From assembly GCA_035461245.1 (NCBI GenBank), contig DATHVP010000025.1, positions 79,714 to 143,713 on the forward strand: a stretch of DNA of 64,000 nt. The letters run 5' to 3'. The translations under genes and the position numbers were made by a program. The notes beneath the pieces are model-generated. The model was not told the origin of the DNA and did not search any database. It saw nothing but the letters and a program-made list of their open reading frames with translations. This document shows, piece after piece, positions 1 to 64,000 of this stretch (within the stretch, counting starts at the first letter, position 1; each line of letters begins with the position of its first letter). The stretch is from Longimicrobiales bacterium. GTDB taxonomy: Bacteria > Gemmatimonadota > Gemmatimonadetes > Longimicrobiales > RSA9.

Positions 1-240
1 CCGCACAACGCCGTGCAGGGGGAGTTCCTGCGGCTCATGTTCGAGGCGGTGAGCGCGTTCAGCACCGTGGGCCTGTCCATGGGCATGACGGATGAACTCA
101 CCACGACCGGTCGGTTGCTGACGACGCTCCTCATGTACATCGGTCGTGTCGGCCCGCTCACCTTCGCCGCTGCCATCGCCATGCGGCCGGACCGACGCGG
201 CGATTTCCGCTACGCCCACGAAGACGTCGTTATCGGCTAG
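1..240 (+). CDS. K+ transporter membrane subunit, TrkH/KtrB family (C-terminal fragment; 5' end outside window)
   Basis: Frame 1 is open from base 1 to TAG 238-240. The tail FEAVSAFSTVGLSMGMT...LLMYIGRVGPLTF resembles the last pore-loop/TM segment of Trk/Ktr subunits. A TrkA/KtrA-type gene starts 10 bp downstream. Confidence 0.8.
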   Translation, partial: PHNAVQGEFLRLMFEAVSAFSTVGLSMGMTDELTTTGRLLTTLLMYIGRVGPLTFAAAIAMRPDRRGDFRYAHEDVVIG

Positions 241-250
241 GAGTGACACC

Positions 251-910
251 ATGAAACGGTTCATCATTGTCGGACTTGGCAACTTCGGCGCAGGCGTGGC
301 GGAGGCACTGTACCGGGCAGGTCACGACGTCATCGCGCTGGACACCAGTGAATCCGCGGTGGATCGCATCGCACAGTTCGTGGGCCGTGCCGCCGTCGGA
401 GACGGCCGTGAGGCACGCACGCTCGAGCGTATCGGCGCCGGCGATGCGGACGCTGCCATTATCAGCACCGGTGACGACATCACCGCCAGTGTGCTGACGA
501 CGCTGGCCCTGCGCGACCTGGGCATCAGGGAGATCTATGTGAAGGTCATCTCCCGGGACCACGGTCGCGTCATGGACCGCCTGGGCGTTACAGAGACGGT
601 CTTCCCGGAGCGCGAGTCCGCCCTCCGGCTCGGGCACCGCATTGCGCACCAGACTCTGCTGCAGTACGTGCAACTGGGCGAGAACTTCAGCGTCCAGGAG
701 ATGGCCGTCCCGGACGCCTGGGTCGGTCACTCCCTGCGGGAGCTGGAGCTTCCCCGGCAGTACCGCGTCTCCGTCATCGCCGTCCATGACGTCCTGACGG
801 ACGAAATCATGCCGGTGCCCGACCCTGACGCGCCCCTCAAGGAATCTGACACCTTGCTGGTGGCCGGGCGCAACGAACATCTGGATCGGGTGGCCAGGCC
901 CAGGCAGTGA
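251..910 (+). CDS. K+ uptake regulatory subunit (TrkA/KtrA-type RCK protein, TrkA-N + TrkA-C)
   Basis: ATG 251 gives MKRFIIVGLGNFGAGVA (Rossmann GxGxxG). The C-terminal half is TrkA-C-like (VQEMAVPDAWVGHSLRELELP...LLVAG). The 35 upstream codons of the tracked ORF overlap the trkH tail and were dropped. Confidence 0.85.
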   Translation: MKRFIIVGLGNFGAGVAEALYRAGHDVIALDTSESAVDRIAQFVGRAAVGDGREARTLERIGAGDADAAIISTGDDITASVLTTLALRDLGIREIYVKVISRDHGRVMDRLGVTETVFPERESALRLGHRIAHQTLLQYVQLGENFSVQEMAVPDAWVGHSLRELELPRQYRVSVIAVHDVLTDEIMPVPDPDAPLKESDTLLVAGRNEHLDRVARPRQ

Positions 911-988
911 GGCGAGGCGGCTTGTCCTGCGCGGCCCGCGGTGCGAATGTAGGACATCTCCACATCACTTTCGCCGAGGACGGTTGCG

Positions 989-1573
989 ATGGGAATGCTC
1001 GTGGTGCTCGTCATCATCGTGGCGGTGGTCGTATTCGTTATCTCCATGTACAACCGCCTGGTCAGCCTGCGGAACCGGTTCAAGAATGCGTTCGCGCAGA
1101 TCGATGTCCAGCTCAAGCGCCGCTACGACCTGATCCCGAACCTGGTGGAGACGGCAAAGGCGTACATGAAGCACGAGCGTGACACGCTGGAAGCCGTCAT
1201 CGCCGCGCGTAACAGTGCAGCGCAGGCGGAGCAGAAGGTGGCGGGCGACCCGACGGACGTGGTGGCCATGCAGGGACTGGTGAATGCCGAGCGCGGCCTG
1301 GCCGGCGCCATGACGCGCTTCTTCGCACTGGCCGAGGCCTACCCGGACCTGAAGGCAGACGCGAACATGCGGCAGCTCAGTGAGGAGCTGACGTCCACGG
1401 AGAACCGTGTCGCGTTCGCGCGTCAGGGCTACAACGACGCCGTGACGCAGTACAACACGGCACGGGAGACATTCCCGTCCAGCATCATCGCCAACAGCTT
1501 CGGCTTCCAGGAAGCGCCGCTGCTCCTCATCGAGGACGAGCAGGAGCGGGCCGCGCCCCGGGTCAGCTTCTAG
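989..1573 (+). CDS. LemA family membrane protein
   Basis: One N-terminal TM helix followed by YNRLVSLRNRFKNAFAQIDVQLKRRYDLIPNLVETAK, the hallmark LemA motif. Confidence 0.85.
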   Translation: MGMLVVLVIIVAVVVFVISMYNRLVSLRNRFKNAFAQIDVQLKRRYDLIPNLVETAKAYMKHERDTLEAVIAARNSAAQAEQKVAGDPTDVVAMQGLVNAERGLAGAMTRFFALAEAYPDLKADANMRQLSEELTSTENRVAFARQGYNDAVTQYNTARETFPSSIIANSFGFQEAPLLLIEDEQERAAPRVSF

Positions 1574-1593
1574 CGCACGTCCAGCCGGCGGCG

Positions 1594-3576
1594 ATGAACT
1601 TCTTCGAGGCGCAGGACTCTGCGCGGGCCAGGACGCGCACGCTGGTGGTGCTGTTCCTGGCCGCCGTCGCCGCCATCATCATTGCCATCTACGCCGTGGT
1701 CCACGTGGTGCTGGGCCCCGGCGTCCAGGGCGGCATCAGCCCCGGGCTGTTCGTCGGCGTCGCCGTGTTCACCGGCGGGCTGATTGCGGCGGGCAGCGGC
1801 ATCCGCACGGTGCAGCTCAGGCAGGGCGGCTCCAAAGTCGCCGAACTGCTGGGCGGCCGGCGTGTCCGGTCGAACACGACGGACGAGGCTGAGCGCCGGC
1901 TGGTCAACGTCGTGGAGGAGATGGCCATCGCCTCCGGTACGCCGGTGCCGGCCATCTACGTCCTGGACCACGAGGCCGGCATCAACGCCTTCGCCGCCGG
2001 CTACACCGTGGACGATGCCGCGGTGGCGGTGACGCGGGGCACTCTGCAGCAGCTCAACCGCGACGAGCTGCAGGGCGTCATTGCCCACGAGTTCAGCCAC
2101 ATCCTCAACGGGGACATGCGCCTGAACATCCGGCTCATGGGCATCCTGTTCGGGATCCTGCTGCTGGCCATTGTCGGGCGCGGGCTGCTGCGTACCGGCG
2201 CATACAGCGGGGGCCGCAGCCGCGGCCGGAGCAGTGGCGGCCAGGTTGCCGTGGTGGGCCTGGCCCTCATCGCCATCGGGTACATCGGCGTGTTCTTCGG
2301 CAAGCTCATCCAGGCCGCCGTGTCCCGGCAGCGCGAGTACCTGGCTGACTCTTCCGCCGTACAGTTCACGCGCAACCCCGCCGGCATCGCGGGGGCGCTG
2401 AAGAAGATCGGCGGCGCGTCATCGCGCATCGAGGACCATCACGCCCAGGAGGCCGGCCACCTCTTCTTCGCCAATGGGCTGACCCGCCCGTTCGCCGCCG
2501 TGCTCGCCACGCACCCGCCGCTGGCCGAGCGCATACGACGCCTCGATCCCGGTTTCACCGGTGAGCTGCCGGGGGCTGCCACAGGGGAGCACGCCGCCGG
2601 AGGACGGCAGCGGGAACTGGCCCTGTCCGGCCTCGCCGCCGACGTCAGTTCCAGGGGGGATGCCCCCGCTGCTGCTCCTGCGCCGGCGGGGACACCGGCG
2701 GACGGGCCGCCGCCCGGGCCAGCGGCGGAGGGGGCCGCCCCGTCAGCCCCGGCGCCGGTATCCGGCGCGGCCCTGCTGTCCAGCATCGGCAGCCCGCAGC
2801 CGGAGCACGTACTGTGGGCCGGCCGGCTGCTGGCCTCACTGCCGGACAGCATCCGGGCAGCCGCCCATGAACCCGCCCGGGCGCCGTCACTGCTGTACGC
2901 GCTGCTCCTCAACGAAGGCGCCGACGCACTCGCCCAGCAGGAGGTGCTGACGGCGTACGGCCCGGATCTCGTGGAGCGCGTTGCCGGGCTGGCGCCCGCC
3001 GTCAGGCGACTCGGCCAGGGCGCGCGCCTGCCGCTGCTGGACATCACTTTGCCCGCCCTGCGGGAACTGGACGATGAGCAACGTCAGGCCGTGTACGGGA
3101 CCGCGCAGCGGCTCGTAGCGGCGGACGAACGGCTGGACCTTTTCGAGTTCGCCCTCCTCCATGTGCTGCGTCGGCAGCTCATACCGCCGGACCATGGGCG
3201 CCGGACGCCGGAACCGCAGACCGTGCGTGCGCTGCGCGAGGTGCAGGACGAGGTCAGCGTGATCCTGTCCGCCGTCGCCTGGTCCGGCGCAGGCGACAGC
3301 ACGGGCGCGCAGGCGGCGTTCGAGGCGGGTGCCGACAGTCTCCGGCGACAGGCGGGACCGCTGGAACTGCGCCCCCGCGCCGGGATTGACCTCGCCGCGA
3401 CCGACGCGGCACTGGACCGCTGCCGCGGCGTGCTGCCGACGCTGCGCCTGCGCATCATGGAGGCCGCATCCCTCGTGGCCGCCCATGATGGCCGCATCCA
3501 CGCCCAGGAAGCGGAGCTGCTCCGGGCCGTCGGCGAGGCCATGGACTGCCCCATGCCACCGATCACGGCGGGCTGA
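1594..3576 (+). CDS. M48-family (HtpX-like) zinc metallopeptidase with Pro/Ala-rich linker and TerB-like C-terminal region
   Basis: HEFSHILNGD (HExxH) lies between TM segments, with a downstream REYLADSSAVQFT region. The C-terminal approximately 250 aa has TerB-like helices (DERLDLFEFALL; AAHDGRIHAQEAELLRAVGEAM). The gene starts 20 bp after lemA. Confidence 0.8.
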   Translation: MNFFEAQDSARARTRTLVVLFLAAVAAIIIAIYAVVHVVLGPGVQGGISPGLFVGVAVFTGGLIAAGSGIRTVQLRQGGSKVAELLGGRRVRSNTTDEAERRLVNVVEEMAIASGTPVPAIYVLDHEAGINAFAAGYTVDDAAVAVTRGTLQQLNRDELQGVIAHEFSHILNGDMRLNIRLMGILFGILLLAIVGRGLLRTGAYSGGRSRGRSSGGQVAVVGLALIAIGYIGVFFGKLIQAAVSRQREYLADSSAVQFTRNPAGIAGALKKIGGASSRIEDHHAQEAGHLFFANGLTRPFAAVLATHPPLAERIRRLDPGFTGELPGAATGEHAAGGRQRELALSGLAADVSSRGDAPAAAPAPAGTPADGPPPGPAAEGAAPSAPAPVSGAALLSSIGSPQPEHVLWAGRLLASLPDSIRAAAHEPARAPSLLYALLLNEGADALAQQEVLTAYGPDLVERVAGLAPAVRRLGQGARLPLLDITLPALRELDDEQRQAVYGTAQRLVAADERLDLFEFALLHVLRRQLIPPDHGRRTPEPQTVRALREVQDEVSVILSAVAWSGAGDSTGAQAAFEAGADSLRRQAGPLELRPRAGIDLAATDAALDRCRGVLPTLRLRIMEAASLVAAHDGRIHAQEAELLRAVGEAMDCPMPPITAG

Positions 3577-3624
3577 CGCCGGCGCCGGGACAACGGGCTC
3601 GATGGACGCCCCGTCAGACCTCCG

Positions 3625-6600
3625 TCAACTGCTCGCCGGCGTCAGTGCACCGGTGAACAGCAGCGACGTCTCCACCACCGCCTCGCCGGAGATCTGTTCC
3701 CACGCCGCCGCATACAGCGCGAGCTGGGCGCGGTAGCGGCGCATCAGCGCGGGCGGAATGGCGTCGCCGGCGGCGTCGGTCTTGTAGTCCACGATGACCC
3801 AGCCCGCAGCCTCCCGGAACGCCAGGTCGATGCGGCCGTCCACCAGCTCGTCCGGTGCGTCGTCCGGCACCTCGTCCACTGCCGCGCCGCTGATGCGGGC
3901 ATATTCCCGGGCGGTGAGACGCAACGCGAACGGGACCTCCACGAGCCACTGACCTGACGCCGTCGCCCGCTGCCAGAGCGGCGAGCTGCGCACTGCCGCA
4001 ATCGTGTCCAGCAGCTCACCCAGCTCAAGGGGCTCCCCCTTGCTGTCCAGCGGCCGTTCGAGTGCCGCCAGCCGGTCCCTGCACGCATGTCTCAGCGCAT
4101 CGCCGGCCAGCCCCTGTGCGGCGTACTGCAGTCCGTCATGCACCGCCGTGCCCCATGCCGTGCCCCTGCCCTGCACCACCGCTCCCGCAGCGGCGGATTC
4201 TGCCGGTTCGTGCGCCTCACCCCCGCCTACCGCGCCGGCGCCGTTCCCGGCGGCGGCTGATGCAACCTCTGCGTCCGCCAGTTCCAGCTTGCGCTCGCTG
4301 ACGGACGCCACCCGGTAGGTCGGTCGGCCGTGCTCCAGCCGCGCCTGGTCCACGGCTGCCACGGTCGCGGCGACATCGGCGCCGGACGCCTCCAGCTCCA
4401 GCCGGCGGCCGGGCACCGGCTGCGGCAGTTCCAGCCGGCTGCCGTGCTGCCTGAGCCACGGGTGGAAGCTGCGCCACGGTGACGGGCTGCGCGGGTTGTA
4501 GGCGCAGCCCACCACCAGCTCCTCCACTGCGCGGGTCGCGGCGACGTACAGCAGGCGTTCGTCCTCGGCACGGCTGAAGCGCAGCTCCTCCGCCTCGTGC
4601 GTCGCCCAGTCCGCCGGCTGCGCCAGGGGCACGCGCTGCCCGAAGCCCCGCTGCTCGCACACCGTCGTGTAGCCCACGGCCCTGCCCGTCACGTCTCGCA
4701 CCACGCGGGACGCCGGCATGGGTGACCAGTCGCCGAACGGCGCGGCCAGGACCACTACGTTTGCCTCGAGGCCCTTCGCCTTGTGCAGGTTCATGACCCG
4801 GACGACGTCGCTGCGGCCCGGTTCCAGGGGCGCCTCACCATCCGATTCCTCCAGCGTCGTCTCCAGCGCGTCCAGTGCGCCATGGAGCGACGCGTCCCCA
4901 TGCAGTGCCGACCGGCGCACTGCTTCCAGGGCGTACAGCACTGCGCCCGCCCTGCTCTCGCCCAGCTCGCCGGCGGCAGCGAACGGCAGCAGCCCCAGCT
5001 CGTCCACCATGCGCGGCACGGCCACGTCCGCCGGCTCGGTGCGGCTCATGCGCCAGTAGCGATGCAGGGTGGCCAGCGCCTCCTCCACCGGCCCCTCGGG
5101 ATCCTGCCAGGGGCGCGTGAAGGAGAACGGCGGACCATCCGCGCGTTCCGCATGCTGCACCAGTTGCTCGTAATCCATGCCGAAGAGCAGGCCGGTGAGC
5201 ACGGCGACGACGAGGGTAGGGTCGCCCGGATCGCACAGGCAACGCAGCAGCAGCCGCAGTTCCTCCAGCTCCATGTTGTCCGTGCCGCCCACCCCGGCGC
5301 CGGTGACCTGGACCGGTATGTTGCGCCGTTCCAGTGCCCTGGCGTACAGGCCCAGGTGCCGCGTATTGCGCGTGAGCACCAGGAAATCCCCCGGCCGCCG
5401 GTCGCCGGCTGACACCCGCCCGGCCATCCATGTGGCGAGACGGCTGGCGTCCTGGCTGGCCAGGTCCGCGACCTTCAGGTTCACTGGGTCATCCAGTTCG
5501 TACCAGGCGACGACGCCCGGCTCGTGGACGTGCTGCACGCGCATGGGCGCGAAGCCCGCCTGCTCCGGCTCGCTCCGTTCGGGGAACCGCTGGCTGAACG
5601 TCTCATTGACGAAGCGTTCGATGGCGGGGCGCGAACGGAAGTTGGACGTCAGTTCCACCACATCGAAGCGCCCCCGCACCTGCTGGTACAGCGTCATGTC
5701 GGCGCGCCGGAACCGGTAGATGCTCTGCTTCGGGTCACCGACGACGAACAGTGCGCCGGGCCGGGGCGTCAGGTGGCGCCATGACGCGAACGGCGGTGGC
5801 GCCGCACCGCCCTCGACGAACAGGTCCGGCTCCTCGTCCGAGGCGAGGAGGAACAGCACCTCCGCCTGTACGGGGTCCGTGTCCTGGAACTCATCAACCA
5901 GCAGGTAACGGTAGCGCTCGCTGAGTTCCCGGCGGGCCGCCGGACTGTCGCGCAGCAGTCGCGCGGCGAACATGAGCAGGTCCTGGAAGTTCAGTACACC
6001 CGTCCGCCGGCGTTCCTCTTCCCAGGCCAGTGCAGCCGCCCGCGCGAACTCCATGGCGATGGGGTAGCGGTAGGCCCACCAACGCTGCAGCAGCGCGTGG
6101 CCGGCGCCATCCTCCCGGAACAGCGTCTCCAACTCCTCCTGCACCACGCGTGCGGTCTCGCTGTCGTCCCATCTGTTGCGCGTCACCCGGAACGACGATG
6201 CGGTGAGTGGGGCCACTGCCTCGAGGAACCGTTCGTCCCGGGACCAGCCCAGCACGAAGCGATGGAAGCGGAGCATGCGCAAGGTCGTCTGCAGCGCGTC
6301 CCAACCGCCCGCTGGCTCGTCCGCGGGCATGACGGACGCCGCAACATCCATGGCCCGTTCCACCCTGCGCCGGACCCCCCCGGCGTCCGGTCGCTCCGTA
6401 AGCGCTGCGGGGTATGCGACGTCCGGCTGGCTGGCCAGTTCACGGAACAGGTCCTCCACCTGCGCGGGCGCCAGCGCCACGTCCTGCAGGCCGGCCAGAC
6501 GCGGGTCTCCGTCCACGGCCAGACGCTCCAGCCACTCGTGCCAGAACCTGCGCTGCAGCCGCAGCTCCTCGGCGCCCATGGTCTCCCGGAACGACGGATC

Positions 6601-7083
6601 AATGCCCGCGTCCAGCGGGCGCTCCCGCAGCAGCCGCGCGCAGAACGCGTGAATGGTGCCGAGGAAGGCCTGGTCAATCTCCCGCAGTGCCGCGTCCAAC
6701 CGCCGGGCCACGGGCCCATCACCATTGTCCAGCGCCGCCCGCAGGCGTCGCTCCAGGTCCGTCTGGAACCGTTCCCGCAGCTCCGCCGCGGCCTTGCGGG
6801 TGAAGGTGACGGCGGCAATGCCGCTCACGTCCGTCAGTCCCGACTCCACCAGCGCCACCATGCGCCGGACCATCTCTGTCGTCTTGCCCGCGCCCGCGCC
6901 CGCCTCCACGATGAGGCTCGTCCGCAGATCCTCCACGATGCGGCGTCGGGCCTCGGCATCCGGCAGTGCCAGTGCAACTGATACCGGTCCGGCGCCGGGC
7001 TCCACGGCCGCAGCATCAGCCACGTCCTCGGCGGGTGCACTGGCCCCGCTGAACAGGCTCAGCTGGTCGTCCGGCATGCTCAT
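3625..7083 (-). CDS. addA: ATP-dependent helicase/nuclease subunit A (UvrD/REP helicase fused to PD-(D/E)XK nuclease)
   Basis: Walker A EAGAGAGKTT, then LLVDEFQDTDP and VVGDPKQSIYRFRRAD helicase motifs. C-terminal nuclease motif GRIDLAF...WVIVDYKTD. Start set at ATG 7083, which overlaps the addB stop (ATGA). Confidence 0.85.
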   Translation of the reverse strand: MSMPDDQLSLFSGASAPAEDVADAAAVEPGAGPVSVALALPDAEARRRIVEDLRTSLIVEAGAGAGKTTEMVRRMVALVESGLTDVSGIAAVTFTRKAAAELRERFQTDLERRLRAALDNGDGPVARRLDAALREIDQAFLGTIHAFCARLLRERPLDAGIDPSFRETMGAEELRLQRRFWHEWLERLAVDGDPRLAGLQDVALAPAQVEDLFRELASQPDVAYPAALTERPDAGGVRRRVERAMDVAASVMPADEPAGGWDALQTTLRMLRFHRFVLGWSRDERFLEAVAPLTASSFRVTRNRWDDSETARVVQEELETLFREDGAGHALLQRWWAYRYPIAMEFARAAALAWEEERRRTGVLNFQDLLMFAARLLRDSPAARRELSERYRYLLVDEFQDTDPVQAEVLFLLASDEEPDLFVEGGAAPPPFASWRHLTPRPGALFVVGDPKQSIYRFRRADMTLYQQVRGRFDVVELTSNFRSRPAIERFVNETFSQRFPERSEPEQAGFAPMRVQHVHEPGVVAWYELDDPVNLKVADLASQDASRLATWMAGRVSAGDRRPGDFLVLTRNTRHLGLYARALERRNIPVQVTGAGVGGTDNMELEELRLLLRCLCDPGDPTLVVAVLTGLLFGMDYEQLVQHAERADGPPFSFTRPWQDPEGPVEEALATLHRYWRMSRTEPADVAVPRMVDELGLLPFAAAGELGESRAGAVLYALEAVRRSALHGDASLHGALDALETTLEESDGEAPLEPGRSDVVRVMNLHKAKGLEANVVVLAAPFGDWSPMPASRVVRDVTGRAVGYTTVCEQRGFGQRVPLAQPADWATHEAEELRFSRAEDERLLYVAATRAVEELVVGCAYNPRSPSPWRSFHPWLRQHGSRLELPQPVPGRRLELEASGADVAATVAAVDQARLEHGRPTYRVASVSERKLELADAEVASAAAGNGAGAVGGGEAHEPAESAAAGAVVQGRGTAWGTAVHDGLQYAAQGLAGDALRHACRDRLAALERPLDSKGEPLELGELLDTIAAVRSSPLWQRATASGQWLVEVPFALRLTAREYARISGAAVDEVPDDAPDELVDGRIDLAFREAAGWVIVDYKTDAAGDAIPPALMRRYRAQLALYAAAWEQISGEAVVETSLLFTGALTPASS

Positions 7084-10000
7084 CGACGAATCCGGCGCAG
7101 CACGTCCACCGCCTCGTCGTCCGCCTGCCGTGCCCAGTCCGCGAGTGGCGACACCACGTTGTCCCGCCCATCGACCGACGCCCGGCATATGGTGGCGAAG
7201 TCGCAGAACCGGCAGTCATCGGCGACGTTTGTCGGGACGAACCGGCCCTCCCGCACCAGGCTGAGGAGGTCCGCGACAATGTCCAGGCCGCCGTCCAGCC
7301 GCCGCACGTCATGGCGTACACGGTGGTTCTGGCTGCGGCGGGACGGAAAATGGAACTCCGCCCGTTCTACCGACCGGTCAAGGATGCGGGCGGCGGCGGC
7401 GGCGTACAGCACGTGCTGCAGGCGCCGGCCGCCGTCGAACGGACCGGACCGGCGCTGGAACGGCCCCGCACTGCCCGTCTTGTAGTCAACGACGACCACT
7501 GTCCCGTCATCCAGTTCGTCCACCCGGTCGATGGCCCCGGCCAGCAGCAGGTGGCTGCCGTCAGGCAGTGGGATTTCCACGGGCGCGGCGCCGTCCCGGC
7601 CGAAGACGAGTTCCAGCGCGATTGGCCGGGGCGCGTCCTCGCGGACCATGGCCACGAAGGCGCGGACGTCCGCCCGCAGTTCCTCCAGTTCCCGGTCCCG
7701 CACGGCGTGGCCCGGGGGGGGCGATGTCTCACTCAACTCGTCGATGAGTCGAAGGAGTATCCGCAGCGCCAGGTCGAGGAACGCATCGTCGTCGTACGCG
7801 ACGCCGTCCCCGGCAGCGGTCCTGAGCGCCTCCTCGAACACGGCGTGGAGCAGTGATCCTCGCTCGCCAGGGCGCAGCCACTGGTCGGGCGCGGGCGGCT
7901 CATCCGGCTGCCGCAGGCGCAGGACGTAGCGGAGCAGGTACCGGTGCGGGCACGCGCCCAGGGTCTGGAGTGCCGTCGCGGACACCGGTGCCGGTTCGGG
8001 GCCGGCCCGCGGATCCAGTTCCGGTCGCGCCGCGATGGCGCCATGCCATGGCCCTGCGGGCCCCGGGCGTCGCCGTGCCTTCACTGCCTGCACGCCCACG
8101 CCCAGGGGCGGGAAGGCCTGGCAGACGGCAGCCACGCCGTGGCGCAGCATCCGCCAGTCCGGTGCATCCGTGTCAGGCGCGGACAGGGCGTGCAGCCAGG
8201 TGTCCGCGCCATCCAGCAGCGTGGAGCCACGGGGCACGGCCGAGGCCGCCGGCGCCACGGCCCGGTGCAGGCTCTCGTAGTCGGCGTTGACGTCGCCGGA
8301 CATGAGCCGGTACGCCTGGAGCAGTTCCGACGCCGGCGCCACGGACCGGGCCTCCGCCGCGTCCCAGGTGGCGTAGCTGAACGTCACGGTGCCGCGCAGG
8401 CGGGCGGCCAGCGCGGCAAACGCGTAACGCCGCTCCGCCAGCCGCTCGGCGGAGGTGGGCAGGCGCGGCACCGGCCCATCACCCGCCAGCCGGCGCCGGT
8501 CCTCATCCACCAGCAGCGCGTCCGTGCCGCCGTGGCCCGGGAACCGGCCGGCGTCCAGCCCCACGATGAACGTGGCCCGGCGACAGGCGTGGCCGCCCTG
8601 GTCCAGGTCGCTGAGGTGCAGGTGCCCGCCTGCCGCGACCCACGGCGAGCCGCCGTCGGCCGCCGGTGACGGGACGTGGTCCTCCAGCCGGCTCATCAGG
8701 ATGGCAGCGGCGGAAGACAGCGTCGTCGGCCTGCGTACGGTGCTGGACATCCGCATCAGGCGCTGCTGCATCCGCTGCCGGGCCGTGCGGTCGGAGGCAT
8801 CCGCCAGCGGCACCATCCGCAGCAGCGTCTCCACGCCGTCCGCCAGCTCGCCGGCGGATACCCGCTTCCCGTCAGCCGGTGCGGCGTCGAGCAGCGGCTG
8901 GAGAACGGCGGAGAGCGCATCCAGTTCTGCCCGCTCCCGATCCCGGTCCGCGGCAAATTCTTCCGGCGTCCGGGTGTCCCCCGGATCCTGCGGCAGCTCC
9001 AGCGCGCGCATACGCGCGGCCACCCGCTGGCCGTATCGGTCCCGGCCGCGGCCGACCTTCAGCGCGCGGAGCCGGCGGGCCAGCGCCGTGCCGCTGACCG
9101 ACGGGTGCGCCACGTCGCCCCGCTCCAGCATCTGCCGCATGTGCGCGGCGGGCAGCCCGTGCTCCAGCCACCGGAGGAACGCCGCCGCGGCCCGGCCGGG
9201 GCGCGTCCGGGCCAGTGGCAGCCCCGCCGAATAGCTGACGGGGATGCTCATGCGGCGGGCCAGCCCGTCCAGTGCGACGCCGTAGGCCATGGGGTCCGTG
9301 GCGACGATCTCCACCTCGTCCCAGCGCAGACCCGCCGCCATGACCCTGCGCAGCACTTCCCGCAGTTCCGCCGCCACGGATGACGCCGCGAAGACGCCCA
9401 GGATCACGCCGCCCCCGTCCTGATCCGCGTCTGTGCCGGGCCAGCCGGCCGTGTGGTGCAGCCAGGCCAGCGGCGTGCCCGCCTCATCGGCGGGCGCCGG
9501 CAGCCGGCCCGCCGGGACCTCGAGGCCGTGCACGGGGTCCGCCGGCAGGGCGACTGCCCCGCTGTCCAGCAGTGCCTGCACGAGCTCGCCCGCCCGCCCG
9601 CGAGCAGTCAGCCCGGGGGCGAGCAGCACCCGCCCGTCCGGCGTCAGCGTCAGGCCGCCGTCACCATGACCGGCGCGGGGTGGTCCGCTCAGGATAGCTG
9701 CCGCCCGCTCCAGCACCGCCGGCCCATCTACCAGCCCTGCGGCGGCGAGGCGCGACTCGTAGTCCCGCATGATGCCGGCGATGCTGCTTCGCTTCTCCTC
9801 GTCCCGCAGCCGCGTTGCCTCCAGCGCCGCGGCGTCGATGCCTGCCATGCGCAGGTCCCGGATGGACTTGCCGATGGCCTGCCGGAGCCCCACGCCGCGG
9901 GACAGTTCCGCCAGCCGGCCGGATGAGGTGCCCAGCACGGCGTCGATGGCAGCATCGAAGTGGCCGAGTTCGTCGAACTCGTCGGCCACGCCCAGACCCT

Positions 10001-10238
10001 GCCGGGCCAGATCGGCGGCGACGATGTGGTGGGCCAGCTGCAGCGGAGTGACGACCTCGAAGTTGATCCACGGCACACCGGCAGCGGACAGCGCTCGCAA
10101 CAGCTCGCGCCCGACGCCGGCCCGGGGGCAGACCAGCAGCTTCCGCTGGAACCGGTACGACTCCGCCTCCGTCGCCAGCGCCCGGAGCAGTTGCGGCAGC
10201 CGTGTTGCAGATGCCTGCGTCACTGCCGTTGGCTGCAT
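7080..10238 (-). CDS. addB: Helicase/nuclease subunit B (AddB-type, RecB-family nuclease with Fe-S cysteine cluster)
   Basis: C-terminal AGAIDRVDEL...VVVVDYKTG nuclease motif, flanked by Cys (GACPHRY) and C-x2-C-x5-C (CRFCDFATIC) as in AddB iron-sulphur staples. No intact Walker A seen at the N-terminus. Start chosen at ATG 10238 (MQPTAV). Confidence 0.8.
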   Translation of the reverse strand: MQPTAVTQASATRLPQLLRALATEAESYRFQRKLLVCPRAGVGRELLRALSAAGVPWINFEVVTPLQLAHHIVAADLARQGLGVADEFDELGHFDAAIDAVLGTSSGRLAELSRGVGLRQAIGKSIRDLRMAGIDAAALEATRLRDEEKRSSIAGIMRDYESRLAAAGLVDGPAVLERAAAILSGPPRAGHGDGGLTLTPDGRVLLAPGLTARGRAGELVQALLDSGAVALPADPVHGLEVPAGRLPAPADEAGTPLAWLHHTAGWPGTDADQDGGGVILGVFAASSVAAELREVLRRVMAAGLRWDEVEIVATDPMAYGVALDGLARRMSIPVSYSAGLPLARTRPGRAAAAFLRWLEHGLPAAHMRQMLERGDVAHPSVSGTALARRLRALKVGRGRDRYGQRVAARMRALELPQDPGDTRTPEEFAADRDRERAELDALSAVLQPLLDAAPADGKRVSAGELADGVETLLRMVPLADASDRTARQRMQQRLMRMSSTVRRPTTLSSAAAILMSRLEDHVPSPAADGGSPWVAAGGHLHLSDLDQGGHACRRATFIVGLDAGRFPGHGGTDALLVDEDRRRLAGDGPVPRLPTSAERLAERRYAFAALAARLRGTVTFSYATWDAAEARSVAPASELLQAYRLMSGDVNADYESLHRAVAPAASAVPRGSTLLDGADTWLHALSAPDTDAPDWRMLRHGVAAVCQAFPPLGVGVQAVKARRRPGPAGPWHGAIAARPELDPRAGPEPAPVSATALQTLGACPHRYLLRYVLRLRQPDEPPAPDQWLRPGERGSLLHAVFEEALRTAAGDGVAYDDDAFLDLALRILLRLIDELSETSPPPGHAVRDRELEELRADVRAFVAMVREDAPRPIALELVFGRDGAAPVEIPLPDGSHLLLAGAIDRVDELDDGTVVVVDYKTGSAGPFQRRSGPFDGGRRLQHVLYAAAAARILDRSVERAEFHFPSRRSQNHRVRHDVRRLDGGLDIVADLLSLVREGRFVPTNVADDCRFCDFATICRASVDGRDNVVSPLADWARQADDEAVDVLRRIRR

Positions 10239-10420
10239 GGAGTCTTTGTCAGGATTCGTGTCCCATTCAAGTCCTGTCCGGGAATGCCCGCACCGGGGCG
10301 ACACTCACAAGATGGCGCTGGACGCGACGGCGTACAACCGCCGGCGCGCTCGCCTGCGTTGGCCCTGGCGCGCACGGCGCGGCAGTGTACAACCCGCGCG
10401 CCGGGTCCTATGCTTCGGCC

Positions 10421-11473
10421 ATGACTGCAACCGCACGCCGTATCGTCGTCACCCGGCCCATCCCCGCGGCCGGGCTCAGGATCCTGGACGAAGCCGCCAT
10501 GGGCCGCGCCACCGTGCTGCAGCCGGACCCCGATGCCCACGTGGACCCGCTGGCCCTGCGCAACGCCGTTGCCGGCGCCGACGCATTGCTGTGTCTGCTC
10601 ACCGAGCGCATCGACCGGCCGCTGCTGGAATCCTGCCCGCTCCTGCGGGGCGTTGCCAACATGGCCGTGGGCTACAACAACATTGATGTCGCCGCTGCCA
10701 CTTCTCTTGGCATACCCGTGAGCAACACGCCGGGCGTGCTCACGGAGACCACCGCCGACCTGGCATGGGCCCTCATCCTCGCCGTGGCCCGACGCATCAC
10801 CGAAGCGGACGCGTACATGCGGGCCGAGCGGTACAGGATCTGGGGGCCGGAACTACTCCTCGGCGCCGACGTGGGCACCGGACCCGATGGAGAACGGAAG
10901 ACCCTGGGCATCATCGGCTTCGGTCGCATAGGCCAGGCCGTCGCCCGGCGAGCCCGTGGTTTCGACATGCGGGTCCTCGCCTGGAACCCCCATTCCAGGG
11001 ACGTCATCGAGGCGGCTGACGACGTCGAGTACGCCTCTGTGGAGGATATCCTGGAGCGCAGCGATTTCGTGTCGCTCCATGCAGCATACACGCCGGATAC
11101 GCACCACCTCATTGACGCCGCCGCACTGCAGCGCATGAAGCCGACGTCCTTCCTCATCAACACCGCACGGGGCGAGATGGTGGATGAGGCAGCGCTGGTG
11201 CGTGCCTTGCGCGAGGGCCGGATCGCAGGGGCAGGACTGGATGTCTTCGAGCGGGAGCCCGCCATGTCTGACGGCCTGGCCGCATGCCCGAACGCGGTGC
11301 TGCTGCCGCACATCGGCAGCGCGTCGGACGCGACCCGGGGCCGCATGGCGAGCATGGCCGCGGCGAACACCGTGGCCCATATGCGCCTCGAGCGCGCGCC
11401 CAATGTGGTGAACCTGGACGTCTACGAAACCGACGCGTACCGGGAGCGCATGAAGAGGGTCCGGGATGACTGA
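10421..11473 (+). CDS. D-isomer-specific 2-hydroxyacid dehydrogenase (glyoxylate/hydroxypyruvate reductase-like)
   Basis: NAD-binding TLGIIGFGRIGQAV. Catalytic-region motifs INTARGEMVDEAAL and LLPHIGSAS. Internal ATG 10421 (MTATARRIVVTRP) chosen as start. Confidence 0.85.
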   Translation: MTATARRIVVTRPIPAAGLRILDEAAMGRATVLQPDPDAHVDPLALRNAVAGADALLCLLTERIDRPLLESCPLLRGVANMAVGYNNIDVAAATSLGIPVSNTPGVLTETTADLAWALILAVARRITEADAYMRAERYRIWGPELLLGADVGTGPDGERKTLGIIGFGRIGQAVARRARGFDMRVLAWNPHSRDVIEAADDVEYASVEDILERSDFVSLHAAYTPDTHHLIDAAALQRMKPTSFLINTARGEMVDEAALVRALREGRIAGAGLDVFEREPAMSDGLAACPNAVLLPHIGSASDATRGRMASMAAANTVAHMRLERAPNVVNLDVYETDAYRERMKRVRDD

Positions 11474-12779
11474 CGGCAAAGGATACGATCGTCATGAGCG
11501 ACGTCGCCACGCCGAGGCCATCCTGCGGGCAGCCATAGCCGCGTCAGATCCGGCGCCGCTGGTGGAACGCGCGCTCCGCGGTGCCGTGGAGCTGGAGGCC
11601 GGGGCGAATGTCCGCGTCATTGCCATCGGCAAGGCGGCACCCGCCATGGCCGGCGCGGCGCTCCGCGTCCTCGGTGACCGCGTGGTCCGCGGACTTATCG
11701 TCGCGCCCCATGGCACGCCTGCCCCCACCGGCGCCCTGTTCGGCGGGCATCCCGTGCCCGACGAGGACAGCGTCGCCGCCGGCCGCGCCGTGCTGGACGA
11801 GCTGGAGGCGGCGGGGCCTGACGAGACGGTGGTTGTCCTGCTGTCCGGCGGTGCGTCCGCCTGCGTGGCCCTGCCCCTCGGGGACATCGCGGTCTCTTCC
11901 TACGCGGACTGCATCACCCGGCTCATGCGTTCCGGGGCCGACATCACGCAGCTCAACACCGTGAGGAAGCACATTGACGGACTGAAGGGCGGCCGCATGG
12001 CGGTCCGCGCTGCACCCACCCCCGTCCTCGGCCTGGTCCTCTCTGATGTGGTGGGTGATCCCCTGGACGTCATTGCGTCCGGCCCGCTATCGCCGGACCC
12101 CACCCGCGCCGATGATGCACGTCAGGTCCTCCAGCGCCACGGGCTGCTGTACGACTGCGACGACGCCATCCGCGCCGTGCTCGAGAGCGATCACGGCGAG
12201 TCACCCGACGAGGAGGACCCCCGCTTCGAGAACGTGCGCGTGCGCGTCATCGGCGGCAATGACGTAGCGGTGGAGGGCGCCGCTCTCGCCGCGGAAGAAC
12301 TGGGTTACCGGGTCCGGCGGGCCACCCGGCCCGTGACCGGGCCGGCGCGCGAGGCCGGCTACACACTGGCCCGGGAAGCGCGCATACTGCAGGGGGAGGA
12401 CGGCCTGCCCGTCTGCATCGTGGCCGGCGGTGAGACAACCATGGCCGTGCAGGGCAGCGGCCGCGGCGGCCGCAACCAGGAGCTGGTGCTGGCCGGATGC
12501 CTGGCACTGGACGGCAGAGCGGGCATCACCATCGCGTCCGTGGGCACCGACGGCGTGGACGGCAACACGGACGCCGCCGGCGCCATCGCCGACGAGGCGA
12601 CACCGGCGGCAGCGGCGGCGGCAGGCGCTGATGTCAGGACAATCCTGGATGACAACGACAGCTACTCGTACTTCACCGCCACCGATGGCCTGGTGATGAC
12701 CGGCCCCACCGGCACCAACGTCAACGATGTGCACATTGCCCTCATCGCGCAGCCCGGGCGCGTGCTACCGCCGCCATGA
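11466..12779 (+). CDS. Glycerate 2-kinase / hydroxypyruvate-reductase-like (DUF4147 + MOFRL family)
   Basis: VIAIGKAAPAMA near the N-terminus, and C-terminal SVGTDGVDGNTDAAGA and GPTGTNVNDV motifs typical of MOFRL glycerate kinases. 8-nt overlap with the upstream dehydrogenase gene. Confidence 0.8.
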   Translation: MTDGKGYDRHERRRHAEAILRAAIAASDPAPLVERALRGAVELEAGANVRVIAIGKAAPAMAGAALRVLGDRVVRGLIVAPHGTPAPTGALFGGHPVPDEDSVAAGRAVLDELEAAGPDETVVVLLSGGASACVALPLGDIAVSSYADCITRLMRSGADITQLNTVRKHIDGLKGGRMAVRAAPTPVLGLVLSDVVGDPLDVIASGPLSPDPTRADDARQVLQRHGLLYDCDDAIRAVLESDHGESPDEEDPRFENVRVRVIGGNDVAVEGAALAAEELGYRVRRATRPVTGPAREAGYTLAREARILQGEDGLPVCIVAGGETTMAVQGSGRGGRNQELVLAGCLALDGRAGITIASVGTDGVDGNTDAAGAIADEATPAAAAAAGADVRTILDDNDSYSYFTATDGLVMTGPTGTNVNDVHIALIAQPGRVLPPP

Positions 12780-13251
12780 GCGCGTCACCGTCCTGCGTGC
12801 CGATGAGGATCCGCTCGCCAGACCGGAGCACCAGCTGCACGCCGTCGTTGCCCCGGACGTTATAGGCCCAGCCGCGCACGCCCATCCGTATGCCCCAGCC
12901 GCCATACTCCAGCATGGGCGAGTACGCGCGCCGCTCCACCACCTCGATCTCGTCCCAGTTCCATGCCCGGCGCCGCAGGTGGAGCGGGAAGAAACGAACA
13001 CCCAGGCCCTCCGTCGTGACCTCCGTTTCCAGTCGCAGCCACAGAAAGAACAGGGGGAACCCTACGCCGAATACCAGGAGGAGCACCACGAGCCAGCCGT
13101 CCGGCGCGGGGTTGCTGCCAAACGGCTGGCCCATCGCGAGCTGCCGCCACGCGCCGTACCAGATCATGAGCGACGACCCGCCCAGCAGCAGCCACAGCCA
13201 GGGCTGCGTGAAGCGCTGAATCTCACGGAACAGGACTCGCCTGCCAGTCAT
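12742..13251 (-). CDS. Hypothetical membrane protein (two TM helices plus small beta-rich C-terminal domain)
   Basis: ATG 13251 is preceded by GGTGAGGG. Hydrophobic helices WLWLLLGGSSLMIWYGAW and GWLVVLLLVFGVGFPLFFLWL. Good GC3 bias. The 3' end overlaps the convergent glycerate-kinase gene by 38 nt. Confidence 0.55.
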   Translation of the reverse strand: MTGRRVLFREIQRFTQPWLWLLLGGSSLMIWYGAWRQLAMGQPFGSNPAPDGWLVVLLLVFGVGFPLFFLWLRLETEVTTEGLGVRFFPLHLRRRAWNWDEIEVVERRAYSPMLEYGGWGIRMGVRGWAYNVRGNDGVQLVLRSGERILIGTQDGDALMAAVARARAAR

Positions 13252-13315
13252 GCCCTCACCCTGCGAGCGGCCCGCGGCGAAGATCGCCCACGTGCGGAAG
13301 TGCCGGAAATGACAC

Positions 13316-13346
13316 GACGCGCGGTCCTCGTACAAGGCCGCGCGTC
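13316..13346 (-). terminator. GC-rich hairpin downstream of the small gene 13428-13625
   Basis: GACGCGCGG (13316-13324) pairs with CCGCGCGTC (13338-13346), with a 13-nt loop. ATGAC/GTCAT can extend the stem across a 2-nt bulge. No U-tract. Confidence 0.4.
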
Positions 13347-13427
13347 GTCATGGTACATCATTCATTGTTTCCCTGCCAGCGTCGCGGAGCGGCACCGGCT
13401 GGCGCCCCTCCGTGTGAGGAGGAACTG

Positions 13428-13625
13428 TCAGCCAGCGATCCGTACCGCCTTGGTGTCCTCCACGTCGATGGCCTGCTCGGCCACCACCTTGGCGGTATCC
13501 TCCGTCGAGCGGGTCAGCGTCGCCTCGGCCAGGCTGCCGACGGACAGGGCGAACGCTGCTGCGATCAGTGACCACTTCACGACGGTCCTGTCGCGGTCTG
13601 CACTTGTGATGTTCCTGCGGATCAT
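13428..13625 (-). CDS. Small hypothetical membrane-anchored protein (65 aa)
   Basis: ATG 13625 is preceded by a strong SD (GGGGAGGA). One TM/signal-like helix (WSLIAAAFALSVGSLA) followed by an acidic tail. Confidence 0.5.
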   Translation of the reverse strand: MIRRNITSADRDRTVVKWSLIAAAFALSVGSLAEATLTRSTEDTAKVVAEQAIDVEDTKAVRIAG

Positions 13626-13838
13626 GTGTCCTCCCCGGTGCGGCGTTGTCACTGCGATCTATTGGTCTCGCCGGTCTCTGCCGGCGCTCATCTGGTTGGA
13701 CGCAGCAACCGCTGAATTGGTTGTCGAGCTGCTGTCCGAACCTCCCTACGAGGCCCCGGCGCGGCAGGTTTCACCGACATCCCCGCGCGCCGCCGACGCC
13801 GCCGCCCGGCGCACGACAAGTTTCAGCGCAGCACGAAC

Positions 13839-14543
13839 TTATGGAGCAGTTTGCGGCAGGACTGTGACCCTCTCGATCACGTCGAGGTCGTCATATCGGC
13901 GGGACAGGTAGTGGTTGCCATGGGACAGCATGCAGCCGAACTCCGGGCCGCGACCGCGAGGCTGCATCTCGCCGTACTCGCCATTCAGCAGGTACAGCGA
14001 ACCCATGCCGTCGATGACCCTGCCGATGGGCGCGAAGTCTTCCGCGTCCAGCGCCTCGTTCGCCCTGTAGTTGAAAAAGAGTTGCGTGGTCCTCGAGTCG
14101 GGCCCGGCCTTGGCGTAGCTGAGGGTACCCGTGCCGTTGCTCACCCGGGGTGGATCATCAACCAGGGGCCGTTCGTGCCAGACGCCGTCCACCTCCGGGT
14201 GACCGTTCATGCCGAACTGCGCGATGAAGCCGGGCAGCACCCGATAGAATCGGGACCCGTCGTAGAACCCGTGCCGCGCCAGGTTGTAGAAACGGGCTGC
14301 ACCGAGGGGTGCCCAGTCCCGGTAGATACGCACCGTCACCGGGCCCTGCGTCGTCTCGAACCGGACGTCAAAGGAGTCGGGCGGGGCTTCGCGCATTTCC
14401 GGGGCGTCGGGGTTACGCAGGACGTGGCCGGCGGGCACCGCTTCCGGCGGCGGCGGCCCTTCGCACGGGTTGCCGGCGCATGCCGCCAGCGTGCAGGCGG
14501 CAGCCACGACGGTGGCGCGGCGGAATCCGGTCAGCGTGCTCAT
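13839..14543 (-). CDS. Peptidyl-prolyl cis-trans isomerase, cyclophilin type (probable lipoprotein)
   Basis: FETTQGPVTVRIYRDWAPLGAARFYNLARHGFYDGSRFYRVLPGFIAQFG is the cyclophilin core. The N-terminus MSTLTGFRRATVVAAACTLAAC has a lipobox. Start at ATG 14543. Confidence 0.9.
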   Translation of the reverse strand: MSTLTGFRRATVVAAACTLAACAGNPCEGPPPPEAVPAGHVLRNPDAPEMREAPPDSFDVRFETTQGPVTVRIYRDWAPLGAARFYNLARHGFYDGSRFYRVLPGFIAQFGMNGHPEVDGVWHERPLVDDPPRVSNGTGTLSYAKAGPDSRTTQLFFNYRANEALDAEDFAPIGRVIDGMGSLYLLNGEYGEMQPRGRGPEFGCMLSHGNHYLSRRYDDLDVIERVTVLPQTAP

Positions 14544-14670
14544 GGCGCAGCAAGCTACTGACACGACGATGTCTGCGAAACCGGGCGCGGACCGGTTCCG
14601 TAAAGTATGCTGTAGCGCGCAGGATCGAGCCGGCGCCCACGACCCCTCACGCAGGACGCGGGACAACCTC

Positions 14671-16953
14671 ATGCGACGTCGTATACTCGCCTCCATCATG
14701 ATGCCCCTGCTGGCCGGCATGCCGGCCGCGGCCCAGCGGCCCACGGGACCGCCGGCGGCACCAGCGGACACGGCGGGCGCGTTCCTGGACGCGCACGCGG
14801 CCTCGCTCATGAACCGCGCCCGCGACGCACGCATGCTCAGTGACAGCTCGCTGCGCAGCTATACGGCCATCACCCGCTCGCGCATGGCCGCAGGCCTGCG
14901 CATGCCACTCAAGGACCGGACGCTGTTCCGCTCCGAGTCGGCGGCACGGGTACGGTGGAGCCGGGACGGCGACAACATCATCCAGGTCCTGGCCGGACGG
15001 GAGCAGACGCCCGGAGGCGTGGAGCCGGACGCCTCCGGCATCCGCCCGTTCGACCCCAGGGAGGACCGGCTGTATTTCGACCTCATGCGGGACAGCGTCC
15101 GGGCGGGACGGACGGACAACGTCGGCGACGACGACGACTTCTACATCGAGCATCCACTGGGCTCATACGCGGAACGCCACTACCGCTACCAGAGTGGCGA
15201 CACAATGGTCATCCGGCTGCAGGACGGGCAGACCCTGCGCGTCGCCGAGTTGCAGGTCATCCCACGCCGCAATGACCCGCAGACCGTACGCGGCACGCTA
15301 TGGATCGAGACGGGCTCCGCCGCCGTGGTCCGCGCCGCGTTCCGCCTTGCCCGTCGGGTTGACATCGTCCACGACATGAACGCCATGGATGAGGACGACC
15401 GCCGTACCGTGGGCCGCGTCCCCCTCATCAACCCGCTGGAGTTCGACCTGTCACTCATGACGGTGGAGTACTCCCTCTGGGACATGCGGCACTGGCTGCC
15501 CCGGAGCATGCGCATCGAGGGCGTCGCACGGGCTGGTGTGTTCGTGATGCCGGCCTCGTTCGAGACGAGCTACCAGATGCTCGATGTCCTCACGGACCAC
15601 GATGCCATCGCCGCGACCGAGGAGGAACTCATCGAGCAGACCCTCGCCGAGTGGCAGGCGGAGGGCGACTACCGGCTGAGCCGGGGCGGATCCCGGCGCA
15701 GCCCGTCCCGGATCCTGGCGCCCCGGGACCAGGACGAGTTGCTGCGACACCCCATGCTGCCGCCCCCCATCTGGGAGGATGCGCCCGGTTTCGCCACCGA
15801 GGCCGAGCTCCAGGAGATGGCAGACCGCATCAGCCGCATACCGGGACCGGCGCGTCCGGACCTGCCCGTGCGCTTCGGCTGGGGGCCTGGCGAGCCGGGG
15901 ATGCTGCGCTACAACCGGGTCGAGGCGCTGTCGGTTGGCGCCCGGGTCACGCTGCCCCTGCCCCACGTGACCGTGGAAGCCGTGGGCCGCATCGGCGCCG
16001 CCGACCTGCACCCCAACGCTGAGCTGCTGCTGCGCCGGGAGACCATGCGCCGGACCCTGGAACTGCGCGGCTACCACCAGCTCGCCACGGTGGACGAGTC
16101 ACGCCGGGCACTGGGCGCAGGCAATTCCCTGTCCGCGCTGCTGCTGGGGCGCGACGAGGGCGAATACTTCCGCGCCACCGGCGCGTCCGTGACACTGGCA
16201 CCGCCGGCCCACCGGCGGCGTGCCTGGGACATTCGCCTCTACGCCGAGGCCCATGGCGACGTGGAGCGCGGCACCCACATCGCCGTGCCCCGGGCATGGC
16301 GGGACGACGTGTTCCGGGAGAACATCGCGGCTTACGAGTCCCGGCAGGCAGGCGCTGCCATACGCGTGCGACCGTGGTGGGGGACTGACCCCACGGCGGC
16401 GCAGTTCGGCATTGATGTGCTGATGCAGGGCGAGCACACCTGGTTCCCCGACGACGCCGGCACCGGCGCCGTCGTCCGGGCACAGGCCACGCTGCGCGGC
16501 GCCGTACCCCTCACCGCGGGCGTCCGCCTCGGTGCGGAACTCGGGGCGGGACTGGCCCACGGTACGCTGGACCATGCGACCATGGACGGCGTTCCGCCGC
16601 AGCGCCTGTTCTACCTGGGCGGTGCTTCAACGTTGCGCGGCTATGGTCCCGGCACACTGTGGGGGCCGGAGATGCTGCGCGGACGGCTCGAGCTCGCCCG
16701 CACCTTCTCCTTCGGCGGCCTGGCCGCGTTCGGTGACTACGCCCGCACCAGCAGCGGCACAATCACCGGCGGCACTGCCCTGGGTGACGGCGAATGGACA
16801 AATGAGCTGTTCGCCGCCGGCGCCGGCCTCAGTCTCCTGGACGGGCTGGTCCGGCTGGACCTGGCCCACGGCATCGGGCCCCGGCGCGGCTGGCAGGCGG
16901 AGCAGGCGCGCCGGGGCTGGCGCCTGGACCTGCACGTGGACGCCGTGCTCTAG
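14671..16953 (+). CDS. Omp85-superfamily-like outer-membrane protein (paralogue of 42716-44875)
   Basis: Signal peptide MRRRILASIMMPLLAGMPAAAQ. The C-terminus has a surface-antigen-type motif LFYLGGASTLRGYGPG followed by alternating beta-strand-like segments. The N-terminal 450 aa is unassigned. Confidence 0.65.
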   Translation: MRRRILASIMMPLLAGMPAAAQRPTGPPAAPADTAGAFLDAHAASLMNRARDARMLSDSSLRSYTAITRSRMAAGLRMPLKDRTLFRSESAARVRWSRDGDNIIQVLAGREQTPGGVEPDASGIRPFDPREDRLYFDLMRDSVRAGRTDNVGDDDDFYIEHPLGSYAERHYRYQSGDTMVIRLQDGQTLRVAELQVIPRRNDPQTVRGTLWIETGSAAVVRAAFRLARRVDIVHDMNAMDEDDRRTVGRVPLINPLEFDLSLMTVEYSLWDMRHWLPRSMRIEGVARAGVFVMPASFETSYQMLDVLTDHDAIAATEEELIEQTLAEWQAEGDYRLSRGGSRRSPSRILAPRDQDELLRHPMLPPPIWEDAPGFATEAELQEMADRISRIPGPARPDLPVRFGWGPGEPGMLRYNRVEALSVGARVTLPLPHVTVEAVGRIGAADLHPNAELLLRRETMRRTLELRGYHQLATVDESRRALGAGNSLSALLLGRDEGEYFRATGASVTLAPPAHRRRAWDIRLYAEAHGDVERGTHIAVPRAWRDDVFRENIAAYESRQAGAAIRVRPWWGTDPTAAQFGIDVLMQGEHTWFPDDAGTGAVVRAQATLRGAVPLTAGVRLGAELGAGLAHGTLDHATMDGVPPQRLFYLGGASTLRGYGPGTLWGPEMLRGRLELARTFSFGGLAAFGDYARTSSGTITGGTALGDGEWTNELFAAGAGLSLLDGLVRLDLAHGIGPRRGWQAEQARRGWRLDLHVDAVL

Positions 16954-16987
16954 GCCCCGTCCGGAAACGGTGGCGCGAACGCCCCCG

Positions 16988-17812
16988 TCAGCCGAACAGG
17001 TCCTGCTGCTCCCGCATGAGCCCCATGTCCCGCGGTTCCAGGCCCAGCAGCGTCTGGAGCCGCCGGGCGCTGTCGGGGCTGCTGCCCAGGTAGTCGTTGT
17101 TGAAGTAAGCGTACGTCGCCGGCGCGTTCACGGACAGGATCGTCGCCGCCCATGCCGCTACCTCCTGCTCCCGTTCCCGGATGAGCGACGGCGTCAGCTG
17201 CTGGCGACGAGGTGATCCCATCCACCGCAGGTACTGAAAGCTGCCTGGTGCGACCCGTGCCACACGCTGCGCCGTGGCGCTGTCCATCCACGGGCCTACG
17301 CTCACCGCCATGGCCACGTCCCACCGGCGGACCAGGTCGAAGATATCCTCCGTGAACCAGGCCACCTGCCTGAACTCGATGGCGAACGCCAGCTCCGCCG
17401 GGAGCACGCCCAGGAACCCCTCGACAGCGTCCCGTTCGCCCACCCCCATGTCCGGCGGGAGCTGGATGAGGAGAGGGCCCAGCTTCTCCTCGAGTTCCGC
17501 GGCCCGGTCGCAGAACTCGAACAGCTCGCTGGCCGCGCCCACCAGGCGAGCATCGTGGGTGATGCTGCGGGGCAGTTTCGCCGTGAAAAGGAACTCGTCC
17601 GGCGTCCGCTCGTACCAGGATCGGAACCGGCCGGGCGGCGGCGTGGCGTAGAAGGTGGAGTCCACCTCCACCGTGTCGAAGATCCTGCTGTACAACTCCA
17701 GCCGGTCCAGTGACTTTGTGCCCGGCGGGTAGAAGACGCCGCTCCAGAAATCGTAGTTCCAGCCCTGGGTCCCGATGCGGTAGCGTCGGGCGTTGCCCTC
17801 AGTTGCCGGCAC
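16988..17812 (-). CDS. DUF72 (UPF0759) family protein
   Basis: YRIGTQGWNYDFWSGVFYPPG...LELYSRIFDTVEVDSTFYA is the DUF72 N-terminal signature. GTG start at 17812 is preceded by GGAGGAGG. Confidence 0.85.
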   Translation of the reverse strand: MPATEGNARRYRIGTQGWNYDFWSGVFYPPGTKSLDRLELYSRIFDTVEVDSTFYATPPPGRFRSWYERTPDEFLFTAKLPRSITHDARLVGAASELFEFCDRAAELEEKLGPLLIQLPPDMGVGERDAVEGFLGVLPAELAFAIEFRQVAWFTEDIFDLVRRWDVAMAVSVGPWMDSATAQRVARVAPGSFQYLRWMGSPRRQQLTPSLIREREQEVAAWAATILSVNAPATYAYFNNDYLGSSPDSARRLQTLLGLEPRDMGLMREQQDLFG

Positions 17813-17836
17813 GCTAAACCCCTCCTCCCGCGGAGC

Positions 17837-18421
17837 CTACACCCGGCCCCACCACGCCGGCTCGTTGCCCGCCCGCCACTTGATGTTGCAGCCCAGACTC
17901 GGGGTCTGATCCGCCGGGACCGGACGCCCGTCCAGTACGGCGTCCAGCGCCACGCGCAGGTCACTGCCCGTGACGGGAACGTCGTTGCCGGGACGACTGT
18001 CATCCAGCTGGCCTCGATAGACCAGCCGGCGGTCCGCGTCGAACAGGAAGAAGTCCGGGGTGCATGCCGCACGGTACGCCGAGGCCACCTGCTGCGTGCC
18101 GTCGAACAGGTAAGGGAACGTGTAGCCGGCATCCCGTTTTTCCTCGCGCATCCGTTCAGGCGAGTCGTCCGGATACGCGGCCGGGTCGTTGGAACTGATG
18201 GCGACGATGGCCACTCCGCGACTGCCGTAGTCCCGGCCCAGTCGGGCGAGTTCGTCCCGCACGTGCTTCACGAACGGGCAGTGGTTGCACAGGAACATGA
18301 CCAGCAGTGCCGGCGCATCGGCGTAGTCGTCCAGGCTCACCGTGCCGCCGTCCGTGTCCGGCAGCGTGAAGTCAGGTGCTGGCGTGCCCAGCTCGAGCAT
18401 CGTGGATGGCGTGCGTGCCAT
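17837..18421 (-). CDS. Thioredoxin-fold thiol-disulfide oxidoreductase (redoxin/AhpC-TSA-like)
   Basis: PAPDFTLPDTDGGTVSL...LLVMFLCNHCPFVKH (CxxC active site) and a C-terminal SLGCNIKW motif. SD GGGAGG lies upstream of ATG 18421. Confidence 0.85.
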   Translation of the reverse strand: MARTPSTMLELGTPAPDFTLPDTDGGTVSLDDYADAPALLVMFLCNHCPFVKHVRDELARLGRDYGSRGVAIVAISSNDPAAYPDDSPERMREEKRDAGYTFPYLFDGTQQVASAYRAACTPDFFLFDADRRLVYRGQLDDSRPGNDVPVTGSDLRVALDAVLDGRPVPADQTPSLGCNIKWRAGNEPAWWGRV

Positions 18422-18497
18422 GTACGGTCCTCCCTCGGTCGAGTGCCTGCCTCGTCAGGCAAGATATCGGCCGGCGGAGGCGCCTACCACCACCTCG

Positions 18498-18776
18498 TCA
18501 CGTGGCCCGGTGCGCCCGCAGCCCGCGCGGCAGGCGCTCCGCCGTTCGGCGGTACGGCTGCAGCAGCATTGGACAGCCGCGCCACAGGCACGGCTCCGTC
18601 GTCAGTTCCGGCGCTGGCGGCACGGCCGATGCGGCCGGGACCAGCACCGGCCGCTCCGCCGCAGGCGGGCTCACTCCACGGCCGCCCGCCATCGCCCGGT
18701 CCGCAACCAGGACCAGAACACCGATACAGAGCCCGAAGGCGAAGGCAAGTTTCACCGACAGATAACTGCGTCCCAT
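18498..18776 (-). CDS. Possible small membrane protein (92 aa), uncharacterised
   Basis: ATG 18776 with a GGAG 6 nt upstream. One TM helix (LAFAFGLCIGVLVLVA), a Pro/Ala-rich segment, and a CLWRGC pair. No recognisable family. Confidence 0.3.
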   Translation of the reverse strand: MGRSYLSVKLAFAFGLCIGVLVLVADRAMAGGRGVSPPAAERPVLVPAASAVPPAPELTTEPCLWRGCPMLLQPYRRTAERLPRGLRAHRAT

Positions 18777-19101
18777 GACTGTCTCCGAACTCTCAGGATC
18801 TGATTGCGACGGGGCTCCCGCCGCACCACCTGTAGCGAAACGTGCGTGCCGAGGCTTCATCGGCGCTTAAACGCTTCTCGTACAACCGATTTTCCAGTTC
18901 CGAGCCCGCCCCGGACTGCGCACCGGCCGTCCGGCGCCGGGCACCGGCGTCCCGGATCCGGACGCCGGACCGCCCCTTCCCCCTCGTGCCGCGAATCGGC
19001 GGATCCGGGCCCGTCCCCGACCGGACCATGGACTCCCCTTGACAGTCTATGGGTCAGCCCTGCAGCTTTCCCAGAGAACGTCTAGGGCAACGGAGGGGAC
19101 A

Positions 19102-19437
19102 ATGAAAGTGGACGTGCTGCAGGGTACACTGGACATGCTGGTCCTGAAGGCGCTGAGCTGGGGCGCGATGCACGGGTACGGCATCACGCGCTGGCTGGAG
19201 CAGACGACGGATTCAGCGCTGCAGGTGGAGGAGGGATCGCTCTATCCGGCGCTGCACCGCATGGCGAAGCGCGGGTGGGTGAAGGCGGAGTGGGGCGTGT
19301 CGGAGAACAACCGCCGGGCGAAGTACTACACACTCACGACGGCGGGCCGGCAGCAGCTGCGCCGGGAGGCGCAGACGTGGGAGGTCTTCACGCGCGTTGT
19401 GAGCACTGTTCTATCGGCGCAGCCGACGCAGGCCTGA
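19102..19437 (+). CDS. PadR-family transcriptional regulator
   Basis: LDMLVLKALSWGAMHGYGITRWLEQ...EGSLYPALHRMAKRGWV...RRAKYYTLTTAGRQQL is the PadR winged helix. GGAGGGG SD lies before ATG 19102. Confidence 0.9.
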   Translation: MKVDVLQGTLDMLVLKALSWGAMHGYGITRWLEQTTDSALQVEEGSLYPALHRMAKRGWVKAEWGVSENNRRAKYYTLTTAGRQQLRREAQTWEVFTRVVSTVLSAQPTQA

Positions 19438-19473
19438 TGGCCGGGGCCCCTTCGCTCATCACGAGGACGTGCC

Positions 19474-22191
19474 ATGAACTGGATACCGGACCGCTACCGG
19501 GAGTTGCGGAGCAGGCTGCGCCCTGAGCGCATCGCGGACGATGTGGATGAGGAACTGGAGCTGCACCTCGCGCTGCGGGCGGCGGAACTGGAGGCGACAG
19601 GCCTGTCACCGGCGAGCGCGCGCGAGGAAGCGCTGCGCCGGTTCGGCAGCGTGCAGCATTACCGGGCACAGACGTGTGCCATAGACGAGAGCATCCGGAG
19701 GGAGCGACGTCGCATGGAAATTCTTGACGCGGTCCGGCGGGAGACGCGGCAATCGCTGCGTGCGCTGCTACGCACGCCGGTTTTCACGGTAGTAGCGGTG
19801 CTGACGCTGGCCCTGGGGATCGGCGCCACGACGGCCATCTTTACGCTGCTTGACTCCATAGTGCTGCGACCGCTGCCGTACCCTGAGCCGGACCGGCTGG
19901 TCCAGATCAACCACGCGGTGCCGGGCGTGCAGGAGGGGCAGGAGTGGGGCAACTCCATTGGCAGCTACCTGTACTATGGGGAGGCGAGCACCTCGTTCGC
20001 CGGATGGGGCGCGGCGTCGGCGACGACGCTGACCATCTCCGGGGATGGGGATGCGGAGCGGCTGGGTGCGGCGACGGCATCGGAGTCCCTGTTCCGGGTG
20101 CTGGGCGCCCGTATGGTGCGGGGCCGCCTCTTCACGCCCGAGGAGGACAGCCCTGGCGCCGACCGGGTGGTGGTGCTGAGCCACGAGATCTGGCAGGCGC
20201 GCTACGGCGGTGACCCGGACATCATTGGCCGGACGATCCACATCAACGCCGTGCCGACGCCTGTGGTGGGCGTGCTGGAGCCCGGCTTCTCGCTGCCGAA
20301 TCACGAGACGCATTTCTGGCTGCCGCTGCAGATGGACCCGGCCCGGGCGGACATCAACGCGCACATGATGTTCACGACTTACGCGCGCCTGGCCCCGGAT
20401 ATCATGCCGGAAGCGGCGCAGGCCGATCTGGAGCGGCTGGTGCCGAACCTGCCGGGTCTCTACCCGAACGCATACGGCGGTACGTGGATTGAGCGAACCG
20501 GCTTCACACCGCGGGTGCATGCGCTGCGCGACGTGGTGCTGGGTGCCACCGGCGACCGGGCGGGCGTTGACCGCGTGCTCTGGATGCTGCTGGGTGCCGT
20601 CTCGCTGGTGCTGCTGATTGCGTGCGCGAACGTGGCCAACCTGATGCTTGTCCGGGCGGAAGCACGTCGCCGCGAACTTTCCGTGCGGGCCGCGCTGGGC
20701 GCGGAGCGCGCGCACATGGCGGTGCACTACCTGACGGAGAGCATGCTGCTCACGGGCACGGCCGCCCTCTTGGGCATCCTGCTGGCGTTCGGCGGCGTCC
20801 AGCTCCTGCTGGCGTCAGCGCCCGCCACCCTGCCGCGGCTGGCGGATGTGGCGCTCTCCGCCAATGCGCTGCTCTTTGCCATCGGTGTCAGCGCGGTTAC
20901 CGGACTCTTCTTCGGGCTGGTGCCCATCATCCGGTCGGCCGCGGATTTCACGGAACTGCGGGAGAGTGGCCGGGGGCTGACGGTGTCGCGGCGGCGCCAG
21001 CTCGTGCGCAACGGCCTGGTCGTCGGCCAGGTGTCGCTTGCGCTTGTGCTGCTCGCCGCCGGCGGTCTGATGTTCCAGAGCTTCCTGAACCTGCGGGCCG
21101 TGCAGTCGGGCGTGGAAGGCGAGCGGGTACTCACCTTCAACGTGACGCTGCCCTGGGCCCGCTACCAGGACGAGGCGGCGGTGTTCCGCTTCCAGCAGCA
21201 GTTCGTGGAACGCCTCGAGGCACTGCCCGGCGTGGACGTGGCGGGCGCCACATCTTCGCTGCCGCTTGCGGGGGTCGGCGGCTGCAGTCACACCGTCGGC
21301 GAGGACTCGACGACGGGCGGCTGCGTGCCCACCGTATTCGTGCTGCCGGGCTACTTCGAGGCACTGGGCATCGGCGTGCGGGGAGCAGCCCCGAGCTGGA
21401 GCGACCTGGAACGACGGGCGGACGGGGCGGTCATCAGCCGCGCCCTGGCCGAACGCCTCTGGCCGGGACAGGACCCCCTGGGCCGACGGCTGATCTCATT
21501 CCAGGACGGGCCGCCGTGGTACACCGTCATCGGTGTGGCCGACGACGTGCGCGCTGAAGGCCTCGACCAGCCACCGACGCAGGCCGTGTACTACCCGGTG
21601 AGGCGCCCGGACGCCGAGGGGTACTGGGGCCCGGAATTGCAGCGAGGCATGGGCTTCGTCGTGAGGACCACGCTTGACCGGCCGGACCTGCTCACGCCGG
21701 ACGTGCGCAGCATGCTGCGGGAGATGGACCCGGAGGTGCCGCTCTCCCTGACGCGCACCATGGAGGACGTCATCATGAGTTCGGAGACGATGGCGCGGAC
21801 ATCCTTCACCATGCTGCTCCTCGGTCTCGCGGCGTTCATGGCGCTGTTCCTGAGCGGCGTGGGGCTGTACGGCGTGATCGCCTACCTGGTGGGCCGGCGC
21901 CGCGCAGAGATAGGCGTGCGCATGGCCCTCGGCGCGCGGGTCTCCGAGGTAGCTCGCATGGTGGTACTGCAATCCGTGCGGCTGACCGTGGTGGGCATCG
22001 TCCTCGGCATCGTCGGCGCCCTGGCCCTTACGCGCAGCCTGCAATCGCTGCTCTACGACGTCGTGCCCGCTGACCCCCTCACGCTGGTCCTCGTCAGCGG
22101 CGTGCTGCTGACGGTGGCCGTGCTGGCCAGCATCGTACCGGCAGGCCGGGCTGCCCGGACACCGCCATCCGACGCGCTCCGCGCGGACTGA
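19474..22191 (+). CDS. ADOP-type duplicated orphan permease (MacB/FtsX-like, no cognate ATPase in window)
   Basis: N-terminal permease-prefix helix (DDVDEELELHLALRAAELEATGLSPASAREEALRRFG), then two MacB-periplasmic-domain plus FtsX 4-TM modules. Immediately downstream of padR. Confidence 0.85.
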   Translation: MNWIPDRYRELRSRLRPERIADDVDEELELHLALRAAELEATGLSPASAREEALRRFGSVQHYRAQTCAIDESIRRERRRMEILDAVRRETRQSLRALLRTPVFTVVAVLTLALGIGATTAIFTLLDSIVLRPLPYPEPDRLVQINHAVPGVQEGQEWGNSIGSYLYYGEASTSFAGWGAASATTLTISGDGDAERLGAATASESLFRVLGARMVRGRLFTPEEDSPGADRVVVLSHEIWQARYGGDPDIIGRTIHINAVPTPVVGVLEPGFSLPNHETHFWLPLQMDPARADINAHMMFTTYARLAPDIMPEAAQADLERLVPNLPGLYPNAYGGTWIERTGFTPRVHALRDVVLGATGDRAGVDRVLWMLLGAVSLVLLIACANVANLMLVRAEARRRELSVRAALGAERAHMAVHYLTESMLLTGTAALLGILLAFGGVQLLLASAPATLPRLADVALSANALLFAIGVSAVTGLFFGLVPIIRSAADFTELRESGRGLTVSRRRQLVRNGLVVGQVSLALVLLAAGGLMFQSFLNLRAVQSGVEGERVLTFNVTLPWARYQDEAAVFRFQQQFVERLEALPGVDVAGATSSLPLAGVGGCSHTVGEDSTTGGCVPTVFVLPGYFEALGIGVRGAAPSWSDLERRADGAVISRALAERLWPGQDPLGRRLISFQDGPPWYTVIGVADDVRAEGLDQPPTQAVYYPVRRPDAEGYWGPELQRGMGFVVRTTLDRPDLLTPDVRSMLREMDPEVPLSLTRTMEDVIMSSETMARTSFTMLLLGLAAFMALFLSGVGLYGVIAYLVGRRRAEIGVRMALGARVSEVARMVVLQSVRLTVVGIVLGIVGALALTRSLQSLLYDVVPADPLTLVLVSGVLLTVAVLASIVPAGRAARTPPSDALRAD

Positions 22192-22213
22192 GGGCAGCTG
22201 TTCACGGAAACCC

Positions 22214-22252
22214 GTACAGGGCGGCGGTGACGTGATCACCGTCGCCCTGTAC
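22214..22252 (+). terminator. Intrinsic terminator after the permease gene
   Basis: GTACAGGGCGGCGGTGA (22214-22230) pairs with TCACCGTCGCCCTGTAC (22236-22252). 17-bp stem with 1 mismatch, 5-nt loop, followed by TGCTTTC. Confidence 0.65.
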
Positions 22253-22380
22253 TGCTTTCAGCGACGAACGTGATCCGTGCCGACGGGTATAACGTCATGC
22301 GAGCGGGACGGGCAACGCTTCGGTCCCGCCTTGCGTCGAAACAGCAGCACTCTGATTCACTGACGAGGGAGCACTTCCAT

Positions 22381-23412
22381 ATGCGCAAGACCGCCACCGC
22401 CCTCGCCTGTGCCGGCCTGCTGGGCCTCGGCATCGGTGCCGGGCAGGGAATGACAGGCGGCAACCGTCACATGCCGCTCTTCGCCGACGCGGCGCCACTC
22501 TCCACGCTGGCGCCCGAGCAAGCCATCATCGAAGTAACAAGGCGCGTGACGCCAGCCGTGGTGAGCATCCGCTCCCGGGCCGGCTCCGGATCAGGCGTCA
22601 TCATCCGGCAGGACGGCGTGATCGTGACGAACGCCCACGTCGTGGGCAACATGAACCAGGTGACGGTGGGCCTGGCCACGGGCGAGGAGCGACCGGGCCG
22701 GGTGCTGGGCCGGGATCCGCACATGGACATCGCGGTGGTACAGATCCAGGCGGAAGCGCCGCTGCCGGCCGCGCCGCTGGGCGACTCGGACAACCTCCAG
22801 CCGGGCCAGTCGGCCATCGCCATCGGCAACCCGGCCGGGCTCGAGCGTACTGTCACGACCGGGGTCATCTCCGCGGTGGACCGGATGCTGCCGCAGCCCG
22901 GGATGGAGGAAATGATCCAGACGGACGCGGCCATCAACCCCGGCAACTCCGGTGGACCGCTGCTGGACTCGCAGGGCCGCGTCATCGGCATCAATACCGT
23001 GGTGCTCCAGGGCCGCGGCGTCGGCCCGGCGCTGGTCGGCCTCGGTTTCGCCGTACCCATCAATGCGGCCCGGGACATTGCAGACCAGCTCCTCACCACC
23101 GGCCGCATCGTCCGCCCGTTCATCGGCATCCGCTACGGCGACGTGACCCGTGAACTCGCCCAGCAGTTCCGGCTGCCGGTGCAGCAGGGCGTCCTCATTG
23201 CCAGCGTCGAGCCGGGCGGCCCGGCGGCAGCGGCCGGGCTTCGTCCCGAGGACATCATCACGGAAGTGAACGGCACTCCTGTCAACTCCGGCGGCGACCT
23301 GCGCCGCCTGCTGCGGGGCACGCAGCCGGGTACGCGGCTGGAGGTGGCCGGCGTCCGTCCATCCGGCCGGTTCACGGCGACAGTAACACTGGCGGCCATG
23401 GAACTGCGCTAA
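22381..23412 (+). CDS. HtrA/DegP-family periplasmic serine protease with one PDZ domain
   Basis: Catalytic triad contexts VTNAHVV, DIAVVQI and GNSGGPLLD. C-terminal PDZ (GVLIASVEPGGPAAAAGLRPEDIITEVNG). Signal peptide starts at ATG 22381. Confidence 0.9.
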   Translation: MRKTATALACAGLLGLGIGAGQGMTGGNRHMPLFADAAPLSTLAPEQAIIEVTRRVTPAVVSIRSRAGSGSGVIIRQDGVIVTNAHVVGNMNQVTVGLATGEERPGRVLGRDPHMDIAVVQIQAEAPLPAAPLGDSDNLQPGQSAIAIGNPAGLERTVTTGVISAVDRMLPQPGMEEMIQTDAAINPGNSGGPLLDSQGRVIGINTVVLQGRGVGPALVGLGFAVPINAARDIADQLLTTGRIVRPFIGIRYGDVTRELAQQFRLPVQQGVLIASVEPGGPAAAAGLRPEDIITEVNGTPVNSGGDLRRLLRGTQPGTRLEVAGVRPSGRFTATVTLAAMELR

Positions 23413-23471
23413 GCGGCACCAGCCGTTCAGGCCGCCCGGGTCGCAGACCGATCGGACATGTCACCAACGAG

Positions 23472-23500
23472 AAGGGCGAGGTCCTGTGGCCTCGCCCCTT
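23472..23500. terminator. Hairpin between convergent htrA and terB genes (possible bidirectional terminator)
   Basis: AAGGGCGAGG pairs with CCTCGCCCCTT (8 GC-rich bp plus 2 bp across a 1-nt bulge), with an 8-nt loop. Confidence 0.5.
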
Positions 23501-23533
23501 CGCGTGTCAGCAGACGTACGGCGCAGCCGGGCG

Positions 23534-24094
23534 TCAGTCTTCCTCGCCCTCGACGTTCCTGCGGGCGAAGGAGAGGTAGCCCGGCTCCAGGTCCAGCAGG
23601 TTTGCGATCTTGCGCAGCATGTAGCCCTCGTGCCGCTGGACCCTGCCGTCGGTGAGGATCACGCCCCACATGATCTCCGCAAGCAGCGTCTTCTGGCCCA
23701 GGTCATAGTGCTGGCGGATGAGGGACGTGAACTGGTACAGGTCGACGGCCTGGGTCCGCTCCGCTTCCGCCAGTTCCATGAGCGCTTCCGCCGTCTCCTG
23801 GTCCAGGTCGAAGTGCCGCCGCATGACGGCCTCGATGTGGAGGCGCTCGTCGTCGGTGAAGTTGTCGTCCGCCCACGCCAGTTCCAGCAGCAGTGCGCAT
23901 GCCGCGACGTGAAGGCGCTGGCGCATGTCGAGCTCGGCATGCGCCCGGGATGCTGCCTGCGACGACGTCGCATCCGACACCTCGTCGTCATCCAGCGTGA
24001 ACCGGCGTCCGCCGCCGGGCTTCGGGGGCGCCATGCGCTCCCGGAACAGTTCCTCGATGGCCCGCCTCACTGCCGCCTCCCGCTCGCTTTTCAT
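23534..24094 (-). CDS. TerB-family (tellurite-resistance-like) protein
   Basis: LLLELAWADDNFTDDERLHIEAVMRRHF...LAEIMWGVILTDGRVQRHEGYMLRKIANLL are TerB-type paired helices with the D-x-x-x-x-x-E signature. ATG 24094 overlaps the dipeptidase stop (ATGA). Confidence 0.75.
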   Translation of the reverse strand: MKSEREAAVRRAIEELFRERMAPPKPGGGRRFTLDDDEVSDATSSQAASRAHAELDMRQRLHVAACALLLELAWADDNFTDDERLHIEAVMRRHFDLDQETAEALMELAEAERTQAVDLYQFTSLIRQHYDLGQKTLLAEIMWGVILTDGRVQRHEGYMLRKIANLLDLEPGYLSFARRNVEGEED

Positions 24095-25353
24095 GAACCC
24101 TGTAGTTCCCCTGCCACCCGTTCCGTCTCCCGCCATACCCGCAGCAGGTTGCCGCCCCACAGCTTGCGGATCTCCTCCTCCGAGTAGCCGCGCCGCACAA
24201 GTTCCAGCGTGACGTTGAAGGTCTCGGACGCATCGCTCCAGCCGGTGACGCCACCGCCGCCGTCGAAGTCCGAGCTGATGCCGACATGGTCGATGCCGAT
24301 GAGCTTGACGGCGTAATCGATATGGTCAACGAAGTCCTGGAGCGTGGCCGCCGGCCAGCGCGCCTCGATCTCAGCCATGCGCGCGTCGTAACGGGCGCGG
24401 TCGGCGGGCTCCAGGTCCTGCACGCGCAGGGCCTGGCCGATGCCGAACTCCTCCCGCAGCGCCGTCAGCGCCGCCGTGCGCTGGGGCGGCGTGTCCTTGA
24501 CGAAGCTGCCCAGGGCGACGATGTGCATGACGCCACCCGTGGCCGCCAGCGCCTGCATCATCTCGTCGTCCATGTTGCGATGCGTGGTGGCAATGGCCCG
24601 CACTGACGAGTGGGACGACATGATGGGCGCCCTGGAGACGCGCGCGGCATCCAGCAACGTTGCCTTCGAGACGTGCGCCACGTCTACCATGATGCCCAGT
24701 CGGTTCATCTCCGCCACAACCTGCTCACCGAACGGGCTCAGGCCGTTGTGCTTCGGGCCGCTCTCCCACCGGCCGGGGGTCCACGAGTCGCCGATGGCGT
24801 TGTGGCCATTGTGCGTCAGCGTCATGTAGCGGGCGCCCAGCTCGTGGTACCTCGCCAGCAGCGACAGGTCCTCGCCGATGGCATAGCCGTTCTCGATGCC
24901 GATGGCGGCGACGAGCTTGCCGCTGGCATGGATGCGCTCCACGTCGTCCGCCGTGTACGCCAGCTCGATGCGGTCCGGGCACAGGTTGTACGTCATGCGA
25001 CGGATGGCGTTGAACTTCGTCATCGCCTGGTCCTTCGCCCGCGCCGTGTTCTCCGGCGTCGGCTCCGTCTGCCCCATGTAGACGACGAAGAAGCCCGCGT
25101 CCAGCCCGCCCCGCTCCATCTTCGGCATGTCCACCTGCATGCGCGTGCCGGAGCACGGGTTCATGTCGGCGGTGGCAAAGGTGAACGGGATGTCGTCGTG
25201 CGTGTCTATGGTGATGACGGCCTCGTGGATGCGACGGGCGCGCTCGACGAGTTCGTCGTCCGCCTGCTGCCCGTGCAGCGGCGCGAGTCCAGGGACGACG
25301 GTGGCGACGGTCAGGAACAGCGCGCTGGCGAGCGGTCGAGTGGTGCGGAGCAT
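24091..25353 (-). CDS. Membrane dipeptidase, peptidase family M19
   Basis: VITIDTHDDIPF, YMTLTHNGHNAIGDSW, DVAHVS and GISSDFDGGGG motifs of renal-dipeptidase-type zinc enzymes. Signal peptide present. GGAGGA SD before ATG 25353. Confidence 0.9.
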   Translation of the reverse strand: MLRTTRPLASALFLTVATVVPGLAPLHGQQADDELVERARRIHEAVITIDTHDDIPFTFATADMNPCSGTRMQVDMPKMERGGLDAGFFVVYMGQTEPTPENTARAKDQAMTKFNAIRRMTYNLCPDRIELAYTADDVERIHASGKLVAAIGIENGYAIGEDLSLLARYHELGARYMTLTHNGHNAIGDSWTPGRWESGPKHNGLSPFGEQVVAEMNRLGIMVDVAHVSKATLLDAARVSRAPIMSSHSSVRAIATTHRNMDDEMMQALAATGGVMHIVALGSFVKDTPPQRTAALTALREEFGIGQALRVQDLEPADRARYDARMAEIEARWPAATLQDFVDHIDYAVKLIGIDHVGISSDFDGGGGVTGWSDASETFNVTLELVRRGYSEEEIRKLWGGNLLRVWRETERVAGELQGS

Positions 25354-25411
25354 CGGGGTTCCTCCGGGCAGGACGGGATCGGTTGCTGAGGCAATCTAGG
25401 CGGCGGATGGG

Positions 25412-25495
25412 CGACAGGCTACGGGCGGCAGGCTGCGGCCAGGAAGCTGCGGGCGACAGGCTGCGGGCAGGAAGCTGCGGGCGGGAAGCCGTTCG
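25412..25495. repeat. Degenerate 14-bp tandem repeat (about 5.5 copies; two alternating subtypes giving a 28-bp super-unit)
   Basis: cgacaggctacggg / cggcaggctgcggc / caggaagctgcggg / cgacaggctgcggg / caggaagctgcggg / cgggaagccgttcgg, read directly from the sequence. Confidence 0.85.
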
Positions 25496-25564
25496 GTAAA
25501 GCGCGCGCCGGAAGGTGATCGGCGAAGTCGGTCCGCGGCCGCACCGCCATCAGAGGTCCCGTGC

Positions 25565-25664
25565 TGCCGCAGAGTCGACAATCCAGACGGTCCTCCCGGC
25601 AGTTTGTCGACTCTGCGGCACCATCGGGCGGAGTTATGCTGCAAAACTGCCGCAGAGTCGACAA
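25565..25664. repeat. Three copies of a 17-nt sequence in direct-inverted-direct order (TGCCGCAGAGTCGACAA)
   Basis: Copy A is 25565-25581 (+), copy B is 25604-25620 (reverse complement), copy C is 25648-25664 (+). All three are perfect. A:B gives a 17-bp stem and B:C an 18-bp stem. Confidence 0.9.
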
Positions 25665-25722
25665 AGTAGCCGGATACCACTGTAGATTGTGGACCTTGCG
25701 GCGGACGGCTGGGCCCTCGATT

Positions 25723-25826
25723 CGCGACGCGGCGGGGCAGCGACTTGGCGGGGCAGCGACTTGGCGGGGCAGCGACGCGGCGGGGCAGCGACTTGGCGGG
25801 GCAGCGGCGCGGCGGTGGCGGCCCAG
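25723..25826. repeat. 16-bp G-rich tandem repeat, 5 full copies plus partial flanks (GGCGGGGCAGCGACTT)
   Basis: Units begin at 25731, 25747, 25763, 25779 and 25795, differing only in the last 2-4 nt. There is a partial unit on each side. Confidence 0.9.
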
Positions 25827-25886
25827 GAAACTCGTCGCACCGCGCGCTGCCGCCTCCGCTGGCGCCCGCCAGCATGGCGCCGCCCA

Positions 25887-28802
25887 ATGGCAGCCGTTAT
25901 CCATTACCCCATGCCTGGATCCCCACTCCGCGACCGACCGTGGCACCGGCTGCTCCTCCTGCACCGGCTACCCCTCCTGCACCGGCTACCCCTCCTGCAC
26001 CGGCTGCCCCTCCTGTACCGGGCGCTGCTGCTGGCCCTGCCGCTCGCCCTCGCCCTGACGACCGCGCCGGCGGCTTCCGTACTGCATGCTCAGGCCGCGA
26101 CGCCGCCGTCGGCCCGGGCCACCGCTCAGCCGTCTACCCAGTCAGCCACTTCGCAACTGACGCCGCCGCCGGCGCCAGGATCGAGCATGCTGCGCGACGC
26201 AGCGACGTCCGGCACGCCGCCGGTCCTCGAGCACGATGGCGCCGCTGCCCTGGGCGTGGCCCTGCGCCGTCTGGCCACCACCAAGCGCGTCCTCATGATT
26301 GCCGCGCATCCGGACGACGAGAACACGGCGCTGCTGGCGGAACTCGCGCTGGGTGACGGCGCCGACGTCGCGTACCTGAGCCTGACGCGAGGCGAGGGCG
26401 GCCAGAACCTCATCGGCCCGGAGTTACAGGAAGGGCTCGGCCTGATCCGGACCGAGGAACTGCTGTCGGCGCGGCGGCTGGATGGCGCGCACCAGTTCTT
26501 CACCCGCGCCTTCGACTTCGGCTTCTCCCGTTCCGCGGAGGAAACGTTCCAGCACTGGCCCCGGGACTCGATCCTGGGCGACGTGGTGGAGGTCATCCGT
26601 CGCTATCGGCCGGACATCGTCGTCAGCGTGTTCAGCGGCACGCCGGCCGACGGCCACGGCCACCACCAGGCGGCGGGCATCCTGGCCCGGGAGGCGTTCG
26701 ACGCCGCGGCGGACCCGGCGCGGTACCCGGAGCACGCGGCCCGCGGCCTGCCGCCGCACCGGGCCCACTACCTCTACCAGTCGCACTGGCGGCCGCCGGC
26801 GGACCCGGAGTTCACTGTCGCCGCGGGCAACTATGACCCGCTGTTCGGCCGGTCCCGCTACCAGATCGCCATGCAGAGCCGCAGCCGGCACCGTTCCCAG
26901 GACATGGGCCAGGCGGAGACGGCGGGGCCGCAGAGCGTCGCGCTCTCGCTCCTTGCCGGTGATCACCCCGGCCGCAGGGCGGTGACTGAGACAGGGGACG
27001 GGCCTGCTGGCTCTGCCGGCCGGGCGCCTGGCAATGTCGGGCCATCCCTCTTCGCCGCCCTGGACACGACCCTGTCGCAACGGGCCCGGACCGCAGGCGC
27101 CAGCGCACCCATCCTCCGCCTGCTCGAGCTGTATGAGGCGGGCATCCACGAGGCCAGGGAGGCGTTCAACCCGCTGCGTCCCGCCGAGACAGGGCGGGCC
27201 CTCGTGTCCCTGCACCAGCACCTGCTCCGGGTGGCGGTGACGGCCGAGCTGCCTGCGCTGGAGTTCCACCTGGCCGAGGAAATTGTCCGGCTGGAACACG
27301 CGTACAGGCTGGCCGGCGGTTTCGTGCTCGACGCCGTGGCGGACACGCCTTTCCCGGTCCCGGGAGAGTCGTTCACGCTGACCATCTCGGCCTGGAACGG
27401 CAGTCCACGGATCTCTTCGACGCTTGATCGATTGAAGCCGCTGCTGCCCTCGGGCTGGAGTTACACCGCCCTCGAGGACGAGCCGGTCGGGCGCCGCCTC
27501 GCCCCCGGCGAACTGCTCCAGCGCCGCTTCCGGGTCCACGTGCCGGAGGATGCTGCGCCGTCGGAACCGTACTTCCTGCGGCAGCCGCGGCCGGGCTCCC
27601 TCTACGCGTGGGCCGTGGACGACACCCACCGCGCCGCGGCCTTCGAGCCCCGGGAGGTCCGTGCTGTCGCGCACATCGGCTTCGGCGCAGCGGTCCGGCC
27701 CACCTGGGACGCGGAGTTCGTCACCGTGGACAAGTCCTTCGGCGAATTGCGCCAGCCGCTGCTCGTCGTGCCGGCCGTGTCCGTGACGGCGGAGCCGGGC
27801 GTCGCGGTGATCCCGGCCCACGATGCGGCGCGTTCGCGCACCTACACCGTGACCGTCAGCTCCGCCGCCGGCACGCCTGTCCGCGGCACCGCCCACCTGG
27901 ACGCGCCCGCCGGCTGGCGTGTGGAGCCGGCGTCCGTGCCGCTGGTGCTGGAGAGCCGCGGCGCCAGCGCCACCGCCCTCTTCCAGGTGACGCCACCGGC
28001 CTCGGCCGGCGCGCCGCCGGCCAGCACCGTCGCCGAGCTGCGCGCCCGCTTCGAATCGGACCGGGGCACGTTCGACCGCGGCTATTCCGTCATTGACTAC
28101 CCGCACATCGAGCCGCGGGCTCTCTATCGTGATGCAACGGTGCGCGTGACCACGTTCCCTGTCCGCATCGCCGACAACCTGCGCGTCGGCTGGATCGAGG
28201 GCGCCGGCGACGACGCCGGCAATGCCCTGCGCCAGCTCGGCGCCACTGTCGAAACGCTGGACGCCGCCGCCCTGGCCAACGCCGACCTGTCACGGTACGA
28301 CGCCATCATCACTGGCATCCGTGCCTACGAGGTCCGCCCGGACCTCATCGCCCACAACGACCGGCTGCTGGCGTACGCCCGCGCCGGCGGCACGTTCGTC
28401 GTGCAGTACAACAAGTACGAACTGGTGGACGACGGCGGGTTCATGCCGTTCCCGGCTACCATGTCCCGCCCTCACGGCCGCATCACGCAGCCGGACGCTC
28501 CCGTCACGCTCCTCGACCCTGACCACCCGCTGCTGGCGGGGCCGAACCGCATCACCGCGGCGGATTTCGACGGCTGGGTCCAGGAGCGCGGCCTCTATTA
28601 CCTGGACACGTTCGACGACCGCTACACGCCGCTGCTGGCCATGCAGGATCCCGGTGAACCGGTCCAGCACGGCGCCCTCGTCGCCGCGCGCGTCGGCGAC
28701 GGCTGGTACGTCTACACCGGGCTGGCCCTGTTCCGGCAGCTCCCTGAAGGCGTGCCCGGCGCCTACCGCCTGCTGGCGAACCTCGTGTCGCTGGGCCGGT
28801 AG
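25887..28802 (+). CDS. PIG-L/LmbE-family deacetylase fused to a large C-terminal region with a class-I glutamine-amidotransferase-like segment (start uncertain)
   Basis: VLMIAAHPDDENTALLAELAL...YLSLTRGEGGQN is the LmbE/PIG-L motif. C-terminal RVGWIEGAGDDAGN...YDAIITGIRAYE...GGTFVVQY looks GATase1-like. First in-frame ATGs downstream of the repeat region are 25887 and 25911, and neither has a clear SD. Confidence 0.75.
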   Translation: MAAVIHYPMPGSPLRDRPWHRLLLLHRLPLLHRLPLLHRLPLLYRALLLALPLALALTTAPAASVLHAQAATPPSARATAQPSTQSATSQLTPPPAPGSSMLRDAATSGTPPVLEHDGAAALGVALRRLATTKRVLMIAAHPDDENTALLAELALGDGADVAYLSLTRGEGGQNLIGPELQEGLGLIRTEELLSARRLDGAHQFFTRAFDFGFSRSAEETFQHWPRDSILGDVVEVIRRYRPDIVVSVFSGTPADGHGHHQAAGILAREAFDAAADPARYPEHAARGLPPHRAHYLYQSHWRPPADPEFTVAAGNYDPLFGRSRYQIAMQSRSRHRSQDMGQAETAGPQSVALSLLAGDHPGRRAVTETGDGPAGSAGRAPGNVGPSLFAALDTTLSQRARTAGASAPILRLLELYEAGIHEAREAFNPLRPAETGRALVSLHQHLLRVAVTAELPALEFHLAEEIVRLEHAYRLAGGFVLDAVADTPFPVPGESFTLTISAWNGSPRISSTLDRLKPLLPSGWSYTALEDEPVGRRLAPGELLQRRFRVHVPEDAAPSEPYFLRQPRPGSLYAWAVDDTHRAAAFEPREVRAVAHIGFGAAVRPTWDAEFVTVDKSFGELRQPLLVVPAVSVTAEPGVAVIPAHDAARSRTYTVTVSSAAGTPVRGTAHLDAPAGWRVEPASVPLVLESRGASATALFQVTPPASAGAPPASTVAELRARFESDRGTFDRGYSVIDYPHIEPRALYRDATVRVTTFPVRIADNLRVGWIEGAGDDAGNALRQLGATVETLDAAALANADLSRYDAIITGIRAYEVRPDLIAHNDRLLAYARAGGTFVVQYNKYELVDDGGFMPFPATMSRPHGRITQPDAPVTLLDPDHPLLAGPNRITAADFDGWVQERGLYYLDTFDDRYTPLLAMQDPGEPVQHGALVAARVGDGWYVYTGLALFRQLPEGVPGAYRLLANLVSLGR
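25944..26033 (+). repeat. In-frame 18-bp tandem repeat (4 copies plus 1 degenerate) encoding HRL(L/P)LL units
   Basis: caccggctgctcctcctg, then caccggctacccctcctg x2, caccggctgcccctcctg and taccgggcgctgctgctg. Lies in the N-terminal/signal region of the PIG-L ORF. Confidence 0.9.
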
Positions 28803-28892
28803 CGCGACTCATCACGGCGCGTCCGCGCTGGCTCACGCCGCACGCGGGCGCGCCAGGTGCCGCGCGCGACTCGCACGGTGCCGCGGCGCGAC

Positions 28893-28907
28893 TGGCACGC
28901 GTCGCGC
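28893..28907 (+). promoter_or_regulatory. Sigma-54-like -24/-12 element (TGGCACG-N4-GCGC), weak -12
   Basis: TGGCAC at 28893-28898 and GC at 28906-28907 (GG-N10-GC spacing is correct), but TT of TTGC is replaced by GC. About 120 nt upstream of the M28 start codon. Confidence 0.25.
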
Positions 28908-29028
28908 TCGCCACAGCGCACCGTCAACGCTTGCCCGCCCGTCCGCTTCCTGCGATTCTCTCAGGATCCAGCCGGGCGCTGGCGGTGTCGGGCGCCCACG
29001 TCGTCCATCGTCACACGAGGTAATCGTC

Positions 29029-30633
29029 ATGCGACGTCGCATCCTCACCTGCGCGGCGGGCCTTGCCCTCCTGGCAGGCGCCGCCCCCACGGCCGGCCAG
29101 ACCTGGGCCGTGCAGGACCCGGTCATGCAGCAGATCTGGCAGCACGGCATGGAAGAGTCCCAGGCCATGCGCATTGCCCAGGTACTTACGGACTCCATCG
29201 GCCCGCGCCTCACCGGCACGCCCAATTTCGACGCCGGCGTGAACTGGGCTGTCTCCCTGCTCGGCAGCTGGGGCGTGGACGCCCGCCGGGAGCAGTACGG
29301 CACCTGGAACGGCTGGCGGCGCGGCATCACGCACGTGGACCTGATCCAGCCCCGCGTCCGCTCGCTGGAAGGCATGATGCTGGCCTGGAGCCCCGGCACC
29401 GGCGGCCGCCCCGTGGAGGCGCAGGTCGTGGCCGTGCCCGGGTTCGACTCCGCCGAGGCGTTCGAGGCCTGGCTGCCGTCGGTCCGCGGCCGCGTTGTGG
29501 CCATGGACTTCCCGCAGCCCACCTGCCGGCCCGTCTCCCACTACGAGCAGTTCGGCCAGACTTACGCCGGCGGCGGTGGCTTCGGCGGCGGGGGCCAGGC
29601 ACAGCAGGGCCCGCGCAATGCGGCGGAGCGACTGGTCATGGAGCGGCGTGAGGCGCAGCAGCGCTTCAATGCCAACAAGCCCAACAGCAACGCCATGCGG
29701 CTGCGCCTGGAAGAGGCCGGCGCCGTGGCCATCCTCCAGTCCAACTGGTCCAATGACCTGGGCGTGAACAAGGTCTTCAGCACCAACACCCAGCGCACGC
29801 CCACCGTGGACCTGAGCTGCGAGGATTACGGCCTGGTCTACCGCCTGGCGGCGAACAACCAGGGCCCGGTGGTCCGCATCGTCGCCGAGGCGGAGGATCG
29901 CGGTGAAGTCCCGGCACACAATGTCGTCGGCATGGTGCGTGGCAGTGAGCTGCCCAACGAGTACGTCATCCTGTCCGCCCACTTCGACTCGTGGGACGGC
30001 GGCTCCGGCGCCACCGACAACGGCACCGGCACGACGACGATGCTCGAGGCCATGCGCATCCTGCGACAGGTCTACCCGAACCCGAAGCGCACCATCCTCA
30101 TCGCCCTGTGGGGCGGCGAGGAGCACGGCCTGCACGGGTCCCGGCGCTTTGTCGCCATGCACCCGGACATCGTGGAGAACACGCAGGCCCTGTTCAACCA
30201 GGACAACGGCACGGGCCGCGTCTCCACCATCTCGTTCCAGGGCTTCACCGGCGTCGCGCCGGCGTTCGGCGACTGGATGGGCCGCATCCCCCAGCAGATC
30301 ACGAATCACATAAGCTTCCAGAACCCGGGCTTCCCGGGCTCCGGCGGTACGGACCACGTAGCCTTCGTCTGCGCTGGCGCTCCGGCATTCAACCTGAGCT
30401 CCAACTCCTGGAACTACAGCACGGTGACATGGCACACCAACCGTGACACGTTCGACAAGATCGTGGAAGAGGAGGTCCGCAACAACGCGACGCTGACGGC
30501 CATGCTCGTCTACCTCGCCTCCGAGCACCCGGAACGGCTGTCCCGGGACCGGCGCGACATGGGCGGCAACCTGAGCTGGCCGCAGTGCCAGCCGGGGGCA
30601 ACGCAGTCGCCACGGGCGGCAGCGGGACGGTAG
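29029..30633 (+). CDS. M28-family aminopeptidase/metallopeptidase with PA-like insert
   Basis: HNVVGMVRGSELPNEYVILSAHFDSWDGGSGATDNGTGTTTMLEAMRIL, LWGGEEHGLHGS and GGTDHVAF (M28 zinc ligands). Signal peptide present. GAGG SD before ATG 29029. The upstream 269 codons of the tracked ORF overlap the PIG-L gene and were dropped. Confidence 0.85.
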   Translation: MRRRILTCAAGLALLAGAAPTAGQTWAVQDPVMQQIWQHGMEESQAMRIAQVLTDSIGPRLTGTPNFDAGVNWAVSLLGSWGVDARREQYGTWNGWRRGITHVDLIQPRVRSLEGMMLAWSPGTGGRPVEAQVVAVPGFDSAEAFEAWLPSVRGRVVAMDFPQPTCRPVSHYEQFGQTYAGGGGFGGGGQAQQGPRNAAERLVMERREAQQRFNANKPNSNAMRLRLEEAGAVAILQSNWSNDLGVNKVFSTNTQRTPTVDLSCEDYGLVYRLAANNQGPVVRIVAEAEDRGEVPAHNVVGMVRGSELPNEYVILSAHFDSWDGGSGATDNGTGTTTMLEAMRILRQVYPNPKRTILIALWGGEEHGLHGSRRFVAMHPDIVENTQALFNQDNGTGRVSTISFQGFTGVAPAFGDWMGRIPQQITNHISFQNPGFPGSGGTDHVAFVCAGAPAFNLSSNSWNYSTVTWHTNRDTFDKIVEEEVRNNATLTAMLVYLASEHPERLSRDRRDMGGNLSWPQCQPGATQSPRAAAGR

Positions 30634-30656
30634 CAGCAGTCCTGCCGGGCACCATG

Positions 30657-30690
30657 GGAAGGTCGGCCGCACTCCGGCGGCCGCCCTTCC
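30657..30690 (+). terminator. Intrinsic-terminator-like hairpin after the M28 gene
   Basis: GGAAGGTCGGCCGC pairs with GCGGCCGCCCTTCC (14-bp stem, 1 mismatch) with a 6-nt loop. It starts 24 nt after the stop codon. Confidence 0.5.
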
Positions 30691-30779
30691 TGCGTTCACG
30701 GCCGGGCAGGCGAGCCGGTGGTGTCGGGAAGTCCCGCCCCGCTATCCGAATGCCCCGCGCCGGTGGTTAGCGTGGGGCC

Positions 30780-31799
30780 ATGAACGAGACAGCGAGTCCC
30801 ATCCTGGGCAGCAGCCGTGCGGCGGTGGAGACACGGGAGTTTGCGGCACAGGCGGCGGCCGTGGACGTGCCGGTCCTCATCACGGGGGAGACGGGCACGG
30901 GCAAGGGCGTACTGGCGGCGGCCATTCACCACGGTTCCCGCCGGACGAAGCGGCCCCTGGTGGAGGTCAACTGCGCGGGCGTGCCGGACACCCTGTTCGA
31001 GGCGGAGTTTTTTGGCCATGCCCGGGGTGCTTTCACGGGTGCGCACCACGCCCGGCGCGGCCTGTTCGAGCAGGCCAGTGGCGGCACGCTGTTCCTGGAC
31101 GAGATCGGCGAGCTCGGGCTGCCGCTGCAGGCAAAGCTGCTGACCAGCATCGAGCGCGGCCAGATCCGGCGGCTCGGCGCGGAAGCGACAGTGGCGGTGG
31201 ACAGCCGGATCATCGCCGCCACCGGTGTGGACCTGGAGGCGGCCGTGGCGGCTGGCAGCTTCCGCCTGGACCTGTACCATCGGCTGCTGGTGCTGTCATT
31301 TCACCTGTCGCCGCTCCGGGATCGGGGCGCCGACATACGGCTGCTGGCGCGACATTTCATCTGCACCAGCGCCGCGCGCCATGGGCGCCGTACTGGTGAC
31401 CTTGCCCCTGCAACACTGCGCATCATCGAGAACCATCCGTGGCCCGGTAACATCCGGCAACTCGCCCACGCCATGGAGGCCGCCGTGCTGAACTGCCACG
31501 GCGGCACCATCCTGCCCCGGGACCTGCCCGCACGGCTCATGGACGCGACCAGGTCTGCAGCCGGCCCATTGCACAGCTCTGATTCCGGCGCGGGCAGGGG
31601 CCGACCGGCATCCCGGCGGCCTGGCGCTCGCTACTCCTTCTACGGCCCGCCGGCCGAGGAGCGCCAGCATATCGAGGCGGAGTTGCGCGCGTGTCACGGC
31701 AACCTCACCCGCACCGCGCGGGCACTGGGCATGTCCCGCAACACCCTCCGCGCGCGCATGGCAGCCCTGGGCATCCGCCTGCCGGCGTCCGCCCGCTGA
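30780..31799 (+). CDS. Sigma-54-dependent transcriptional activator (bEBP) consisting only of AAA+ and HTH domains
   Basis: Walker A GETGTGKG at residue ~36, GAFTGA loop, Walker B LFLDEIGEL, WPGNIRQL, and C-terminal Fis-type HTH GNLTRTARALGMSRNTLRARM. Only about 25 residues precede the AAA+ core, and a stop codon closes the frame upstream. Confidence 0.85.
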   Translation: MNETASPILGSSRAAVETREFAAQAAAVDVPVLITGETGTGKGVLAAAIHHGSRRTKRPLVEVNCAGVPDTLFEAEFFGHARGAFTGAHHARRGLFEQASGGTLFLDEIGELGLPLQAKLLTSIERGQIRRLGAEATVAVDSRIIAATGVDLEAAVAAGSFRLDLYHRLLVLSFHLSPLRDRGADIRLLARHFICTSAARHGRRTGDLAPATLRIIENHPWPGNIRQLAHAMEAAVLNCHGGTILPRDLPARLMDATRSAAGPLHSSDSGAGRGRPASRRPGARYSFYGPPAEERQHIEAELRACHGNLTRTARALGMSRNTLRARMAALGIRLPASAR

Positions 31800-31901
31800 C
31801 GGATCCGCTCGGCACCGCGCGGACTGCCTGCCGTTGCCGCCACGGCCCACGCGCCTTCTATTACGGCGGCGGCAACACCGGTCCCACAGAATGGAGCAGG
31901 C

Positions 31902-32570
31902 ATGAAGTTGCGCAGGTGCTGGACGGCCGCGATGGCGGCCCTGATGGCGGGCTCGGCCGGCGCGGCGATGCCAGCGGCGGGACAGGAGACGGGCATCAAG
32001 GGCGGCGTCTCCATCTCCCGGCTGCAGACGGACGGGGCCGAATACTGGGACGATAATCTGGTCACCTCGACGTTCGGCGGCCACGCCCGGTTCCGCCTCG
32101 GCCCGCTGGTGCTGCAACCCGAGCTGCTGGTGGTGACGAAGGGCGCATCGGCGTCGCAGCCGTTCCCCGCCGACCTGGAAGATGACCAGATCCGGATGGA
32201 GTACATCGAGGTACCACTGATGATCGTGGTGCCGGTGTCCATCGGGATGGTGGAGCCGTACGTGATGGGTGGCCCGGCCCTCATGCTGGAGAGCCGCTGC
32301 CGTTCGTACGTCCGGCAGGATGGTCTGCGTACGAACCTGCCGTGCGACCCGCCGCAGGGCCAGCTGTTTCGCAGGACCGCGTTCGACTACGGCGTCGCGG
32401 CCGCCGGCGGCGTCGCGTATCCCGTCTTCGGGGGCAGGGCCTTCGTCGAGGGGCGGCACACATGGGGACTGCGCAACATACACAAGGGGCCCGGCGACGC
32501 TGACGTGCGCAACCGGACCCTCTCGTTCCTCGTCGGCTTTGCCATGGGCTGGGACCCGGCTCCGCAGTAG
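31902..32570 (+). CDS. Small outer-membrane beta-barrel protein (porin-family/OmpW-PorT-like), paralogue of 52781-53413
   Basis: Signal peptide ending AAGQ. GIKGGVSISRL..., then LVLQPELLVVTKG and EYIEVPLMIVVPV strand motifs shared with the 52781 gene. Confidence 0.7.
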   Translation: MKLRRCWTAAMAALMAGSAGAAMPAAGQETGIKGGVSISRLQTDGAEYWDDNLVTSTFGGHARFRLGPLVLQPELLVVTKGASASQPFPADLEDDQIRMEYIEVPLMIVVPVSIGMVEPYVMGGPALMLESRCRSYVRQDGLRTNLPCDPPQGQLFRRTAFDYGVAAAGGVAYPVFGGRAFVEGRHTWGLRNIHKGPGDADVRNRTLSFLVGFAMGWDPAPQ

Positions 32571-32594
32571 CGGCGCATCACCCAGCGATCACAA

Positions 32595-33875
32595 TCACAG
32601 CGCGGCGTCCTCCGGGGCGCCGTCGTCATTTGTACCACCGCCGCCACCGCCACCGTTGTTCCGCGGCACTGCAGTCCTGCCGGTGCTGGTGCTGTTGCCG
32701 GTGCTGCCCGACGTGGACGATGCGCCGGCGGATGACCCGCTGGCCGGCTGGCGGGTCTGCGCGCCGCGCCCGCTGGACGTGGCGCTGCTGCCCGGTGTGT
32801 AGCCCTGGCCGCGGATCATCTGGCCGCCCCGTCGCTCTTCCCGCTCCGGCTCCACGATGACGACGATGGGGCCCTGACCGTAACGCCAGCCGTAGGCGTC
32901 ATAGCCCCAGGGCGAATAGCCGAACCGGCCGTAGCTCGAGCCATAGCCGTACATCGCCCGTCGCTCACACTCCAGGCGGCTCAGGCGACGGAACGTGTAG
33001 GGGTCCCGGCAGTCGTCGTACATGCCGGTGCGCAGCCCTGCCGGCGCTGCCTGCCCCTGGCTGCGCGGCCCCTCCTGCACCGCGAACCGCTGCGGGTGCG
33101 ATACGGCGATCATCACGTCCAGCACCGACGCCGGCACGCCCTGTCGCTCCAGCGCCAGCAGCGCCCGGGCATCCAGGCCGAAGCCGTGCTGCCGAAGTGC
33201 GATGAGTGCCTCCACCACCGGTGCGGCCACCATTGTCGTCGCCTCGACGACGTCATCCGTACCCATGGGCGCTGCCGCGTTCAGCCGGGCCGCTTCCGTG
33301 GCGAGGCTCCGGTCGGCTGGCAGCATGCCGGCCACTGCGTCCGGCACCTGCTCCGGCCGGACGGCGCGATAACGCACCGAGCGGGTCAGGTGCTGGCCGG
33401 CAATCTCCACGGCCTGCACGTCCACCCACTCGTTCTCGGCGATGAGGGACAGGACACCGGAGGACTTGCGGCGCACGCCGTCGCAATCGAGTTCGGTGCG
33501 GACGTACACGCGGCGTCCGTCCCGGGACCACGTTGCCGTCTCCGTGCCGGTGCAGCCGCCGTCCTCCACTGCCCGGGCCGTGCCGTCGGCTGTGAACACG
33601 GACTCGTCCACCACGGCGCCGTCCTCCACCGAGAGCATGCGGACGGTGGCCGGATTTTCTCCCGGCGCCACACAGACCAGGGCGTTCAGCGGCGCGTCGT
33701 CGCCCAGCGGCCGCCAGCAGCCGAGCCACGGCGTCCAGCCGCTGTTCTCCTGCGAGGCGGCCGTGGCCTCAGCGACGGCGGCGCTGCCGGGCGCCGTGCC
33801 CTCCGCCGTGCCTGCCGTGGGCAGAGCCAGCAGCGCCAGCAGCGCTGCGGCCGGGGTCATGCTGCGAGCCTTCAT
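32595..33875 (-). CDS. Secreted hypothetical protein with Cys-containing N-terminal domain and Gly/Ser-rich tail
   Basis: AAGGAGG SD before ATG 33875. Signal peptide MKARSMTPAAALLALLALPTAGTA. Conserved-looking Cys pairs. C-terminal low-complexity segment SSATSSGRG...STSGSTGNSTSTG...GGGGGGG. No family recognised. Confidence 0.6.
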   Translation of the reverse strand: MKARSMTPAAALLALLALPTAGTAEGTAPGSAAVAEATAASQENSGWTPWLGCWRPLGDDAPLNALVCVAPGENPATVRMLSVEDGAVVDESVFTADGTARAVEDGGCTGTETATWSRDGRRVYVRTELDCDGVRRKSSGVLSLIAENEWVDVQAVEIAGQHLTRSVRYRAVRPEQVPDAVAGMLPADRSLATEAARLNAAAPMGTDDVVEATTMVAAPVVEALIALRQHGFGLDARALLALERQGVPASVLDVMIAVSHPQRFAVQEGPRSQGQAAPAGLRTGMYDDCRDPYTFRRLSRLECERRAMYGYGSSYGRFGYSPWGYDAYGWRYGQGPIVVIVEPEREERRGGQMIRGQGYTPGSSATSSGRGAQTRQPASGSSAGASSTSGSTGNSTSTGRTAVPRNNGGGGGGGTNDDGAPEDAAL

Positions 33876-33893
33876 CCGTGCCTCCTTACTCAG

Positions 33894-34628
33894 TCACCAG
33901 CGCCAGGAGACGCCAATGAACGCCTGCGTACCGCTGAGGTCCATGCTCTCAAACCGGCTGTAGCTGCCCTGCACCGGCGCCGAGCCGCGAGTGTGCCGCG
34001 CCTCCACGTTCAACCCGATGCGCGGCGTGACCCACCAGTCGCCGCCCGCCACTGCGTGGACGGTGAAATTGTGGGCCGTGGATTCGTACTCCTCAAGGAA
34101 GATATCATAGGTCTGCCTGTCAACGAACTCCCCCTCCTGCCGGAGGCGGTACCACGTCATGCCCACGCCGCCGCCGATGTACGGCGTGACCCGGGCGGGC
34201 AGCCAGGCCAGGTTGCTCATGGTGCGGCCCCGATCCAGTGGCAGGTAGCGGGCAGTGGCCGTCACCGGCGCAATCCGCAGCCTTGTCCTCTGCTCGATGG
34301 GCAGCCCGTCATCGCCCTCGAAGTCCCGGTACTCGGACCTGCTCGAGGACTCGGCCCACCCCACGCCCAGGGCCAGGTCGAAGTTCGTGCCCAGCAGCAG
34401 GGCCAGTTCCGCGCCCAGCATAGGCGCCCGGAAATCGCTCCGCTCGAGGGTCAACTCCGTGGTGATCTCGTCGAACAGGTCGCTGCGCGCCTGCGGCAGT
34501 GACGGCCCGGCGCGCACCGTCAGCTGCGCCTCCGGCCGTGAGAAGAGGAACCCGTCCTGCGCGTGCAGCAGCGCGGGCGCGCCGGCCAGCGCAACGGCGG
34601 CCGCCACACATGTCCTGAATCTGCCCAT
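33894..34628 (-). CDS. Outer-membrane beta-barrel protein (about 244 aa), family unassigned
   Basis: Signal peptide MGRFRTCVAAAVALAGAPALLHAQ, alternating amphipathic strands, and a C-terminal aromatic end (FIGVSWRW). The next gene starts 18 bp downstream. Confidence 0.65.
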   Translation of the reverse strand: MGRFRTCVAAAVALAGAPALLHAQDGFLFSRPEAQLTVRAGPSLPQARSDLFDEITTELTLERSDFRAPMLGAELALLLGTNFDLALGVGWAESSSRSEYRDFEGDDGLPIEQRTRLRIAPVTATARYLPLDRGRTMSNLAWLPARVTPYIGGGVGMTWYRLRQEGEFVDRQTYDIFLEEYESTAHNFTVHAVAGGDWWVTPRIGLNVEARHTRGSAPVQGSYSRFESMDLSGTQAFIGVSWRW

Positions 34629-34669
34629 GAGGCCTCCCGGGCATCTGGATGTCTGTGAGAAGGTACGAC

Positions 34670-34684
34670 GCAAGGCGTGCACCG
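34670..34684 (-). promoter_or_regulatory. Weak sigma-54-like element (CGGTGCACGCCTTGC on minus strand)
   Basis: GG-N10-GC spacing and a TTGC -12 box are present, but the -24 box is GGTGCA rather than GGCACG. About 40 nt upstream of ATG 34628. Confidence 0.15.
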
Positions 34685-34805
34685 GCACCGTCGCCGACTA
34701 CTCCCGCCTGAGTACTACGGCGCCCGGGCCGGCAGGTTCCGTCCGGGGCCGGCGGGCACCGCGTACACCTTCGCTGACCGCGCTTCGGCGACGTCGGGCC
34801 CGCCC

Positions 34806-36284
34806 CTAGGGCACCCGGACGCGGTAGAAAACCTCGAAGGATGCGCCGTGGCCGGCCATGCTGCCGCTCATCTGGATCCTCCAGTGCGTGACGTTGGCGT
34901 CATAGCCCGCCGGCGCGCCGCCGCCGCCGGACACGGGGACATACGTCCACGTCACACCGCCGTCGCTGGAGAACTGCGGTGTGCCCAGCGCCAGCCCCGA
35001 CGCCGACGCGCCCTGCACCAGCAGGAACGGAGCGCCGCCAAATGCGTCCAGTTCCAGGGCCACGCCGTCCAGCGCCGTCCGGACAAGTACGCCCTCCGCC
35101 GGCGCGTGCGCCGGGTTGGAAACGGCCACCGAGTAGAGCCGCACGTCGCCCGGCACGGCCGCCGCCACGTCCACGGTGTGCAGGATGTTCAGTTGCGGCG
35201 ACGGCTGGAGTGTGAACGGGACGGACGCCGCGTTGTTCGCCGGGTCCGAGTCGGTGCCCGTCCAGGTGGCAATGACGGCGGACGCGGACAGGCCGGCCGG
35301 TTCCGGGACAGCCGTGCCGCGCACCGTGATCTGCAGCTGCCGCTGCGCCTCCGCCGCCAGCAGCGGCAGCGTCCAGCGGTCGGGGCGGCCATCGCCGTTC
35401 GTGTCGGCGAACGCGGTGCCCGCAGGCGCGCTGTGAGTGACGTACGTCACCTGCGACGGCAGCGCGACGTCCACCCCGACACCGGTGAAATCATCGAAGT
35501 AGATGTTCCTCAGTGTGACGGTCAGCGTCATGTCCTGGCCGTGGCCCACGTGGGCGGTGCCGGCAACCACTTCAACGCCCATGTCCGGCGGGAAGAGCGA
35601 GCCGCCCGTCGGGCCGCCCATGTTGTCCTCCACGTGGCCCGGCAGGTTGAAGCCGCGGGATGACGAGATATGGAACCCCACGTTTTGCGGCCCCGCCATG
35701 CCCAGGTCGCTCCAGGCAAGACGCGCTTCCATCTCCAAACCGGTGACAGAGCCGCCTGTAACGTTGGAGTAGAGCGTGGCGCAGCCCGTGGCTGAACCGG
35801 GCATCGTAAACCCATCGCCACGGATGGGATCGCCGCCCGCGGCGACCTGCACATACGTGCACAGCGAGGCCGTCGTGCGCCGGTTGCTACCCTGCCAGTC
35901 CACGGCAAAGACACGCTCCCCGGTGGACATGCGACCGTCGTTATTGTCGTCCAGGTAGAACAGCCACGTCGTCGTGTTGCTGGAGCTGGCATAGCGCTCA
36001 ACGTAGAAGTACAGGTACGCCGCGTCCCACGTGTAGGAGAAGAATTTCAGGTCCCGGCCGGCGCTCTGGCCCGGGTCGTTCTCGCACGCCTGACCGGCCT
36101 GGCAATCCGTGCTGAACTGGCCGGGGTTGGTCAGGATGGACGGCGCTGCCGTCCAGTCGGACATGTGGCCATCCACCGTGATGGTCCGATCAATCCGCGC
36201 CTGCGCCGCTGCCGGCGCCCTGATGGCGACGAGCGCAAGCAGCGCCATCGCCGCAGCCACGACTGCCTGTCGGAGCCACGTCAT
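34806..36284 (-). CDS. Secreted protein: CBM9/DOMON-like N-terminal domain plus DUF11-type Ig-fold repeats
   Basis: Signal peptide. ITVDGHMSDWTAAPS...FSYTWDAAYLYFYVE resembles sugar-binding CBM9-like modules. DUF11 signature DVALPSQVTYVTHS. ATG 36284 overlaps the stop of the 1457-aa gene (ATGA). Confidence 0.7.
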   Translation of the reverse strand: MTWLRQAVVAAAMALLALVAIRAPAAAQARIDRTITVDGHMSDWTAAPSILTNPGQFSTDCQAGQACENDPGQSAGRDLKFFSYTWDAAYLYFYVERYASSSNTTTWLFYLDDNNDGRMSTGERVFAVDWQGSNRRTTASLCTYVQVAAGGDPIRGDGFTMPGSATGCATLYSNVTGGSVTGLEMEARLAWSDLGMAGPQNVGFHISSSRGFNLPGHVEDNMGGPTGGSLFPPDMGVEVVAGTAHVGHGQDMTLTVTLRNIYFDDFTGVGVDVALPSQVTYVTHSAPAGTAFADTNGDGRPDRWTLPLLAAEAQRQLQITVRGTAVPEPAGLSASAVIATWTGTDSDPANNAASVPFTLQPSPQLNILHTVDVAAAVPGDVRLYSVAVSNPAHAPAEGVLVRTALDGVALELDAFGGAPFLLVQGASASGLALGTPQFSSDGGVTWTYVPVSGGGGAPAGYDANVTHWRIQMSGSMAGHGASFEVFYRVRVP

Positions 36285-39200
36285 CGGCCACCTCCCATCC
36301 GCGCACGCCAGTTCTCAGCCATGTTCCGACCCGTCTGCTCCGTCACGCTCATGCCCAGGCTCAGGTACCAGCCGCCCCGGCCATCCGGTGCGAAGTCCCG
36401 GTCACTCAGGTCGCCGAAGCGGTACCCCGTCTCCAGCTCCAGCCCCGGCAGCAGCCGGAAGCCCAGCGCCGGCGACAGGTCCCACTGCGCCAGTTCCGAC
36501 CGTGTCTCCCCCAGCACGCGGAACCCGAGGCGGGCGTCCAGCCGGTCCATCAGCGGCTGGCGCACCCGCGCTCCCACGTAGTGGTTATGGCTGCGCAGCA
36601 CCCAGCCGTTGGCGGCCTCGCCGGTCAGCTCCGAGAAGCGGATGGCGTAGCGGCCGCCCAGCTCAGTGCCGTACTCCGTCACCCAGATGCCTTCGGCGGC
36701 GGCGATGATGCGCGCGTCCACACCGTTCAGTACAGCGCCCCCGGCGCGCATGGGGTTCTCGTCCCGACGGCGCTCCAGCTTGAACAGGCCGTTCCAGTCG
36801 CTCCGGTTTGCCGGCCGGTACGCCAGCGCTGCCATGCTGTGGCTGGCCCGCACGGCGGCCACGCCCGTGTCCAGCAGCCGCCGGTCCTCGCGGGCATCCT
36901 GCCGCAGCAGCAGCGCCCACGACCGGTCCAGCACGGCCTCCGCCGTGCCCACCACACGGTAGCCCCGTCCGGTACTCTCACGGTCGTGCAACTCCGCCCG
37001 CAGGCCCAGCATCACGTCCCGCTGCTCCGGGGCCCACGCCACGCCACCGGCCACCGTCCACCGGTCTTCCTCCAGCTCGGGGAACGGCAGCGTCCGCATC
37101 GGATCGGTCTCCGGCAGCCGGCTGATGCCTGCCCGCCGCTCCACCATCGCGTCCACGCCCCAGCCGCCGCCCAGGCTCAGCTTCTGGCCGAGACCCGCCA
37201 GCAGCGCACGCTGGACACCGACAGCGCCGCCGGACTGCTCCATCTGCGTCCACGCCCGCGTGCCCCGGCCGAACTCCGTCCGGACGCCGGCACTGGTGAC
37301 GCCCCACGTCGCCGAGTCCGTGCTGAACACATGGTGTCCCGCCTCCAGCCGCACGCCGTCCAGCACCCGGTACGCTGCGCCGGCGCCGATGCTCCGGGGC
37401 CGCGCCATCGTGCTGCCGCTCAGCGGTTCGCTGCCCTCCACCCAGATCGCCGTCCGTGCCGTCTCCCACGCGGCCCGGACCAGCGCTGACCGGAGCGACG
37501 ACGTCACACCCGACCGCTCACTGCTCTCCTCCTGCACCCCGCCCTCCAGCGTCATCCGGCTGGCGCCCTGGCGCCGCTCCGCGCCCAGCAGCGTCCGCGA
37601 CCGGGCCGCGCCCCTCTGGCTGAACCACTGCTGGCTGTGCATCGCCTCCACGCGCCACGCGCTGTCCAGCCGGACGGCGCCCGCCAGCCGCACGTCCTCC
37701 GTGCCCGCCACCAGCCGCGGGTTCGCCGGGTTGTGGAAGCCACCGCCCGTACGGTTCCACTCAAGCCGCGCCGAGAGCCGGTCCGACGCGCCACCCAGCC
37801 AGCCGGCCGCCTGTATGGCCAGGCCTGCCGAGTCGCCAGCAGCACCGCGGGCCACTTCCACCCGCGCCCCTACCGGGCCCGCCGCCAGCCGCGCGTCCGC
37901 CGACACCAGCGAATGGCCGCCCAGCGTGCTGCGATCCTCGATGAACGCCGCGCCGGCAACCGCCGAATCCGCGGGCACGCCCAGCGCGCCGACCACATCC
38001 ACCTGCGCCCGCACGCCACCCACGAACGACTCCTCGCCGAACAGCTGCTCCGCCAGTACCACCAGCATGAGCGGGTTGCCAGCGGCGTCCGCCGACGGCA
38101 GCGGCCGGCGCAGCAGGATGGCACCGCCGGCCGCGTCCATGTCATAGTCCACGAAGCGCTCCAGCTCGTGCCGCGCCAGCACCAGCGACGCGTTCAGCCG
38201 GTCCCGCGTCTCGATGGCGACCCTGTCCGTGCCCAGGCGGACGGCGCCGCCGACATGGTACGGGCCGGAACTGCCGTTGCCGCGCATCTGGTGCTGCACC
38301 AGCTGCTGGCCCACCAGGCTGCCAAAGCCCAGCAGCTCCACGGCGCCGGCATGGAGCTGGCCGCTCACGCCGGGCAACGCCCGGTTGTAGGAACCAGGCG
38401 TGCCAGGCTCGCCGAAGCCGCGGGTATCCATGTCGCCCAGGAGCAGCCAGCTCCGGTCCCGCTCGATGCGGAGCGACACCGGCGTCGTCAGGCTGCGCAG
38501 CATGATGCGCTCGCTGTTGTCGCCAAGCGTGAGGTAGCGGCTCTCGTCCAGCGCGTCGTACGCGCCGCCGAAGCCGTCCTCGGGCCGGCGGTTCCGGGAG
38601 TCGTAGCTCACCGTCACGGCCGTTCGCTCGTCGAGGGCGCCCCGGGCCAGCAGCGCGCCGTAATTCCGGGAGGCGGCGCCGACACTAACCTCACCGTCGG
38701 CCAGCAGGATCAGCCCGCGCACGTCCGGCAGCACGGCCAGCGGGAAGGTTCCCCGGACCTGGCCCGCCTGGAGCGTGAGGCGCGCAGCGCCCGTGGAGTC
38801 CGCGCGCACCGGCACCAGGGCGACACCATTGGCGTTCACTGGCACCTGGAGCCCGTAGCTGCCGCGGTTCGCATCCTCCGCCAGCACATCCAGCCCATCG
38901 GCGGTCACTGTCACATGCGGCCCCTGCGCCACCGCCACGCCCCATTCGTCCAGCACGCGAACGGCGATGAGCGACGTCGCCCCTGCCCTGACCTCGGCCG
39001 AATCCGCCCGCTCGAAGCGGTGCGGCGAGCCGGACACGTGCACGGAGATGGCGTGACGCTGCTCACCGGCGGCGCCCCGGACCACCGCCTCGATGGTGTT
39101 CGGACCCACCCGCAGCGGCACACCGATGAAGTCCTCGACGCCGTCCGGCCGCAGCACCGACTCCCGGATGAGGGCGCCGCCCACGTAGAGCGCTACCGGC

Positions 39201-40654
39201 CGCGACGCCTCGCCTTCCACGCGCACGTACACCCGATCGTTCGGCAGCATGGCACCGTTCGCCGGCGCCGCCACGCGGGGGCGCGGCACGAACAGGCCGC
39301 CGGCCACGGCGATGCCCTCAACCGCCGCCTCGTCCGCCACGACACTAGTCGTGTCCCGGCGCAGCCCGAAGCCCACCGACGGTGTCGTCCAGCCGTCCAC
39401 GCGGATGCTGGCCACATCGCCGGGCAGGTATCCCGCCGGCACGCTCAGCGGGTCCACCCGCAGCGTATACCGGCCCGGGCGCAGGTCCGGCAGGGAGAAC
39501 CGGCCCTCGGCATCGGCGCGGACCATTTCGCCGCTGGACACCCACACGATGGCGTGGCCCAGCCCCCTCTCGCCGGGCTGCTGCCGGCCGTCGCCGCTGT
39601 CGTCCAGCCACACGCGGCCCAGGACCGCCCGCGTGGCCATGCGGCCGTCGCGCACCCGCACCGCCGTCCACGACGTGTCCGTCCGCGTACCGTCCGCCAG
39701 TTCCACCCAGGTCGCGTGCCGCAGCACGCTGCCCCATTCGGCGCCCGCCGTGGCAGCGTACCGGACCACCACGCTGTCGCCCGGCGCCAGGACCGGCAGC
39801 GCGAAGCGTGGCTCCCGCCCCGCCTCCATCATGAGTGCGCCATGCTCCGTGCCCGGCTGGGGATCCAGCCCCGTCGGGAAGCTGGCCCGCAATGTCGCGC
39901 CGGCCACCGCGCCAGCGCTCGTATTCCGTATGACAACCGTGAATCCCACCGGCCCGGCGACGCCTACCTCCGCCACCGAAGCCCGGCTCTCCAGCGCCAC
40001 TGACGCCTCGGGCGCTGGCGGCTGCGGGTCCGTCACGGCCACGGCCACCGAGGTCGCCACGGCTTCGTCCATGCCGTCGCTGCGTGCCGTTGCACGCGTG
40101 GCGATGGCGCCGCTGGCCACGGACTGGACCTCCACGCTCATCTCGATGACCCGCGTCTCGCCAAGGGCGAGTTCCGCGATCCGCCACCTGGGCGAATTGG
40201 CGGCCGGCCGCGCTGACATGGCCCCGCTGCTGACGCCGGTCAGGGGGGTGTCTGATCCAATGAAGTTCAGTTCCTGCGGCAGTTCATGAGTTACCACGAC
40301 ATTCCGCAGCAGCATCTCAGCCGAGCGGTTGCCCACCGTGATGCGGTACGTCAGCGTGTCGCCCGCACGCAGCGGCCCGCTCACCACTGCTTCCAGTTCC
40401 AGGGCGAGGTCCCGGGGAAGGACCCGCATCTGGACCGGCATGGTTGCCCGGGCCGTGTCCATCCACTCCCGGCCCGTACTGTCAAGGAACCGGATCACTG
40501 CCCGGTTCTCCACCTGGACGACGCCGCCCGACTGGGCCGCCACCGGCGACACTGCCGCCAGCAGCACGACGAGCGGGCCCGCGGCGCGGCCGACGGCACG
40601 CAGAAACGTCCTGCCTGCCGAAAGCCGTTCCGTGAACCCGCTCGTGCGCATCAC
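36281..40654 (-). CDS. Giant (1457 aa) outer-membrane protein: DUF11 repeats + SdrD-B/Cna-B-like + Ig-like domains fused to a C-terminal barrel-like region of about 800 aa
   Basis: Signal peptide to ~aa 41. DUF11 signature VVTHELPQELNFIGS (aa ~119-134). SdrD-B-like GRVWLDDSGDGRQQPGERGLGHAIVWV...DAEGRFSLPDLRPGRYTLRV (aa ~345-400). Ig-like modules run to ~aa 645. From ~aa 650 there are long runs of alternating strand-like segments ending LELETGYRFGDLSDRDFAPDGRGGWYLSLGMSV. Confidence 0.75.
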   Translation of the reverse strand: MMRTSGFTERLSAGRTFLRAVGRAAGPLVVLLAAVSPVAAQSGGVVQVENRAVIRFLDSTGREWMDTARATMPVQMRVLPRDLALELEAVVSGPLRAGDTLTYRITVGNRSAEMLLRNVVVTHELPQELNFIGSDTPLTGVSSGAMSARPAANSPRWRIAELALGETRVIEMSVEVQSVASGAIATRATARSDGMDEAVATSVAVAVTDPQPPAPEASVALESRASVAEVGVAGPVGFTVVIRNTSAGAVAGATLRASFPTGLDPQPGTEHGALMMEAGREPRFALPVLAPGDSVVVRYAATAGAEWGSVLRHATWVELADGTRTDTSWTAVRVRDGRMATRAVLGRVWLDDSGDGRQQPGERGLGHAIVWVSSGEMVRADAEGRFSLPDLRPGRYTLRVDPLSVPAGYLPGDVASIRVDGWTTPSVGFGLRRDTTSVVADEAAVEGIAVAGGLFVPRPRVAAPANGAMLPNDRVYVRVEGEASRPVALYVGGALIRESVLRPDGVEDFIGVPLRVGPNTIEAVVRGAAGEQRHAISVHVSGSPHRFERADSAEVRAGATSLIAVRVLDEWGVAVAQGPHVTVTADGLDVLAEDANRGSYGLQVPVNANGVALVPVRADSTGAARLTLQAGQVRGTFPLAVLPDVRGLILLADGEVSVGAASRNYGALLARGALDERTAVTVSYDSRNRRPEDGFGGAYDALDESRYLTLGDNSERIMLRSLTTPVSLRIERDRSWLLLGDMDTRGFGEPGTPGSYNRALPGVSGQLHAGAVELLGFGSLVGQQLVQHQMRGNGSSGPYHVGGAVRLGTDRVAIETRDRLNASLVLARHELERFVDYDMDAAGGAILLRRPLPSADAAGNPLMLVVLAEQLFGEESFVGGVRAQVDVVGALGVPADSAVAGAAFIEDRSTLGGHSLVSADARLAAGPVGARVEVARGAAGDSAGLAIQAAGWLGGASDRLSARLEWNRTGGGFHNPANPRLVAGTEDVRLAGAVRLDSAWRVEAMHSQQWFSQRGAARSRTLLGAERRQGASRMTLEGGVQEESSERSGVTSSLRSALVRAAWETARTAIWVEGSEPLSGSTMARPRSIGAGAAYRVLDGVRLEAGHHVFSTDSATWGVTSAGVRTEFGRGTRAWTQMEQSGGAVGVQRALLAGLGQKLSLGGGWGVDAMVERRAGISRLPETDPMRTLPFPELEEDRWTVAGGVAWAPEQRDVMLGLRAELHDRESTGRGYRVVGTAEAVLDRSWALLLRQDAREDRRLLDTGVAAVRASHSMAALAYRPANRSDWNGLFKLERRRDENPMRAGGAVLNGVDARIIAAAEGIWVTEYGTELGGRYAIRFSELTGEAANGWVLRSHNHYVGARVRQPLMDRLDARLGFRVLGETRSELAQWDLSPALGFRLLPGLELETGYRFGDLSDRDFAPDGRGGWYLSLGMSVTEQTGRNMAENWRARMGGGR

Positions 40655-40681
40655 CCTGTGGTCCTTGTCCGCTCGCGCGCT

Positions 40682-41839
40682 CTAGCGGACGCGTGCGATG
40701 ATCTCGATGGTCAGCGAAGCACCCGCCGCCAGCGTCGCTACCGTTGCCGTCACCGTCTGCCCACCCGTGGCCGAATCCCAGCCCGTAGCGGTGTGGCTCA
40801 CGTACTCCAGTTCCGCCGGCAGGTCATCCGTCACCACCACATCCACTGCTGCGCTGCCGCCCGTGTTCTCCACCGTGATGACGTAGCGGACCTCCTCGCC
40901 GGGCAGCACGTTGCCGGCGATTACCGAACCGTCAGGACGCGTTACGTCCTTCGCGATGCTGATGGCCGGCCGCGCCAGTGTGGCCGTATGGGTCGCTGCG
41001 TCCGTCACCGAGGCGTCGCTGGCGTTGACGGCCGTCAGCGTGATGCTGCCGGTACCGCTTGCCACGTTCGCGACGCTGTAGGTCACCGTGTAGTCCACGG
41101 ATGCGCCCGCGGCGAGGATGACGCTGGCGGGCATGCCGCCGTCGTCGGTTATGCTCACCTCGCCTGACGCCGACTGGGTCAGGTTGAAGGTGTAGGAGGC
41201 GCCACCGGTGTTCTCGACGGTGAAGGTCACCTGGTACGTGCCCGGCACCACGTCGCGGGTGGCGGGGTCCGCCGTTACCGACACGCCCGCCGTCGGCACC
41301 TCGATGGTCACCGCCGCAGGCGTGTGGCTGACGTCGCCGTCGCGACCGGACGTGGCCGTGAACGTGAGCGCCTGGTCATCGCCGCCGGTTCCGCCGTTCA
41401 CCGAGTAGTTGACGGTGACGGTCAGGTCATCGCCCATGTCCACGTTCATGGCAGCCAGCGCTGCGTTCAGTTCGGCGAGATCCGCGTACGTTGCGGCGCC
41501 GACGGTGAAGCCGGTGACCGTGAGACCGGCGCTCGTCGTCAGCCCCACCACGAACTGGTCTGTCCCGTTGCCGGCATTCGTGATGGTGTAGGCCGCGGTG
41601 CCGGTGGCGCCGGGCAGTGTCGTCAGCCCGGACGGCGGCGCTACCGTGACGCCGGCCTGGAAGCCGACGGTCACGGTGGCGCTGGCCGTCTGCTCAGCGT
41701 ACGTGTTGCCGTTGGCGTCGGTGAACGTCACCCGCGCCGTGTTGGTGATGACCGTGCCTTCCGGCGTCGGTGTCTGGGCCGCCAGCGGCGCTGCCACCAT
41801 CAGCAGCACGGGCAGCCAGAGCAGGATCTGTTTCCTCAT
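40682..41839 (-). CDS. Secreted Thr/Ala/Gly-rich multi-Ig-fold protein with C-terminal DUF11 domain (candidate fibre/major subunit)
   Basis: GGAGAG SD before ATG 41839. Signal peptide MRKQILLWLPVLLMVAAPLAAQ. Repeated beta-rich segments (TFTVENTGG, YVITVENTGG). DUF11 signature VVVTDDLPAELEYVS. Confidence 0.75.
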   Translation of the reverse strand: MRKQILLWLPVLLMVAAPLAAQTPTPEGTVITNTARVTFTDANGNTYAEQTASATVTVGFQAGVTVAPPSGLTTLPGATGTAAYTITNAGNGTDQFVVGLTTSAGLTVTGFTVGAATYADLAELNAALAAMNVDMGDDLTVTVNYSVNGGTGGDDQALTFTATSGRDGDVSHTPAAVTIEVPTAGVSVTADPATRDVVPGTYQVTFTVENTGGASYTFNLTQSASGEVSITDDGGMPASVILAAGASVDYTVTYSVANVASGTGSITLTAVNASDASVTDAATHTATLARPAISIAKDVTRPDGSVIAGNVLPGEEVRYVITVENTGGSAAVDVVVTDDLPAELEYVSHTATGWDSATGGQTVTATVATLAAGASLTIEIIARVR

Positions 41840-41911
41840 TGTTCTCTCCACAGGGCAAGTGGTCCGAATGCACGAAAGGGGACGGCACCCGCCGCCCCGC
41901 TACTTCACCTG

Positions 41912-42439
41912 CTACTGCCGTACTGCACCGGGCGGCGCCGGCCGCGCGCCCACCAGGACGTCATACCGCGCCGTGACGCGACTGCCCGGCGCAACGCCGT
42001 CGGTGATGACCCAGCGGACATGCGTGTACGTCGCCGGGTCGGCCGGCAGCGCCACTGTGCGGCCGCCATCCGTTACCTCCACCATCGGCTGCGGTGAGTA
42101 CGACACGCCGCCATCCACCGAGTACTCGATCCGCGCGGTCACATCCGACTGCGCGCTGCCCCCGATGAAGACCAGCCCCCCGGGCAGCGGGTTGTCGATG
42201 GCCACGTTCCGGACCTCCGCGTCCTGCGTATTCGTGAAGTCCAGGTGGAAGCGGAGCGTGTCGCCCGGCAGCGTGGCCGCCGCGGAAGACCGCGCGCTGT
42301 CCTTCGCCAGCGTCAAATTCTCCTGCCGCAGCACCAGCGCTTCATCCCCGCCGGACGCCTGCGCCCGCGCCGCCCTGGCCGGGCCCAGCACCGCCATCGC
42401 CGCTGCCAGCACCGTCACCAGCTTCATGGTCCTTTTCAT
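41912..42439 (-). CDS. Small secreted single-DUF11-domain protein (175 aa)
   Basis: GGGAGG before ATG 42439. Signal peptide MKRTMKLVTVLAAAMAVLGPARA. DUF11 signature VRNVAIDNPLPGGLVFIGGS. First gene of the cluster. Confidence 0.65.
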   Translation of the reverse strand: MKRTMKLVTVLAAAMAVLGPARAARAQASGGDEALVLRQENLTLAKDSARSSAAATLPGDTLRFHLDFTNTQDAEVRNVAIDNPLPGGLVFIGGSAQSDVTARIEYSVDGGVSYSPQPMVEVTDGGRTVALPADPATYTHVRWVITDGVAPGSRVTARYDVLVGARPAPPGAVRQ

Positions 42440-42571
42440 TTCGCCTCCCGTGTCCGATCGTGCGGCGGACGCCCGCTATTGCGCCCGCCGGATGGCCAGC
42501 AGCCCGGTCGCACCGTCGTCGGCGATCTCAGCTGTGGTCGGTCACTGGGAATATTGCCGTAAATGGTTGCG

Positions 42572-42586
42572 GCGTAAACGTTTGTG
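42572..42586. promoter_or_regulatory. Palindromic operator-like site GCGTAAACGTTTGTG (core AAACGTTT)
   Basis: Perfect 8-bp palindrome at 42576-42583 inside the AT-rich divergent intergenic region. Resembles LacI/PurR-type half-site architecture (xxAAACGTTTxx). Confidence 0.3.
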
Positions 42587-42683
42587 AAGGAAGTGTAACG
42601 ATCGGAAAATGTTGCGGGACAAGGGATATTTTGTACTCGCAATCAAATGTGGGGGACCGGAAAAATGTGGAATTCCGTCGCGC

Positions 42684-42698
42684 TGGCACTGCTCGTGC
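42684..42698 (+). promoter_or_regulatory. Sigma-54-like -24/-12 element TGGCAC-N5-GTGC
   Basis: TGGCAC at 42684-42689, 5-nt spacer, GTGC at 42695-42698 (one mismatch to TTGC). The predicted +1 near 42710 would leave only ~6 nt before ATG 42716. If the gene starts at 42647 or 42665 instead, the site lies inside coding sequence. Confidence 0.3.
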
Positions 42699-42715
42699 CT
42701 CTGTCCGACCGCCGT

Positions 42716-44875
42716 ATGAAGACACTGACCATGGCGATGCTCGTCGCATTGCAGCAGCCGGTGGCTGCCCAGCAGCCCCGCGACAGCATTTACGAGACTG
42801 CCGCGCTGGCGGCGATTGTGGACCGGGCCGCTGAGCTGAACGCTCGCGTACCCGCGGGCCTGAATTCCTACCGTGCCCGGGTAGAGACGGAACTGTCGTT
42901 CGTGCGGGCGGAGCCGGACGGGCGGGAGACGGTGCTGCAACTGGAGCAGGTGGCCAGCGATCTGTTCTGGCGGCAGGACGGCGGCGTGCTCCAGCGGCTC
43001 ATCGGCTACCGGTCGCAGACGCTGGGCGCGTCGTTCTCGGGGCTGACCTTCTTCGACGTGCCGTGGCTGGTGCCCATCCTGTATGGGGAACGCATCGACC
43101 TGGTCCGCACGGGGGGGCCCGCGTACGAGGGCGGCATGCTGCTGCGACGGCGGGCGCTACACCCGTTCGCGCCCACGCGGGAGGAAGTGTACCGCTACGC
43201 CGGCGGCGACACCGTGGACATCATCGTGCTGCCGGACCGGCGCATCCCCATCATCCGGATCCATGTCGAACCCCGGTCTCAGCCGCGGCTGCCGACGCTG
43301 CTGTTCCATGGCGACATAGACATTGACGTCACGCGCATGCACATCGTGCGCATGCAGGGGCGACTGGTCCCGTCGGGTCGCGGCCGGACGGCGCTGGACC
43401 TCGTCGCGCAGGGCGTGCTGTTCGTGAGCTTCGAGACAGCCGAGTACGACGAAGGCTACTGGCTGCCGCGAACGCAGCGCTTCGAGTCCCAGGCCATCTC
43501 GCGGCTGGGCGAGGAGCGGATCCTGTTCCGGGCCATCTCGCGGTTCGTGGACATCCATACCAATGACCCGGAGGCTGCGCGGCTGGCGGCGGACCCGGTG
43601 GATCATCCTTTCGGGCTCATGGTTGGCGGCGATGACCTGGGCGCCCTGGGCCGGTTCGGCGAATGGCGCACGGGCATGGGCGACCTGAACGCGGAAGTGG
43701 ACGCCCGGGACTTCGACCAGTGGGCGCCGCCGGGCATCCGGCGCACGGGCGAGCCCCGCGTGTATCTGGGCGCCCGCCGCTTCTCGCAGATCTTCCGTAT
43801 AAACACGGCCGAGGGCGCGTTCACGGGTGCCGGCATCGGCTTCGACGCCGGCGATGCGTGGCCCGGCTTCGGCGCCCGCGTCCACGGCGGCTGGGCCTGG
43901 GCCGAGGAGACCTGGCGCGGCGGTGCCGAACTGTCCCAGCGCATCGGCAACTGGGAGGGCATTGCCCGCGGCGAGCGCCTCCTGGCCCATACCAACGACT
44001 TCACCTGGGCCATGGACCCCGAGCCGTCGGTGCCGCCCATGCTGTCAGGCGACCTGTACGACTACCTGGACCGCCGCGTGGGTGGGCTGGTGGTCCGGAC
44101 CGCCGCGGCCGACCGCGTCGGCTTCCGCTTCGAGGCCGCCCGGGCCCAGGACAGGAACGTGGGGCGCAACGTAATGGACTTCCCCGCGCTGGATGACGAC
44201 GGCGCCTGGATCCCGCCGGAGACTCACACGGGCGACCTGCGCCTCAACCGTCCCGTGGCGGAAGGCGAGTACTGGCTGGGCCGCGCGGAGTTGCGCCTGA
44301 ACCCGTCCGCCGGCGGCATCTCGCTGGATCCGGGGCTGGCCGTGCGCCTGGCCTGGGAGGGCGCCAGCGGTGACCTGGACTGGCACCGGCTGGAGGCCGG
44401 CTTCGCCCAGCGTCGCATGCTGGGCCGCTGGACGCTGGGCCTCCGTGGCGATGCCGGCATCATGCTCACGCCCGGCGACGCCGAGCCCGTGCCCCAGGCC
44501 CTGTTCGAACTGGGGACGTCCGCGGACCTGCCGGGCTTCGCGTACAAGGAGTTCGTCGGAGACCGTGCCGCCCTGGGCCGCGGCACCATCATGTACACGC
44601 TGCCCATCTTCAACGCGCCCATCCGCCTCGGCTCGTTCTGGCTGCCGGCACCCGCGCCATCGCCGTCGGTCGGGCTCCAGGTCGGCTGGACGGACGCGGC
44701 CGCGGAGACGCAGCAGCTCATGGACCGTTTCGGCTGGGGCACCTCCGACGGCGCCCGCGCCGCCGTGGACCTGCGCCTCCGCTTCTTCGGCGGCAGCGTC
44801 AACATCGGCGCCGCCCGGCCGCTGGACAGCGATGGCCGGTGGCGCTTCGTCTGGGGACTCGTAGGTGGACTCTGA
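42716..44875 (+). CDS. Omp85-superfamily-like outer-membrane protein (paralogue of 14671-16953); start uncertain (42647, 42665 or 42716)
   Basis: MKTLTMAMLVALQQPVAAQQP aligns with the paralogue's signal peptide end (PAAAQRP). Shared blocks: L.SY.A, YRY..GDT, WLPR. C-terminal ELGTSADLPGFAYKEFVGDRAAL resembles the LGG..LRGY surface-antigen motif. Confidence 0.65.
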   Translation: MKTLTMAMLVALQQPVAAQQPRDSIYETAALAAIVDRAAELNARVPAGLNSYRARVETELSFVRAEPDGRETVLQLEQVASDLFWRQDGGVLQRLIGYRSQTLGASFSGLTFFDVPWLVPILYGERIDLVRTGGPAYEGGMLLRRRALHPFAPTREEVYRYAGGDTVDIIVLPDRRIPIIRIHVEPRSQPRLPTLLFHGDIDIDVTRMHIVRMQGRLVPSGRGRTALDLVAQGVLFVSFETAEYDEGYWLPRTQRFESQAISRLGEERILFRAISRFVDIHTNDPEAARLAADPVDHPFGLMVGGDDLGALGRFGEWRTGMGDLNAEVDARDFDQWAPPGIRRTGEPRVYLGARRFSQIFRINTAEGAFTGAGIGFDAGDAWPGFGARVHGGWAWAEETWRGGAELSQRIGNWEGIARGERLLAHTNDFTWAMDPEPSVPPMLSGDLYDYLDRRVGGLVVRTAAADRVGFRFEAARAQDRNVGRNVMDFPALDDDGAWIPPETHTGDLRLNRPVAEGEYWLGRAELRLNPSAGGISLDPGLAVRLAWEGASGDLDWHRLEAGFAQRRMLGRWTLGLRGDAGIMLTPGDAEPVPQALFELGTSADLPGFAYKEFVGDRAALGRGTIMYTLPIFNAPIRLGSFWLPAPAPSPSVGLQVGWTDAAAETQQLMDRFGWGTSDGARAAVDLRLRFFGGSVNIGAARPLDSDGRWRFVWGLVGGL

Positions 44876-44909
44876 GCGCGCGATGCGCGCACACACGAAA
44901 GGAACTGAC

Positions 44910-45083
44910 ATGACGACGTCAATGACCCGTTACTTCCAGCTTTCGCTCCTCTTCCTCGCCTCGACCTCCATGGCCGGGTGCGAGGCCATTGCCGGCATCT
45001 TCCGCGCCGGCTTCTGGGTCGGCGCCATTGGCGTCATCATCGTCCTGGGACTGCTTTTCTTCCTGTTCGGCCGCGGCCGCTGA
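44910..45083 (+). CDS. Small lipoprotein/membrane protein (57 aa)
   Basis: GAAAGGAA before ATG 44910. Lipobox LASTSMAGC, followed by one TM helix (FWVGAIGVIIVLGLLFFLF) and GRGR. Confidence 0.5.
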   Translation: MTTSMTRYFQLSLLFLASTSMAGCEAIAGIFRAGFWVGAIGVIIVLGLLFFLFGRGR

Positions 45084-45109
45084 GGAGTGGAAGGGAGCCG
45101 CCGGGCAGG

Positions 45110-45134
45110 GGCCGCGGGCAGTCCGCCCGCGGCC
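45110..45134. terminator. Perfect 10-bp GC hairpin between convergent genes
   Basis: GGCCGCGGGC (45110-45119) pairs with GCCCGCGGCC (45125-45134), with a 5-nt loop. Sits between the stop at 45083 (+) and the stop at 45152 (-). Confidence 0.6.
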
Positions 45135-45151
45135 CTTCCGGCATGGCAGTT

Positions 45152-47956
45152 CTATCGCGCCTGCAGCCACACATCCTCGAGCACCCGCACCATCTGCGAG
45201 TACTGGCTGCCACCTATCTCCAGCGCAACGCGGTACGTGCCCGGCTGCGCCAGCGGACCCTGCTGCGTCTGCCCGCCAGGTCCCTGCCGCGAGTTCCCCC
45301 GCAGGTTCCACTGCACACGATGCAGGCCGGCCGTACCCGGGCCCGACAACTCACGGAATACCTCTCCCGACACCAGGTCCGTGATAACGATGCGTACATC
45401 GCCACCTGCCGGCTGGCGCAGGTGGTAGCTGATGGCGGTGCCCGCGGGCGCTGACTGGCCAGTCCAGTTCTTCGCACCCGTCACGGACCGGGAACTACGC
45501 CTGTCGGTCTTCCACAGCACCGCCTCCCGGGGCGCGAACAGGTGAGCCGCCGCCGCCATCACGTCCGGGGTCAGCTGCTGCAGTGGCGAGATGTCGTCCA
45601 TCACGGCCACGCCCCGGCCATGGGTGGCCAGCACCAGGTCGTTCTCCCGGGGGTGAACCAGTACGTCATCAACGCGCACCGTAGCCAGGTTGTTCATGAA
45701 CCGCTTCCAGCTGCGGCCCTCGTCCACACTGATGAAGAAGCCGAATTCCGTGCCGGCATAGAGCAGGCCCGGATTCTTCGGGTCCTGCCGCACAGTGTTG
45801 ACGTTGCCGAACTGCGGCAGGTCCGATGCGATGCTCTGCCACGTCCGGCCGTAGTCGCGCGTCACATAGACGTACGGCCGGTAGTCGGCGCTCCGGCGGC
45901 CGTCCACGGACGCGTATGCCGTGGCCGGGTCGTGATGCGAGGCCTCCACCCGGGAGACGTAGTACTCCTTCGTGCCGCCGGGAACGTTCTGGCCGACTTC
46001 GGTCCACGTGGCGCCGCCGTCCCTGCTCACCTGGATGTTGCCGTCATCAGTGCCCACCCAGAGGATGCCGGGAACGATGGGCGACTCGGCGACGCTCACG
46101 ATGGTGCCGTAGGCGCTGATACCGTCATTGCGGGACAGGATGCATGGCACACCCCGCGTGTTCCTGTTGCACGTCGGCGTGTTCAGCCGCACACCCATGA
46201 TGCTGCGGCCCATGCGATCGATCTGCTTCGTCAGGTCTGGGCTCATGACCCATGTCTCGCCGCGATCGTACGACTTGAACAGCCGGTTGCCACCGGCATA
46301 CACCACGCTCGGGTTGTGAGGCGACAGCATGAATGGCGTGTTCCAGTTCCATCGGATCTGCGTACCCGCCGGCGGCGCGGGGACGATGTTCGTAGTCGGG
46401 TTCTGGTTCGTCGGCGCGCGGGGGCGGATGCTGCCGCCGCTGCCGTCCCGCAGGCTCACCCGATTGATGTTCCCGTTCTGTGACTCCCAGTAGATGATGT
46501 TCGGGTCCGTCGGGTCAATGGCCGTGTAGAAGCCGTCACCGCCGCCCACCCGGAACCAGTCCTGTGCGAGGATCGGCCCCGTCCGCATGCCGCTGGGGCC
46601 GCACCAGCTGCCATTGTCCTGCAGCCCGGTGCACACGTTGTAGGGTCGCTGCATGTCCACAGAGGCATGATACGGCTGGCCCACGGACCAGGTGCGCAGG
46701 GACTCCCAGGTCGCCGCCTGGTCATGGCTGACATCCACGGAGCCGTCATTGCCGAGCATGACGTGGTTGCCATCCTTCGGGTTGATCCAGATGGCGTGGT
46801 GGTCCACGTGGCCGAAGCCGCTCAGCGTCTGCCAGGTCCTGCCACCGTCCACGGACTTGTACGCCTGCACGCCACCCGTGTAGACAATATCCGGGTTCGT
46901 CGGGTCTACCCGGAGAATGCTGAAGTACATGGGACGCACATTGTTGTTCGACATGAACGTCCACGTGCGACCCTTGTCGCTGGAGCGCCACACCCCGGAG
47001 AACTGCGGATCCGGCGCCTGCTGGCCACCCTGCTGCGATGAGTTCTGCGCCGCCGCAACCCGTGGCTCGCGGTCCGGTGCCACCTCGATCTGTGCGTATA
47101 TCACGTCCGGGTTCGACCGGGCAAAATCCATGGCAATCCGTCCCATTGTGCCATTGGGCAGGCCGTTGCCCTGGACCCGCTGCCAGGTCTCGCCGCCGTC
47201 GTCCGAACGGAAGATGCCGCTGCCCGGACCGCCCGAGGCAAACCCCCATGCCGTCCGCTGGCGCTGGTACAACGCCGCGAACAACGTGTTCGGGTTCGAC
47301 GGGTCGATGATCAGCTCCGTCGCGCCCGCATGCTCGTTCTCGTACAGCACACGGCGCCAGTTGCGGCCACCATCCGTGCTCTTGTAGACACCGCGCTCCG
47401 GATTCCCGCCGAACAGTGCGCCCGCCGCCGCCACCCAGACCACGTCCGGATCCGTCGGGTGCACGACGATGCGCGCGATGGTGAGCGTCTCCCGCAGGCC
47501 CACGTGACTGAATGTCCGGCCGCCGTCAGATGACCGGTACACTCCGTCGCCATACGTCGAACTCTGACGGTTGTTCGCCTCGCCTGTGCCCACATACACC
47601 ACGTCCGGGTTCGACCGGGAGACCGCCACGGCTCCCACGGACGACGTGCCGTAGGCGCCGAACACGTCCTCGAACGTGATCCCGTTGTTCTCCGTGCGGA
47701 ACAGGCCGCCTCCGGCGAACGCCACGTAGAACCTGCGCGGGTCCGACTCCACCACCGCAATGTCATTGACCCGGCCACCCTGGCCGATGGGACCGATCTC
47801 CCGCCACCGGAACTGTGTCAGCAGCGGGTCGTCCGCCTGGTTCAGTACCGGCCGCCGCGCCTGCGCCTCCACCGGTACCGGCCCCATACCCGCTGCCAGC
47901 ACCACCATCAGCGTGGCCAGCCGCAGTACGCCCCGCCAGCGCCATCCGCTCGTCAT
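45152..47956 (-). CDS. BNR/Asp-box repeat protein, sortilin-VPS10/glycosyl-hydrolase-like double beta-propeller
   Basis: About ten Asp-box motifs (SSDGGRTF, STDGGRNW, SDDGGETW, SSDKGRTW, SVDGGRTW, SYDRGETW, SRDGGATW, TRDYGRTW, SVDEGRSW). Signal peptide present. AGGAGAG SD before ATG 47956. Confidence 0.85.
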   Translation of the reverse strand: MTSGWRWRGVLRLATLMVVLAAGMGPVPVEAQARRPVLNQADDPLLTQFRWREIGPIGQGGRVNDIAVVESDPRRFYVAFAGGGLFRTENNGITFEDVFGAYGTSSVGAVAVSRSNPDVVYVGTGEANNRQSSTYGDGVYRSSDGGRTFSHVGLRETLTIARIVVHPTDPDVVWVAAAGALFGGNPERGVYKSTDGGRNWRRVLYENEHAGATELIIDPSNPNTLFAALYQRQRTAWGFASGGPGSGIFRSDDGGETWQRVQGNGLPNGTMGRIAMDFARSNPDVIYAQIEVAPDREPRVAAAQNSSQQGGQQAPDPQFSGVWRSSDKGRTWTFMSNNNVRPMYFSILRVDPTNPDIVYTGGVQAYKSVDGGRTWQTLSGFGHVDHHAIWINPKDGNHVMLGNDGSVDVSHDQAATWESLRTWSVGQPYHASVDMQRPYNVCTGLQDNGSWCGPSGMRTGPILAQDWFRVGGGDGFYTAIDPTDPNIIYWESQNGNINRVSLRDGSGGSIRPRAPTNQNPTTNIVPAPPAGTQIRWNWNTPFMLSPHNPSVVYAGGNRLFKSYDRGETWVMSPDLTKQIDRMGRSIMGVRLNTPTCNRNTRGVPCILSRNDGISAYGTIVSVAESPIVPGILWVGTDDGNIQVSRDGGATWTEVGQNVPGGTKEYYVSRVEASHHDPATAYASVDGRRSADYRPYVYVTRDYGRTWQSIASDLPQFGNVNTVRQDPKNPGLLYAGTEFGFFISVDEGRSWKRFMNNLATVRVDDVLVHPRENDLVLATHGRGVAVMDDISPLQQLTPDVMAAAAHLFAPREAVLWKTDRRSSRSVTGAKNWTGQSAPAGTAISYHLRQPAGGDVRIVITDLVSGEVFRELSGPGTAGLHRVQWNLRGNSRQGPGGQTQQGPLAQPGTYRVALEIGGSQYSQMVRVLEDVWLQAR

Positions 47957-48161
47957 AACACTCTCCTGTAATAAGAAGGCCCGCGCCTACGCGCAGATTT
48001 GCATGCAGAATTGTACCTTTGCCGCGGGACAGCGACGAGTCAAGAGTCTTGTTCTGGGGGCGCGTGCTGCCCGCCGCGGCCACGCACCGGGCGATAGCTG
48101 GGAAAGGTCTGTCAGCAGGCAGGTTACGGGGATGGAGGACTCTGCGGCAGGGGCAGGCGAT

Positions 48162-49178
48162 TCACCGCCCGCCCTCCGTATCGACCATGCCGCCCACGCG
48201 TTGCGCCTCCTCGTCAGTGAGGGCGCGCCACATGCCGGGTCGCACGTCCCCCAGTTCGAGGGAGCCGATGGCTACCCGCCGCAGGGTGACGATGTCGATC
48301 CCCACGGCGTCCAGGACTCGCCGGATCTGGCGGTTTTTACCCTCGTCAATGACGATCTCGAGCCATTTCCCGGGCCGCTTCAGCGGCTGGACCGACTGGA
48401 ACCCCAGGGTTTCGCCGCGTCCCGCGTCCACACCGGCGAGCATGCGGGTAACCTCGTCCTCCGTTGGCATCCGGGAGACCTCGACATGGTACGTCTTGGA
48501 CAGGTGCGTGCTCGGATCGGTGATCCGGTCACCCCACCGGGTGTCATTGCTGAAGAGGAGCAGGCCCTCGCTGTCCAGGTCGAGACGACCCACGGCGACG
48601 AGACGCGGCACGTCGTCCGGCAGCAGTTCGAAGACGGTGGAACGACCGTGTTCGTCGGACGTGGTGGTCACCCAGCCCCGGGGCTTGTTGAGCATGAGGT
48701 AGACTGACGACGCTGCCCGCACCGTCTGGCCGTCCACGACGATGTGGGCGCGCCGCACGTCCACGCGCCGGTCCGGGTCCCGCACCACCTCCCCATTGAC
48801 ACTGACACGGCCGCCCTCGATGAGGGGCCGGGCCTGCGCCCGGGAACACCAGCCGAGCTTTGACAGGGCGCGGGCCAGGCTGACGGCATTCGCGCCCCCG
48901 CCGGCATCGGATCCGGTGCCGCGCCCCCCAGTCCCGCGGCGATCGCCTGTCCCCCCGCGGCCACCTGCCACGCCCTTGCGGCTGGTGCCGCCTGTCCCGC
49001 CCTTGCTGCCTGGGCCGCCACGGCCGCCTGTGCCGCCCTTACTGCCCGGGCCGCCACGGCCGCCTGGGCCGCCACGGCCACCTGTACCGCCACCGCCGCC
49101 CTTACTGCCCGGGCCGCCACGGCCGCCTGTACCACCCTGGCGGCCTGTCCTGTCACCGCCGCCGGATTTTTTCTGCAT
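48162..49178 (-). CDS. Pseudouridine synthase (RsuA/RluB family) with S4 domain and Arg/Gly-rich N-terminal extension
   Basis: S4-like [29 protein letters not shown]. Catalytic [19 protein letters not shown]. About 95 N-terminal residues are [11 protein letters not shown]-type repeats. Confidence 0.85.
48894..49163 (-). repeat. GC-rich imperfect tandem repeats encoding the [11 protein letters not shown] low-complexity N-terminus
   Basis: Recurrent ggccgccacggccgcctg(t/g)(g/a)ccgcc...cttactgcccgg blocks on the plus strand. Confidence 0.75.
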
Positions 49179-49189
49179 GACTGTCCCCG

Positions 49190-50611
49190 TCAGTGAGCTG
49201 CGCCCAGCGTGTAATCCAGCGACGTCGTCGAGCCCGGCCCCACGCCGTAGTCCCGCTGCACCTGCTGGATGCTGGCGATGAGCAGCGCCTCGGCGAGGAA
49301 CGGATTATGGACCTCGGTGCCGCGGAACACCGCGAGCTGCGCATTGAAGCGGGCGCCCTCGGCGGTGGTGTAGACGCCGTCGTTGGGATCGAACTCGGCA
49401 GCAGGCACCAGTGCCAGCTGCGCGTTCAAGGTAGCAGCAAGCGACAGGAGGCGCTGCCGGGCGAGCTGCTGGGCATTGCGCGCCGTGGCCTGGGACGCGT
49501 GGCAGCCGGCGGCGGTGCACGTCTGGAACGAGCGCTGGGCGACGTCGCAATCACGCTCACCGGTAGGAGTGCCACCGGCGTCCGTACACGGCGTCGCCTG
49601 GAACGAATGGCCGGTGGTGATGATGGGCTCGCCGGTCACGGCGTCCTGCGCCGTGTAGTCATTGACGTGGCAGCCGGCGCACAGCCGCGGGTTGGCCACG
49701 GAGCCGTGGGTGGTGGCAATACGCTCACCCGGTTCCAGTGGCATGTTCGGCGGCCACCAGCCGGCATCGCCCAGCAGCAGCGGGCCTTCCGGCGCATGCG
49801 GGCCCCGGAACGTGGTGGGGTCCGGCTGCCCGCGCTTCTGGTGGCAGCGCATGCACAGGTTTTCCTGCTCGCTGGGCACATTTATGGAGTATCTCAGCTG
49901 CCCATCGAACGCATTCTCGTGAGGGTCGTGACACACGGCACAGGTGATGGCGATGTGCTGGGTGGACCCGCGCTCCAGGTAATTCGCCCGGATGCCCATC
50001 TGCTCGAGCGCCGCCTTGCCCTCGTGGCAGCTGCGGCATTCGGGGTTGTTCGCCGGCGCGGCCAGCACGCGGCCGTGGCGGGAGTCCTGCCACTCGTCCA
50101 CGAAGGGGTGGTGGAAACCGCTGTGGCATTCCGCGCACGTGCCGTTCATGCCCACGCCTGCGTTGATGGATGCGTGGGGGATGTTGCCGGCGGCGTCCGG
50201 GTTGCGCACATGGTGCAGCCCCGGTCCGTGGCATGCCTCGCACTGCACGTCGTGGAAGCGGTCCTCGGCCAGGGCCTGGAATCCGACGCCCGGCTCGGCC
50301 ACGCGGTTGCCCAGGTGCGTCACCGTGTGGCACGCCTCGCAGAGCTGCTGCGCTGCGCCCGACTGCTGCAGCGTGAGCCAGGCGCCGGCGTGTGCCGTCT
50401 CCTGCCAGCGTCGCTGCTGCCCGACGTGACACGCACCGCACACCGTCAGGTTCGTCGCCGGGTTCGCGTAGCCCAGGTACCCACCCGCTGCCGCCCCCAC
50501 CCCGCCGATGAGGTCCCGGTCCGGGAAAACCACGGTCTCATCCCGGCAGCCTGCCACGCTCAGTGCCAGCAGCAGGACAGGTAACAGGAGGCGGTTGCCG
50601 TGTTGTAGCAT
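49190..50611 (-). CDS. Multihaem c-type cytochrome lipoprotein (8 CXXCH + 1 CX4CH)
   Basis: Lipobox [10 protein letters not shown]. Haem motifs CGACH, CEACH, CEACH, CAECH, CRSCH, CAVCH, CMRCH and CAGCH, plus CTAAGCH. GGAG SD before ATG 50611. Confidence 0.85.
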
Positions 50612-50773
50612 TGCGAACTCCGGTCTGGTAGACGAGCGGCGGCACTACGCGAACTGCCGCCTGCATCGACGGGTGTGCGCTGCCGACTGGGGGCCGGCAG
50701 TGTTAGCCATGACCGGGCAGGATGCAAGAGCCCGGCCGATTGCCGACGGTCCGCCGCCGCGGCATTATCCGCC

Positions 50774-52366
50774 ATGGTCGCAACGATCCTCGGCGGCATC
50801 GGCCTGTTCCTGCTGGGCATGGTGCTCCTCACGGACGGGCTCAGGAGCGCTGCCGGTGGCGCGCTGCGCACCGTGCTGGGCCGCTTCACCGGCGGCACGG
50901 TCCGGGCCATCCTATCGGGAGCCGGAGTCACGGCCCTCGTGCAATCCTCCAGTGCCACCGTCCTTACCACCATCGGCTTCGTCAGTGCCGGCCTGCTCAC
51001 GCTGCGCCAGGCCGTGGGCGTCATCTTCGGCGCCAGCGTCGGTACCACCAGCACCGGCTGGATCGTGGCCCTGCTGGGGCTGAAGCTCAGCATCGGCGCC
51101 CTGGCCCTGCCCCTGGTGGGCATCGGCGCCCTCATGCGCCTGCTCACCAGGGACCGGATGGCCGCCACCGGCCTGGCCATCGCAGGCTTCGGCCTCATCT
51201 TCGTGGGCATTGACGTGCTGCAGCAGGGCATGACGACCCTGTCGGAGCGGTTCGACCCGGCGTCACTGCCCGCCGTGACGTTCGCCGGACGCCTGCTTCT
51301 GGTGGCCATTGGCGTCGCGACTACGGTAGTCATGCAGTCGTCGAGTGCCGCAGTCGCCGCTACGCTGACAGCCCTGCACACCGGCACCATCACGCTGGAA
51401 CAGGGCGCCGCACTGGTCATCGGCCAGAGCATCGGCACCACGGTCACGGCCGCCCTGGCGTCCATCGGCGCCTCCGTGCCCGCCCGCCGGACCGCTCTGG
51501 CGCACATCCTGTTCAACGCTACGGCCGGCGCAGTGGCGTTCCTCCTCGTGCCGGTGGCGCTGCAGCTGGAAACGACGCTGGCCGCGCGCCTGGATGTCAC
51601 GGAGCCCGCTCTGCTCATCGCCGCCTTCCACACCAGCTTCAACCTTCTTGGCCTGCTGCTGCTGGCGCCGTTCATTGACCCGTTCACGCGCCTCATCACC
51701 CGCATGGTGCCCGACGCCGGTCCCGCCCTCACCCGCAACCTGGACCCGTCCGTGGCGGAACTGCCGCCCGTCGCCGTGGAGGCCGCCCGTCGCGTCGTCC
51801 TGGAAACCGCGGACGTGGTGCTGGGCGTGCTTGCCGACGCCCTCCGCCAGCCGCGCCGGGACCGCCTGACCACAGCCACACTCGACGACGCCTCCAACGC
51901 ACTACACCAGACGCGACGGTTCCTCGCCACCGTGCGCGCCTCCGAGGACGCCGCCGAGCACGCGCGACGCCTGTCCCTGCATCACGCCATGGACCACCTC
52001 GACCGTCTCGTGGAGCGCATCCGCCACCACACGCCTGCAGACCCACCCCATGACCCCGCATTCGACCAGCTCCGCGCCGGAGCCCTCGCCATCATGCCCG
52101 GCGTCCGGGCCTGGCTTCGCAGTGAGAGCGGCGCCGCCGCCCCCAACGGCGAATGGCAGCGGTTCAGCGAGGAAGTCGCCGAACGGCGTCGCACGGATCG
52201 GGACAGGACCCTGGCCCGCACCGCCGCCGGCGAGATGGATCCCGACCTGGCAGATCGCCGCCTGGCCGCCATGCGCTGGCTGGACTCCTCCGCGTACCAT
52301 GTCTGGCGCACCGTCCACCACCTGGCCGTGCCCGACCCGCTGGCCAGCGCCACAGCGCCGCTCTGA
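50774..52366 (+). CDS. Na+/phosphate symporter family protein with PhoU-like C-terminal domain
   Basis: ILGGIGLFLLGMVLLTDGLR...GAGVTALVQSSSATVLTTIGF, with a second repeat VVMQSSSAAVAATLTAL (Na_Pi_cotrans duplication). C-terminal helical region. Confidence 0.85.
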   Translation: MVATILGGIGLFLLGMVLLTDGLRSAAGGALRTVLGRFTGGTVRAILSGAGVTALVQSSSATVLTTIGFVSAGLLTLRQAVGVIFGASVGTTSTGWIVALLGLKLSIGALALPLVGIGALMRLLTRDRMAATGLAIAGFGLIFVGIDVLQQGMTTLSERFDPASLPAVTFAGRLLLVAIGVATTVVMQSSSAAVAATLTALHTGTITLEQGAALVIGQSIGTTVTAALASIGASVPARRTALAHILFNATAGAVAFLLVPVALQLETTLAARLDVTEPALLIAAFHTSFNLLGLLLLAPFIDPFTRLITRMVPDAGPALTRNLDPSVAELPPVAVEAARRVVLETADVVLGVLADALRQPRRDRLTTATLDDASNALHQTRRFLATVRASEDAAEHARRLSLHHAMDHLDRLVERIRHHTPADPPHDPAFDQLRAGALAIMPGVRAWLRSESGAAAPNGEWQRFSEEVAERRRTDRDRTLARTAAGEMDPDLADRRLAAMRWLDSSAYHVWRTVHHLAVPDPLASATAPL

Positions 52367-52780
52367 CGCACGGCATAGCGGACCAGCGCCCCCATAGCGG
52401 ACCAGCGCCCGGTTGTTGGATATGACGCCGCTGGACATGGAAACGCCCCGACAACCGGTGCAGCTTGATGCCAGCCGCGACCCGAGCCAGGCTAAACCTG
52501 CGCTTGAATGGCGGAACTGCCTATCCTGCCCCACGCCACGGACGTGAACCGCTGTGGACAACCCATGGCCTATCGGGTCGTACCCGACATCCGGGACCTG
52601 GTCCGCGCATGAAGCGCTGTCAGGAAATCGCCGTTTCGCGCGTCCTTGGGCAGGGGAGTCGGGATGGGCCTGATGCTTGCACCGGCGCCCTTGCTCCGTC
52701 GCACGATGCGGCGGAAGATACGGTGTGTCTGCCGGCAACAGTGCCGGCGGCCACCCCACAAGTCAGCAAGGATAGTGAGT

Positions 52781-53413
52781 ATGCGACGTACTTTCTCGAT
52801 GATCACAGCGTGCGCAACCGCCCTGGTCCTTTCCGCCGGCGCTGCGTCGGCGCAGACCATCGGCTTCAAGCTCGGCGCCGGTTTCCCGAACATGTCCATC
52901 GACGACTCCGGCATCTCCAGCAGCAGCATCACGGCATTCGCCGGCGGCGGCCACATCCGTTTCGGCCTCGGCGGCCGCATCGGCCTGCAGGCCGAGCTGC
53001 TGTCTGTCACCAAGGGCGCGGATGTCACGGACGGCGCCGACACGGATGAGTATCGCTTCGAGTATGTGGAGATCCCGGTCCTGGTCCACATCCCCCTGAC
53101 GCTCGGCGCCGTGGCGCCGTACGTCTTCGGTGGCGGCGCCGTGGGCCTCGAGGTCAGGTGCCGCGTGGCGCCCGAGGGCGGATCGCAGACCAATTGCAGC
53201 GACGAGGGCATCTCCACCAACTCGCCGGACTGGGGCCTGGTCGGTGGCGCCGGCCTGGCCATGGCCATGGGCCCCGGCTCCGTGCTTCTGGAAGGCCGCT
53301 ACACATACGGCCTGCGCAACATCTTCGATGCTGCCACGGCACCGGACGTCCGGCACCGCGTGCCCACGGTCATGATCGGGTACGAGTTGCCACTGGTCCG
53401 CAGCTGGTACTAG
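52781..53413 (+). CDS. Small outer-membrane beta-barrel protein (paralogue of 31902-32570)
   Basis: Signal peptide ending AASAQ. GFKLGAGF, IGLQAELLSVTKG, FEYVEIPVLVHIPL and LLEGRYTYGLRNIF blocks match the 31902 gene. C-terminal aromatic residues (SWY). Confidence 0.7.
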   Translation: MRRTFSMITACATALVLSAGAASAQTIGFKLGAGFPNMSIDDSGISSSSITAFAGGGHIRFGLGGRIGLQAELLSVTKGADVTDGADTDEYRFEYVEIPVLVHIPLTLGAVAPYVFGGGAVGLEVRCRVAPEGGSQTNCSDEGISTNSPDWGLVGGAGLAMAMGPGSVLLEGRYTYGLRNIFDAATAPDVRHRVPTVMIGYELPLVRSWY

Positions 53414-53461
53414 TCGCAACCTGATGGCGTCGCCCTGGCGACGACCGTCGCCATTACGGAA

Positions 53462-53493
53462 GGGCCCCGGCCACCACACGGTTGCCGGGGCCC
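53462..53493 (+). terminator. GC hairpin after the barrel gene
   Basis: GGGCCCCGGC (53462-53471) pairs with GCCGGGGCCC (53484-53493), with a 12-nt loop. Confidence 0.5.
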
Positions 53494-53649
53494 TGCTGCA
53501 TCCCTCCCGACGCCGTAGCAGCCGGCTGCACCGTCGCCGCATGGAACCTGCCGGGGTTATCTTGCGTTCCATACACCGGGTGCCGTATCACACACCGCGC
53601 CGCCCGTGGGCCGCATCGCCGCAGCCAGCAGCGTCAGCCAGGAGCCGGA

Positions 53650-54597
53650 ATGAGCAAGCGTCGGAATCATGACGACATCCCGTCCTCGGAGATCACGCCG
53701 GAATCCGTGTACCTGGACCGGCGGCGGTTTCTGCGGATGGGGGCCGCCGGTGCCGTGGGTGCCGCCGTCGCACCCGGCTCCCTGGTGGCGTGCGACGTTC
53801 CCGCGTCCGGCTCCGCTGGCAGCGCCGACGATCAGCAGGAGCAGGAGCCGCTGACGTCGTACGAGGACATCACTACGTACAACAACTTCTACGAGTACGG
53901 CACCGACAAGGCTGACCCCAGCCGATACGCGCCGGGCCTGCTCCAGACGCGGCCCTGGTCCGTCACGGTGGAAGGCCACTGCGACAAGCCCGGCACGTAC
54001 GACATCGAGGACATCCTGCGGGCGCACCCCGCCGAGGACCGTGTCTACCGGCTGCGCTGCGTGGAGGCATGGAGCATGGTCATCCCGTGGCGAGGCTTCG
54101 CCCTGGCCGACATGCTGCGCCGCTTCGAGCCCACGTCCCGGGCGCAGTACGTGGAGTTCTACACGCTGCTGGACCCGGAGCAGATGCCCTACCAGAAGAC
54201 GGGGCTGCTGGACTGGCCGTACGTCGAGGGACTGCGCATGGACGAGGCCATGCACCCTCTGTCCTTCATGGCCACCGGGCTGTACGGCCGGGACCTGCCG
54301 GCGCAGAACGGCGCGCCGCTGCGCCTGGTCGTGCCGTGGAAGTACGGCTTCAAGAGCGGGAAGTCCATCGTCCGCATTCGCTTCGTGGACCGCCAGCCGC
54401 GCACCACGTGGATGCAGATGGCGCCGTCGGAGTACGGGTTCTACGCCAACGTGAACCCCGACGTGGATCACCCCCGCTGGAGCCAGCGCCGGGAACGTCG
54501 CATCGGCACCATCCGGCCCCGGGACACGCTCATGTTCAACGGCTACCCCGAGGTGGCCAGCCTCTATCGGGGCATGGACCTGCGGCGGAACTTCTGA
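53650..54597 (+). CDS. msrP: Protein-methionine-sulfoxide reductase catalytic subunit MsrP (YedY, molybdopterin)
   Basis: Tat signal [44 protein letters not shown] and [19 protein letters not shown] are YedY-type motifs. Followed by msrQ. Confidence 0.9.
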
Positions 54598-54707
54598 CAA
54601 ACGGAGCAGGGCCGGACCGTTCGACAGCGCCTGAGCGCACTCCGCCGGCGTCCGCTCCATCTGCGGGCGCTCAACCTGCGGGCGCTCGCCCGCGACGCGT
54701 TGACGGG

Positions 54708-55310
54708 ATGCTGGCGGCAAAGGTCGTCGTCTGGATCCTGTGCCTGCTGCCCGCCGCGCGCCTCATCCAGCGCGGCCTCGAGGGCCGCCTCACCGCCAAC
54801 CCCATCGAGTACATCACGCTCCAGACGGGGTGGTGGGCCCTGGTCCTCCTGCTGGCGACACTGGCCATCACGCCCCTGCGCCGTCTAACCGGCTGGAACC
54901 GCCTCATCCGCGTGCGCCGCCTCATCGGCCTGTTCGCCTTCTTCTACGCGACGCTGCACCTACTGACCTACATCACCCTCGACCGCTACTTCGACTTCTC
55001 CGAGATCGGCGACGACATCCTGCGACGTCCCTACATCACCGTCGGGTTCCTCGCCTTCCTCATGCTGCTGCCGCTGGCCGTCACGTCCACCCGCGGCTGG
55101 ATCCGCCGCCTCGGCCGGCGCTGGCAGCTGCTGCACTGGCTCATCTATCCCGCCACCGCCCTCGCCGTCCTGCACTTCTACTGGAAGAAGTCGGCGAAGG
55201 CGGACGTCGCCGAGCCCACCACGTTCGCCATCCTCCTGGCTGGTCTGCTCGGCCTCCGTCTCCTCACGTGGCTGTGGCGACGTCGGCGTTCACCAACCCC
55301 CGCTGCGTAA
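54708..55310 (+). CDS. msrQ: Protein-methionine-sulfoxide reductase haem-binding subunit MsrQ (YedZ)
   Basis: Six-TM ferric-reductase-like protein: GWWALVLLLATLAITPLRRLTG...FFYATLHLLTY...LHWLIYPATALAVLHFYW (haem His ligands). Confidence 0.85.
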   Translation: MLAAKVVVWILCLLPAARLIQRGLEGRLTANPIEYITLQTGWWALVLLLATLAITPLRRLTGWNRLIRVRRLIGLFAFFYATLHLLTYITLDRYFDFSEIGDDILRRPYITVGFLAFLMLLPLAVTSTRGWIRRLGRRWQLLHWLIYPATALAVLHFYWKKSAKADVAEPTTFAILLAGLLGLRLLTWLWRRRRSPTPAA

Positions 55311-55382
55311 GCCGCCACGCCGTGCATCGCTGGCGCTGATCCTGCACACCGGACCGCCGCGAACAGCCACCCGGAGCAGAGC

Positions 55383-56480
55383 ATGGCCACCAGCAGAAAG
55401 TCACCGGCGAAGACCGCAGCGAAGAAGACCGCAGCGAAGAAGACCGCGACAAAGAAGACCGCGACAAAGAAGACCGCAGCGAAGAAGTCCGCGGCGACGC
55501 AACGTGCCCGGGGCGAACGGGACGGCCGGCAGCAGCGGGCCCTGCAACCAACGCAGGAGCGGAAGCGGGAGAAGCGCCAGGAGCAGCGACCGGAGGAGCC
55601 GCAGGAAGCGGTGCAGCTCGGGCAGCGCCGCTATCCCGAGAACCCGCTGCCCGAGCAGCAGCTCCGCAAGCCGGGCCTGGAATCGGCACTGGAGCCGCGT
55701 CCCATGTACCAGGCCCCGCGGTACCGCGGCTCAGGCAAGCTCGAGGGCAAGGTGGCCCTCATCACCGGCGGCGATTCCGGTATCGGCCGGGCGGTCGCGG
55801 TCCTCTATGCACGGGAAGGCGCGGACGTCGCCATCGGGTACCTGGACGAGCACGGGGACGCCGAGGAGACGCGGCAGGCGGTGGAAGCCGAGGGACGTCG
55901 CGCGCTGCTCATCCCCGGCGACGTCTCGGAGCCCTCGTACGCCGATCACGCCGTCGCACAGACCGTTCGTGAGTTCGGCCGCCTCGACATCCTCGTCAAC
56001 AACGCGGCGTACCAGCAACACCAGGCGTCCATCGAGGACATCACGGATGAACAGCTGGACCGGACGTTCCGTACCAACATCTACGGCTACTTCTACATGG
56101 CCCGCGCCGCCGTGAAGCACCTGCCCCGGGGCGGCGTCATCATCAACAGCGGCAGCGTCACCGGCGAGGACGGCTCCGGCGGGTTGCTGGACTACAGCGC
56201 CACCAAGGGCGCCATCCACGCCTTCACCAAGTCGCTCGCCCAGAACCTGCTGCCGAAGGGGATCCGCGTGAACTGCGTGGCGCCGGGTCCCGTCTGGACA
56301 CCGCTGAACCCAGCCGACCTGGACGCGGAGAAGGTGGCGGAGTTCGGCGCCAGCGTGCCCATGAAGCGACCGGCCCAGCCGGAGGAACTCGCGCCGGCCT
56401 ACGTCTTCCTCGCCGCGCCAACGGACTCCAGCTACGTCACCGGCGAGGTGCTGAACGTGTTTGGCGGCGAGCCGGCGTAA
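55383..56480 (+). CDS. SDR-family oxidoreductase (YghA/YdaD general-stress type) with Lys/Ala/Thr-rich N-terminal extension
   Basis: KVALITGGDSGIGRAVA, NNAA and YSATKGA (YxxxK) motifs. Preceded by PGLESALEPRPMYQAPRYRGSGKL, typical of this subfamily. The first ~40 residues are AKKTA repeats. Confidence 0.85.
   Translation: MATSRKSPAKTAAKKTAAKKTATKKTATKKTAAKKSAATQRARGERDGRQQRALQPTQERKREKRQEQRPEEPQEAVQLGQRRYPENPLPEQQLRKPGLESALEPRPMYQAPRYRGSGKLEGKVALITGGDSGIGRAVAVLYAREGADVAIGYLDEHGDAEETRQAVEAEGRRALLIPGDVSEPSYADHAVAQTVREFGRLDILVNNAAYQQHQASIEDITDEQLDRTFRTNIYGYFYMARAAVKHLPRGGVIINSGSVTGEDGSGGLLDYSATKGAIHAFTKSLAQNLLPKGIRVNCVAPGPVWTPLNPADLDAEKVAEFGASVPMKRPAQPEELAPAYVFLAAPTDSSYVTGEVLNVFGGEPA
55409..55498 (+). 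repeat. 15-bp in-frame tandem repeat, 6 copies (GAAGACCGCAGCGAA; encodes KKTAA/KKTAT)
   Basis: Units start at 55409, 55424, 55439, 55454, 55469 and 55484, with 0-4 substitutions each. Confidence 0.9.
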
Positions 56481-56496
56481 CGGCCGGGACGGCCCC

Positions 56497-56658
56497 GGGC
56501 GGGACCTGTTTACCGTTTTTCGTTATTGCGCGCTTTTCGGAACATCCAGCTATCGTCGCGCCTCATCGGCCTGACGTCCGGCACGTGCTGCCGCGCCGTT
56601 GCGTGGTCAGGGCGCGATCGCCAGGGCAATAACGAAAAACGGTAAACAGGTCCCGCCC
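56497..56658. repeat. 162-bp element bounded by perfect 33-bp inverted repeats (MITE-like element or long-stem hairpin)
   Basis: Left arm 56497-56529 (GGGCGGGACCTGTTTACCGTTTTTCGTTATTGC) is the exact reverse complement of right arm 56626-56658. The centre is 96 bp. The arms are AT-rich relative to the surroundings. Confidence 0.85.
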
Positions 56659-56737
56659 CGCCGCCTCGCCAAACGGCCGACCTCTGCTATATTGGTTCAG
56701 CAACGCGACTTGACTACACGCGCACCTCCCGGAATGC

Positions 56738-58183
56738 ATGAAGAAGCTCCTGGCCGCCGTATGCGTCTCGACCCTGCTGTCCACCACTGCGTGCCGTGAC
56801 GCGGGCAGTGCAGATCTTCATTCCGGCGCGCCTGCCGGCACCACCGCGGACAGCGTCACCCTGGGTTCGGGCGAGGCGGTGGACTCCGCCGGAGTGGTGG
56901 CGGCGTCGGGCGTGAGGGCGCTGACACCGTCGCAGGTGGCGGGGCGGGCACCGGCGCAGCTGCGCGGCATCTACCTGAACGCGTATGCCGCCGGCTCGAC
57001 GAACCGGCTGAACGCCCTCATGGCGCTGGCGGACTCGACGGAGATCAACACGTTCGTCATTGACGTGAAGGACGAGCGCGGCATCCGCTACCGCTCGGAC
57101 ATCGAACTGGCCATGGAGCTGGCGCAGCCCGGCGAGGTCATGATCCGGGACCTGTCGGCGCTGGCGGCGCGGCTGAAGGAGCGGGGCATCTGGAGCATGG
57201 CGCGCATCGTCGTGTTCAAGGACCCCATCCTGGCGGAGGCGAAGCCTGAGTGGACCATCCGCCGCCCTGACGGCGGTGTCTGGATCGACCGCGAGGGCCA
57301 CACCTGGGTCAGCACCTGGGAGCCGGCGGTCTGGGATTACAACATCGACATCGCCGAGGAAGTTGCCCGCGCCGGCTTCGACGAGATCCAGTTCGACTAC
57401 ATCCGCTTCCCGGAGGCGTACCGCAGCCTGCCGGACCAGATCCACCCGCAGGCGAAGGGCGACCGGAGCGATGCCATCGCCGCGTTCCTGGACGAGGCCC
57501 GGCGTCGCCTGCACCCGCTGGGCGTCGTTGTCGCCGCCGACGTGTTCGGCCTCTCGCCCAACGACCCCCGGGACGTGGCCATCGGCCAGCAGTGGGAGAC
57601 GGTGCTGGCGAAGGCCGACCACGTGCTGCCCATGGTCTACCCGTCGCACTACTTCCCGACGCACCTGCGCAACGTGCCGCGGCCGAACCGCATGCCGTAC
57701 GAGACGGTCTTCACTTCGCTGGGCATCGGCATGGTCCGATGGAGCCGGCTGCAGGAGGCCGGCGTCAGGCCCGGCCGGGTCATCCCGTGGCTGCAGGCCT
57801 TCAACGCGCCGTGGGTGGACCGGGACTACGAGTACGGCCCCGAGCAGGCCGCCGCCCAGATCCGGGCCGTCTACGATGTGGGCCTCGACGACTGGATCTT
57901 CTGGCACCCGGGCTCCCGGTACGCGCAGATCGAGGCCGCGTTCGAGCGGGAGACGACGTCGCGGAAGGTGGAGTTCACGCCGTCGTCCGACTTCGTCAGC
58001 CAGGCCGACCTGCTGGACCGGCAGGGCGCCCGGGCCGCCCGGGAAGCCGCAGCCGGCCGGCGATCCGCGCCCGCGGATAACAACAGCAACAACAGCAACG
58101 AAAGCAACGGCAGTAACGGCAACGGGGGCAACGGAAGCAACGGGAGCAGTGGCAGCAACGACGTCGGTGGGTCCCATCGATGA
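56738..58183 (+). CDS. Putative glycoside-hydrolase-like lipoprotein (DUF4015/GHL-type TIM barrel) with Asn/Ser/Gly-rich tail
   Basis: Lipobox [20 protein letters not shown]...[13 protein letters not shown]...[44 protein letters not shown] matches the putative-glycosidase DUF4015 pattern. C-terminal [27 protein letters not shown]. Confidence 0.7.
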
Positions 58184-59703
58184 CGGTGCTGTATATCCTT
58201 GTCGGCGCGGCGGCCGGCGCCCTGATGGTGGGGCTGGCGCTCCGCGCGCAGCTCATCCTGACAAAGGCACAGGCGGACCGCGCGGAAACGCTCCAGCGCG
58301 AACTGCACGAGCGGGACGCCCGCATCAATGAACTCCAGCGTGAGCGGGACGCCCGGCTGCACCAGGCGCAGAAGGAGCACGAAGCCCGCATCAGCGCGGT
58401 GCAGCGCGAGCATGACGTCCGGGCCGACCAGCTCCAGCGGGAGCACGACGCCCGCCTCAGCGCCCTCCAGAAGGAACTGACCGAAGCCCGCGTGGACGCC
58501 ACGGCGCTGCGCGAGCGGCTCGACGCGGAGCGCCACGCCGGCGCCGAGAAGATGGCCATGCTCGACGACGCCCAGCGCAAGCTGAGCGACGCGTTCAAGG
58601 CGCTGTCCGCCGACGCCCTCAGCCGCAACAACCAGGAGTTCCTCACCATCGCGAAGCAGCTGCTGGAGAAGCAGCAGTCCGCGGCAGAGCAGGACCTGGC
58701 GGCCAAGGCGCAGCAGATCGACCAGCTGGTGAAGCCGCTGAAGGAATCGCTGGAGAGGGTGGACGGCAAGATCGGCGAACTGGAGAAGGCCCGCGCCGTC
58801 GCCTACGGCACGCTAGCCGAGCAGGTGCGCAACCTGTCCGCCACTCAGCAGTCCCTCCAGGCGGAGACCCAGAACCTGGTGAAGGCGCTGCGGGCGCCGC
58901 AGGTCCGCGGCCGCTGGGGCGAGATCCAGCTGCGACGCGTCGTCGAGATGGCGGGCATGGTGGAGTACTGCGACTTCACGCAGCAGGACACCATCAACCA
59001 CGAGGATGGCCGGCTTCGTCCCGACATGATCGTGCGGCTGCCCAACGGCCGCAGCATCGTCGTGGACTCGAAGGCGCCGTTGCAGGCATACCTCGAAGCC
59101 GTCGAGGCTTCCGACGACGACGTCCGCACCGATCGCCTGCGCCAGCACGCCGCCCAGATCCGAGGCCACATCCGCAAGCTCAGCGAGAAGTCCTACTGGG
59201 ACCGGCTGGCCGCGACGGATGCGACCCCCGAGTTCGTCGTGCTGTTCCTTCCCGGCGAGTCCTTCTACAGCGCCGCCCTCGAGCTGGACCCCAGTCTCAT
59301 CGAGGGCGCCATCGACCAGCGCGTCATCCTGGCCACACCGACGACGCTCATCGCACTGCTCCGCGCCATCTCCTACGGCTGGCGTCAGGAGACCATCACC
59401 CGCGAGGCGCTCCAGATCAGTGCCCTCGGCAAGGAACTCTACACCCGCGTCCGCACCATGGCCGGCCACTTCGCTGACATGCGCAAGGCGCTGGACCGCA
59501 CCGTCCTGTCCTACAACCGCGCCGTCTCATCCCTCGAGTCCCGGGTCCTGCCGTCCGCCCGCCGGTTCCGCGAACTAGGCGCCGTCGGCAGCGACGAGGA
59601 GATCGACCAGCTCGAAGCCGTGGACAAGAGCCCCCGCGTCCTCCAGGCCGGCGACATGCAGGAGCCGGGACAGGCGCCGCGGGCGATCCAGACGGAGCTT
59701 TGA
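58180..59703 (+). CDS. rmuC: DNA recombination protein RmuC
   Basis: N-terminal TM helix, a coiled coil, then the RmuC core ([25 protein letters not shown]...[22 protein letters not shown]...[11 protein letters not shown]). ATG 58180 overlaps the upstream stop (ATGA). Confidence 0.85.
58294..58500 (+). repeat. Six 33-bp (11-aa) in-frame repeats in the RmuC coiled coil ([11 protein letters not shown]-type)
   Basis: [14 protein letters not shown] / [11 protein letters not shown] / [11 protein letters not shown] / [11 protein letters not shown] / [11 protein letters not shown] / [11 protein letters not shown]. Confidence 0.75.
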
Positions 59704-59723
59704 GACGGATTCGGGATCGGGAT

Positions 59724-59754
59724 CGTAAACGTAAACGTTCAACGTAAACGAAAC
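59724..59754. repeat. AT-rich cluster of three CGTAAACG motifs
   Basis: cgtaaacgtaaacgttcaacgtaaacgaaac, preceded by gggatcgggatc. The same octamer occurs at 42573-42580. Confidence 0.7.
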
Positions 59755-59780
59755 CTACCCGAGCGGCCCTGGGCAACTGA

Positions 59781-59820
59781 GGCGACGAGGGCGACTTATT
59801 ACAGCCCGTCGTTCGTCGCC
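59781..59820 (+). terminator. Imperfect hairpin downstream of rmuC
   Basis: GGCGACGA pairs with TCGTCGCC as the outer stem and GGGC with GCCC as the inner stem, with an asymmetric internal loop. Confidence 0.35.
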
Positions 59821-59884
59821 CGCAGTATGCCGCCCGCCGTGTGACGCCCGTTACCACTTCCTTGCCTCCGCCTGAGCCTGCAGT

Positions 59885-59903
59885 GCCGGCCGCCACGGCC
59901 GGC
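59885..59903 (-). terminator. Short GC hairpin just downstream of the minus-strand gene ending at 59908
   Basis: GCCGGCC (59885-59891) pairs with GGCCGGC (59897-59903), with a 5-nt loop. Confidence 0.35.
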
Positions 59904-59907
59904 GCAA

Positions 59908-60387
59908 TTACGGCATCGTTCCAGGGGCCCCCGGGCCTTCGTCAGGCGGTGAGTCTGTGCCGGTGGCGGGGGGCAGTTCTCCGGCGGGCGATGCGTCTGC
60001 CTTGTGCGCGGTCCGCGCCGCCCGTTCATCCAGGTCCTTCCGCAGGTCCTCGATCTTCGTCTGCAGCCGGCTGAGGATCGAGTCAATGCGCGGCTGCACG
60101 TCGGCGACGAACTGGTCCACCTTCGGCTTCACGTCCTCCATGGCGCTCTGCGCCTTCGGCCGGATCTCCGCCATGGCTGCGTCGACGCGCGTGTCCAGCT
60201 CGTCCAGCGCGCGCTTCACTTTCGGCCGCGCATCCTCGATGGCTGCTTCCACTTTCGCCTGCAACTCCTTCAGCGCGTCGCGTCCGCGATCACCGCTACC
60301 GGTGCCTCCCGTGCTGCCGGCATCCCCGGCGCCGCTCGTCGAACCAGTCCCCTGCGTATTTTCCACGTCGGGCCTCCCTTTCAGCAT
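59908..60387 (-). CDS. Hypothetical protein with proline-punctuated 11/22-residue amphipathic helical repeats (apolipoprotein-like); start ATG 60387 or GTG 60456
   Basis: RPKVKRALDELDTRVDAAMAEI / RPKAQSAMEDV / KPKVDQFVADV / QPRIDSILSRLQTKIEDLRKDL. Gly/Ser/Thr-rich N-terminus. No clear SD before ATG 60387. Confidence 0.5.
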   Translation of the reverse strand: MLKGRPDVENTQGTGSTSGAGDAGSTGGTGSGDRGRDALKELQAKVEAAIEDARPKVKRALDELDTRVDAAMAEIRPKAQSAMEDVKPKVDQFVADVQPRIDSILSRLQTKIEDLRKDLDERAARTAHKADASPAGELPPATGTDSPPDEGPGAPGTMP

Positions 60388-60458
60388 GAACAACCGGCCG
60401 GGAAAGGGTCCCGTCCGGCTCACCACCCTACGCGACCTCCTGCCTGCACGTTTCACGC

Positions 60459-62753
60459 TCAGCGCGGCGGTGGCCCTGGCCGGTACGTCCGAGCGGCGTT
60501 CGCCATGACGTCCTCACGGGCGAACCACGCCGGCTTCATCCGGCCCGCCACGTACAGCGGCGCCTGGTCGAACCAGTGCGGCGACGCCGGGTCCGCCGAC
60601 TGCCCGAACTGCACCACCGACCGGGACTCTACTGCACCCGGTGCCAGTTCCACCACGCTCACCCACGTGTGGCCGCTCACGCCGTAGCGCCGGCCGTCCG
60701 CCGCGGGCTGGGCGCTGAAGGCGAAGATGACGCCCGCCCAGCCTGGCGCGCCGGGCACCGGCAGTGACGGCCGCTCGCCACCAAGGGACTCGCCGCCCAC
60801 CGGCTGCCCGGGAAACGCCTCTCCCCTGGCCGGGTCCCCGCCGCTCGTATGCACCCGCTGCAGCCGGTTCACCTCGCCCCACGGCACCAGGGCGCGGCCG
60901 AAGTTGCGGTTCAGCTCCGCCACCACGTCCTCCAGCGCCCGGAACTGCGCGTACTCGCCGGTGAAGTCGCCGGACCGGAGTCGCTCCTGCCAGAGGATGA
61001 ACAGCGTCGTCGCCTCAGACGCCACCGTCGCAACCCGGTCCCATGAACGCAGCGCGTCCAGCGCCTCGTCCACCCGCATGGCCCGCTCAAAGTTGGTGCC
61101 GCCGATCTCCTCCCACTCGTGGATGAGGATGCGCAGCGCGTCGCCGTCGGCCTCGCTGACGTACGTGTCGAACGCCGCCGCCTGCAACGCGTCCAGCGTC
61201 CACGACGGCTCGGCCTCCAGCAGCCGCCGGGACGAACGCGCCCGGCCGTTGTCGGGCTCCGGCGCCATGTACGTCGGGTACCGCGACGGGTCCAGGTTGT
61301 CGCCCTCGCCGGTGGCCAGGAACGGCGTCCCGTTCGTGTTCTGGATCCAGCCGCTGCGCGGGTTCAGGATCTCCGGCAGCTCGTCCAGCTCGTGCCAGCC
61401 CTGCCACTCCGTGGCACTGGTGCTGCCGTCCACGGGCCGGGACCAGTCGTAGCCGTCGGCCCGGCGCGGCACCGCGTTGCCATGGAGGTAGTAGATGTTG
61501 CCCTCCACGTCGGCGTACATGGTGTTGGAGATGGGGAACGCCCGCCGGTTCAGCGCCGCGCGGAACTCGTCCAGGTTCCTGGCTCGGCCCATCTCGTACC
61601 ACTGCTGGATGGAGCCGCCCTCCTCCATCCGTCCCACCCGGACCGCCAGCCCCACGCCATCCCGCATGGCGACGACGGGACCGTGATGCGTCCGCCGGAA
61701 CGTGAACTCCCGGGCCACGACGCCGCCGGCGGTATTCACCCGGATGGTATCGGTCCACTCCGTCGCCTGCCGCCAGCCGTCGTCGTACCGGTACATGAGG
61801 GGGTCTGACGGATGGTCGAAGACGACCTCGTAGACGTCCGAATGGTCGGCGCCCGTGTTCGTGTGGCTCCACGCCAGGTGCTCGTTATGGCCGGATCGGG
61901 GCACCGGCGTGCCCAGCACGGCGAAGCCGCGGACGTGCCAGCCCTGGTCGCTGTGGACGTGCATCTCGTAGCGCTGGCCGTCGCCGAAGAACCGGACGTG
62001 CGGGTTCTGGAACAGCAGCGCGTGCCCCGACTCCGTCCGGGATCCGGCAATCGCCCACATGTTCGAGCCCTGCGGCTCCGCAAGGGCGCCGGTGGACGCA
62101 TCCGCCGGGTACGCCCCGGTGACACCGGCACCCCGCCCACCGCCGAACCCGCCAACCCCGCTGAACCCGCCGAATTCCGCGGACCTCACGGCACCGGTCA
62201 CGCCGACGCCCATCAACTCCGCGATGTCGCCCAGCCGGACGCCGTCTATGCGCGTGTTCTCGCCCACCAGCCGGAACCGTGCAAAGAACATCCAGGGCTC
62301 CCACCGCGTGATGAGCCGCGGCTGCACCCCTGGCGTCGTGCGCAGGTAGTAGTTCAGCCCCGCGGCGAACGCATCCCAGAGCACCTTCCGCTCCGGCGGC
62401 TCCCCCTCGTACTCCTCCCGTGACAATCGCTCCACCTCGAACACGGCCCGGACCAGATCAGCCGCCAGGTACCGCTCGCCGTACCAGTTCGAGGCCCGGC
62501 CCAGCAGGTGGATATAATCCTCCTCGATCTGCCAGTAATTGTCCTCGGCCTGGGCGTACGCCAGTCCAAACATCACCGCCGCGTCCGTGGGCCCGAGGAT
62601 GCTGGGCACGCCCCACTCGTCGCGGACGATGGTCACACTCGCCGCCAGTCGCTCGCCCGCCTCCTCGCGCGCCGGCAGCAGGTTCGACAGAGGCGCGCAC
62701 GCCGGCGCCGCCAGCAGGACCAGCGGCAAGATCCGAAGGAAAGGCAAGTTCAT
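60459..62753 (-). CDS. Penicillin-acylase-family Ntn hydrolase (peptidase S45; penicillin amidase / acyl-homoserine-lactone acylase-like)
   Basis: The autoprocessing site EPQGSNMWAIAGSRTESGHALLFQNPH carries the nucleophile Ser of the beta chain. Signal peptide starts at ATG 62753. Size and alpha/beta layout fit S45. Confidence 0.85.
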   Translation of the reverse strand: MNLPFLRILPLVLLAAPACAPLSNLLPAREEAGERLAASVTIVRDEWGVPSILGPTDAAVMFGLAYAQAEDNYWQIEEDYIHLLGRASNWYGERYLAADLVRAVFEVERLSREEYEGEPPERKVLWDAFAAGLNYYLRTTPGVQPRLITRWEPWMFFARFRLVGENTRIDGVRLGDIAELMGVGVTGAVRSAEFGGFSGVGGFGGGRGAGVTGAYPADASTGALAEPQGSNMWAIAGSRTESGHALLFQNPHVRFFGDGQRYEMHVHSDQGWHVRGFAVLGTPVPRSGHNEHLAWSHTNTGADHSDVYEVVFDHPSDPLMYRYDDGWRQATEWTDTIRVNTAGGVVAREFTFRRTHHGPVVAMRDGVGLAVRVGRMEEGGSIQQWYEMGRARNLDEFRAALNRRAFPISNTMYADVEGNIYYLHGNAVPRRADGYDWSRPVDGSTSATEWQGWHELDELPEILNPRSGWIQNTNGTPFLATGEGDNLDPSRYPTYMAPEPDNGRARSSRRLLEAEPSWTLDALQAAAFDTYVSEADGDALRILIHEWEEIGGTNFERAMRVDEALDALRSWDRVATVASEATTLFILWQERLRSGDFTGEYAQFRALEDVVAELNRNFGRALVPWGEVNRLQRVHTSGGDPARGEAFPGQPVGGESLGGERPSLPVPGAPGWAGVIFAFSAQPAADGRRYGVSGHTWVSVVELAPGAVESRSVVQFGQSADPASPHWFDQAPLYVAGRMKPAWFAREDVMANAARTYRPGPPPR

Positions 62754-62930
62754 GCTCCGTTGGCTGTCTGGGTCAGCCCGGATAATGATCGCGCGGCCGT
62801 CAGCTTGCAACGATCGGCCGGCCCCTCCCACCGGCGGTACCGGCGCCAGGCCGGGGCGGTACCGGGGCGGTACGGCACGTGCACCGGAGGACAGGTGTCA
62901 TGCGCACCACCCCATCATCGGAGGCCCGTC

Positions 62931-64000
62931 GTGCAAGTCCTCGTCACCGGCGGTACCGGCGTCATCGGCCGCGCTACTGTCACCGAACTGCTCCGCCGCG
63001 GCCACACAGTGCGGCTCCTGTCACGGGGCGCGGCCGAGGATGTGGAGGAATGGCAGGACCAGCGCGTTCAGGCGTACCCCGGCAACGTCGCAGATGCAAA
63101 CGCCATCCGCGGCGCTGGCGACGGCTGCGGCGCCGTCGTCCACATCGTCGGCATCGTCGAGGAATCGCCGCCGGAAGTGACCTTCGAGTCCGTGAACGTG
63201 GGCGGCACGCGCAACATCCTGGCGGAAGCGGCGCGGGCGGGCGTCAGCCGCGTCGTCTTCATCTCGTCGCTCGGCGCGGAGCGCGGCGAGTCCGACTACC
63301 ACGCTTCCAAGGTGCAGGCTGAGGACCTCGTCCAGCGCTTCGACGGCGACTGGACCATCCTCCGCACCGGCGCCGTCGTCGGGCCCGGCGACGAAACCGT
63401 CTCCGTCCTGCTGCGCATGGTGCGCATCCTGCCCGCCGTGCCCGTCATCGATGACGGCGACCAGCCGTTCCAGCCGGTGTGGCACGAGGACCTGGCGTGG
63501 GCCATCGCCGAGTGCGTGGAACGTGACGACGTCGCACGCACCACCCTGCGCATCGCTGGCGACGACGTCATCACCGTCAACGAGGTGCTGGACCTGTTCA
63601 GCAACATCACCGACCGGGACCCCGTCAGGGTGCCGCTGCCGTCGCTGCTGGCGAAGCTCGGCACCTCGCTGGCCTCGGCGCTGGGCATCGAAACGCCTGT
63701 CAGCGCCTCCACCGTGCAGATGCTGCTCGAAGGCAACGTCATCGGTGACGACGAGGCCAATGACCTGACACAGCGACTGGCGTTCCGTCCGGAACCCATC
63801 CGCACACGCCTCGCCCAGCTCGCCGACGAGATGCTCGAGCAGACCCCCGACGAGGGCGTCGGCAGGCTGCAGCGCCGCCGCTTCCGCGTGGACATCGCCG
63901 GCAGCCGCTTTGACGCCCGTGCGCTGTTCGAGGAGTTGCGCCGTGACTTCGCCGACATCGCGCCCTTCGAGGCCGCCGCCGAGCCCGGCTCGCCCGTGTC
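62931..64000 (+). CDS. NAD(P)-binding epimerase/NmrA-like protein with C-terminal extension (3' end outside window)
   Basis: GTG 62931 lies 6 nt after GGAGG. VQVLVTGGTGVIGRATVTELLRRGHTVRLLSR (Rossmann) and YHASKVQAE (YxxxK). The frame is open to the window end. Absent from the ORF track, probably because the frame has no stop codon inside the window. Confidence 0.75.
   Translation, partial: MQVLVTGGTGVIGRATVTELLRRGHTVRLLSRGAAEDVEEWQDQRVQAYPGNVADANAIRGAGDGCGAVVHIVGIVEESPPEVTFESVNVGGTRNILAEAARAGVSRVVFISSLGAERGESDYHASKVQAEDLVQRFDGDWTILRTGAVVGPGDETVSVLLRMVRILPAVPVIDDGDQPFQPVWHEDLAWAIAECVERDDVARTTLRIAGDDVITVNEVLDLFSNITDRDPVRVPLPSLLAKLGTSLASALGIETPVSASTVQMLLEGNVIGDDEANDLTQRLAFRPEPIRTRLAQLADEMLEQTPDEGVGRLQRRRFRVDIAGSRFDARALFEELRRDFADIAPFEAAAEPGSPV

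Follow-up and report, generated by a model that had tools for sequence, protein, structure and literature searches.

The question raised by this locus is what its four co-transcribed genes, which belong to a Gemmatimonadota-like bacterium, build together. Their products seem to form a Gram-negative surface fibre of a type not yet described; the fibre itself is inferred, and no publication describing this four-gene system was found in the literature. Within the window, the whole 64,000-nucleotide stretch of DNA analysed here, the ORFs of gene A (41912..42439; 175 aa), gene B (40682..41839; 385 aa if translation starts at the ATG, or 389 aa with the upstream GTG at 41851 as start), gene C (36281..40654; 1457 aa) and gene D (34806..36284; 492 aa) all lie on the minus strand, with gaps of 72 bp between A and B and 27 bp between B and C and an ATGA overlap between C and D. 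A separate public annotation of this contig lists 175, 385, 1456 and 492 aa. The same-strand arrangement, sizes, gaps and overlap described in the initial annotation were borne out. The signal peptide that it had assigned to each protein was also recovered when the N-termini were read by eye, not with a predictor, as a basic region, a hydrophobic core and an A-x-A|Q site without a lipobox Cys. DUF11 (PF01345), now named CLIPPER, was matched above the Pfam threshold in B (55.6 bits), C (56.7 bits) and D (63.9 bits). Protein A scored 19.4 bits, below that threshold, and passed TIGR01451 at 32.1 bits; the claim of DUF11 in all four proteins thus holds, for A by TIGR01451 only, and each quoted DUF11 motif was found in its protein.

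What the initial annotation did not contain, and what is new here, is a CLIPPER domain split into a donor end and an acceptor end. The last domain of A, of B and of D is a CLIPPER domain without its final beta-hairpin, and the N-terminal orphan hairpin of B and C (..I-x-N-x-A..) scores as the missing CLIPPER piece. In protein B, a donor hairpin is followed by two Ig-like domains and, at the C-terminus, by a truncated CLIPPER domain; the structure model of B (AF2 monomer, pLDDT 93.8; placement of the hairpin not seen) contains the hairpin and three Ig-like domains, in keeping with the earlier description of a stack of Ig-like modules. The acceptor of B (40685..40975, minus strand) is a seven-strand CLIPPER domain that runs up to the stop codon and covers Pfam HMM positions 12-84 of 114; the stop codon thus coincides with the end of the DUF11 match at position 84. 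Protein A carries only a signal peptide and one CLIPPER-like domain, one hairpin short, and is an acceptor without a donor. Protein D, which also lacks a donor hairpin, has a head whose fold is unknown, a single complete CLIPPER domain and a C-terminal truncated acceptor of the A type (34809..35207, minus strand), whose homology to protein A was seen in an alignment of 25 D-type C-termini. Chains stop at the same strand in 120 of 120 B homologues, 43 of 43 A orthologues and all 25 D-type proteins, and in the Telluria cluster the DUF11 match of the three small proteins likewise ends, at positions 84, 86 and 83. At the point where B, and the additional B2 subunits present in some loci, come to an end, the homologous domains within C orthologues are complete and run on into a '[VL]-x-N-x-A' hairpin.

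The donors occupy the opposite end of the chain. The mature N-terminus of B is the hairpin QTPTPEGTVITNTARVTFTDANGNTYAEQTASATVTVGF (41660..41776, minus strand), assigned from conservation and chimera scores, and that of C is QSGGVVQVENRAVIRFLDSTGREWMDTARATMPVQMRV (40421..40534, minus strand), assigned from its ..x-N-x-A.. motif, which directly follows the signal peptide in C orthologues from four phyla; some C donors have Ser in place of Asn. In Gemmatimonadota, Telluria, Qipengyuania and Geobacter, cleavage of the signal peptide would leave an N-x-A hairpin at the very start of both B and C, since the hairpin follows that peptide directly. Across 120 homologues of B, hairpin residues Q22, T25, E27, D41, A42, N43 and N45 never vary and conservation of N33 is at least 90%, making the hairpin one of the best-conserved parts of B (AF2 pLDDT >95).

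Appending the hairpin to the acceptors extended the profile matches. The B acceptor joined to the B donor scored 69.2 bits against DUF11 vs 60.6 bits alone (+8.6), with HMM coverage growing from 11-84 to 11-114, while five shuffled or reversed hairpin controls gave 57.1-61.3 bits (-3.5 to +0.7); against CLIPPER_2 the score rose from 27.0 to 30.5 bits (controls, 21.9-24.8). The C donor hairpin raised the DUF11 score of the B acceptor by 4.6 bits, and with the B hairpin A rose from 20.2 to 27.4 bits (coverage 9-55 to 9-114) and D from 13.7 to 23.8 bits; Telluria acceptors, like A and D, also gained. Circularly permuted B produced one contiguous junction-spanning match to choice_anch_T (31.2 to 41.9 bits, +10.7) and to TIGR04226 (coverage 4-82 to 4-122 of 123), for which a reversed-hairpin control gained nearly as much as the real hairpin. 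In addition, the B chimera aligned across the junction with the isopeptide pilin BcpA (3KPT).

The gains are modest, at 4-10 bits, and no clear coupling between hairpin and acceptor emerged from direct-coupling analysis (Neff about 94). Both results suit a reading without strand exchange, which we consider unlikely, in which A, B and D are Ig-like proteins that act independently, whether secreted or periplasmic, C is a large porin or adhesin that happens to contain Ig-like domains, co-regulation reflects nothing more than shared envelope service, the hairpin belongs to the domain that follows it and the seven-strand domains are complete. Some DUF11 domains naturally have seven strands (PMC12617251), so that a truncated domain could be stable alone, and AF2 gives a confident monomer model of B. 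Nevertheless, this reading leaves unexplained the same stop strand in three protein types and four phyla, the N-x-A hairpin that continues homologous domains in C, the presence of an orphan hairpin among the most conserved parts of B, and an invariant Lys/Asp pair in a domain without its Asn partner.

That pair raises the possibility of a covalent lock. CLIPPER has been shown experimentally to be an intramolecular isopeptide domain (PMC12617251), and the triad of B is split between its two ends, with Lys and Asp in the truncated domain (K297 and D338, invariant in 120 sequences; partner Asn absent from the domain) and Asn in the hairpin. Complete domains of C and D that lack the Lys were also read to lack the Asn, and the two complete DUF11-like domains of the C stalk have no Lys/Asn pair. 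Most D-type acceptors retain the Lys and Asp without a hairpin of their own and therefore could be completed only in trans. Locking cannot be universal, because strand 1 of the A orthologues has no conserved Lys (n=43), some C donors carry Ser, and the D acceptor of this window has His in place of the usual Lys; its VDSLP motif is degenerate.

We lean, with little more than even confidence, towards a fibre free of chaperone, usher and sortase that is built by head-to-tail strand complementation, is probably locked covalently, is capped by A or D and is anchored by C; this is inferred, not shown. Each joint would be a split CLIPPER (DUF11) Ig-like domain completed by the hairpin of the next subunit, with acceptors at the C-terminal ends of A, B and D and donors at the N-termini of B and C after signal-peptide cleavage, and the only chain that these ends would permit is (A or D) <- B <- ... 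<- C. Joints are probably locked because the acceptors of B and most D-type proteins supply Lys and Asp and the donor hairpin supplies Asn; the putative lock is a spontaneous intermolecular Lys-Asn isopeptide bond, formed with a catalytic Asp in a natural SpyTag/SpyCatcher-like reaction. Insertion of the hairpin in trans, formation of the bond and the site of assembly are all inferred. Protein B would form the shaft and the acceptor-only proteins would lie at the distal end, D as the tip protein and A as a distal cap or as a factor that reversibly caps donors. Protein C is the predicted proximal anchor because it is donor-only and has an outer-membrane barrel of about 30-36 strands.

That B polymerises, as opposed to entering a 1:1:1 complex, is also an inference. 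Identical donor and acceptor logic would serve a fixed-stoichiometry assembly in which C is an autotransporter-like giant adhesin whose stalk is lengthened by a single B (with B2 in addition) and closed off by a single A or D, yielding a defined A/D-B-C complex. The B2 subunits of some loci look like ordered adaptors, and nothing shows that the B donor fits the B acceptor better than it fits the acceptors of A and D. We rate this arrangement as rather improbable, however, given that B has both a donor and an acceptor, that its acceptor profile is completed best by its own donor (the +8.6 bits above) and that lock residues are kept family-wide at both ends of B, which fits homopolymerisation.

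Protein C comprises a signal peptide, the donor hairpin, an Ig-like stalk, a conserved linker and a giant C-terminal barrel. The stalk (38735..40420, minus strand) holds two complete DUF11-like domains, an SdrD_B/CnaB-like domain and pre-barrel Ig-like domains; its surface exposure is not established. The linker (38480..38581, minus strand), about 30 residues from the last Ig-like domain to the barrel, has no regular structure (pLDDT <50) yet contains several invariant residues, and is a candidate lumen-crossing or plug-linking segment. In the barrel module (36344..38479, minus strand), a conserved beta-rich N-terminal part, possibly a plug, precedes about 30 consecutive long antiparallel strands. 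AF2 models residues ~726-1437 (the last ~730) as one giant beta-barrel with some 30-36 strands (pLDDT 81.9, pTM 0.76), so the membrane barrel expected of the 1457-aa protein is present in its predicted structure. The barrel family numbers 1448 cluster representatives at E<=1e-3, and the barrel is C-terminal in all.

Foldseek matched the modelled barrel only to large outer-membrane barrels (BtuB, SlpA, LptD, SprA and FimD), at TM-scores of 0.17-0.28, suggesting a generic similarity to large barrels and no specific resemblance to any solved barrel family. Those matches, together with faint CarboxypepD_reg matches in profile searches, as in SusC N-termini, are what could point to a divergent known machine, whether a chaperone-usher pilus, type V autotransporter, two-partner secretion system, TonB-dependent or SusC-like transporter or T9SS cargo set. 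We give this almost no credence: TM-scores are low, the neighbourhood has no conserved chaperone-like gene, and no Pfam or NCBIfam match at E<=0.1 was found to usher, PapD chaperone, autotransporter barrel, POTRA/ShlB, plug/TonB_dep_Rec, T9SS CTD, PEP-CTERM or LPXTG. Likewise, searches of Pfam, NCBIfam and PDB sequences placed C in no usher, TonB-dependent, autotransporter or two-partner-secretion family. The best barrel TM-scores, 0.27-0.28 to SlpA, also recall an envelope tether or scaffold, with the N-terminal region of C periplasmic and peptidoglycan-binding (cf. Deinococcus SlpA and OmpA-type tethers) and A, B and D as its periplasmic partners. In some C homologues, from Geobacter and two others, an OmpA-like domain lies before the barrel, between SdrD_B and the pre-barrel Ig domains, which shows that part of the N-terminal region of C is periplasmic. 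A tether is nonetheless very unlikely, as C has no SLH domain and in this window no OmpA domain, CLIPPER and SdrD_B domains typically occur in extracellular stalks (PMC12617251), and D-type variable heads reach 2369 aa, as expected of adhesins and not of periplasmic scaffolds. In the fibre model, the giant barrel of C would be an anchor and possible export pore, the sole candidate route through the outer membrane, export of A, B and D being inferred.

Assembly would need no chaperone, usher, sortase or protease, and the cluster encodes none. Among the neighbouring genes of the cluster loci no conserved chaperone, usher, sortase or peptidase gene was found, which, with the profile searches, upholds the reported absence of chaperone, usher, sortase, two-partner-secretion, T9SS and PEP-CTERM components. 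Profiles, synteny and the barrel model likewise support the proposal of an outer-membrane display or assembly module outside the known pilus and autotransporter classes; that it is a surface fibre remains inference. Like chaperone-usher pili (type 1/P: FimH-FimA-FimI, FimC/FimD), the proposed fibre has an incomplete Ig-like fold completed by the N-terminal extension of the next subunit, a tip protein that combines a head with an acceptor and lacks a donor, a donor-only last subunit as anchor, and an outer-membrane barrel. In contrast to those pili, it has no PapD-type chaperone or usher homologue, its donor is a two-strand CLIPPER hairpin and not a single strand, its acceptor lies at the C-terminal end of a multi-domain subunit, its terminator and barrel (about 30-36 strands against 24) are one polypeptide, and a covalent lock is predicted.

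Donor-strand 'exchange and lock' has been shown for BsaA (TasA family, Clostridium perfringens) and for archaeal threads (Saci_0406), which share chaperone-free head-to-tail strand complementation, reinforcement by spontaneous intermolecular isopeptide bonds and cap-like paralogues encoded beside the major subunit. These differ in having TasA-like or thread pilin folds instead of a CLIPPER/CnaA-like one, monoderm bacterial or archaeal hosts and no outer-membrane barrel component, and in the threads Asn57 is bonded to the amine at the N-terminus of subunit n+2. The domain superfamily is shared with Gram-positive sortase pili (BcpA, RrgB, SpaA) and with the CLIPPER/DUF11 stalk domain (PDB 9IFR), as is a Lys-Asn isopeptide for which Asp/Glu is the catalyst (predicted here), and the B chimera aligns with BcpA and TIGR04226. 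Their isopeptide is intramolecular and sortase joins the subunits via LPXTG, whereas here there is neither sortase nor LPXTG, the triad is split over two chain ends and the host has an outer membrane. SpyTag/SpyCatcher, an engineered split CnaB2, provides the chemistry proposed here, a domain without its last strand(s) locked by a spontaneous isopeptide to the missing peptide, but is man-made, has a CnaB and not a CnaA-like fold, does not polymerise by design and has no membrane anchor. Bacteroidia, which are diderm, also build fibres by strand exchange without a chaperone, the type V pili (FimA/Mfa1), but A-D have no lipoprotein signal, Arg-protease processing site or FimA-family match. Classical autotransporters also join an N-terminal surface part to a C-terminal barrel on one chain, but theirs has 12 strands, the barrel here being about three times larger, and no autotransporter profile was matched.

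The head of D had been described as CBM9/DOMON-like and sugar-binding. It had no Pfam match even at E<=10, no PDB match by sequence or profile and only two homologues among 5.8 billion proteins, so this label lacks support and is still a sequence-pattern guess. The C-terminal module of D is common to variable-head proteins of 400-2369 aa in other loci, raising the possibility that D-type proteins place a variable head at the tip. Gene-neighbourhood comparison found A, B and C adjacent in ~45 Gemmatimonadota loci, and the small-medium-large gene order occurs also in Telluria, Qipengyuania and Geobacter (Beta-, Alpha- and Desulfuromonadota genomes). The anticipated synteny in related genomes therefore holds for A-B-C, in Gemmatimonadota and beyond, but the exact A-B-C-D order is not conserved, since the D-type gene usually lies upstream of A. 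The only recurrent neighbours of the cluster are two-component and sigma-54 regulators.

Inspection of the minus strand recovered the four genes proposed by the initial annotation, with spacers of 72 and 27 bp and the ATGA overlap shared by C and D: A (41912-42439), encoding 175 aa; B (40682-41839), encoding 385 aa if translation begins at its ATG or 389 aa if it begins at a GTG further upstream; C (36281-40654), encoding 1457 aa; and D (34806-36284), encoding 492 aa. A public set of gene predictions for this metagenomic contig contains the same four products. G+C content of the window is approximately 70%, and the nearest relatives were Longimicrobiales and Gemmatimonadales genomes. All four proteins have standard signal peptides, as had been claimed for each, ending in A-x-A ahead of Q, and no lipobox Cys was present in the inspected N-termini of A, B, C and D. 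The DUF11 signature assigned to all four exceeded the PF01345 threshold (24.6 bits) in B, C and D, which scored 55.6, 56.7 and 63.9 bits, respectively, but A reached only 19.4 bits and was recognized solely through TIGR01451 (32.1 bits; cut-off 24). PF01345 was renamed CLIPPER in 2025, and its crystal structure revealed a CnaA-like Ig fold with an intramolecular, Asp-catalysed Lys-Asn isopeptide bond (PMC12617251). Searches of Pfam, NCBIfam and PDB sequences returned solely DUF11/CLIPPER, SdrD_B and CarboxypepD_reg as known families, and Foldseek of B gave only generic tandem-Ig matches (integrin legs, HYDIN, antigen I/II and PrgB).

Comparison of the terminal domains with the DUF11 profile revealed that those of A, B and D reach only about position 84 of 114. 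In B, the terminal match spans HMM positions 12-84, where it meets the stop codon, and the same final strand was found in 120 of 120 B homologues, 43 of 43 A orthologues and 25 of 25 proteins sharing the C-terminal module of D (D-type proteins); in the corresponding, distant cluster of Telluria beijingensis, the last HMM positions reached by the three small proteins are 84, 86 and 83. B and B2, an additional B-like subunit of other loci, end at ...GTVTFQVRVG and a stop codon; homologous domains that are complete, lying within C orthologues, run on into a hairpin such as '...EVLTNRAYATAENEF...' or '...QRVVNTAYLQGQG...'. A hairpin of this type stands orphaned at the other end of two proteins, with mature B starting, directly after the signal peptide, 'GTVITNTARVTFTDANGNTY...ASATVTV' and C starting 'VVQVENRAVIRFLDSTGREW...ATMPVQ'. 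We refer to the truncated domain as the acceptor and to the orphan hairpin as the donor. The B-family hairpin is among the most conserved stretches, with Q22, T25, E27, D41, A42, N43 and N45 invariant and N33 conserved in at least 90%. In each of the four phyla, B- and C-type proteins have donor hairpins, whereas A and D-type proteins have none.

Appending the donor to the acceptor improved the fit to several profiles. The B acceptor alone scored 60.6 bits against DUF11 (HMM 11-84), rising to 69.2 bits with the B hairpin (HMM 11-114) and 65.2 bits with the C hairpin (HMM 11-94), compared with 57.1-61.3 bits and variable coverage for four shuffles or one reversal. The CLIPPER_2 score rose from 27.0 to 30.5 bits with the hairpin (controls, 21.9-24.8), and that of the Telluria acceptor from 23.5 to 28.5 bits, while the DUF11 scores of A and of the D module increased from 20.2 to 27.4 and from 13.7 to 23.8 bits, respectively. 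Circular permutation of B produced one contiguous choice_anch_T match over the artificial junction, increasing from 31.2 bits (HMM 117-228) to 41.9 bits (HMM 65-227), and in an alignment of the B chimera with BcpA, an isopeptide pilin from Bacillus cereus (3KPT), the match extended over the junction (E 0.0085). A gain with TIGR04226 was not counted because the reversed hairpin gained almost equally. Mean-field DCA of 144 B sequences recovered intradomain pairs and the hairpin register; no convincing hairpin-acceptor couplings emerged from this alignment (Neff 94). At the level of sequence, the chimeras, the permutation and the comparison with complete C domains favor donor and acceptor ends of the kind used in donor-strand complementation, and we lean slightly towards this architecture being correct; polymerization itself, and insertion of the hairpin in trans, are inferred without a multimer model.

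The isopeptide triad showed a related division. The truncated domain of B contains an invariant Lys (K297, strand 1) and an invariant Asp (D338, in a VTDxLP motif), and the only conserved candidate Asn in B is N33 of the N-terminal hairpin, such that Lys, Asp and Asn are not found within one complete domain and are instead split between the two ends of the protein. Neither Lys nor Asn remains in those internal domains of C and D that are complete. Among D-type acceptors, most retain Lys and Asp despite having no hairpin of their own, indicating that they could be completed only by another chain. The positions of these conserved residues fit a spontaneous Lys-Asn bond, which, by inference, probably locks the joint. 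Not every joint need be covalent: Ser replaces Asn in some C donors and His replaces Lys in the D protein of the window, suggesting that some joints are non-covalent, and the Lys is missing from nearly all A orthologues, raising the possibility that A is a non-covalent cap.

Analysis of C supported the proposal that it is the membrane-embedded component. Its first ~430 residues matched DUF11 and SdrD_B/CarboxypepD_reg-like domains and nothing else in Pfam, and its last 1000 residues had no match in Pfam or among PDB sequences. AlphaFold2, run on residues 600-1457 with 40 homologues (mean pLDDT 81.9, pTM 0.76), predicted an Ig-like domain, a conserved unstructured segment of ~30 residues, a beta-rich module and then ~30 consecutive long antiparallel strands joined by short turns, that is, a very large barrel of the outer-membrane type with roughly 30-36 strands, a count that is approximate in the model. 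Foldseek against the PDB returned only large outer-membrane barrels (BtuB, SlpA, LptD, SprA and FimD) at TM 0.17-0.28, a likeness to solved barrels that is generic and carries no family membership. An exhaustive HMMER scan identified 1448 cluster representatives of the barrel family, 1061 at E<=1e-10, in Gemmatimonadota, Proteobacteria, Desulfuromonadota and others; most top-scoring matches were 1600-2400 aa in length and the barrel was C-terminal in every case. Members are named only 'DUF11 domain-containing' or 'SdrD B-like domain-containing' protein, and the cluster names give neither taxonomic nor functional annotation. The Geobacter protein and two further homologues have an OmpA-like peptidoglycan-binding domain situated after the SdrD_B stalk and ahead of the pre-barrel Ig domains (L080, 6224-12589, residues 810-912; P0022, residues 739-833; P0031, residues 733-833), which places the pre-barrel part of C, at a minimum, in the periplasm. 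The unstructured segment, residues 692-725 (window 38480-38581), contains several invariant residues (YDSR...DPL.E..Y..GD.S), yet has pLDDT <50; it is conserved but apparently non-regular, at a position just before the barrel. GC skew over gene C (window 36001-40000) is markedly negative (-0.12 to -0.18) compared with the rest of the window, probably because of the amino acids and codons that this long minus-strand gene uses.

The four-gene order described in the initial annotation was conserved only in part. In a locus search that used a six-sequence alignment, broader alignments being too divergent, an A-type gene, a B-type gene and then C occurred on every contig reaching upstream of C (~45 of 82 loci), but the D-type gene usually preceded A instead of following C. 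At least seven loci carry a B2 gene (~305 aa) between B and C, with a donor hairpin and truncated acceptor (for example, L026 3543-4463, L064 6244-7170 and L066 6219-7133); it is absent from the window. The same small-medium-large arrangement was seen in T. beijingensis (CP132480, 2.889-2.898 Mb; 169/437/1610/561 aa), Qipengyuania sediminis (327/158/375/1686 aa) and a Geobacter genome (624/344/163/392/2121 aa).

D-type proteins elsewhere range from 400 to 2369 aa and have very different N-terminal parts. Examples include very large proteins that share only the acceptor module at their ends, their N-terminal parts being unrelated (L063 13933-21042, L050 7558-13407 and, on the minus strand, L021 10130-12172). 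The genes are sometimes kilobases away or on the other strand, suggesting that the module may be a general attachment signal. The head domain of D itself had no Pfam, PDB or profile match and only two detectable relatives, one of which consists of the head plus an acceptor module keeping Lys and Asp, so that the CBM9/DOMON-like character proposed for the head stays conjectural; BLASTP detected no significant similarity between whole D and the protein of the fourth Telluria gene, which carries DUF8293.

With A and D-type proteins acting as acceptor-only, B and B2 as donor plus acceptor and C as donor-only, a single linear arrangement is possible, tip (A or D) <- B(n) <- C, in which C would be embedded in the outer membrane and hold the base of the chain. 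Such a polymer would share its topology with a long CLIPPER adhesin of tandem repeats, the difference being its assembly from parts and its exchangeable heads. A might serve as a non-covalent cap or, alternatively, as a reversible periplasmic mask of the B and C donors. Assembly could proceed by growth at a periplasmic base, with the fibre threaded tip-first through the C barrel until the N-terminus of C itself terminates it, or subunits could be exported one by one and added to an exposed donor. B may form either long polymers or a complex of fixed composition.

Profile searches and Foldseek left the defining features of known secretion and assembly systems unmet, consistent with the failure to recognize any such machinery from sequence in the initial annotation. 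No PapD-like chaperone (PF00345/PF02753) was detected in the four proteins, their neighbours or the gene list within +/-10 kb, and the usher (PF00577; 24-strand barrel, plug, N- and C-terminal domains) had no Pfam or NCBIfam match, FimD appearing in Foldseek at TM 0.22 only. There was no profile match to the type Va autotransporter (12-strand barrel PF03797, alpha-helical pore linker), and the C model, with its ~30-36 strands, has no long helix ahead of the barrel. Two-partner secretion/Omp85 features (POTRA, 16-strand barrel, TPS domain) gave no Pfam or NCBIfam match; TonB-dependent/SusC-like proteins (plug PF07715, 22-strand barrel) gave no profile match, and the top Foldseek match, BtuB, reached TM 0.19. 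For sortase pili, no LPXTG was seen at the C-termini of A, B and D (...IIARVR, ...YRVRVP and ...GAVRQ) and no sortase gene in the window neighbourhood or related loci; for type V (FimA/Mfa) pili, there was no lipobox Cys or FimA-family match; and no T9SS or PEP-CTERM sorting domain (TIGR04183/TIGR02595) was matched. In the proposed model, the cluster shares with chaperone-usher pili its polarity, a tip adhesin without donor and a donor-only terminator, but differs in three respects: a two-strand hairpin from a CLIPPER domain serves as donor, terminator and barrel form one fused protein, and a Lys-Asn bond probably locks the joint. Closest in chemistry are BsaA fibres, archaeal threads and SpyCatcher; such a spontaneous bond is established for engineered SpyTag/SpyCatcher, and for the other two it has been shown or proposed. 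The domain family is that of Gram-positive pilins and CLIPPER adhesins.

Full-text literature searches turned up the paper on the CLIPPER domain, along with analogous systems, but no description of the cluster, the barrel family or the split CLIPPER domain; together with the unmet features of known systems, this makes the cluster a candidate new class of surface fibre. We tentatively propose, while considering the full proposal somewhat more apt to fail than to hold, an unrecognized, widespread class of diderm pilus in which a split isopeptide (CLIPPER) domain is completed head-to-tail, a covalent bond joins the chain to the N-terminus of C, the barrel of at least 30 strands is the export pore and the tips are interchangeable. 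Subunits would polymerize without chaperone, usher, sortase or protease, in effect as a natural SpyTag/SpyCatcher polymer, and every tip protein would share one C-terminal acceptor module, acting as a 'plug-in' signal. Our confidence in the covalent lock and in an export role of the barrel is lower than in the donor/acceptor architecture. If true, the proposal would add a Gram-negative fibre assembly principle beside chaperone-usher, type IV, curli and type V, provide the first covalent, sortase-independent pilus polymerization in diderms, give a function to >1400 giant barrel proteins, supply natural orthogonal self-ligating tag/catcher modules for protein engineering, and define a C-terminal module marking very diverse proteins as fibre tips. 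Cultured carriers (T. beijingensis, Massilia such as M. oculi, and Q. sediminis) allow direct testing.

Finally, several genes flank the cluster in the window. Directly downstream of D lie three genes not conserved with it (33894-34688, minus; 31902-32570, plus; 32595-33875, minus), which include a small OMP-like protein with C-terminus FIGVSWRW, a member of the OMP_b-brl family and a secreted protein of 426 aa whose tail is rich in Gly, Ser and Thr. A divergent gene (42647-44875, plus) encodes a secreted protein of 736/742 aa with a beta-rich, OMP-like C-terminal part and no Pfam match. The small outer-membrane, 426-aa and 736-aa proteins were left out of the proposed system because they are not found beside the cluster in other loci. 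Further upstream, a Sortilin/Vps10-BNR repeat protein (~45152-47956, minus) and a multihaem c-type cytochrome gene (~49200-50630, minus) have no evident link to the cluster.

Among flanking ORFs of the 82 loci, no chaperone, usher, sortase or peptidase was conserved with the cluster, nor was any additional gene family besides regulators. Neither a terminator nor a promoter of the sigma-70 or sigma-54 type could be assigned to the cluster, and there was no -24/-12 promoter to be found upstream of A. The only conserved partners recovered by clustering these ORFs, located upstream of the cluster in 21-23 related loci, were an Hpt/GAF histidine kinase, response regulators and a sigma-54-type regulator (L002 3656-5206, L040 1850-3244), which suggests that expression of the cluster is regulated. 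In the window, a sigma-54 activator without a receiver domain is encoded ~3 kb from D (30780-31799, plus).

Follow-up and report, generated by a model that had tools for sequence, protein, structure and literature searches.

A 1457-aa protein proposed as the base of a split-CLIPPER fibre, with a predicted giant outer-membrane barrel

The minus-strand gene at 36281-40654 of the window, the stretch of 64,000 nucleotides of a Longimicrobiales contig that was analysed, encodes a 1457-aa protein (BIG) in which an Ig-type N-terminal arm precedes about 800 residues of β-rich sequence. The question is what these two parts do on one polypeptide. The reading we favour, at a probability of roughly 0.55, is that BIG serves as the base subunit, anchored in the membrane, of a surface fibre that many double-membrane bacteria build from several proteins, with subunits joined by donor strands and exported through a giant barrel. 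All the evidence for this split-CLIPPER fibre is computational; the fibre is similar in logic to chaperone-usher pili, is not homologous to them and seems to be previously undescribed.

The gene and its N-terminal arm

ORF calling bears out the frame put forward in the preliminary description of this DNA, with 1457 codons and GTG as the first of them. Met2 is the probable true start, given that the database contains an identical protein of 1456 aa (P0004). The GC3 of the gene, 0.89, is typical for genuine genes in this window of 70% G+C, and overlapping ORFs in other frames have lower values. At 36284-36281 the stop codon of the gene and the start codon of the downstream 492-aa gene share an ATGA. 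The translational coupling noted earlier is thus a genuine overlap, and the identical four bases are shared by the big-barrel gene and its downstream gene in homologous loci.

The domain order first read from the letters (signal peptide, two DUF11 domains, one SdrD-B-like domain, two Ig-like domains and ~800 further residues) was recovered with Pfam, a family-specific HMM and AF2. The hydrophobic signal peptide (aa 1-40, 40535-40654), identical in P0004, ends in ...GPLVVLLAAVSPVAA/QSGG. Pfam finds PF01345 (DUF11) in two stretches (E 3.7e-15), and the family HMM puts these DUF11/CLIPPER domains at aa 95-199 and 220-325. The two complete domains span aa ~83-200 (40055-40408) and aa ~215-330 (39665-40012) and, read against the family HMM, both lack the Lys and the Asn of the isopeptide triad. 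A β-sandwich of SdrD_B/CarboxypepD_reg type follows at aa ~343-434 (39353-39628), where aa 347-409 score 21.4 bits, under the Pfam cut-off of 29.7. This weak assignment is accompanied by a PDB sequence match to SdrD (E 0.0087), by pLDDT values of 83-91 and by annotation of such a domain in many homologues. Beyond a disordered linker (aa 437-456, pLDDT < 50) lie two all-β Ig-like modules adjoining the barrel (aa ~460-540 and ~546-642, 38726-39277), which have pLDDT ~82-91 and are conserved in the consensus of the family alignment.

Absent from the preliminary description is the beginning of the mature protein, a segment of ~42 residues (aa 41-82, QSGGVVQVEN(50)RAVIRF...MPVQMRV; 40409-40534) that lies outside the first DUF11 domain. 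Judged by the family consensus, this segment is an orphan copy of the final two CLIPPER strands, including the position of the isopeptide Asn. In the family alignment, the big proteins carry the donor consensus GxxIxNxA...SxxVxxxV immediately after the signal peptide, with Asn at the donor position in 85 of 121 homologues of BIG.

Split CLIPPER domains and the partner genes

The counterpart of these orphan strands is found in the neighbours, where 45 distinct proteins end in a CLIPPER domain that is missing its last two strands, those of the isopeptide Asn. In the cluster, all partners of BIG have such a terminus. The truncated domains stop 1-3 residues (a few of them 7-8) past position 88-90 of the 122 in the family HMM; Asp40 is retained in all 45, Pro43 in 44 and the strand-A Lys in 36, the remaining nine being without it. 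The big proteins and the upstream subunits, which fall into four size classes, have AGTxIxNxAxxxY...SNxVxxxV directly past the signal peptide, while the large adhesin-like proteins encoded downstream have the incomplete domain only and no donor motif.

In the solved CLIPPER (DUF11) domain (PDB 9IFR), an intramolecular isopeptide is formed by the triad K715/D748/N806 (PMC12617251), which corresponds to K6/D40/N101 of the family HMM. The split domains thus belong to the same domain family and use the same Lys-Asp-Asn positions, but the bond of 9IFR lies within one chain, whereas here the Asn strand is on another polypeptide (PMC12617251). Among complete CLIPPER domains, K and N occur together in 165, K only in 59 and N only in 12; in the split ones, the triad is divided between chains, with Lys and Asp in the truncated domains and Asn in the donors. 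When the BIG donor was appended to the truncated domain of the 389-aa neighbour, the family HMM score rose by 6.3 bits, above 200 of 200 shuffles. Completion with the donors of the window brought gains of 6.3 and 5.8 bits in the domain score under this HMM, the 99th percentile of controls being 4.0-6.4. With the Pfam DUF11 model, the completion test gave no separation (donors +4.2/+8.2 bits versus controls +6.2/+2.3).

Three window proteins, at 56.7, 63.9 and 55.6 bits, exceed the PF01345 gathering score of 24.6, and the partners of BIG, all on the minus strand, can be assigned to types by Pfam, the family HMM and the donor consensus. The 389-aa protein (40682-41851) is of shaft type, with a donor at aa ~26-60 (Asn37; 41672-41776) and a truncated CLIPPER acceptor at aa 296-389 (Lys301, Asp342; 40685-40966) that stops at HMM position 90 of 122; it also has a weak Pfam match to Chlam_OMP6. 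The 492-aa protein (34806-36284) is of tip type, with one complete CLIPPER domain and a truncated terminal one (aa 365-492, 34809-35192) that has neither Lys nor Asp, and it carries no donor. Its N-terminal ~200 residues are unannotated and look lectin-like, as judged by eye only. A small subunit of 175 aa (41912-42439), conserved in nearly all loci, consists of a single truncated CLIPPER-like domain without a donor, and we propose it as a cap or a chaperone-like acceptor. Two further genes on the same strand, for a 264-aa small OMP-like protein and a 426-aa secreted protein (32595-34688), are probably in the operon of the big-barrel gene; their membership in the system is doubtful, since neither is conserved alongside it.

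The big-barrel family comprises 3,595 representatives at 50% identity. Its hosts are diderm and mostly not Bacteroidota, and include Gemmatimonadota, Alpha-, Beta- and Gammaproteobacteria, Abditibacteriota, Verrucomicrobiota and Eisenbacteria. Cultured carriers of the system are Erythrobacter, Qipengyuania, Roseateles, Aquincola, Collimonas and Abditibacteriota IAD-21, with Erythrobacter litoralis, Roseateles aquatilis and Collimonas antrihumi among the species. The barrel is C-terminal in all members, and the N-terminal part is variable (median ~1,100, maximum ~1,980 residues). Gene neighbourhood and translational coupling are kept across phyla. From these comparisons, BIG belongs with split-CLIPPER subunits in a conserved system of several genes, a point that the preliminary description did not contain.

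Another account would be a self-contained fibrillar adhesin of autotransporter-like kind, whose barrel exports and anchors only its own CLIPPER/SdrD stalk while the neighbouring DUF11 proteins act independently. In BIG, the passenger comes first and the barrel last, the number of N-terminal repeats varies as it does in adhesin stalks, and CLIPPER domains are a typical component of fibrillar adhesins (PMC12617251). Nevertheless, this account leaves unexplained why the strands missing from the neighbours are those found as N-terminal orphans on BIG and the shaft subunits, as well as the cross-phylum gene order and the coupling; 38 strands would also far exceed the need of one chain. We consider it unlikely.

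The predicted giant barrel

Searches of Pfam, NCBIfam and PDB for a characterised family returned zero sequence or profile matches for the ~800 C-terminal residues of BIG. An AF2 model of 818 residues, built on an alignment of 34 sequences, has a pLDDT of 82.4 and a pTM of 0.76, and DSSP gives ~38 long hairpin-connected strands in a predicted β-meander with long loops on one side and short turns on the opposite side. The initial remark that this region is much bigger than a 12-strand type V translocator agrees with the strand count of the model. Foldseek against the PDB ranks outer-membrane barrels at the top (BtuB, LptD, SlpA, FimD, SprA; probability 1.0). The TM-scores to known barrels do not exceed 0.3, the best being 0.30 to the 30-strand barrel of SlpA (FimD, 0.20; SprA 6h3i_A, TMq 0.16 at E 2e-4). 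Covariation ladders connect consecutive strands, and the value for strand 1-strand 38 is 0.76 versus a background of 0.46 ± 0.17 (~98th percentile, 95th-99th), which supports barrel closure only modestly. With less confidence than for the split domains, we infer that residues 649-1438 (36341-38710) form a single outer-membrane barrel of ~38 strands, which would be among the largest single-chain β-barrels predicted.

The TM-scores of only 0.2-0.3 to genuine barrels, together with a first covariation test that gave no clear signal of closure, might indicate that AF2 has mis-modelled a soluble or surface β-rich domain. Such an error is very improbable given the pTM over 818 residues, top-ranked Foldseek matches that are all membrane barrels, loops that obey the short-turn/long-loop rule, a second covariation test favouring the pairing of the first and last strands, and the periplasmic-type domains that flank the region in homologues.

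Two features accompany the predicted barrel. Strands 7 and 8 are separated by an insert of ~70 aa (38075-38281; GNGSSGPY...RFVDYD..G..L.R.P.PS.D..GNP), marked by invariant columns, which is the most conserved motif of the family and forms four short strands in the model; loop parity would place it on the extracellular side, where it may act as a lumen plug or gate. Past the last strand, the model has an amphipathic helix (aa 1439-1454, 36293-36340; H800-814 of the model).

Strand parity puts the N-terminus of the predicted barrel in the periplasm. OmpA domains, which bind peptidoglycan, are carried by some homologues in the linker ahead of the Ig modules; in P0026 and P0044, the domain lies between the N-terminal CLIPPER/SdrD_B domains and the barrel, and in some homologues OmpA or TPR domains flank the barrel on either side. 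Both the barrel-proximal Ig modules of BIG and the preceding linker are probably periplasmic. The distal N-terminus, with its donor strand and CLIPPER stalk, looks like an exported fibre subunit. Since barrel strand parity is joined by an N-terminal OmpA domain in some homologues, part or all of the arm, even the whole polymer, could be periplasmic.

The same observations bear on two other readings. The entire arm might be a periplasmic, usher-like platform that docks or holds subunits, the fibre being made of the partner proteins. The parity, the OmpA domain that P0026 and P0044 have inside their N-terminal region, and the presence of FimD among the Foldseek matches are in line with this, as are the two conserved Ig modules, which probably pack on the barrel (pTM 0.74 when modelled jointly versus 0.76 for the barrel alone). 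However, Ig-repeat arms of up to ~1,980 residues would hardly fit the periplasm, no usher Pfam match or, among the window neighbours and in annotated homologous loci, PapD-like chaperone was found, and the conserved insert differs from the usher plug in lying on the outer side; this reading is rather improbable. Still more doubtful is an envelope tether or periplasmic scaffold, in which a peptidoglycan-tied giant barrel holds an Ig polymer inside the periplasm, like Deinococcus SlpA or chlamydial OmcB. The best TM-score to SlpA, the OmpA/TPR domains and the Chlam_OMP6 match of the 389-aa protein point that way, but an SLH domain and a coiled coil are both absent, the tip proteins, which measure 900-2,300 residues and have β-helix or adhesin-like domains, look extracellular, and a huge lumen would be purposeless in a tether.

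The usher has a 24-strand barrel, a plug between strands 6 and 7, and N- and C-terminal periplasmic domains. BIG does not fit the usher family (PF00577), having no Pfam match, a TM-score of 0.20 to FimD, its insert between strands 7 and 8 and only a helix after the barrel. The order of passenger first and barrel last on one chain is a type Va trait, but BIG does not fit type Va otherwise, with no PF03797 match at Pfam E <= 0.1 and ~38 versus 12 strands. The SprA/Sov translocon of the T9SS is a 36-strand barrel; it does not account for BIG either, given the SprA scores above, no Pfam match and hosts mostly outside Bacteroidota. The preliminary description had offered a passenger-barrel fusion or an usher-like pore with Ig adaptors. 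Each seems to capture a part, the first the exported-looking distal stalk and the second the barrel-proximal Ig modules, while membership in the autotransporter or usher family is not supported.

The proposed fibre and comparable systems

In the fibre that we favour, subunits would link head to tail, the N-terminal donor strands of one neighbour completing the truncated CLIPPER domain of the next, in the order tip (acceptor only), one or more shaft subunits (donor and acceptor) and BIG (donor only). Most junctions could lock covalently and spontaneously through an intermolecular Lys-Asn isopeptide, like the SpyTag/SpyCatcher pair; the lock is possible because truncated domains keep Lys and Asp while donors keep Asn. 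Covalent locking is apparently not universal, since both Lys and Asp are missing from the window tip, and Lys from nine truncated domains. The wide lumen would pass folded Ig-type subunits outward and finally the N-terminal stalk of BIG, with the two barrel-proximal Ig modules, and in some homologues the OmpA/TPR domain, staying at the periplasmic mouth. The BIG donor strand would insert last, ending growth and tying the fibre to the cell.

Chaperone-usher pili show the logic proposed for this fibre: Sec-exported subunits whose incomplete Ig fold is filled in by the N-terminal strand of a neighbour, a donor-less tip, dual-feature shaft subunits, a last subunit that ends growth, and a gene for a large outer-membrane barrel within the cluster. 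They differ in donating one strand, whereas this CnaA/CLIPPER system would donate two; the usher has 24 strands against ~38 in BIG, whose barrel is fused to the last subunit; and here the junctions are possibly covalent, and neither a chaperone gene nor an energy source is recognised. No Pfam or profile similarity to ushers, chaperones or pilins was found in BIG or its window partners, and no PapD-like chaperone among the window neighbours or in the four homologous loci for which Pfam annotation had been precomputed. Type Va/Ve autotransporters share an Ig stalk and a barrel on one polypeptide, the stalk presumably passing through its own barrel, but the BIG barrel is ~3x larger, matches none of the Pfam autotransporter families and has partner subunits in its system.

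A TasA/BsaA identity is not supported for the subunits, which have no TasA-type Pfam match and diderm hosts; TasA/BsaA fibres are characterised by the TasA-family fold, SipW and a Gram-positive context. Sortase-dependent isopeptide pili are not supported either: no sortase gene occurs in the annotated neighbourhoods of homologous loci, and the subunits have no LPXTG or hydrophobic tail, ending in ...RVR, ...RVRVP and ...AVRQ. Donor-strand exchange with an intermolecular isopeptide is documented in BsaA fibres of Clostridium perfringens (10.1101/2024.11.04.621531) and in Sulfolobus threads (PMC9715654). BsaA/TasA fibres and these threads resemble the proposed fibre in an N-terminal donor strand and an isopeptide via an Asn/acid/Lys triad or the N-terminal amine (10.1101/2024.11.04.621531; PMC9715654), but belong to other domain families in single-membrane or archaeal hosts, with no outer-membrane component, and the lock proposed here is deduced from conserved residues only. 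Solan et al. (2021) described a 'large OMBB superfamily' with predicted 38- and 40-strand barrels, to which no function was given (PMC8346858). These and SprA/Sov are, as is predicted for BIG, single-chain barrels of ~36-40 strands with a lumen that fits folded proteins; their family 003 has the predicted strand number of BIG, 38, a likeness by strand count alone (PMC8346858).

That the system represents a widespread, undescribed pilus/secretion class, combining split CLIPPER domains, an intermolecular Lys-Asn bond, and export and anchoring through a barrel fused to the last subunit, without usher, chaperone or sortase homologue, is a broader proposal that we put forward tentatively, at somewhat below even odds. 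Because cultured carriers exist, the hypothesis is directly testable. Chaperone-usher, type IV, type V and curli systems have so far been credited with building outer-membrane surface fibres. If true, the fibre would be a new route to covalently reinforced surface fibres across the outer membrane. A function would also be assigned to a family of giant barrels that cannot be seen in AlphaFold DB, since its proteins exceed 1,280 residues, the limit of the un-curated predictions there (2026 preprint on barrel strand counting). Gram-negative bacteria would naturally use SpyTag/SpyCatcher-type isopeptide chemistry in trans, from which new orthogonal protein-ligation pairs could be drawn. Moreover, BIG would be the second pore, after SprA, wide enough for folded proteins, which raises the question of how it is gated.

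The large gene and its cluster

The open reading frame at 36281-40654 (-) comprises 1457 codons counted from GTG, and its third-position G+C of 0.89, in a window of ~70% G+C, resembles that of the other real genes and is unlike that of the overlapping shadow ORFs. An identical protein of 1456 residues, starting at Met2, was found on a public 48.5-kb metagenome contig (P0004). Pfam gave two DUF11 (PF01345; hereafter CLIPPER) domains with an E-value of 3.7e-15, weak matches of SdrD_B and CarboxypepD_reg at residues 347-409 and no match beyond residue 409. The DUF11 repeat was the sole match in NCBIfam, and SdrD alone was matched, weakly, among the PDB sequences. The stop codon overlaps the ATG of the next gene in an ATGA at 36284-36281. 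As the ORF, GC3, domain matches and ATGA overlap agree, the preliminary description of an ORF with two DUF11 domains, one SdrD-B-like domain and a coupled downstream gene was accurate. The GC skew is markedly more negative over 36001-40000 (−0.18 and −0.12) than elsewhere in the window, which probably reflects the Gly/Ala/Arg-rich coding strand of the gene.

As delimited by GC3, the operon on the minus strand encodes, in this order, a 175-aa protein (41912-42439), a 389-aa protein (40682-41851), the large protein, a 492-aa protein (34806-36284), a 264-aa OMP-like protein following the 492-aa gene and, lastly, a 426-aa protein (32595-33875). Homologous loci were inspected, four fetched by protein identity and 42 from reference genomes, and one core recurs throughout: a small protein of ~160-200 residues, a CLIPPER protein (either ~330-420 or ~870-915 residues) and the large protein, often joined by a downstream overlapping gene for 166 to about 2,300 residues. 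The hosts include Gemmatimonadota, Sphingomonadales (Erythrobacter litoralis, Qipengyuania), Burkholderiales (Roseateles, Aquincola, Collimonas), Gammaproteobacteria, Abditibacteriota (one complete genome among them), Verrucomicrobiota/Chthoniobacterales and Eisenbacteria. The 46 related loci contain at least 40 ORFs matching the 175-aa protein and at least 40 matching the 389-aa protein; no ORF in them matches the 264-aa or the 426-aa protein, and these two were therefore rejected as core chaperone or accessory parts. The 426-aa protein is secreted, carries a Gly/Ser/Thr-rich low-complexity tail of ~90 residues and has no Pfam match.

Several neighbours of the operon were also recorded. The divergent gene at 42647-44875 (+) encodes 742 residues with a strong coding signal (GC3 of 0.89), and has neither a Pfam match nor a homologue in the 46 related loci. 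About 0.8 kb past the operon end lies a sigma-54 activator of 339 residues (30780-31799, +) with AAA+ and Fis-type HTH domains and without an N-terminal receiver; no convincing sigma-54 (−24/−12) promoter was found upstream of the operon. Immediately upstream of the homologous cluster, two Gemmatimonadales loci (L002 and L003) encode a sigma-54 response regulator together with a histidine kinase. A Sortilin-Vps10/BNR-repeat protein is encoded near the cluster in the window (45152-47956, -, 934 aa) and, with 1070 residues, in the same two loci (L002:20773-23985 and L003:19549-22761); this proximity may reflect synteny or a functional connection, for example to a glycan-binding or glycan-processing partner.

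A CLIPPER domain divided between subunits

The DUF11 match of the 389-aa protein reaches its last residue and spans only positions 12-84 of the 114-position Pfam model, and the Gemmatimonadales homologues have the identical pattern. For closer analysis, a family HMM of 122 positions was built from the complete CLIPPER domains of the large proteins. Its consensus carries K6, D40 and N101, spaced as K715, D748 and N806, which form the isopeptide triad of the solved CLIPPER domain (PMC12617251). Among complete domains, Lys and Asn are both present in 165, Lys only in 59 and Asn only in 12. A scan of all ORFs in the loci revealed 52 proteins (45 distinct) which end 1-3 residues, a few up to 7-8, past HMM position 88-90, just ahead of the two strands bearing N101. 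In these terminal truncated domains, the acceptors, Asp40 is retained in 45/45, Pro43 in 44/45 and the strand-A Lys in 36/45.

The missing strands appear at the other end of the neighbouring proteins. In all four size classes of the upstream subunits, the sequence AGTxIxNxAxxxYxD...SNxVxxxV, which corresponds to these strands, follows right after the signal peptide, and by alignment consensus the large proteins start likewise. The strict donor pattern was found in 52/119 large proteins vs a background of 2%, and an unbiased alignment places Asn at the key donor position in 85/121. The first complete domain of the large protein keeps its own final strands, which leaves the N-terminal segment unpartnered within the same chain. 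A terminal truncated domain, and no N-terminal donor, was seen in the large downstream proteins and in the window's 492-aa protein. The small protein consists of one truncated domain, has no donor and usually carries Asn in place of Asp40 and no Lys.

Completion of the truncated domain of the 389-aa protein was scored with the family HMM. Appending the donor of the large protein raised the score by 6.3 bits and that of the 389-aa protein itself by 5.8 bits, while the N-terminus of the small protein contributed only 1.3 bits; the 99th percentile of the controls (n = 700) was 4.0-6.4 bits. With the Pfam DUF11 model the test gave no discrimination, the unrelated N-terminus of the 492-aa protein gaining as much as the donors, and the N-terminal peptides alone had no Pfam matches. 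No more than a hint that acceptor Lys and large-protein donor Asn co-vary in trans comes from the loci without the acceptor Lys, where the donor Asn is missing in 2/7, vs 0/~20 in those keeping it (p of about 0.06, uncorrected for relatedness). In the loci of Roseateles aquatilis (L030) and Collimonas antrihumi (L037), the strand-A Lys of the shaft-type protein is replaced by a Cys-containing QALDA[GN]C...PGAC and the large-protein donors have no Asn; this lineage may have a disulfide or a purely non-covalent junction in place of the isopeptide.

Taken together, these comparisons show one domain in two complementary halves, carried by different secreted proteins of a conserved cluster. The roles predicted from them follow gene position consistently: acceptor only, donor plus acceptor, and donor plus barrel.

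The predicted C-terminal barrel

The C-terminal 800 residues have no match in Pfam, NCBIfam or the PDB in single-sequence and profile searches. A word-index search with residues 640-1457 gave three relatives, whose profile gave 46. An exhaustive HMMER search then defined a family of 3,595 cluster representatives at E ≤ 1e-3, 1,637 of them at E ≤ 1e-30. The match is essentially always C-terminal, and the stretch preceding it is very variable in length (median ~1,100 residues, maximum ~1,980).

The AlphaFold2 model of the region, calculated from a 34-sequence alignment, has a mean pLDDT of 82.4 and a pTM of 0.76. Its DSSP string contains ~38 long hairpin-joined strands, and a final amphipathic helix ends the model. 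Foldseek against the PDB, proposed at the outset as a check, ranked the outer-membrane barrels BtuB, LptD, SlpA, FimD and SprA at the top; none is close, the best match being the 30-strand SlpA with TMq 0.30. A profile search of PDB sequences with the barrel region returned nothing. Membrane barrels usually have long loops outside and short turns inside. If the C-terminus is periplasmic, the long loops of 13, 9, 12, 21, 15, 69, 15 and 40 residues are all on the outer side and the inner turns have 2-10 residues; with 38 strands the N-terminus of the barrel would therefore lie in the periplasm as well.

Mean-field DCA on 193-226 sequences linked consecutive strands by antiparallel covariation ladders. 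The reduced-alphabet analysis supported the hairpin meander and left closure open; in the better-powered run, with the full alphabet on the terminal columns, the ladder between strands 1 and 38 scored 0.76 vs a background of 0.46 ± 0.17 with a 99th percentile of 0.77. Periplasmic-type domains flank the region in homologues: after the barrel comes OmpA in P0036 and TPR in P0084, and before it OmpA in P0026 and in P0044. Closure of the ~800-residue region into a ~38-strand membrane barrel is thus indicated indirectly, by the DSSP string, the parity of the loops, covariation (modest support) and the flanking domains.

The most invariant stretch of the family, exceeding the strands, is a ~70-residue insert after strand 7 (residues 792-860; 38075-38281, -) with the motif GNGSSGPY...RFVDYD..G..L.R.P.PS.D..GNP, which matches no known domain. 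By far the top covarying pair in the reduced-alphabet analysis (1.21 vs 0.78 for the next), barrel residues 115/279 (residues 754 and 918 of the protein), joins strand 10 to the loop that precedes strand 6, and these are not hairpin neighbours.

In a 2026 preprint, SprA with its 36 strands is still named as the largest barrel known, and AlphaFold DB is stated to omit un-curated predictions of more than 1,280 residues. From contact maps, Solan et al. (2021, PMC8346858) predicted 38 and 40 strands for a "superfamily of large OMBBs", to which they assigned no function, and they may thereby already have predicted the present barrel family.

Proposed fibre and its relation to known systems

In the proposed assembly, the subunits would be joined head to tail by donor-strand complementation, tip, then shaft, then base, with a covalent lock at junctions having the triad. 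In the window, Lys301 and Asp342 of the 389-aa protein would form the lock with Asn37 of another copy or Asn50 of the large protein, and the tip junction would be non-covalent. More speculatively, the barrel might be the conduit for folded subunits and lastly for the stalk of the large protein itself, the 70-residue insert might gate or plug the lumen, and the small acceptor-only protein might cap the distal end or serve as a reversible chaperone of donor strands.

Modelling the barrel together with the SdrD-like domain and two proximal Ig modules gave a pTM of 0.74, vs 0.76 for the barrel alone; as the value is nearly unchanged, at least the two barrel-adjacent Ig modules are suggested to pack on the barrel. 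In some homologues an OmpA domain separates the N-terminal CLIPPER/SdrD_B domains from the barrel, at about the position of the disordered linker in the window protein, which argues that the corresponding stretch is periplasmic.

The assembly logic parallels that of chaperone-usher pili, although no usher, chaperone or pilin homology was detected by Pfam among the window neighbours or in four homologous loci. The domain order parallels that of autotransporters, whose barrels are about threefold smaller and unrelated by profile. BsaA of Clostridium perfringens is documented to form an intermolecular isopeptide after donor-strand exchange (10.1101/2024.11.04.621531), and the same has been proposed for Sulfolobus threads (PMC9715654); unlike the proposed fibre, these have other folds and do not involve an outer membrane. 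Literature searches returned such analogues only, with no description of a split-CLIPPER/giant-barrel system.

The preliminary description had read the large protein as a passenger-barrel fusion or an usher-like pore with its own Ig-fold adaptors. This is partly supported; on the sequence comparisons and the model, the protein is better described as a putative base subunit that bears a giant barrel and belongs to a split-CLIPPER fibre of a new kind. In other phyla the tip-type partners are of very large size, 1,500-2,300 residues (L004:13082-18058 and the downstream genes of L039, L040 and L044), and the partner in locus L004 contains beta-helix/NosD-like domains, suggesting that varied enzymatic or adhesive heads may be carried on one fibre scaffold.
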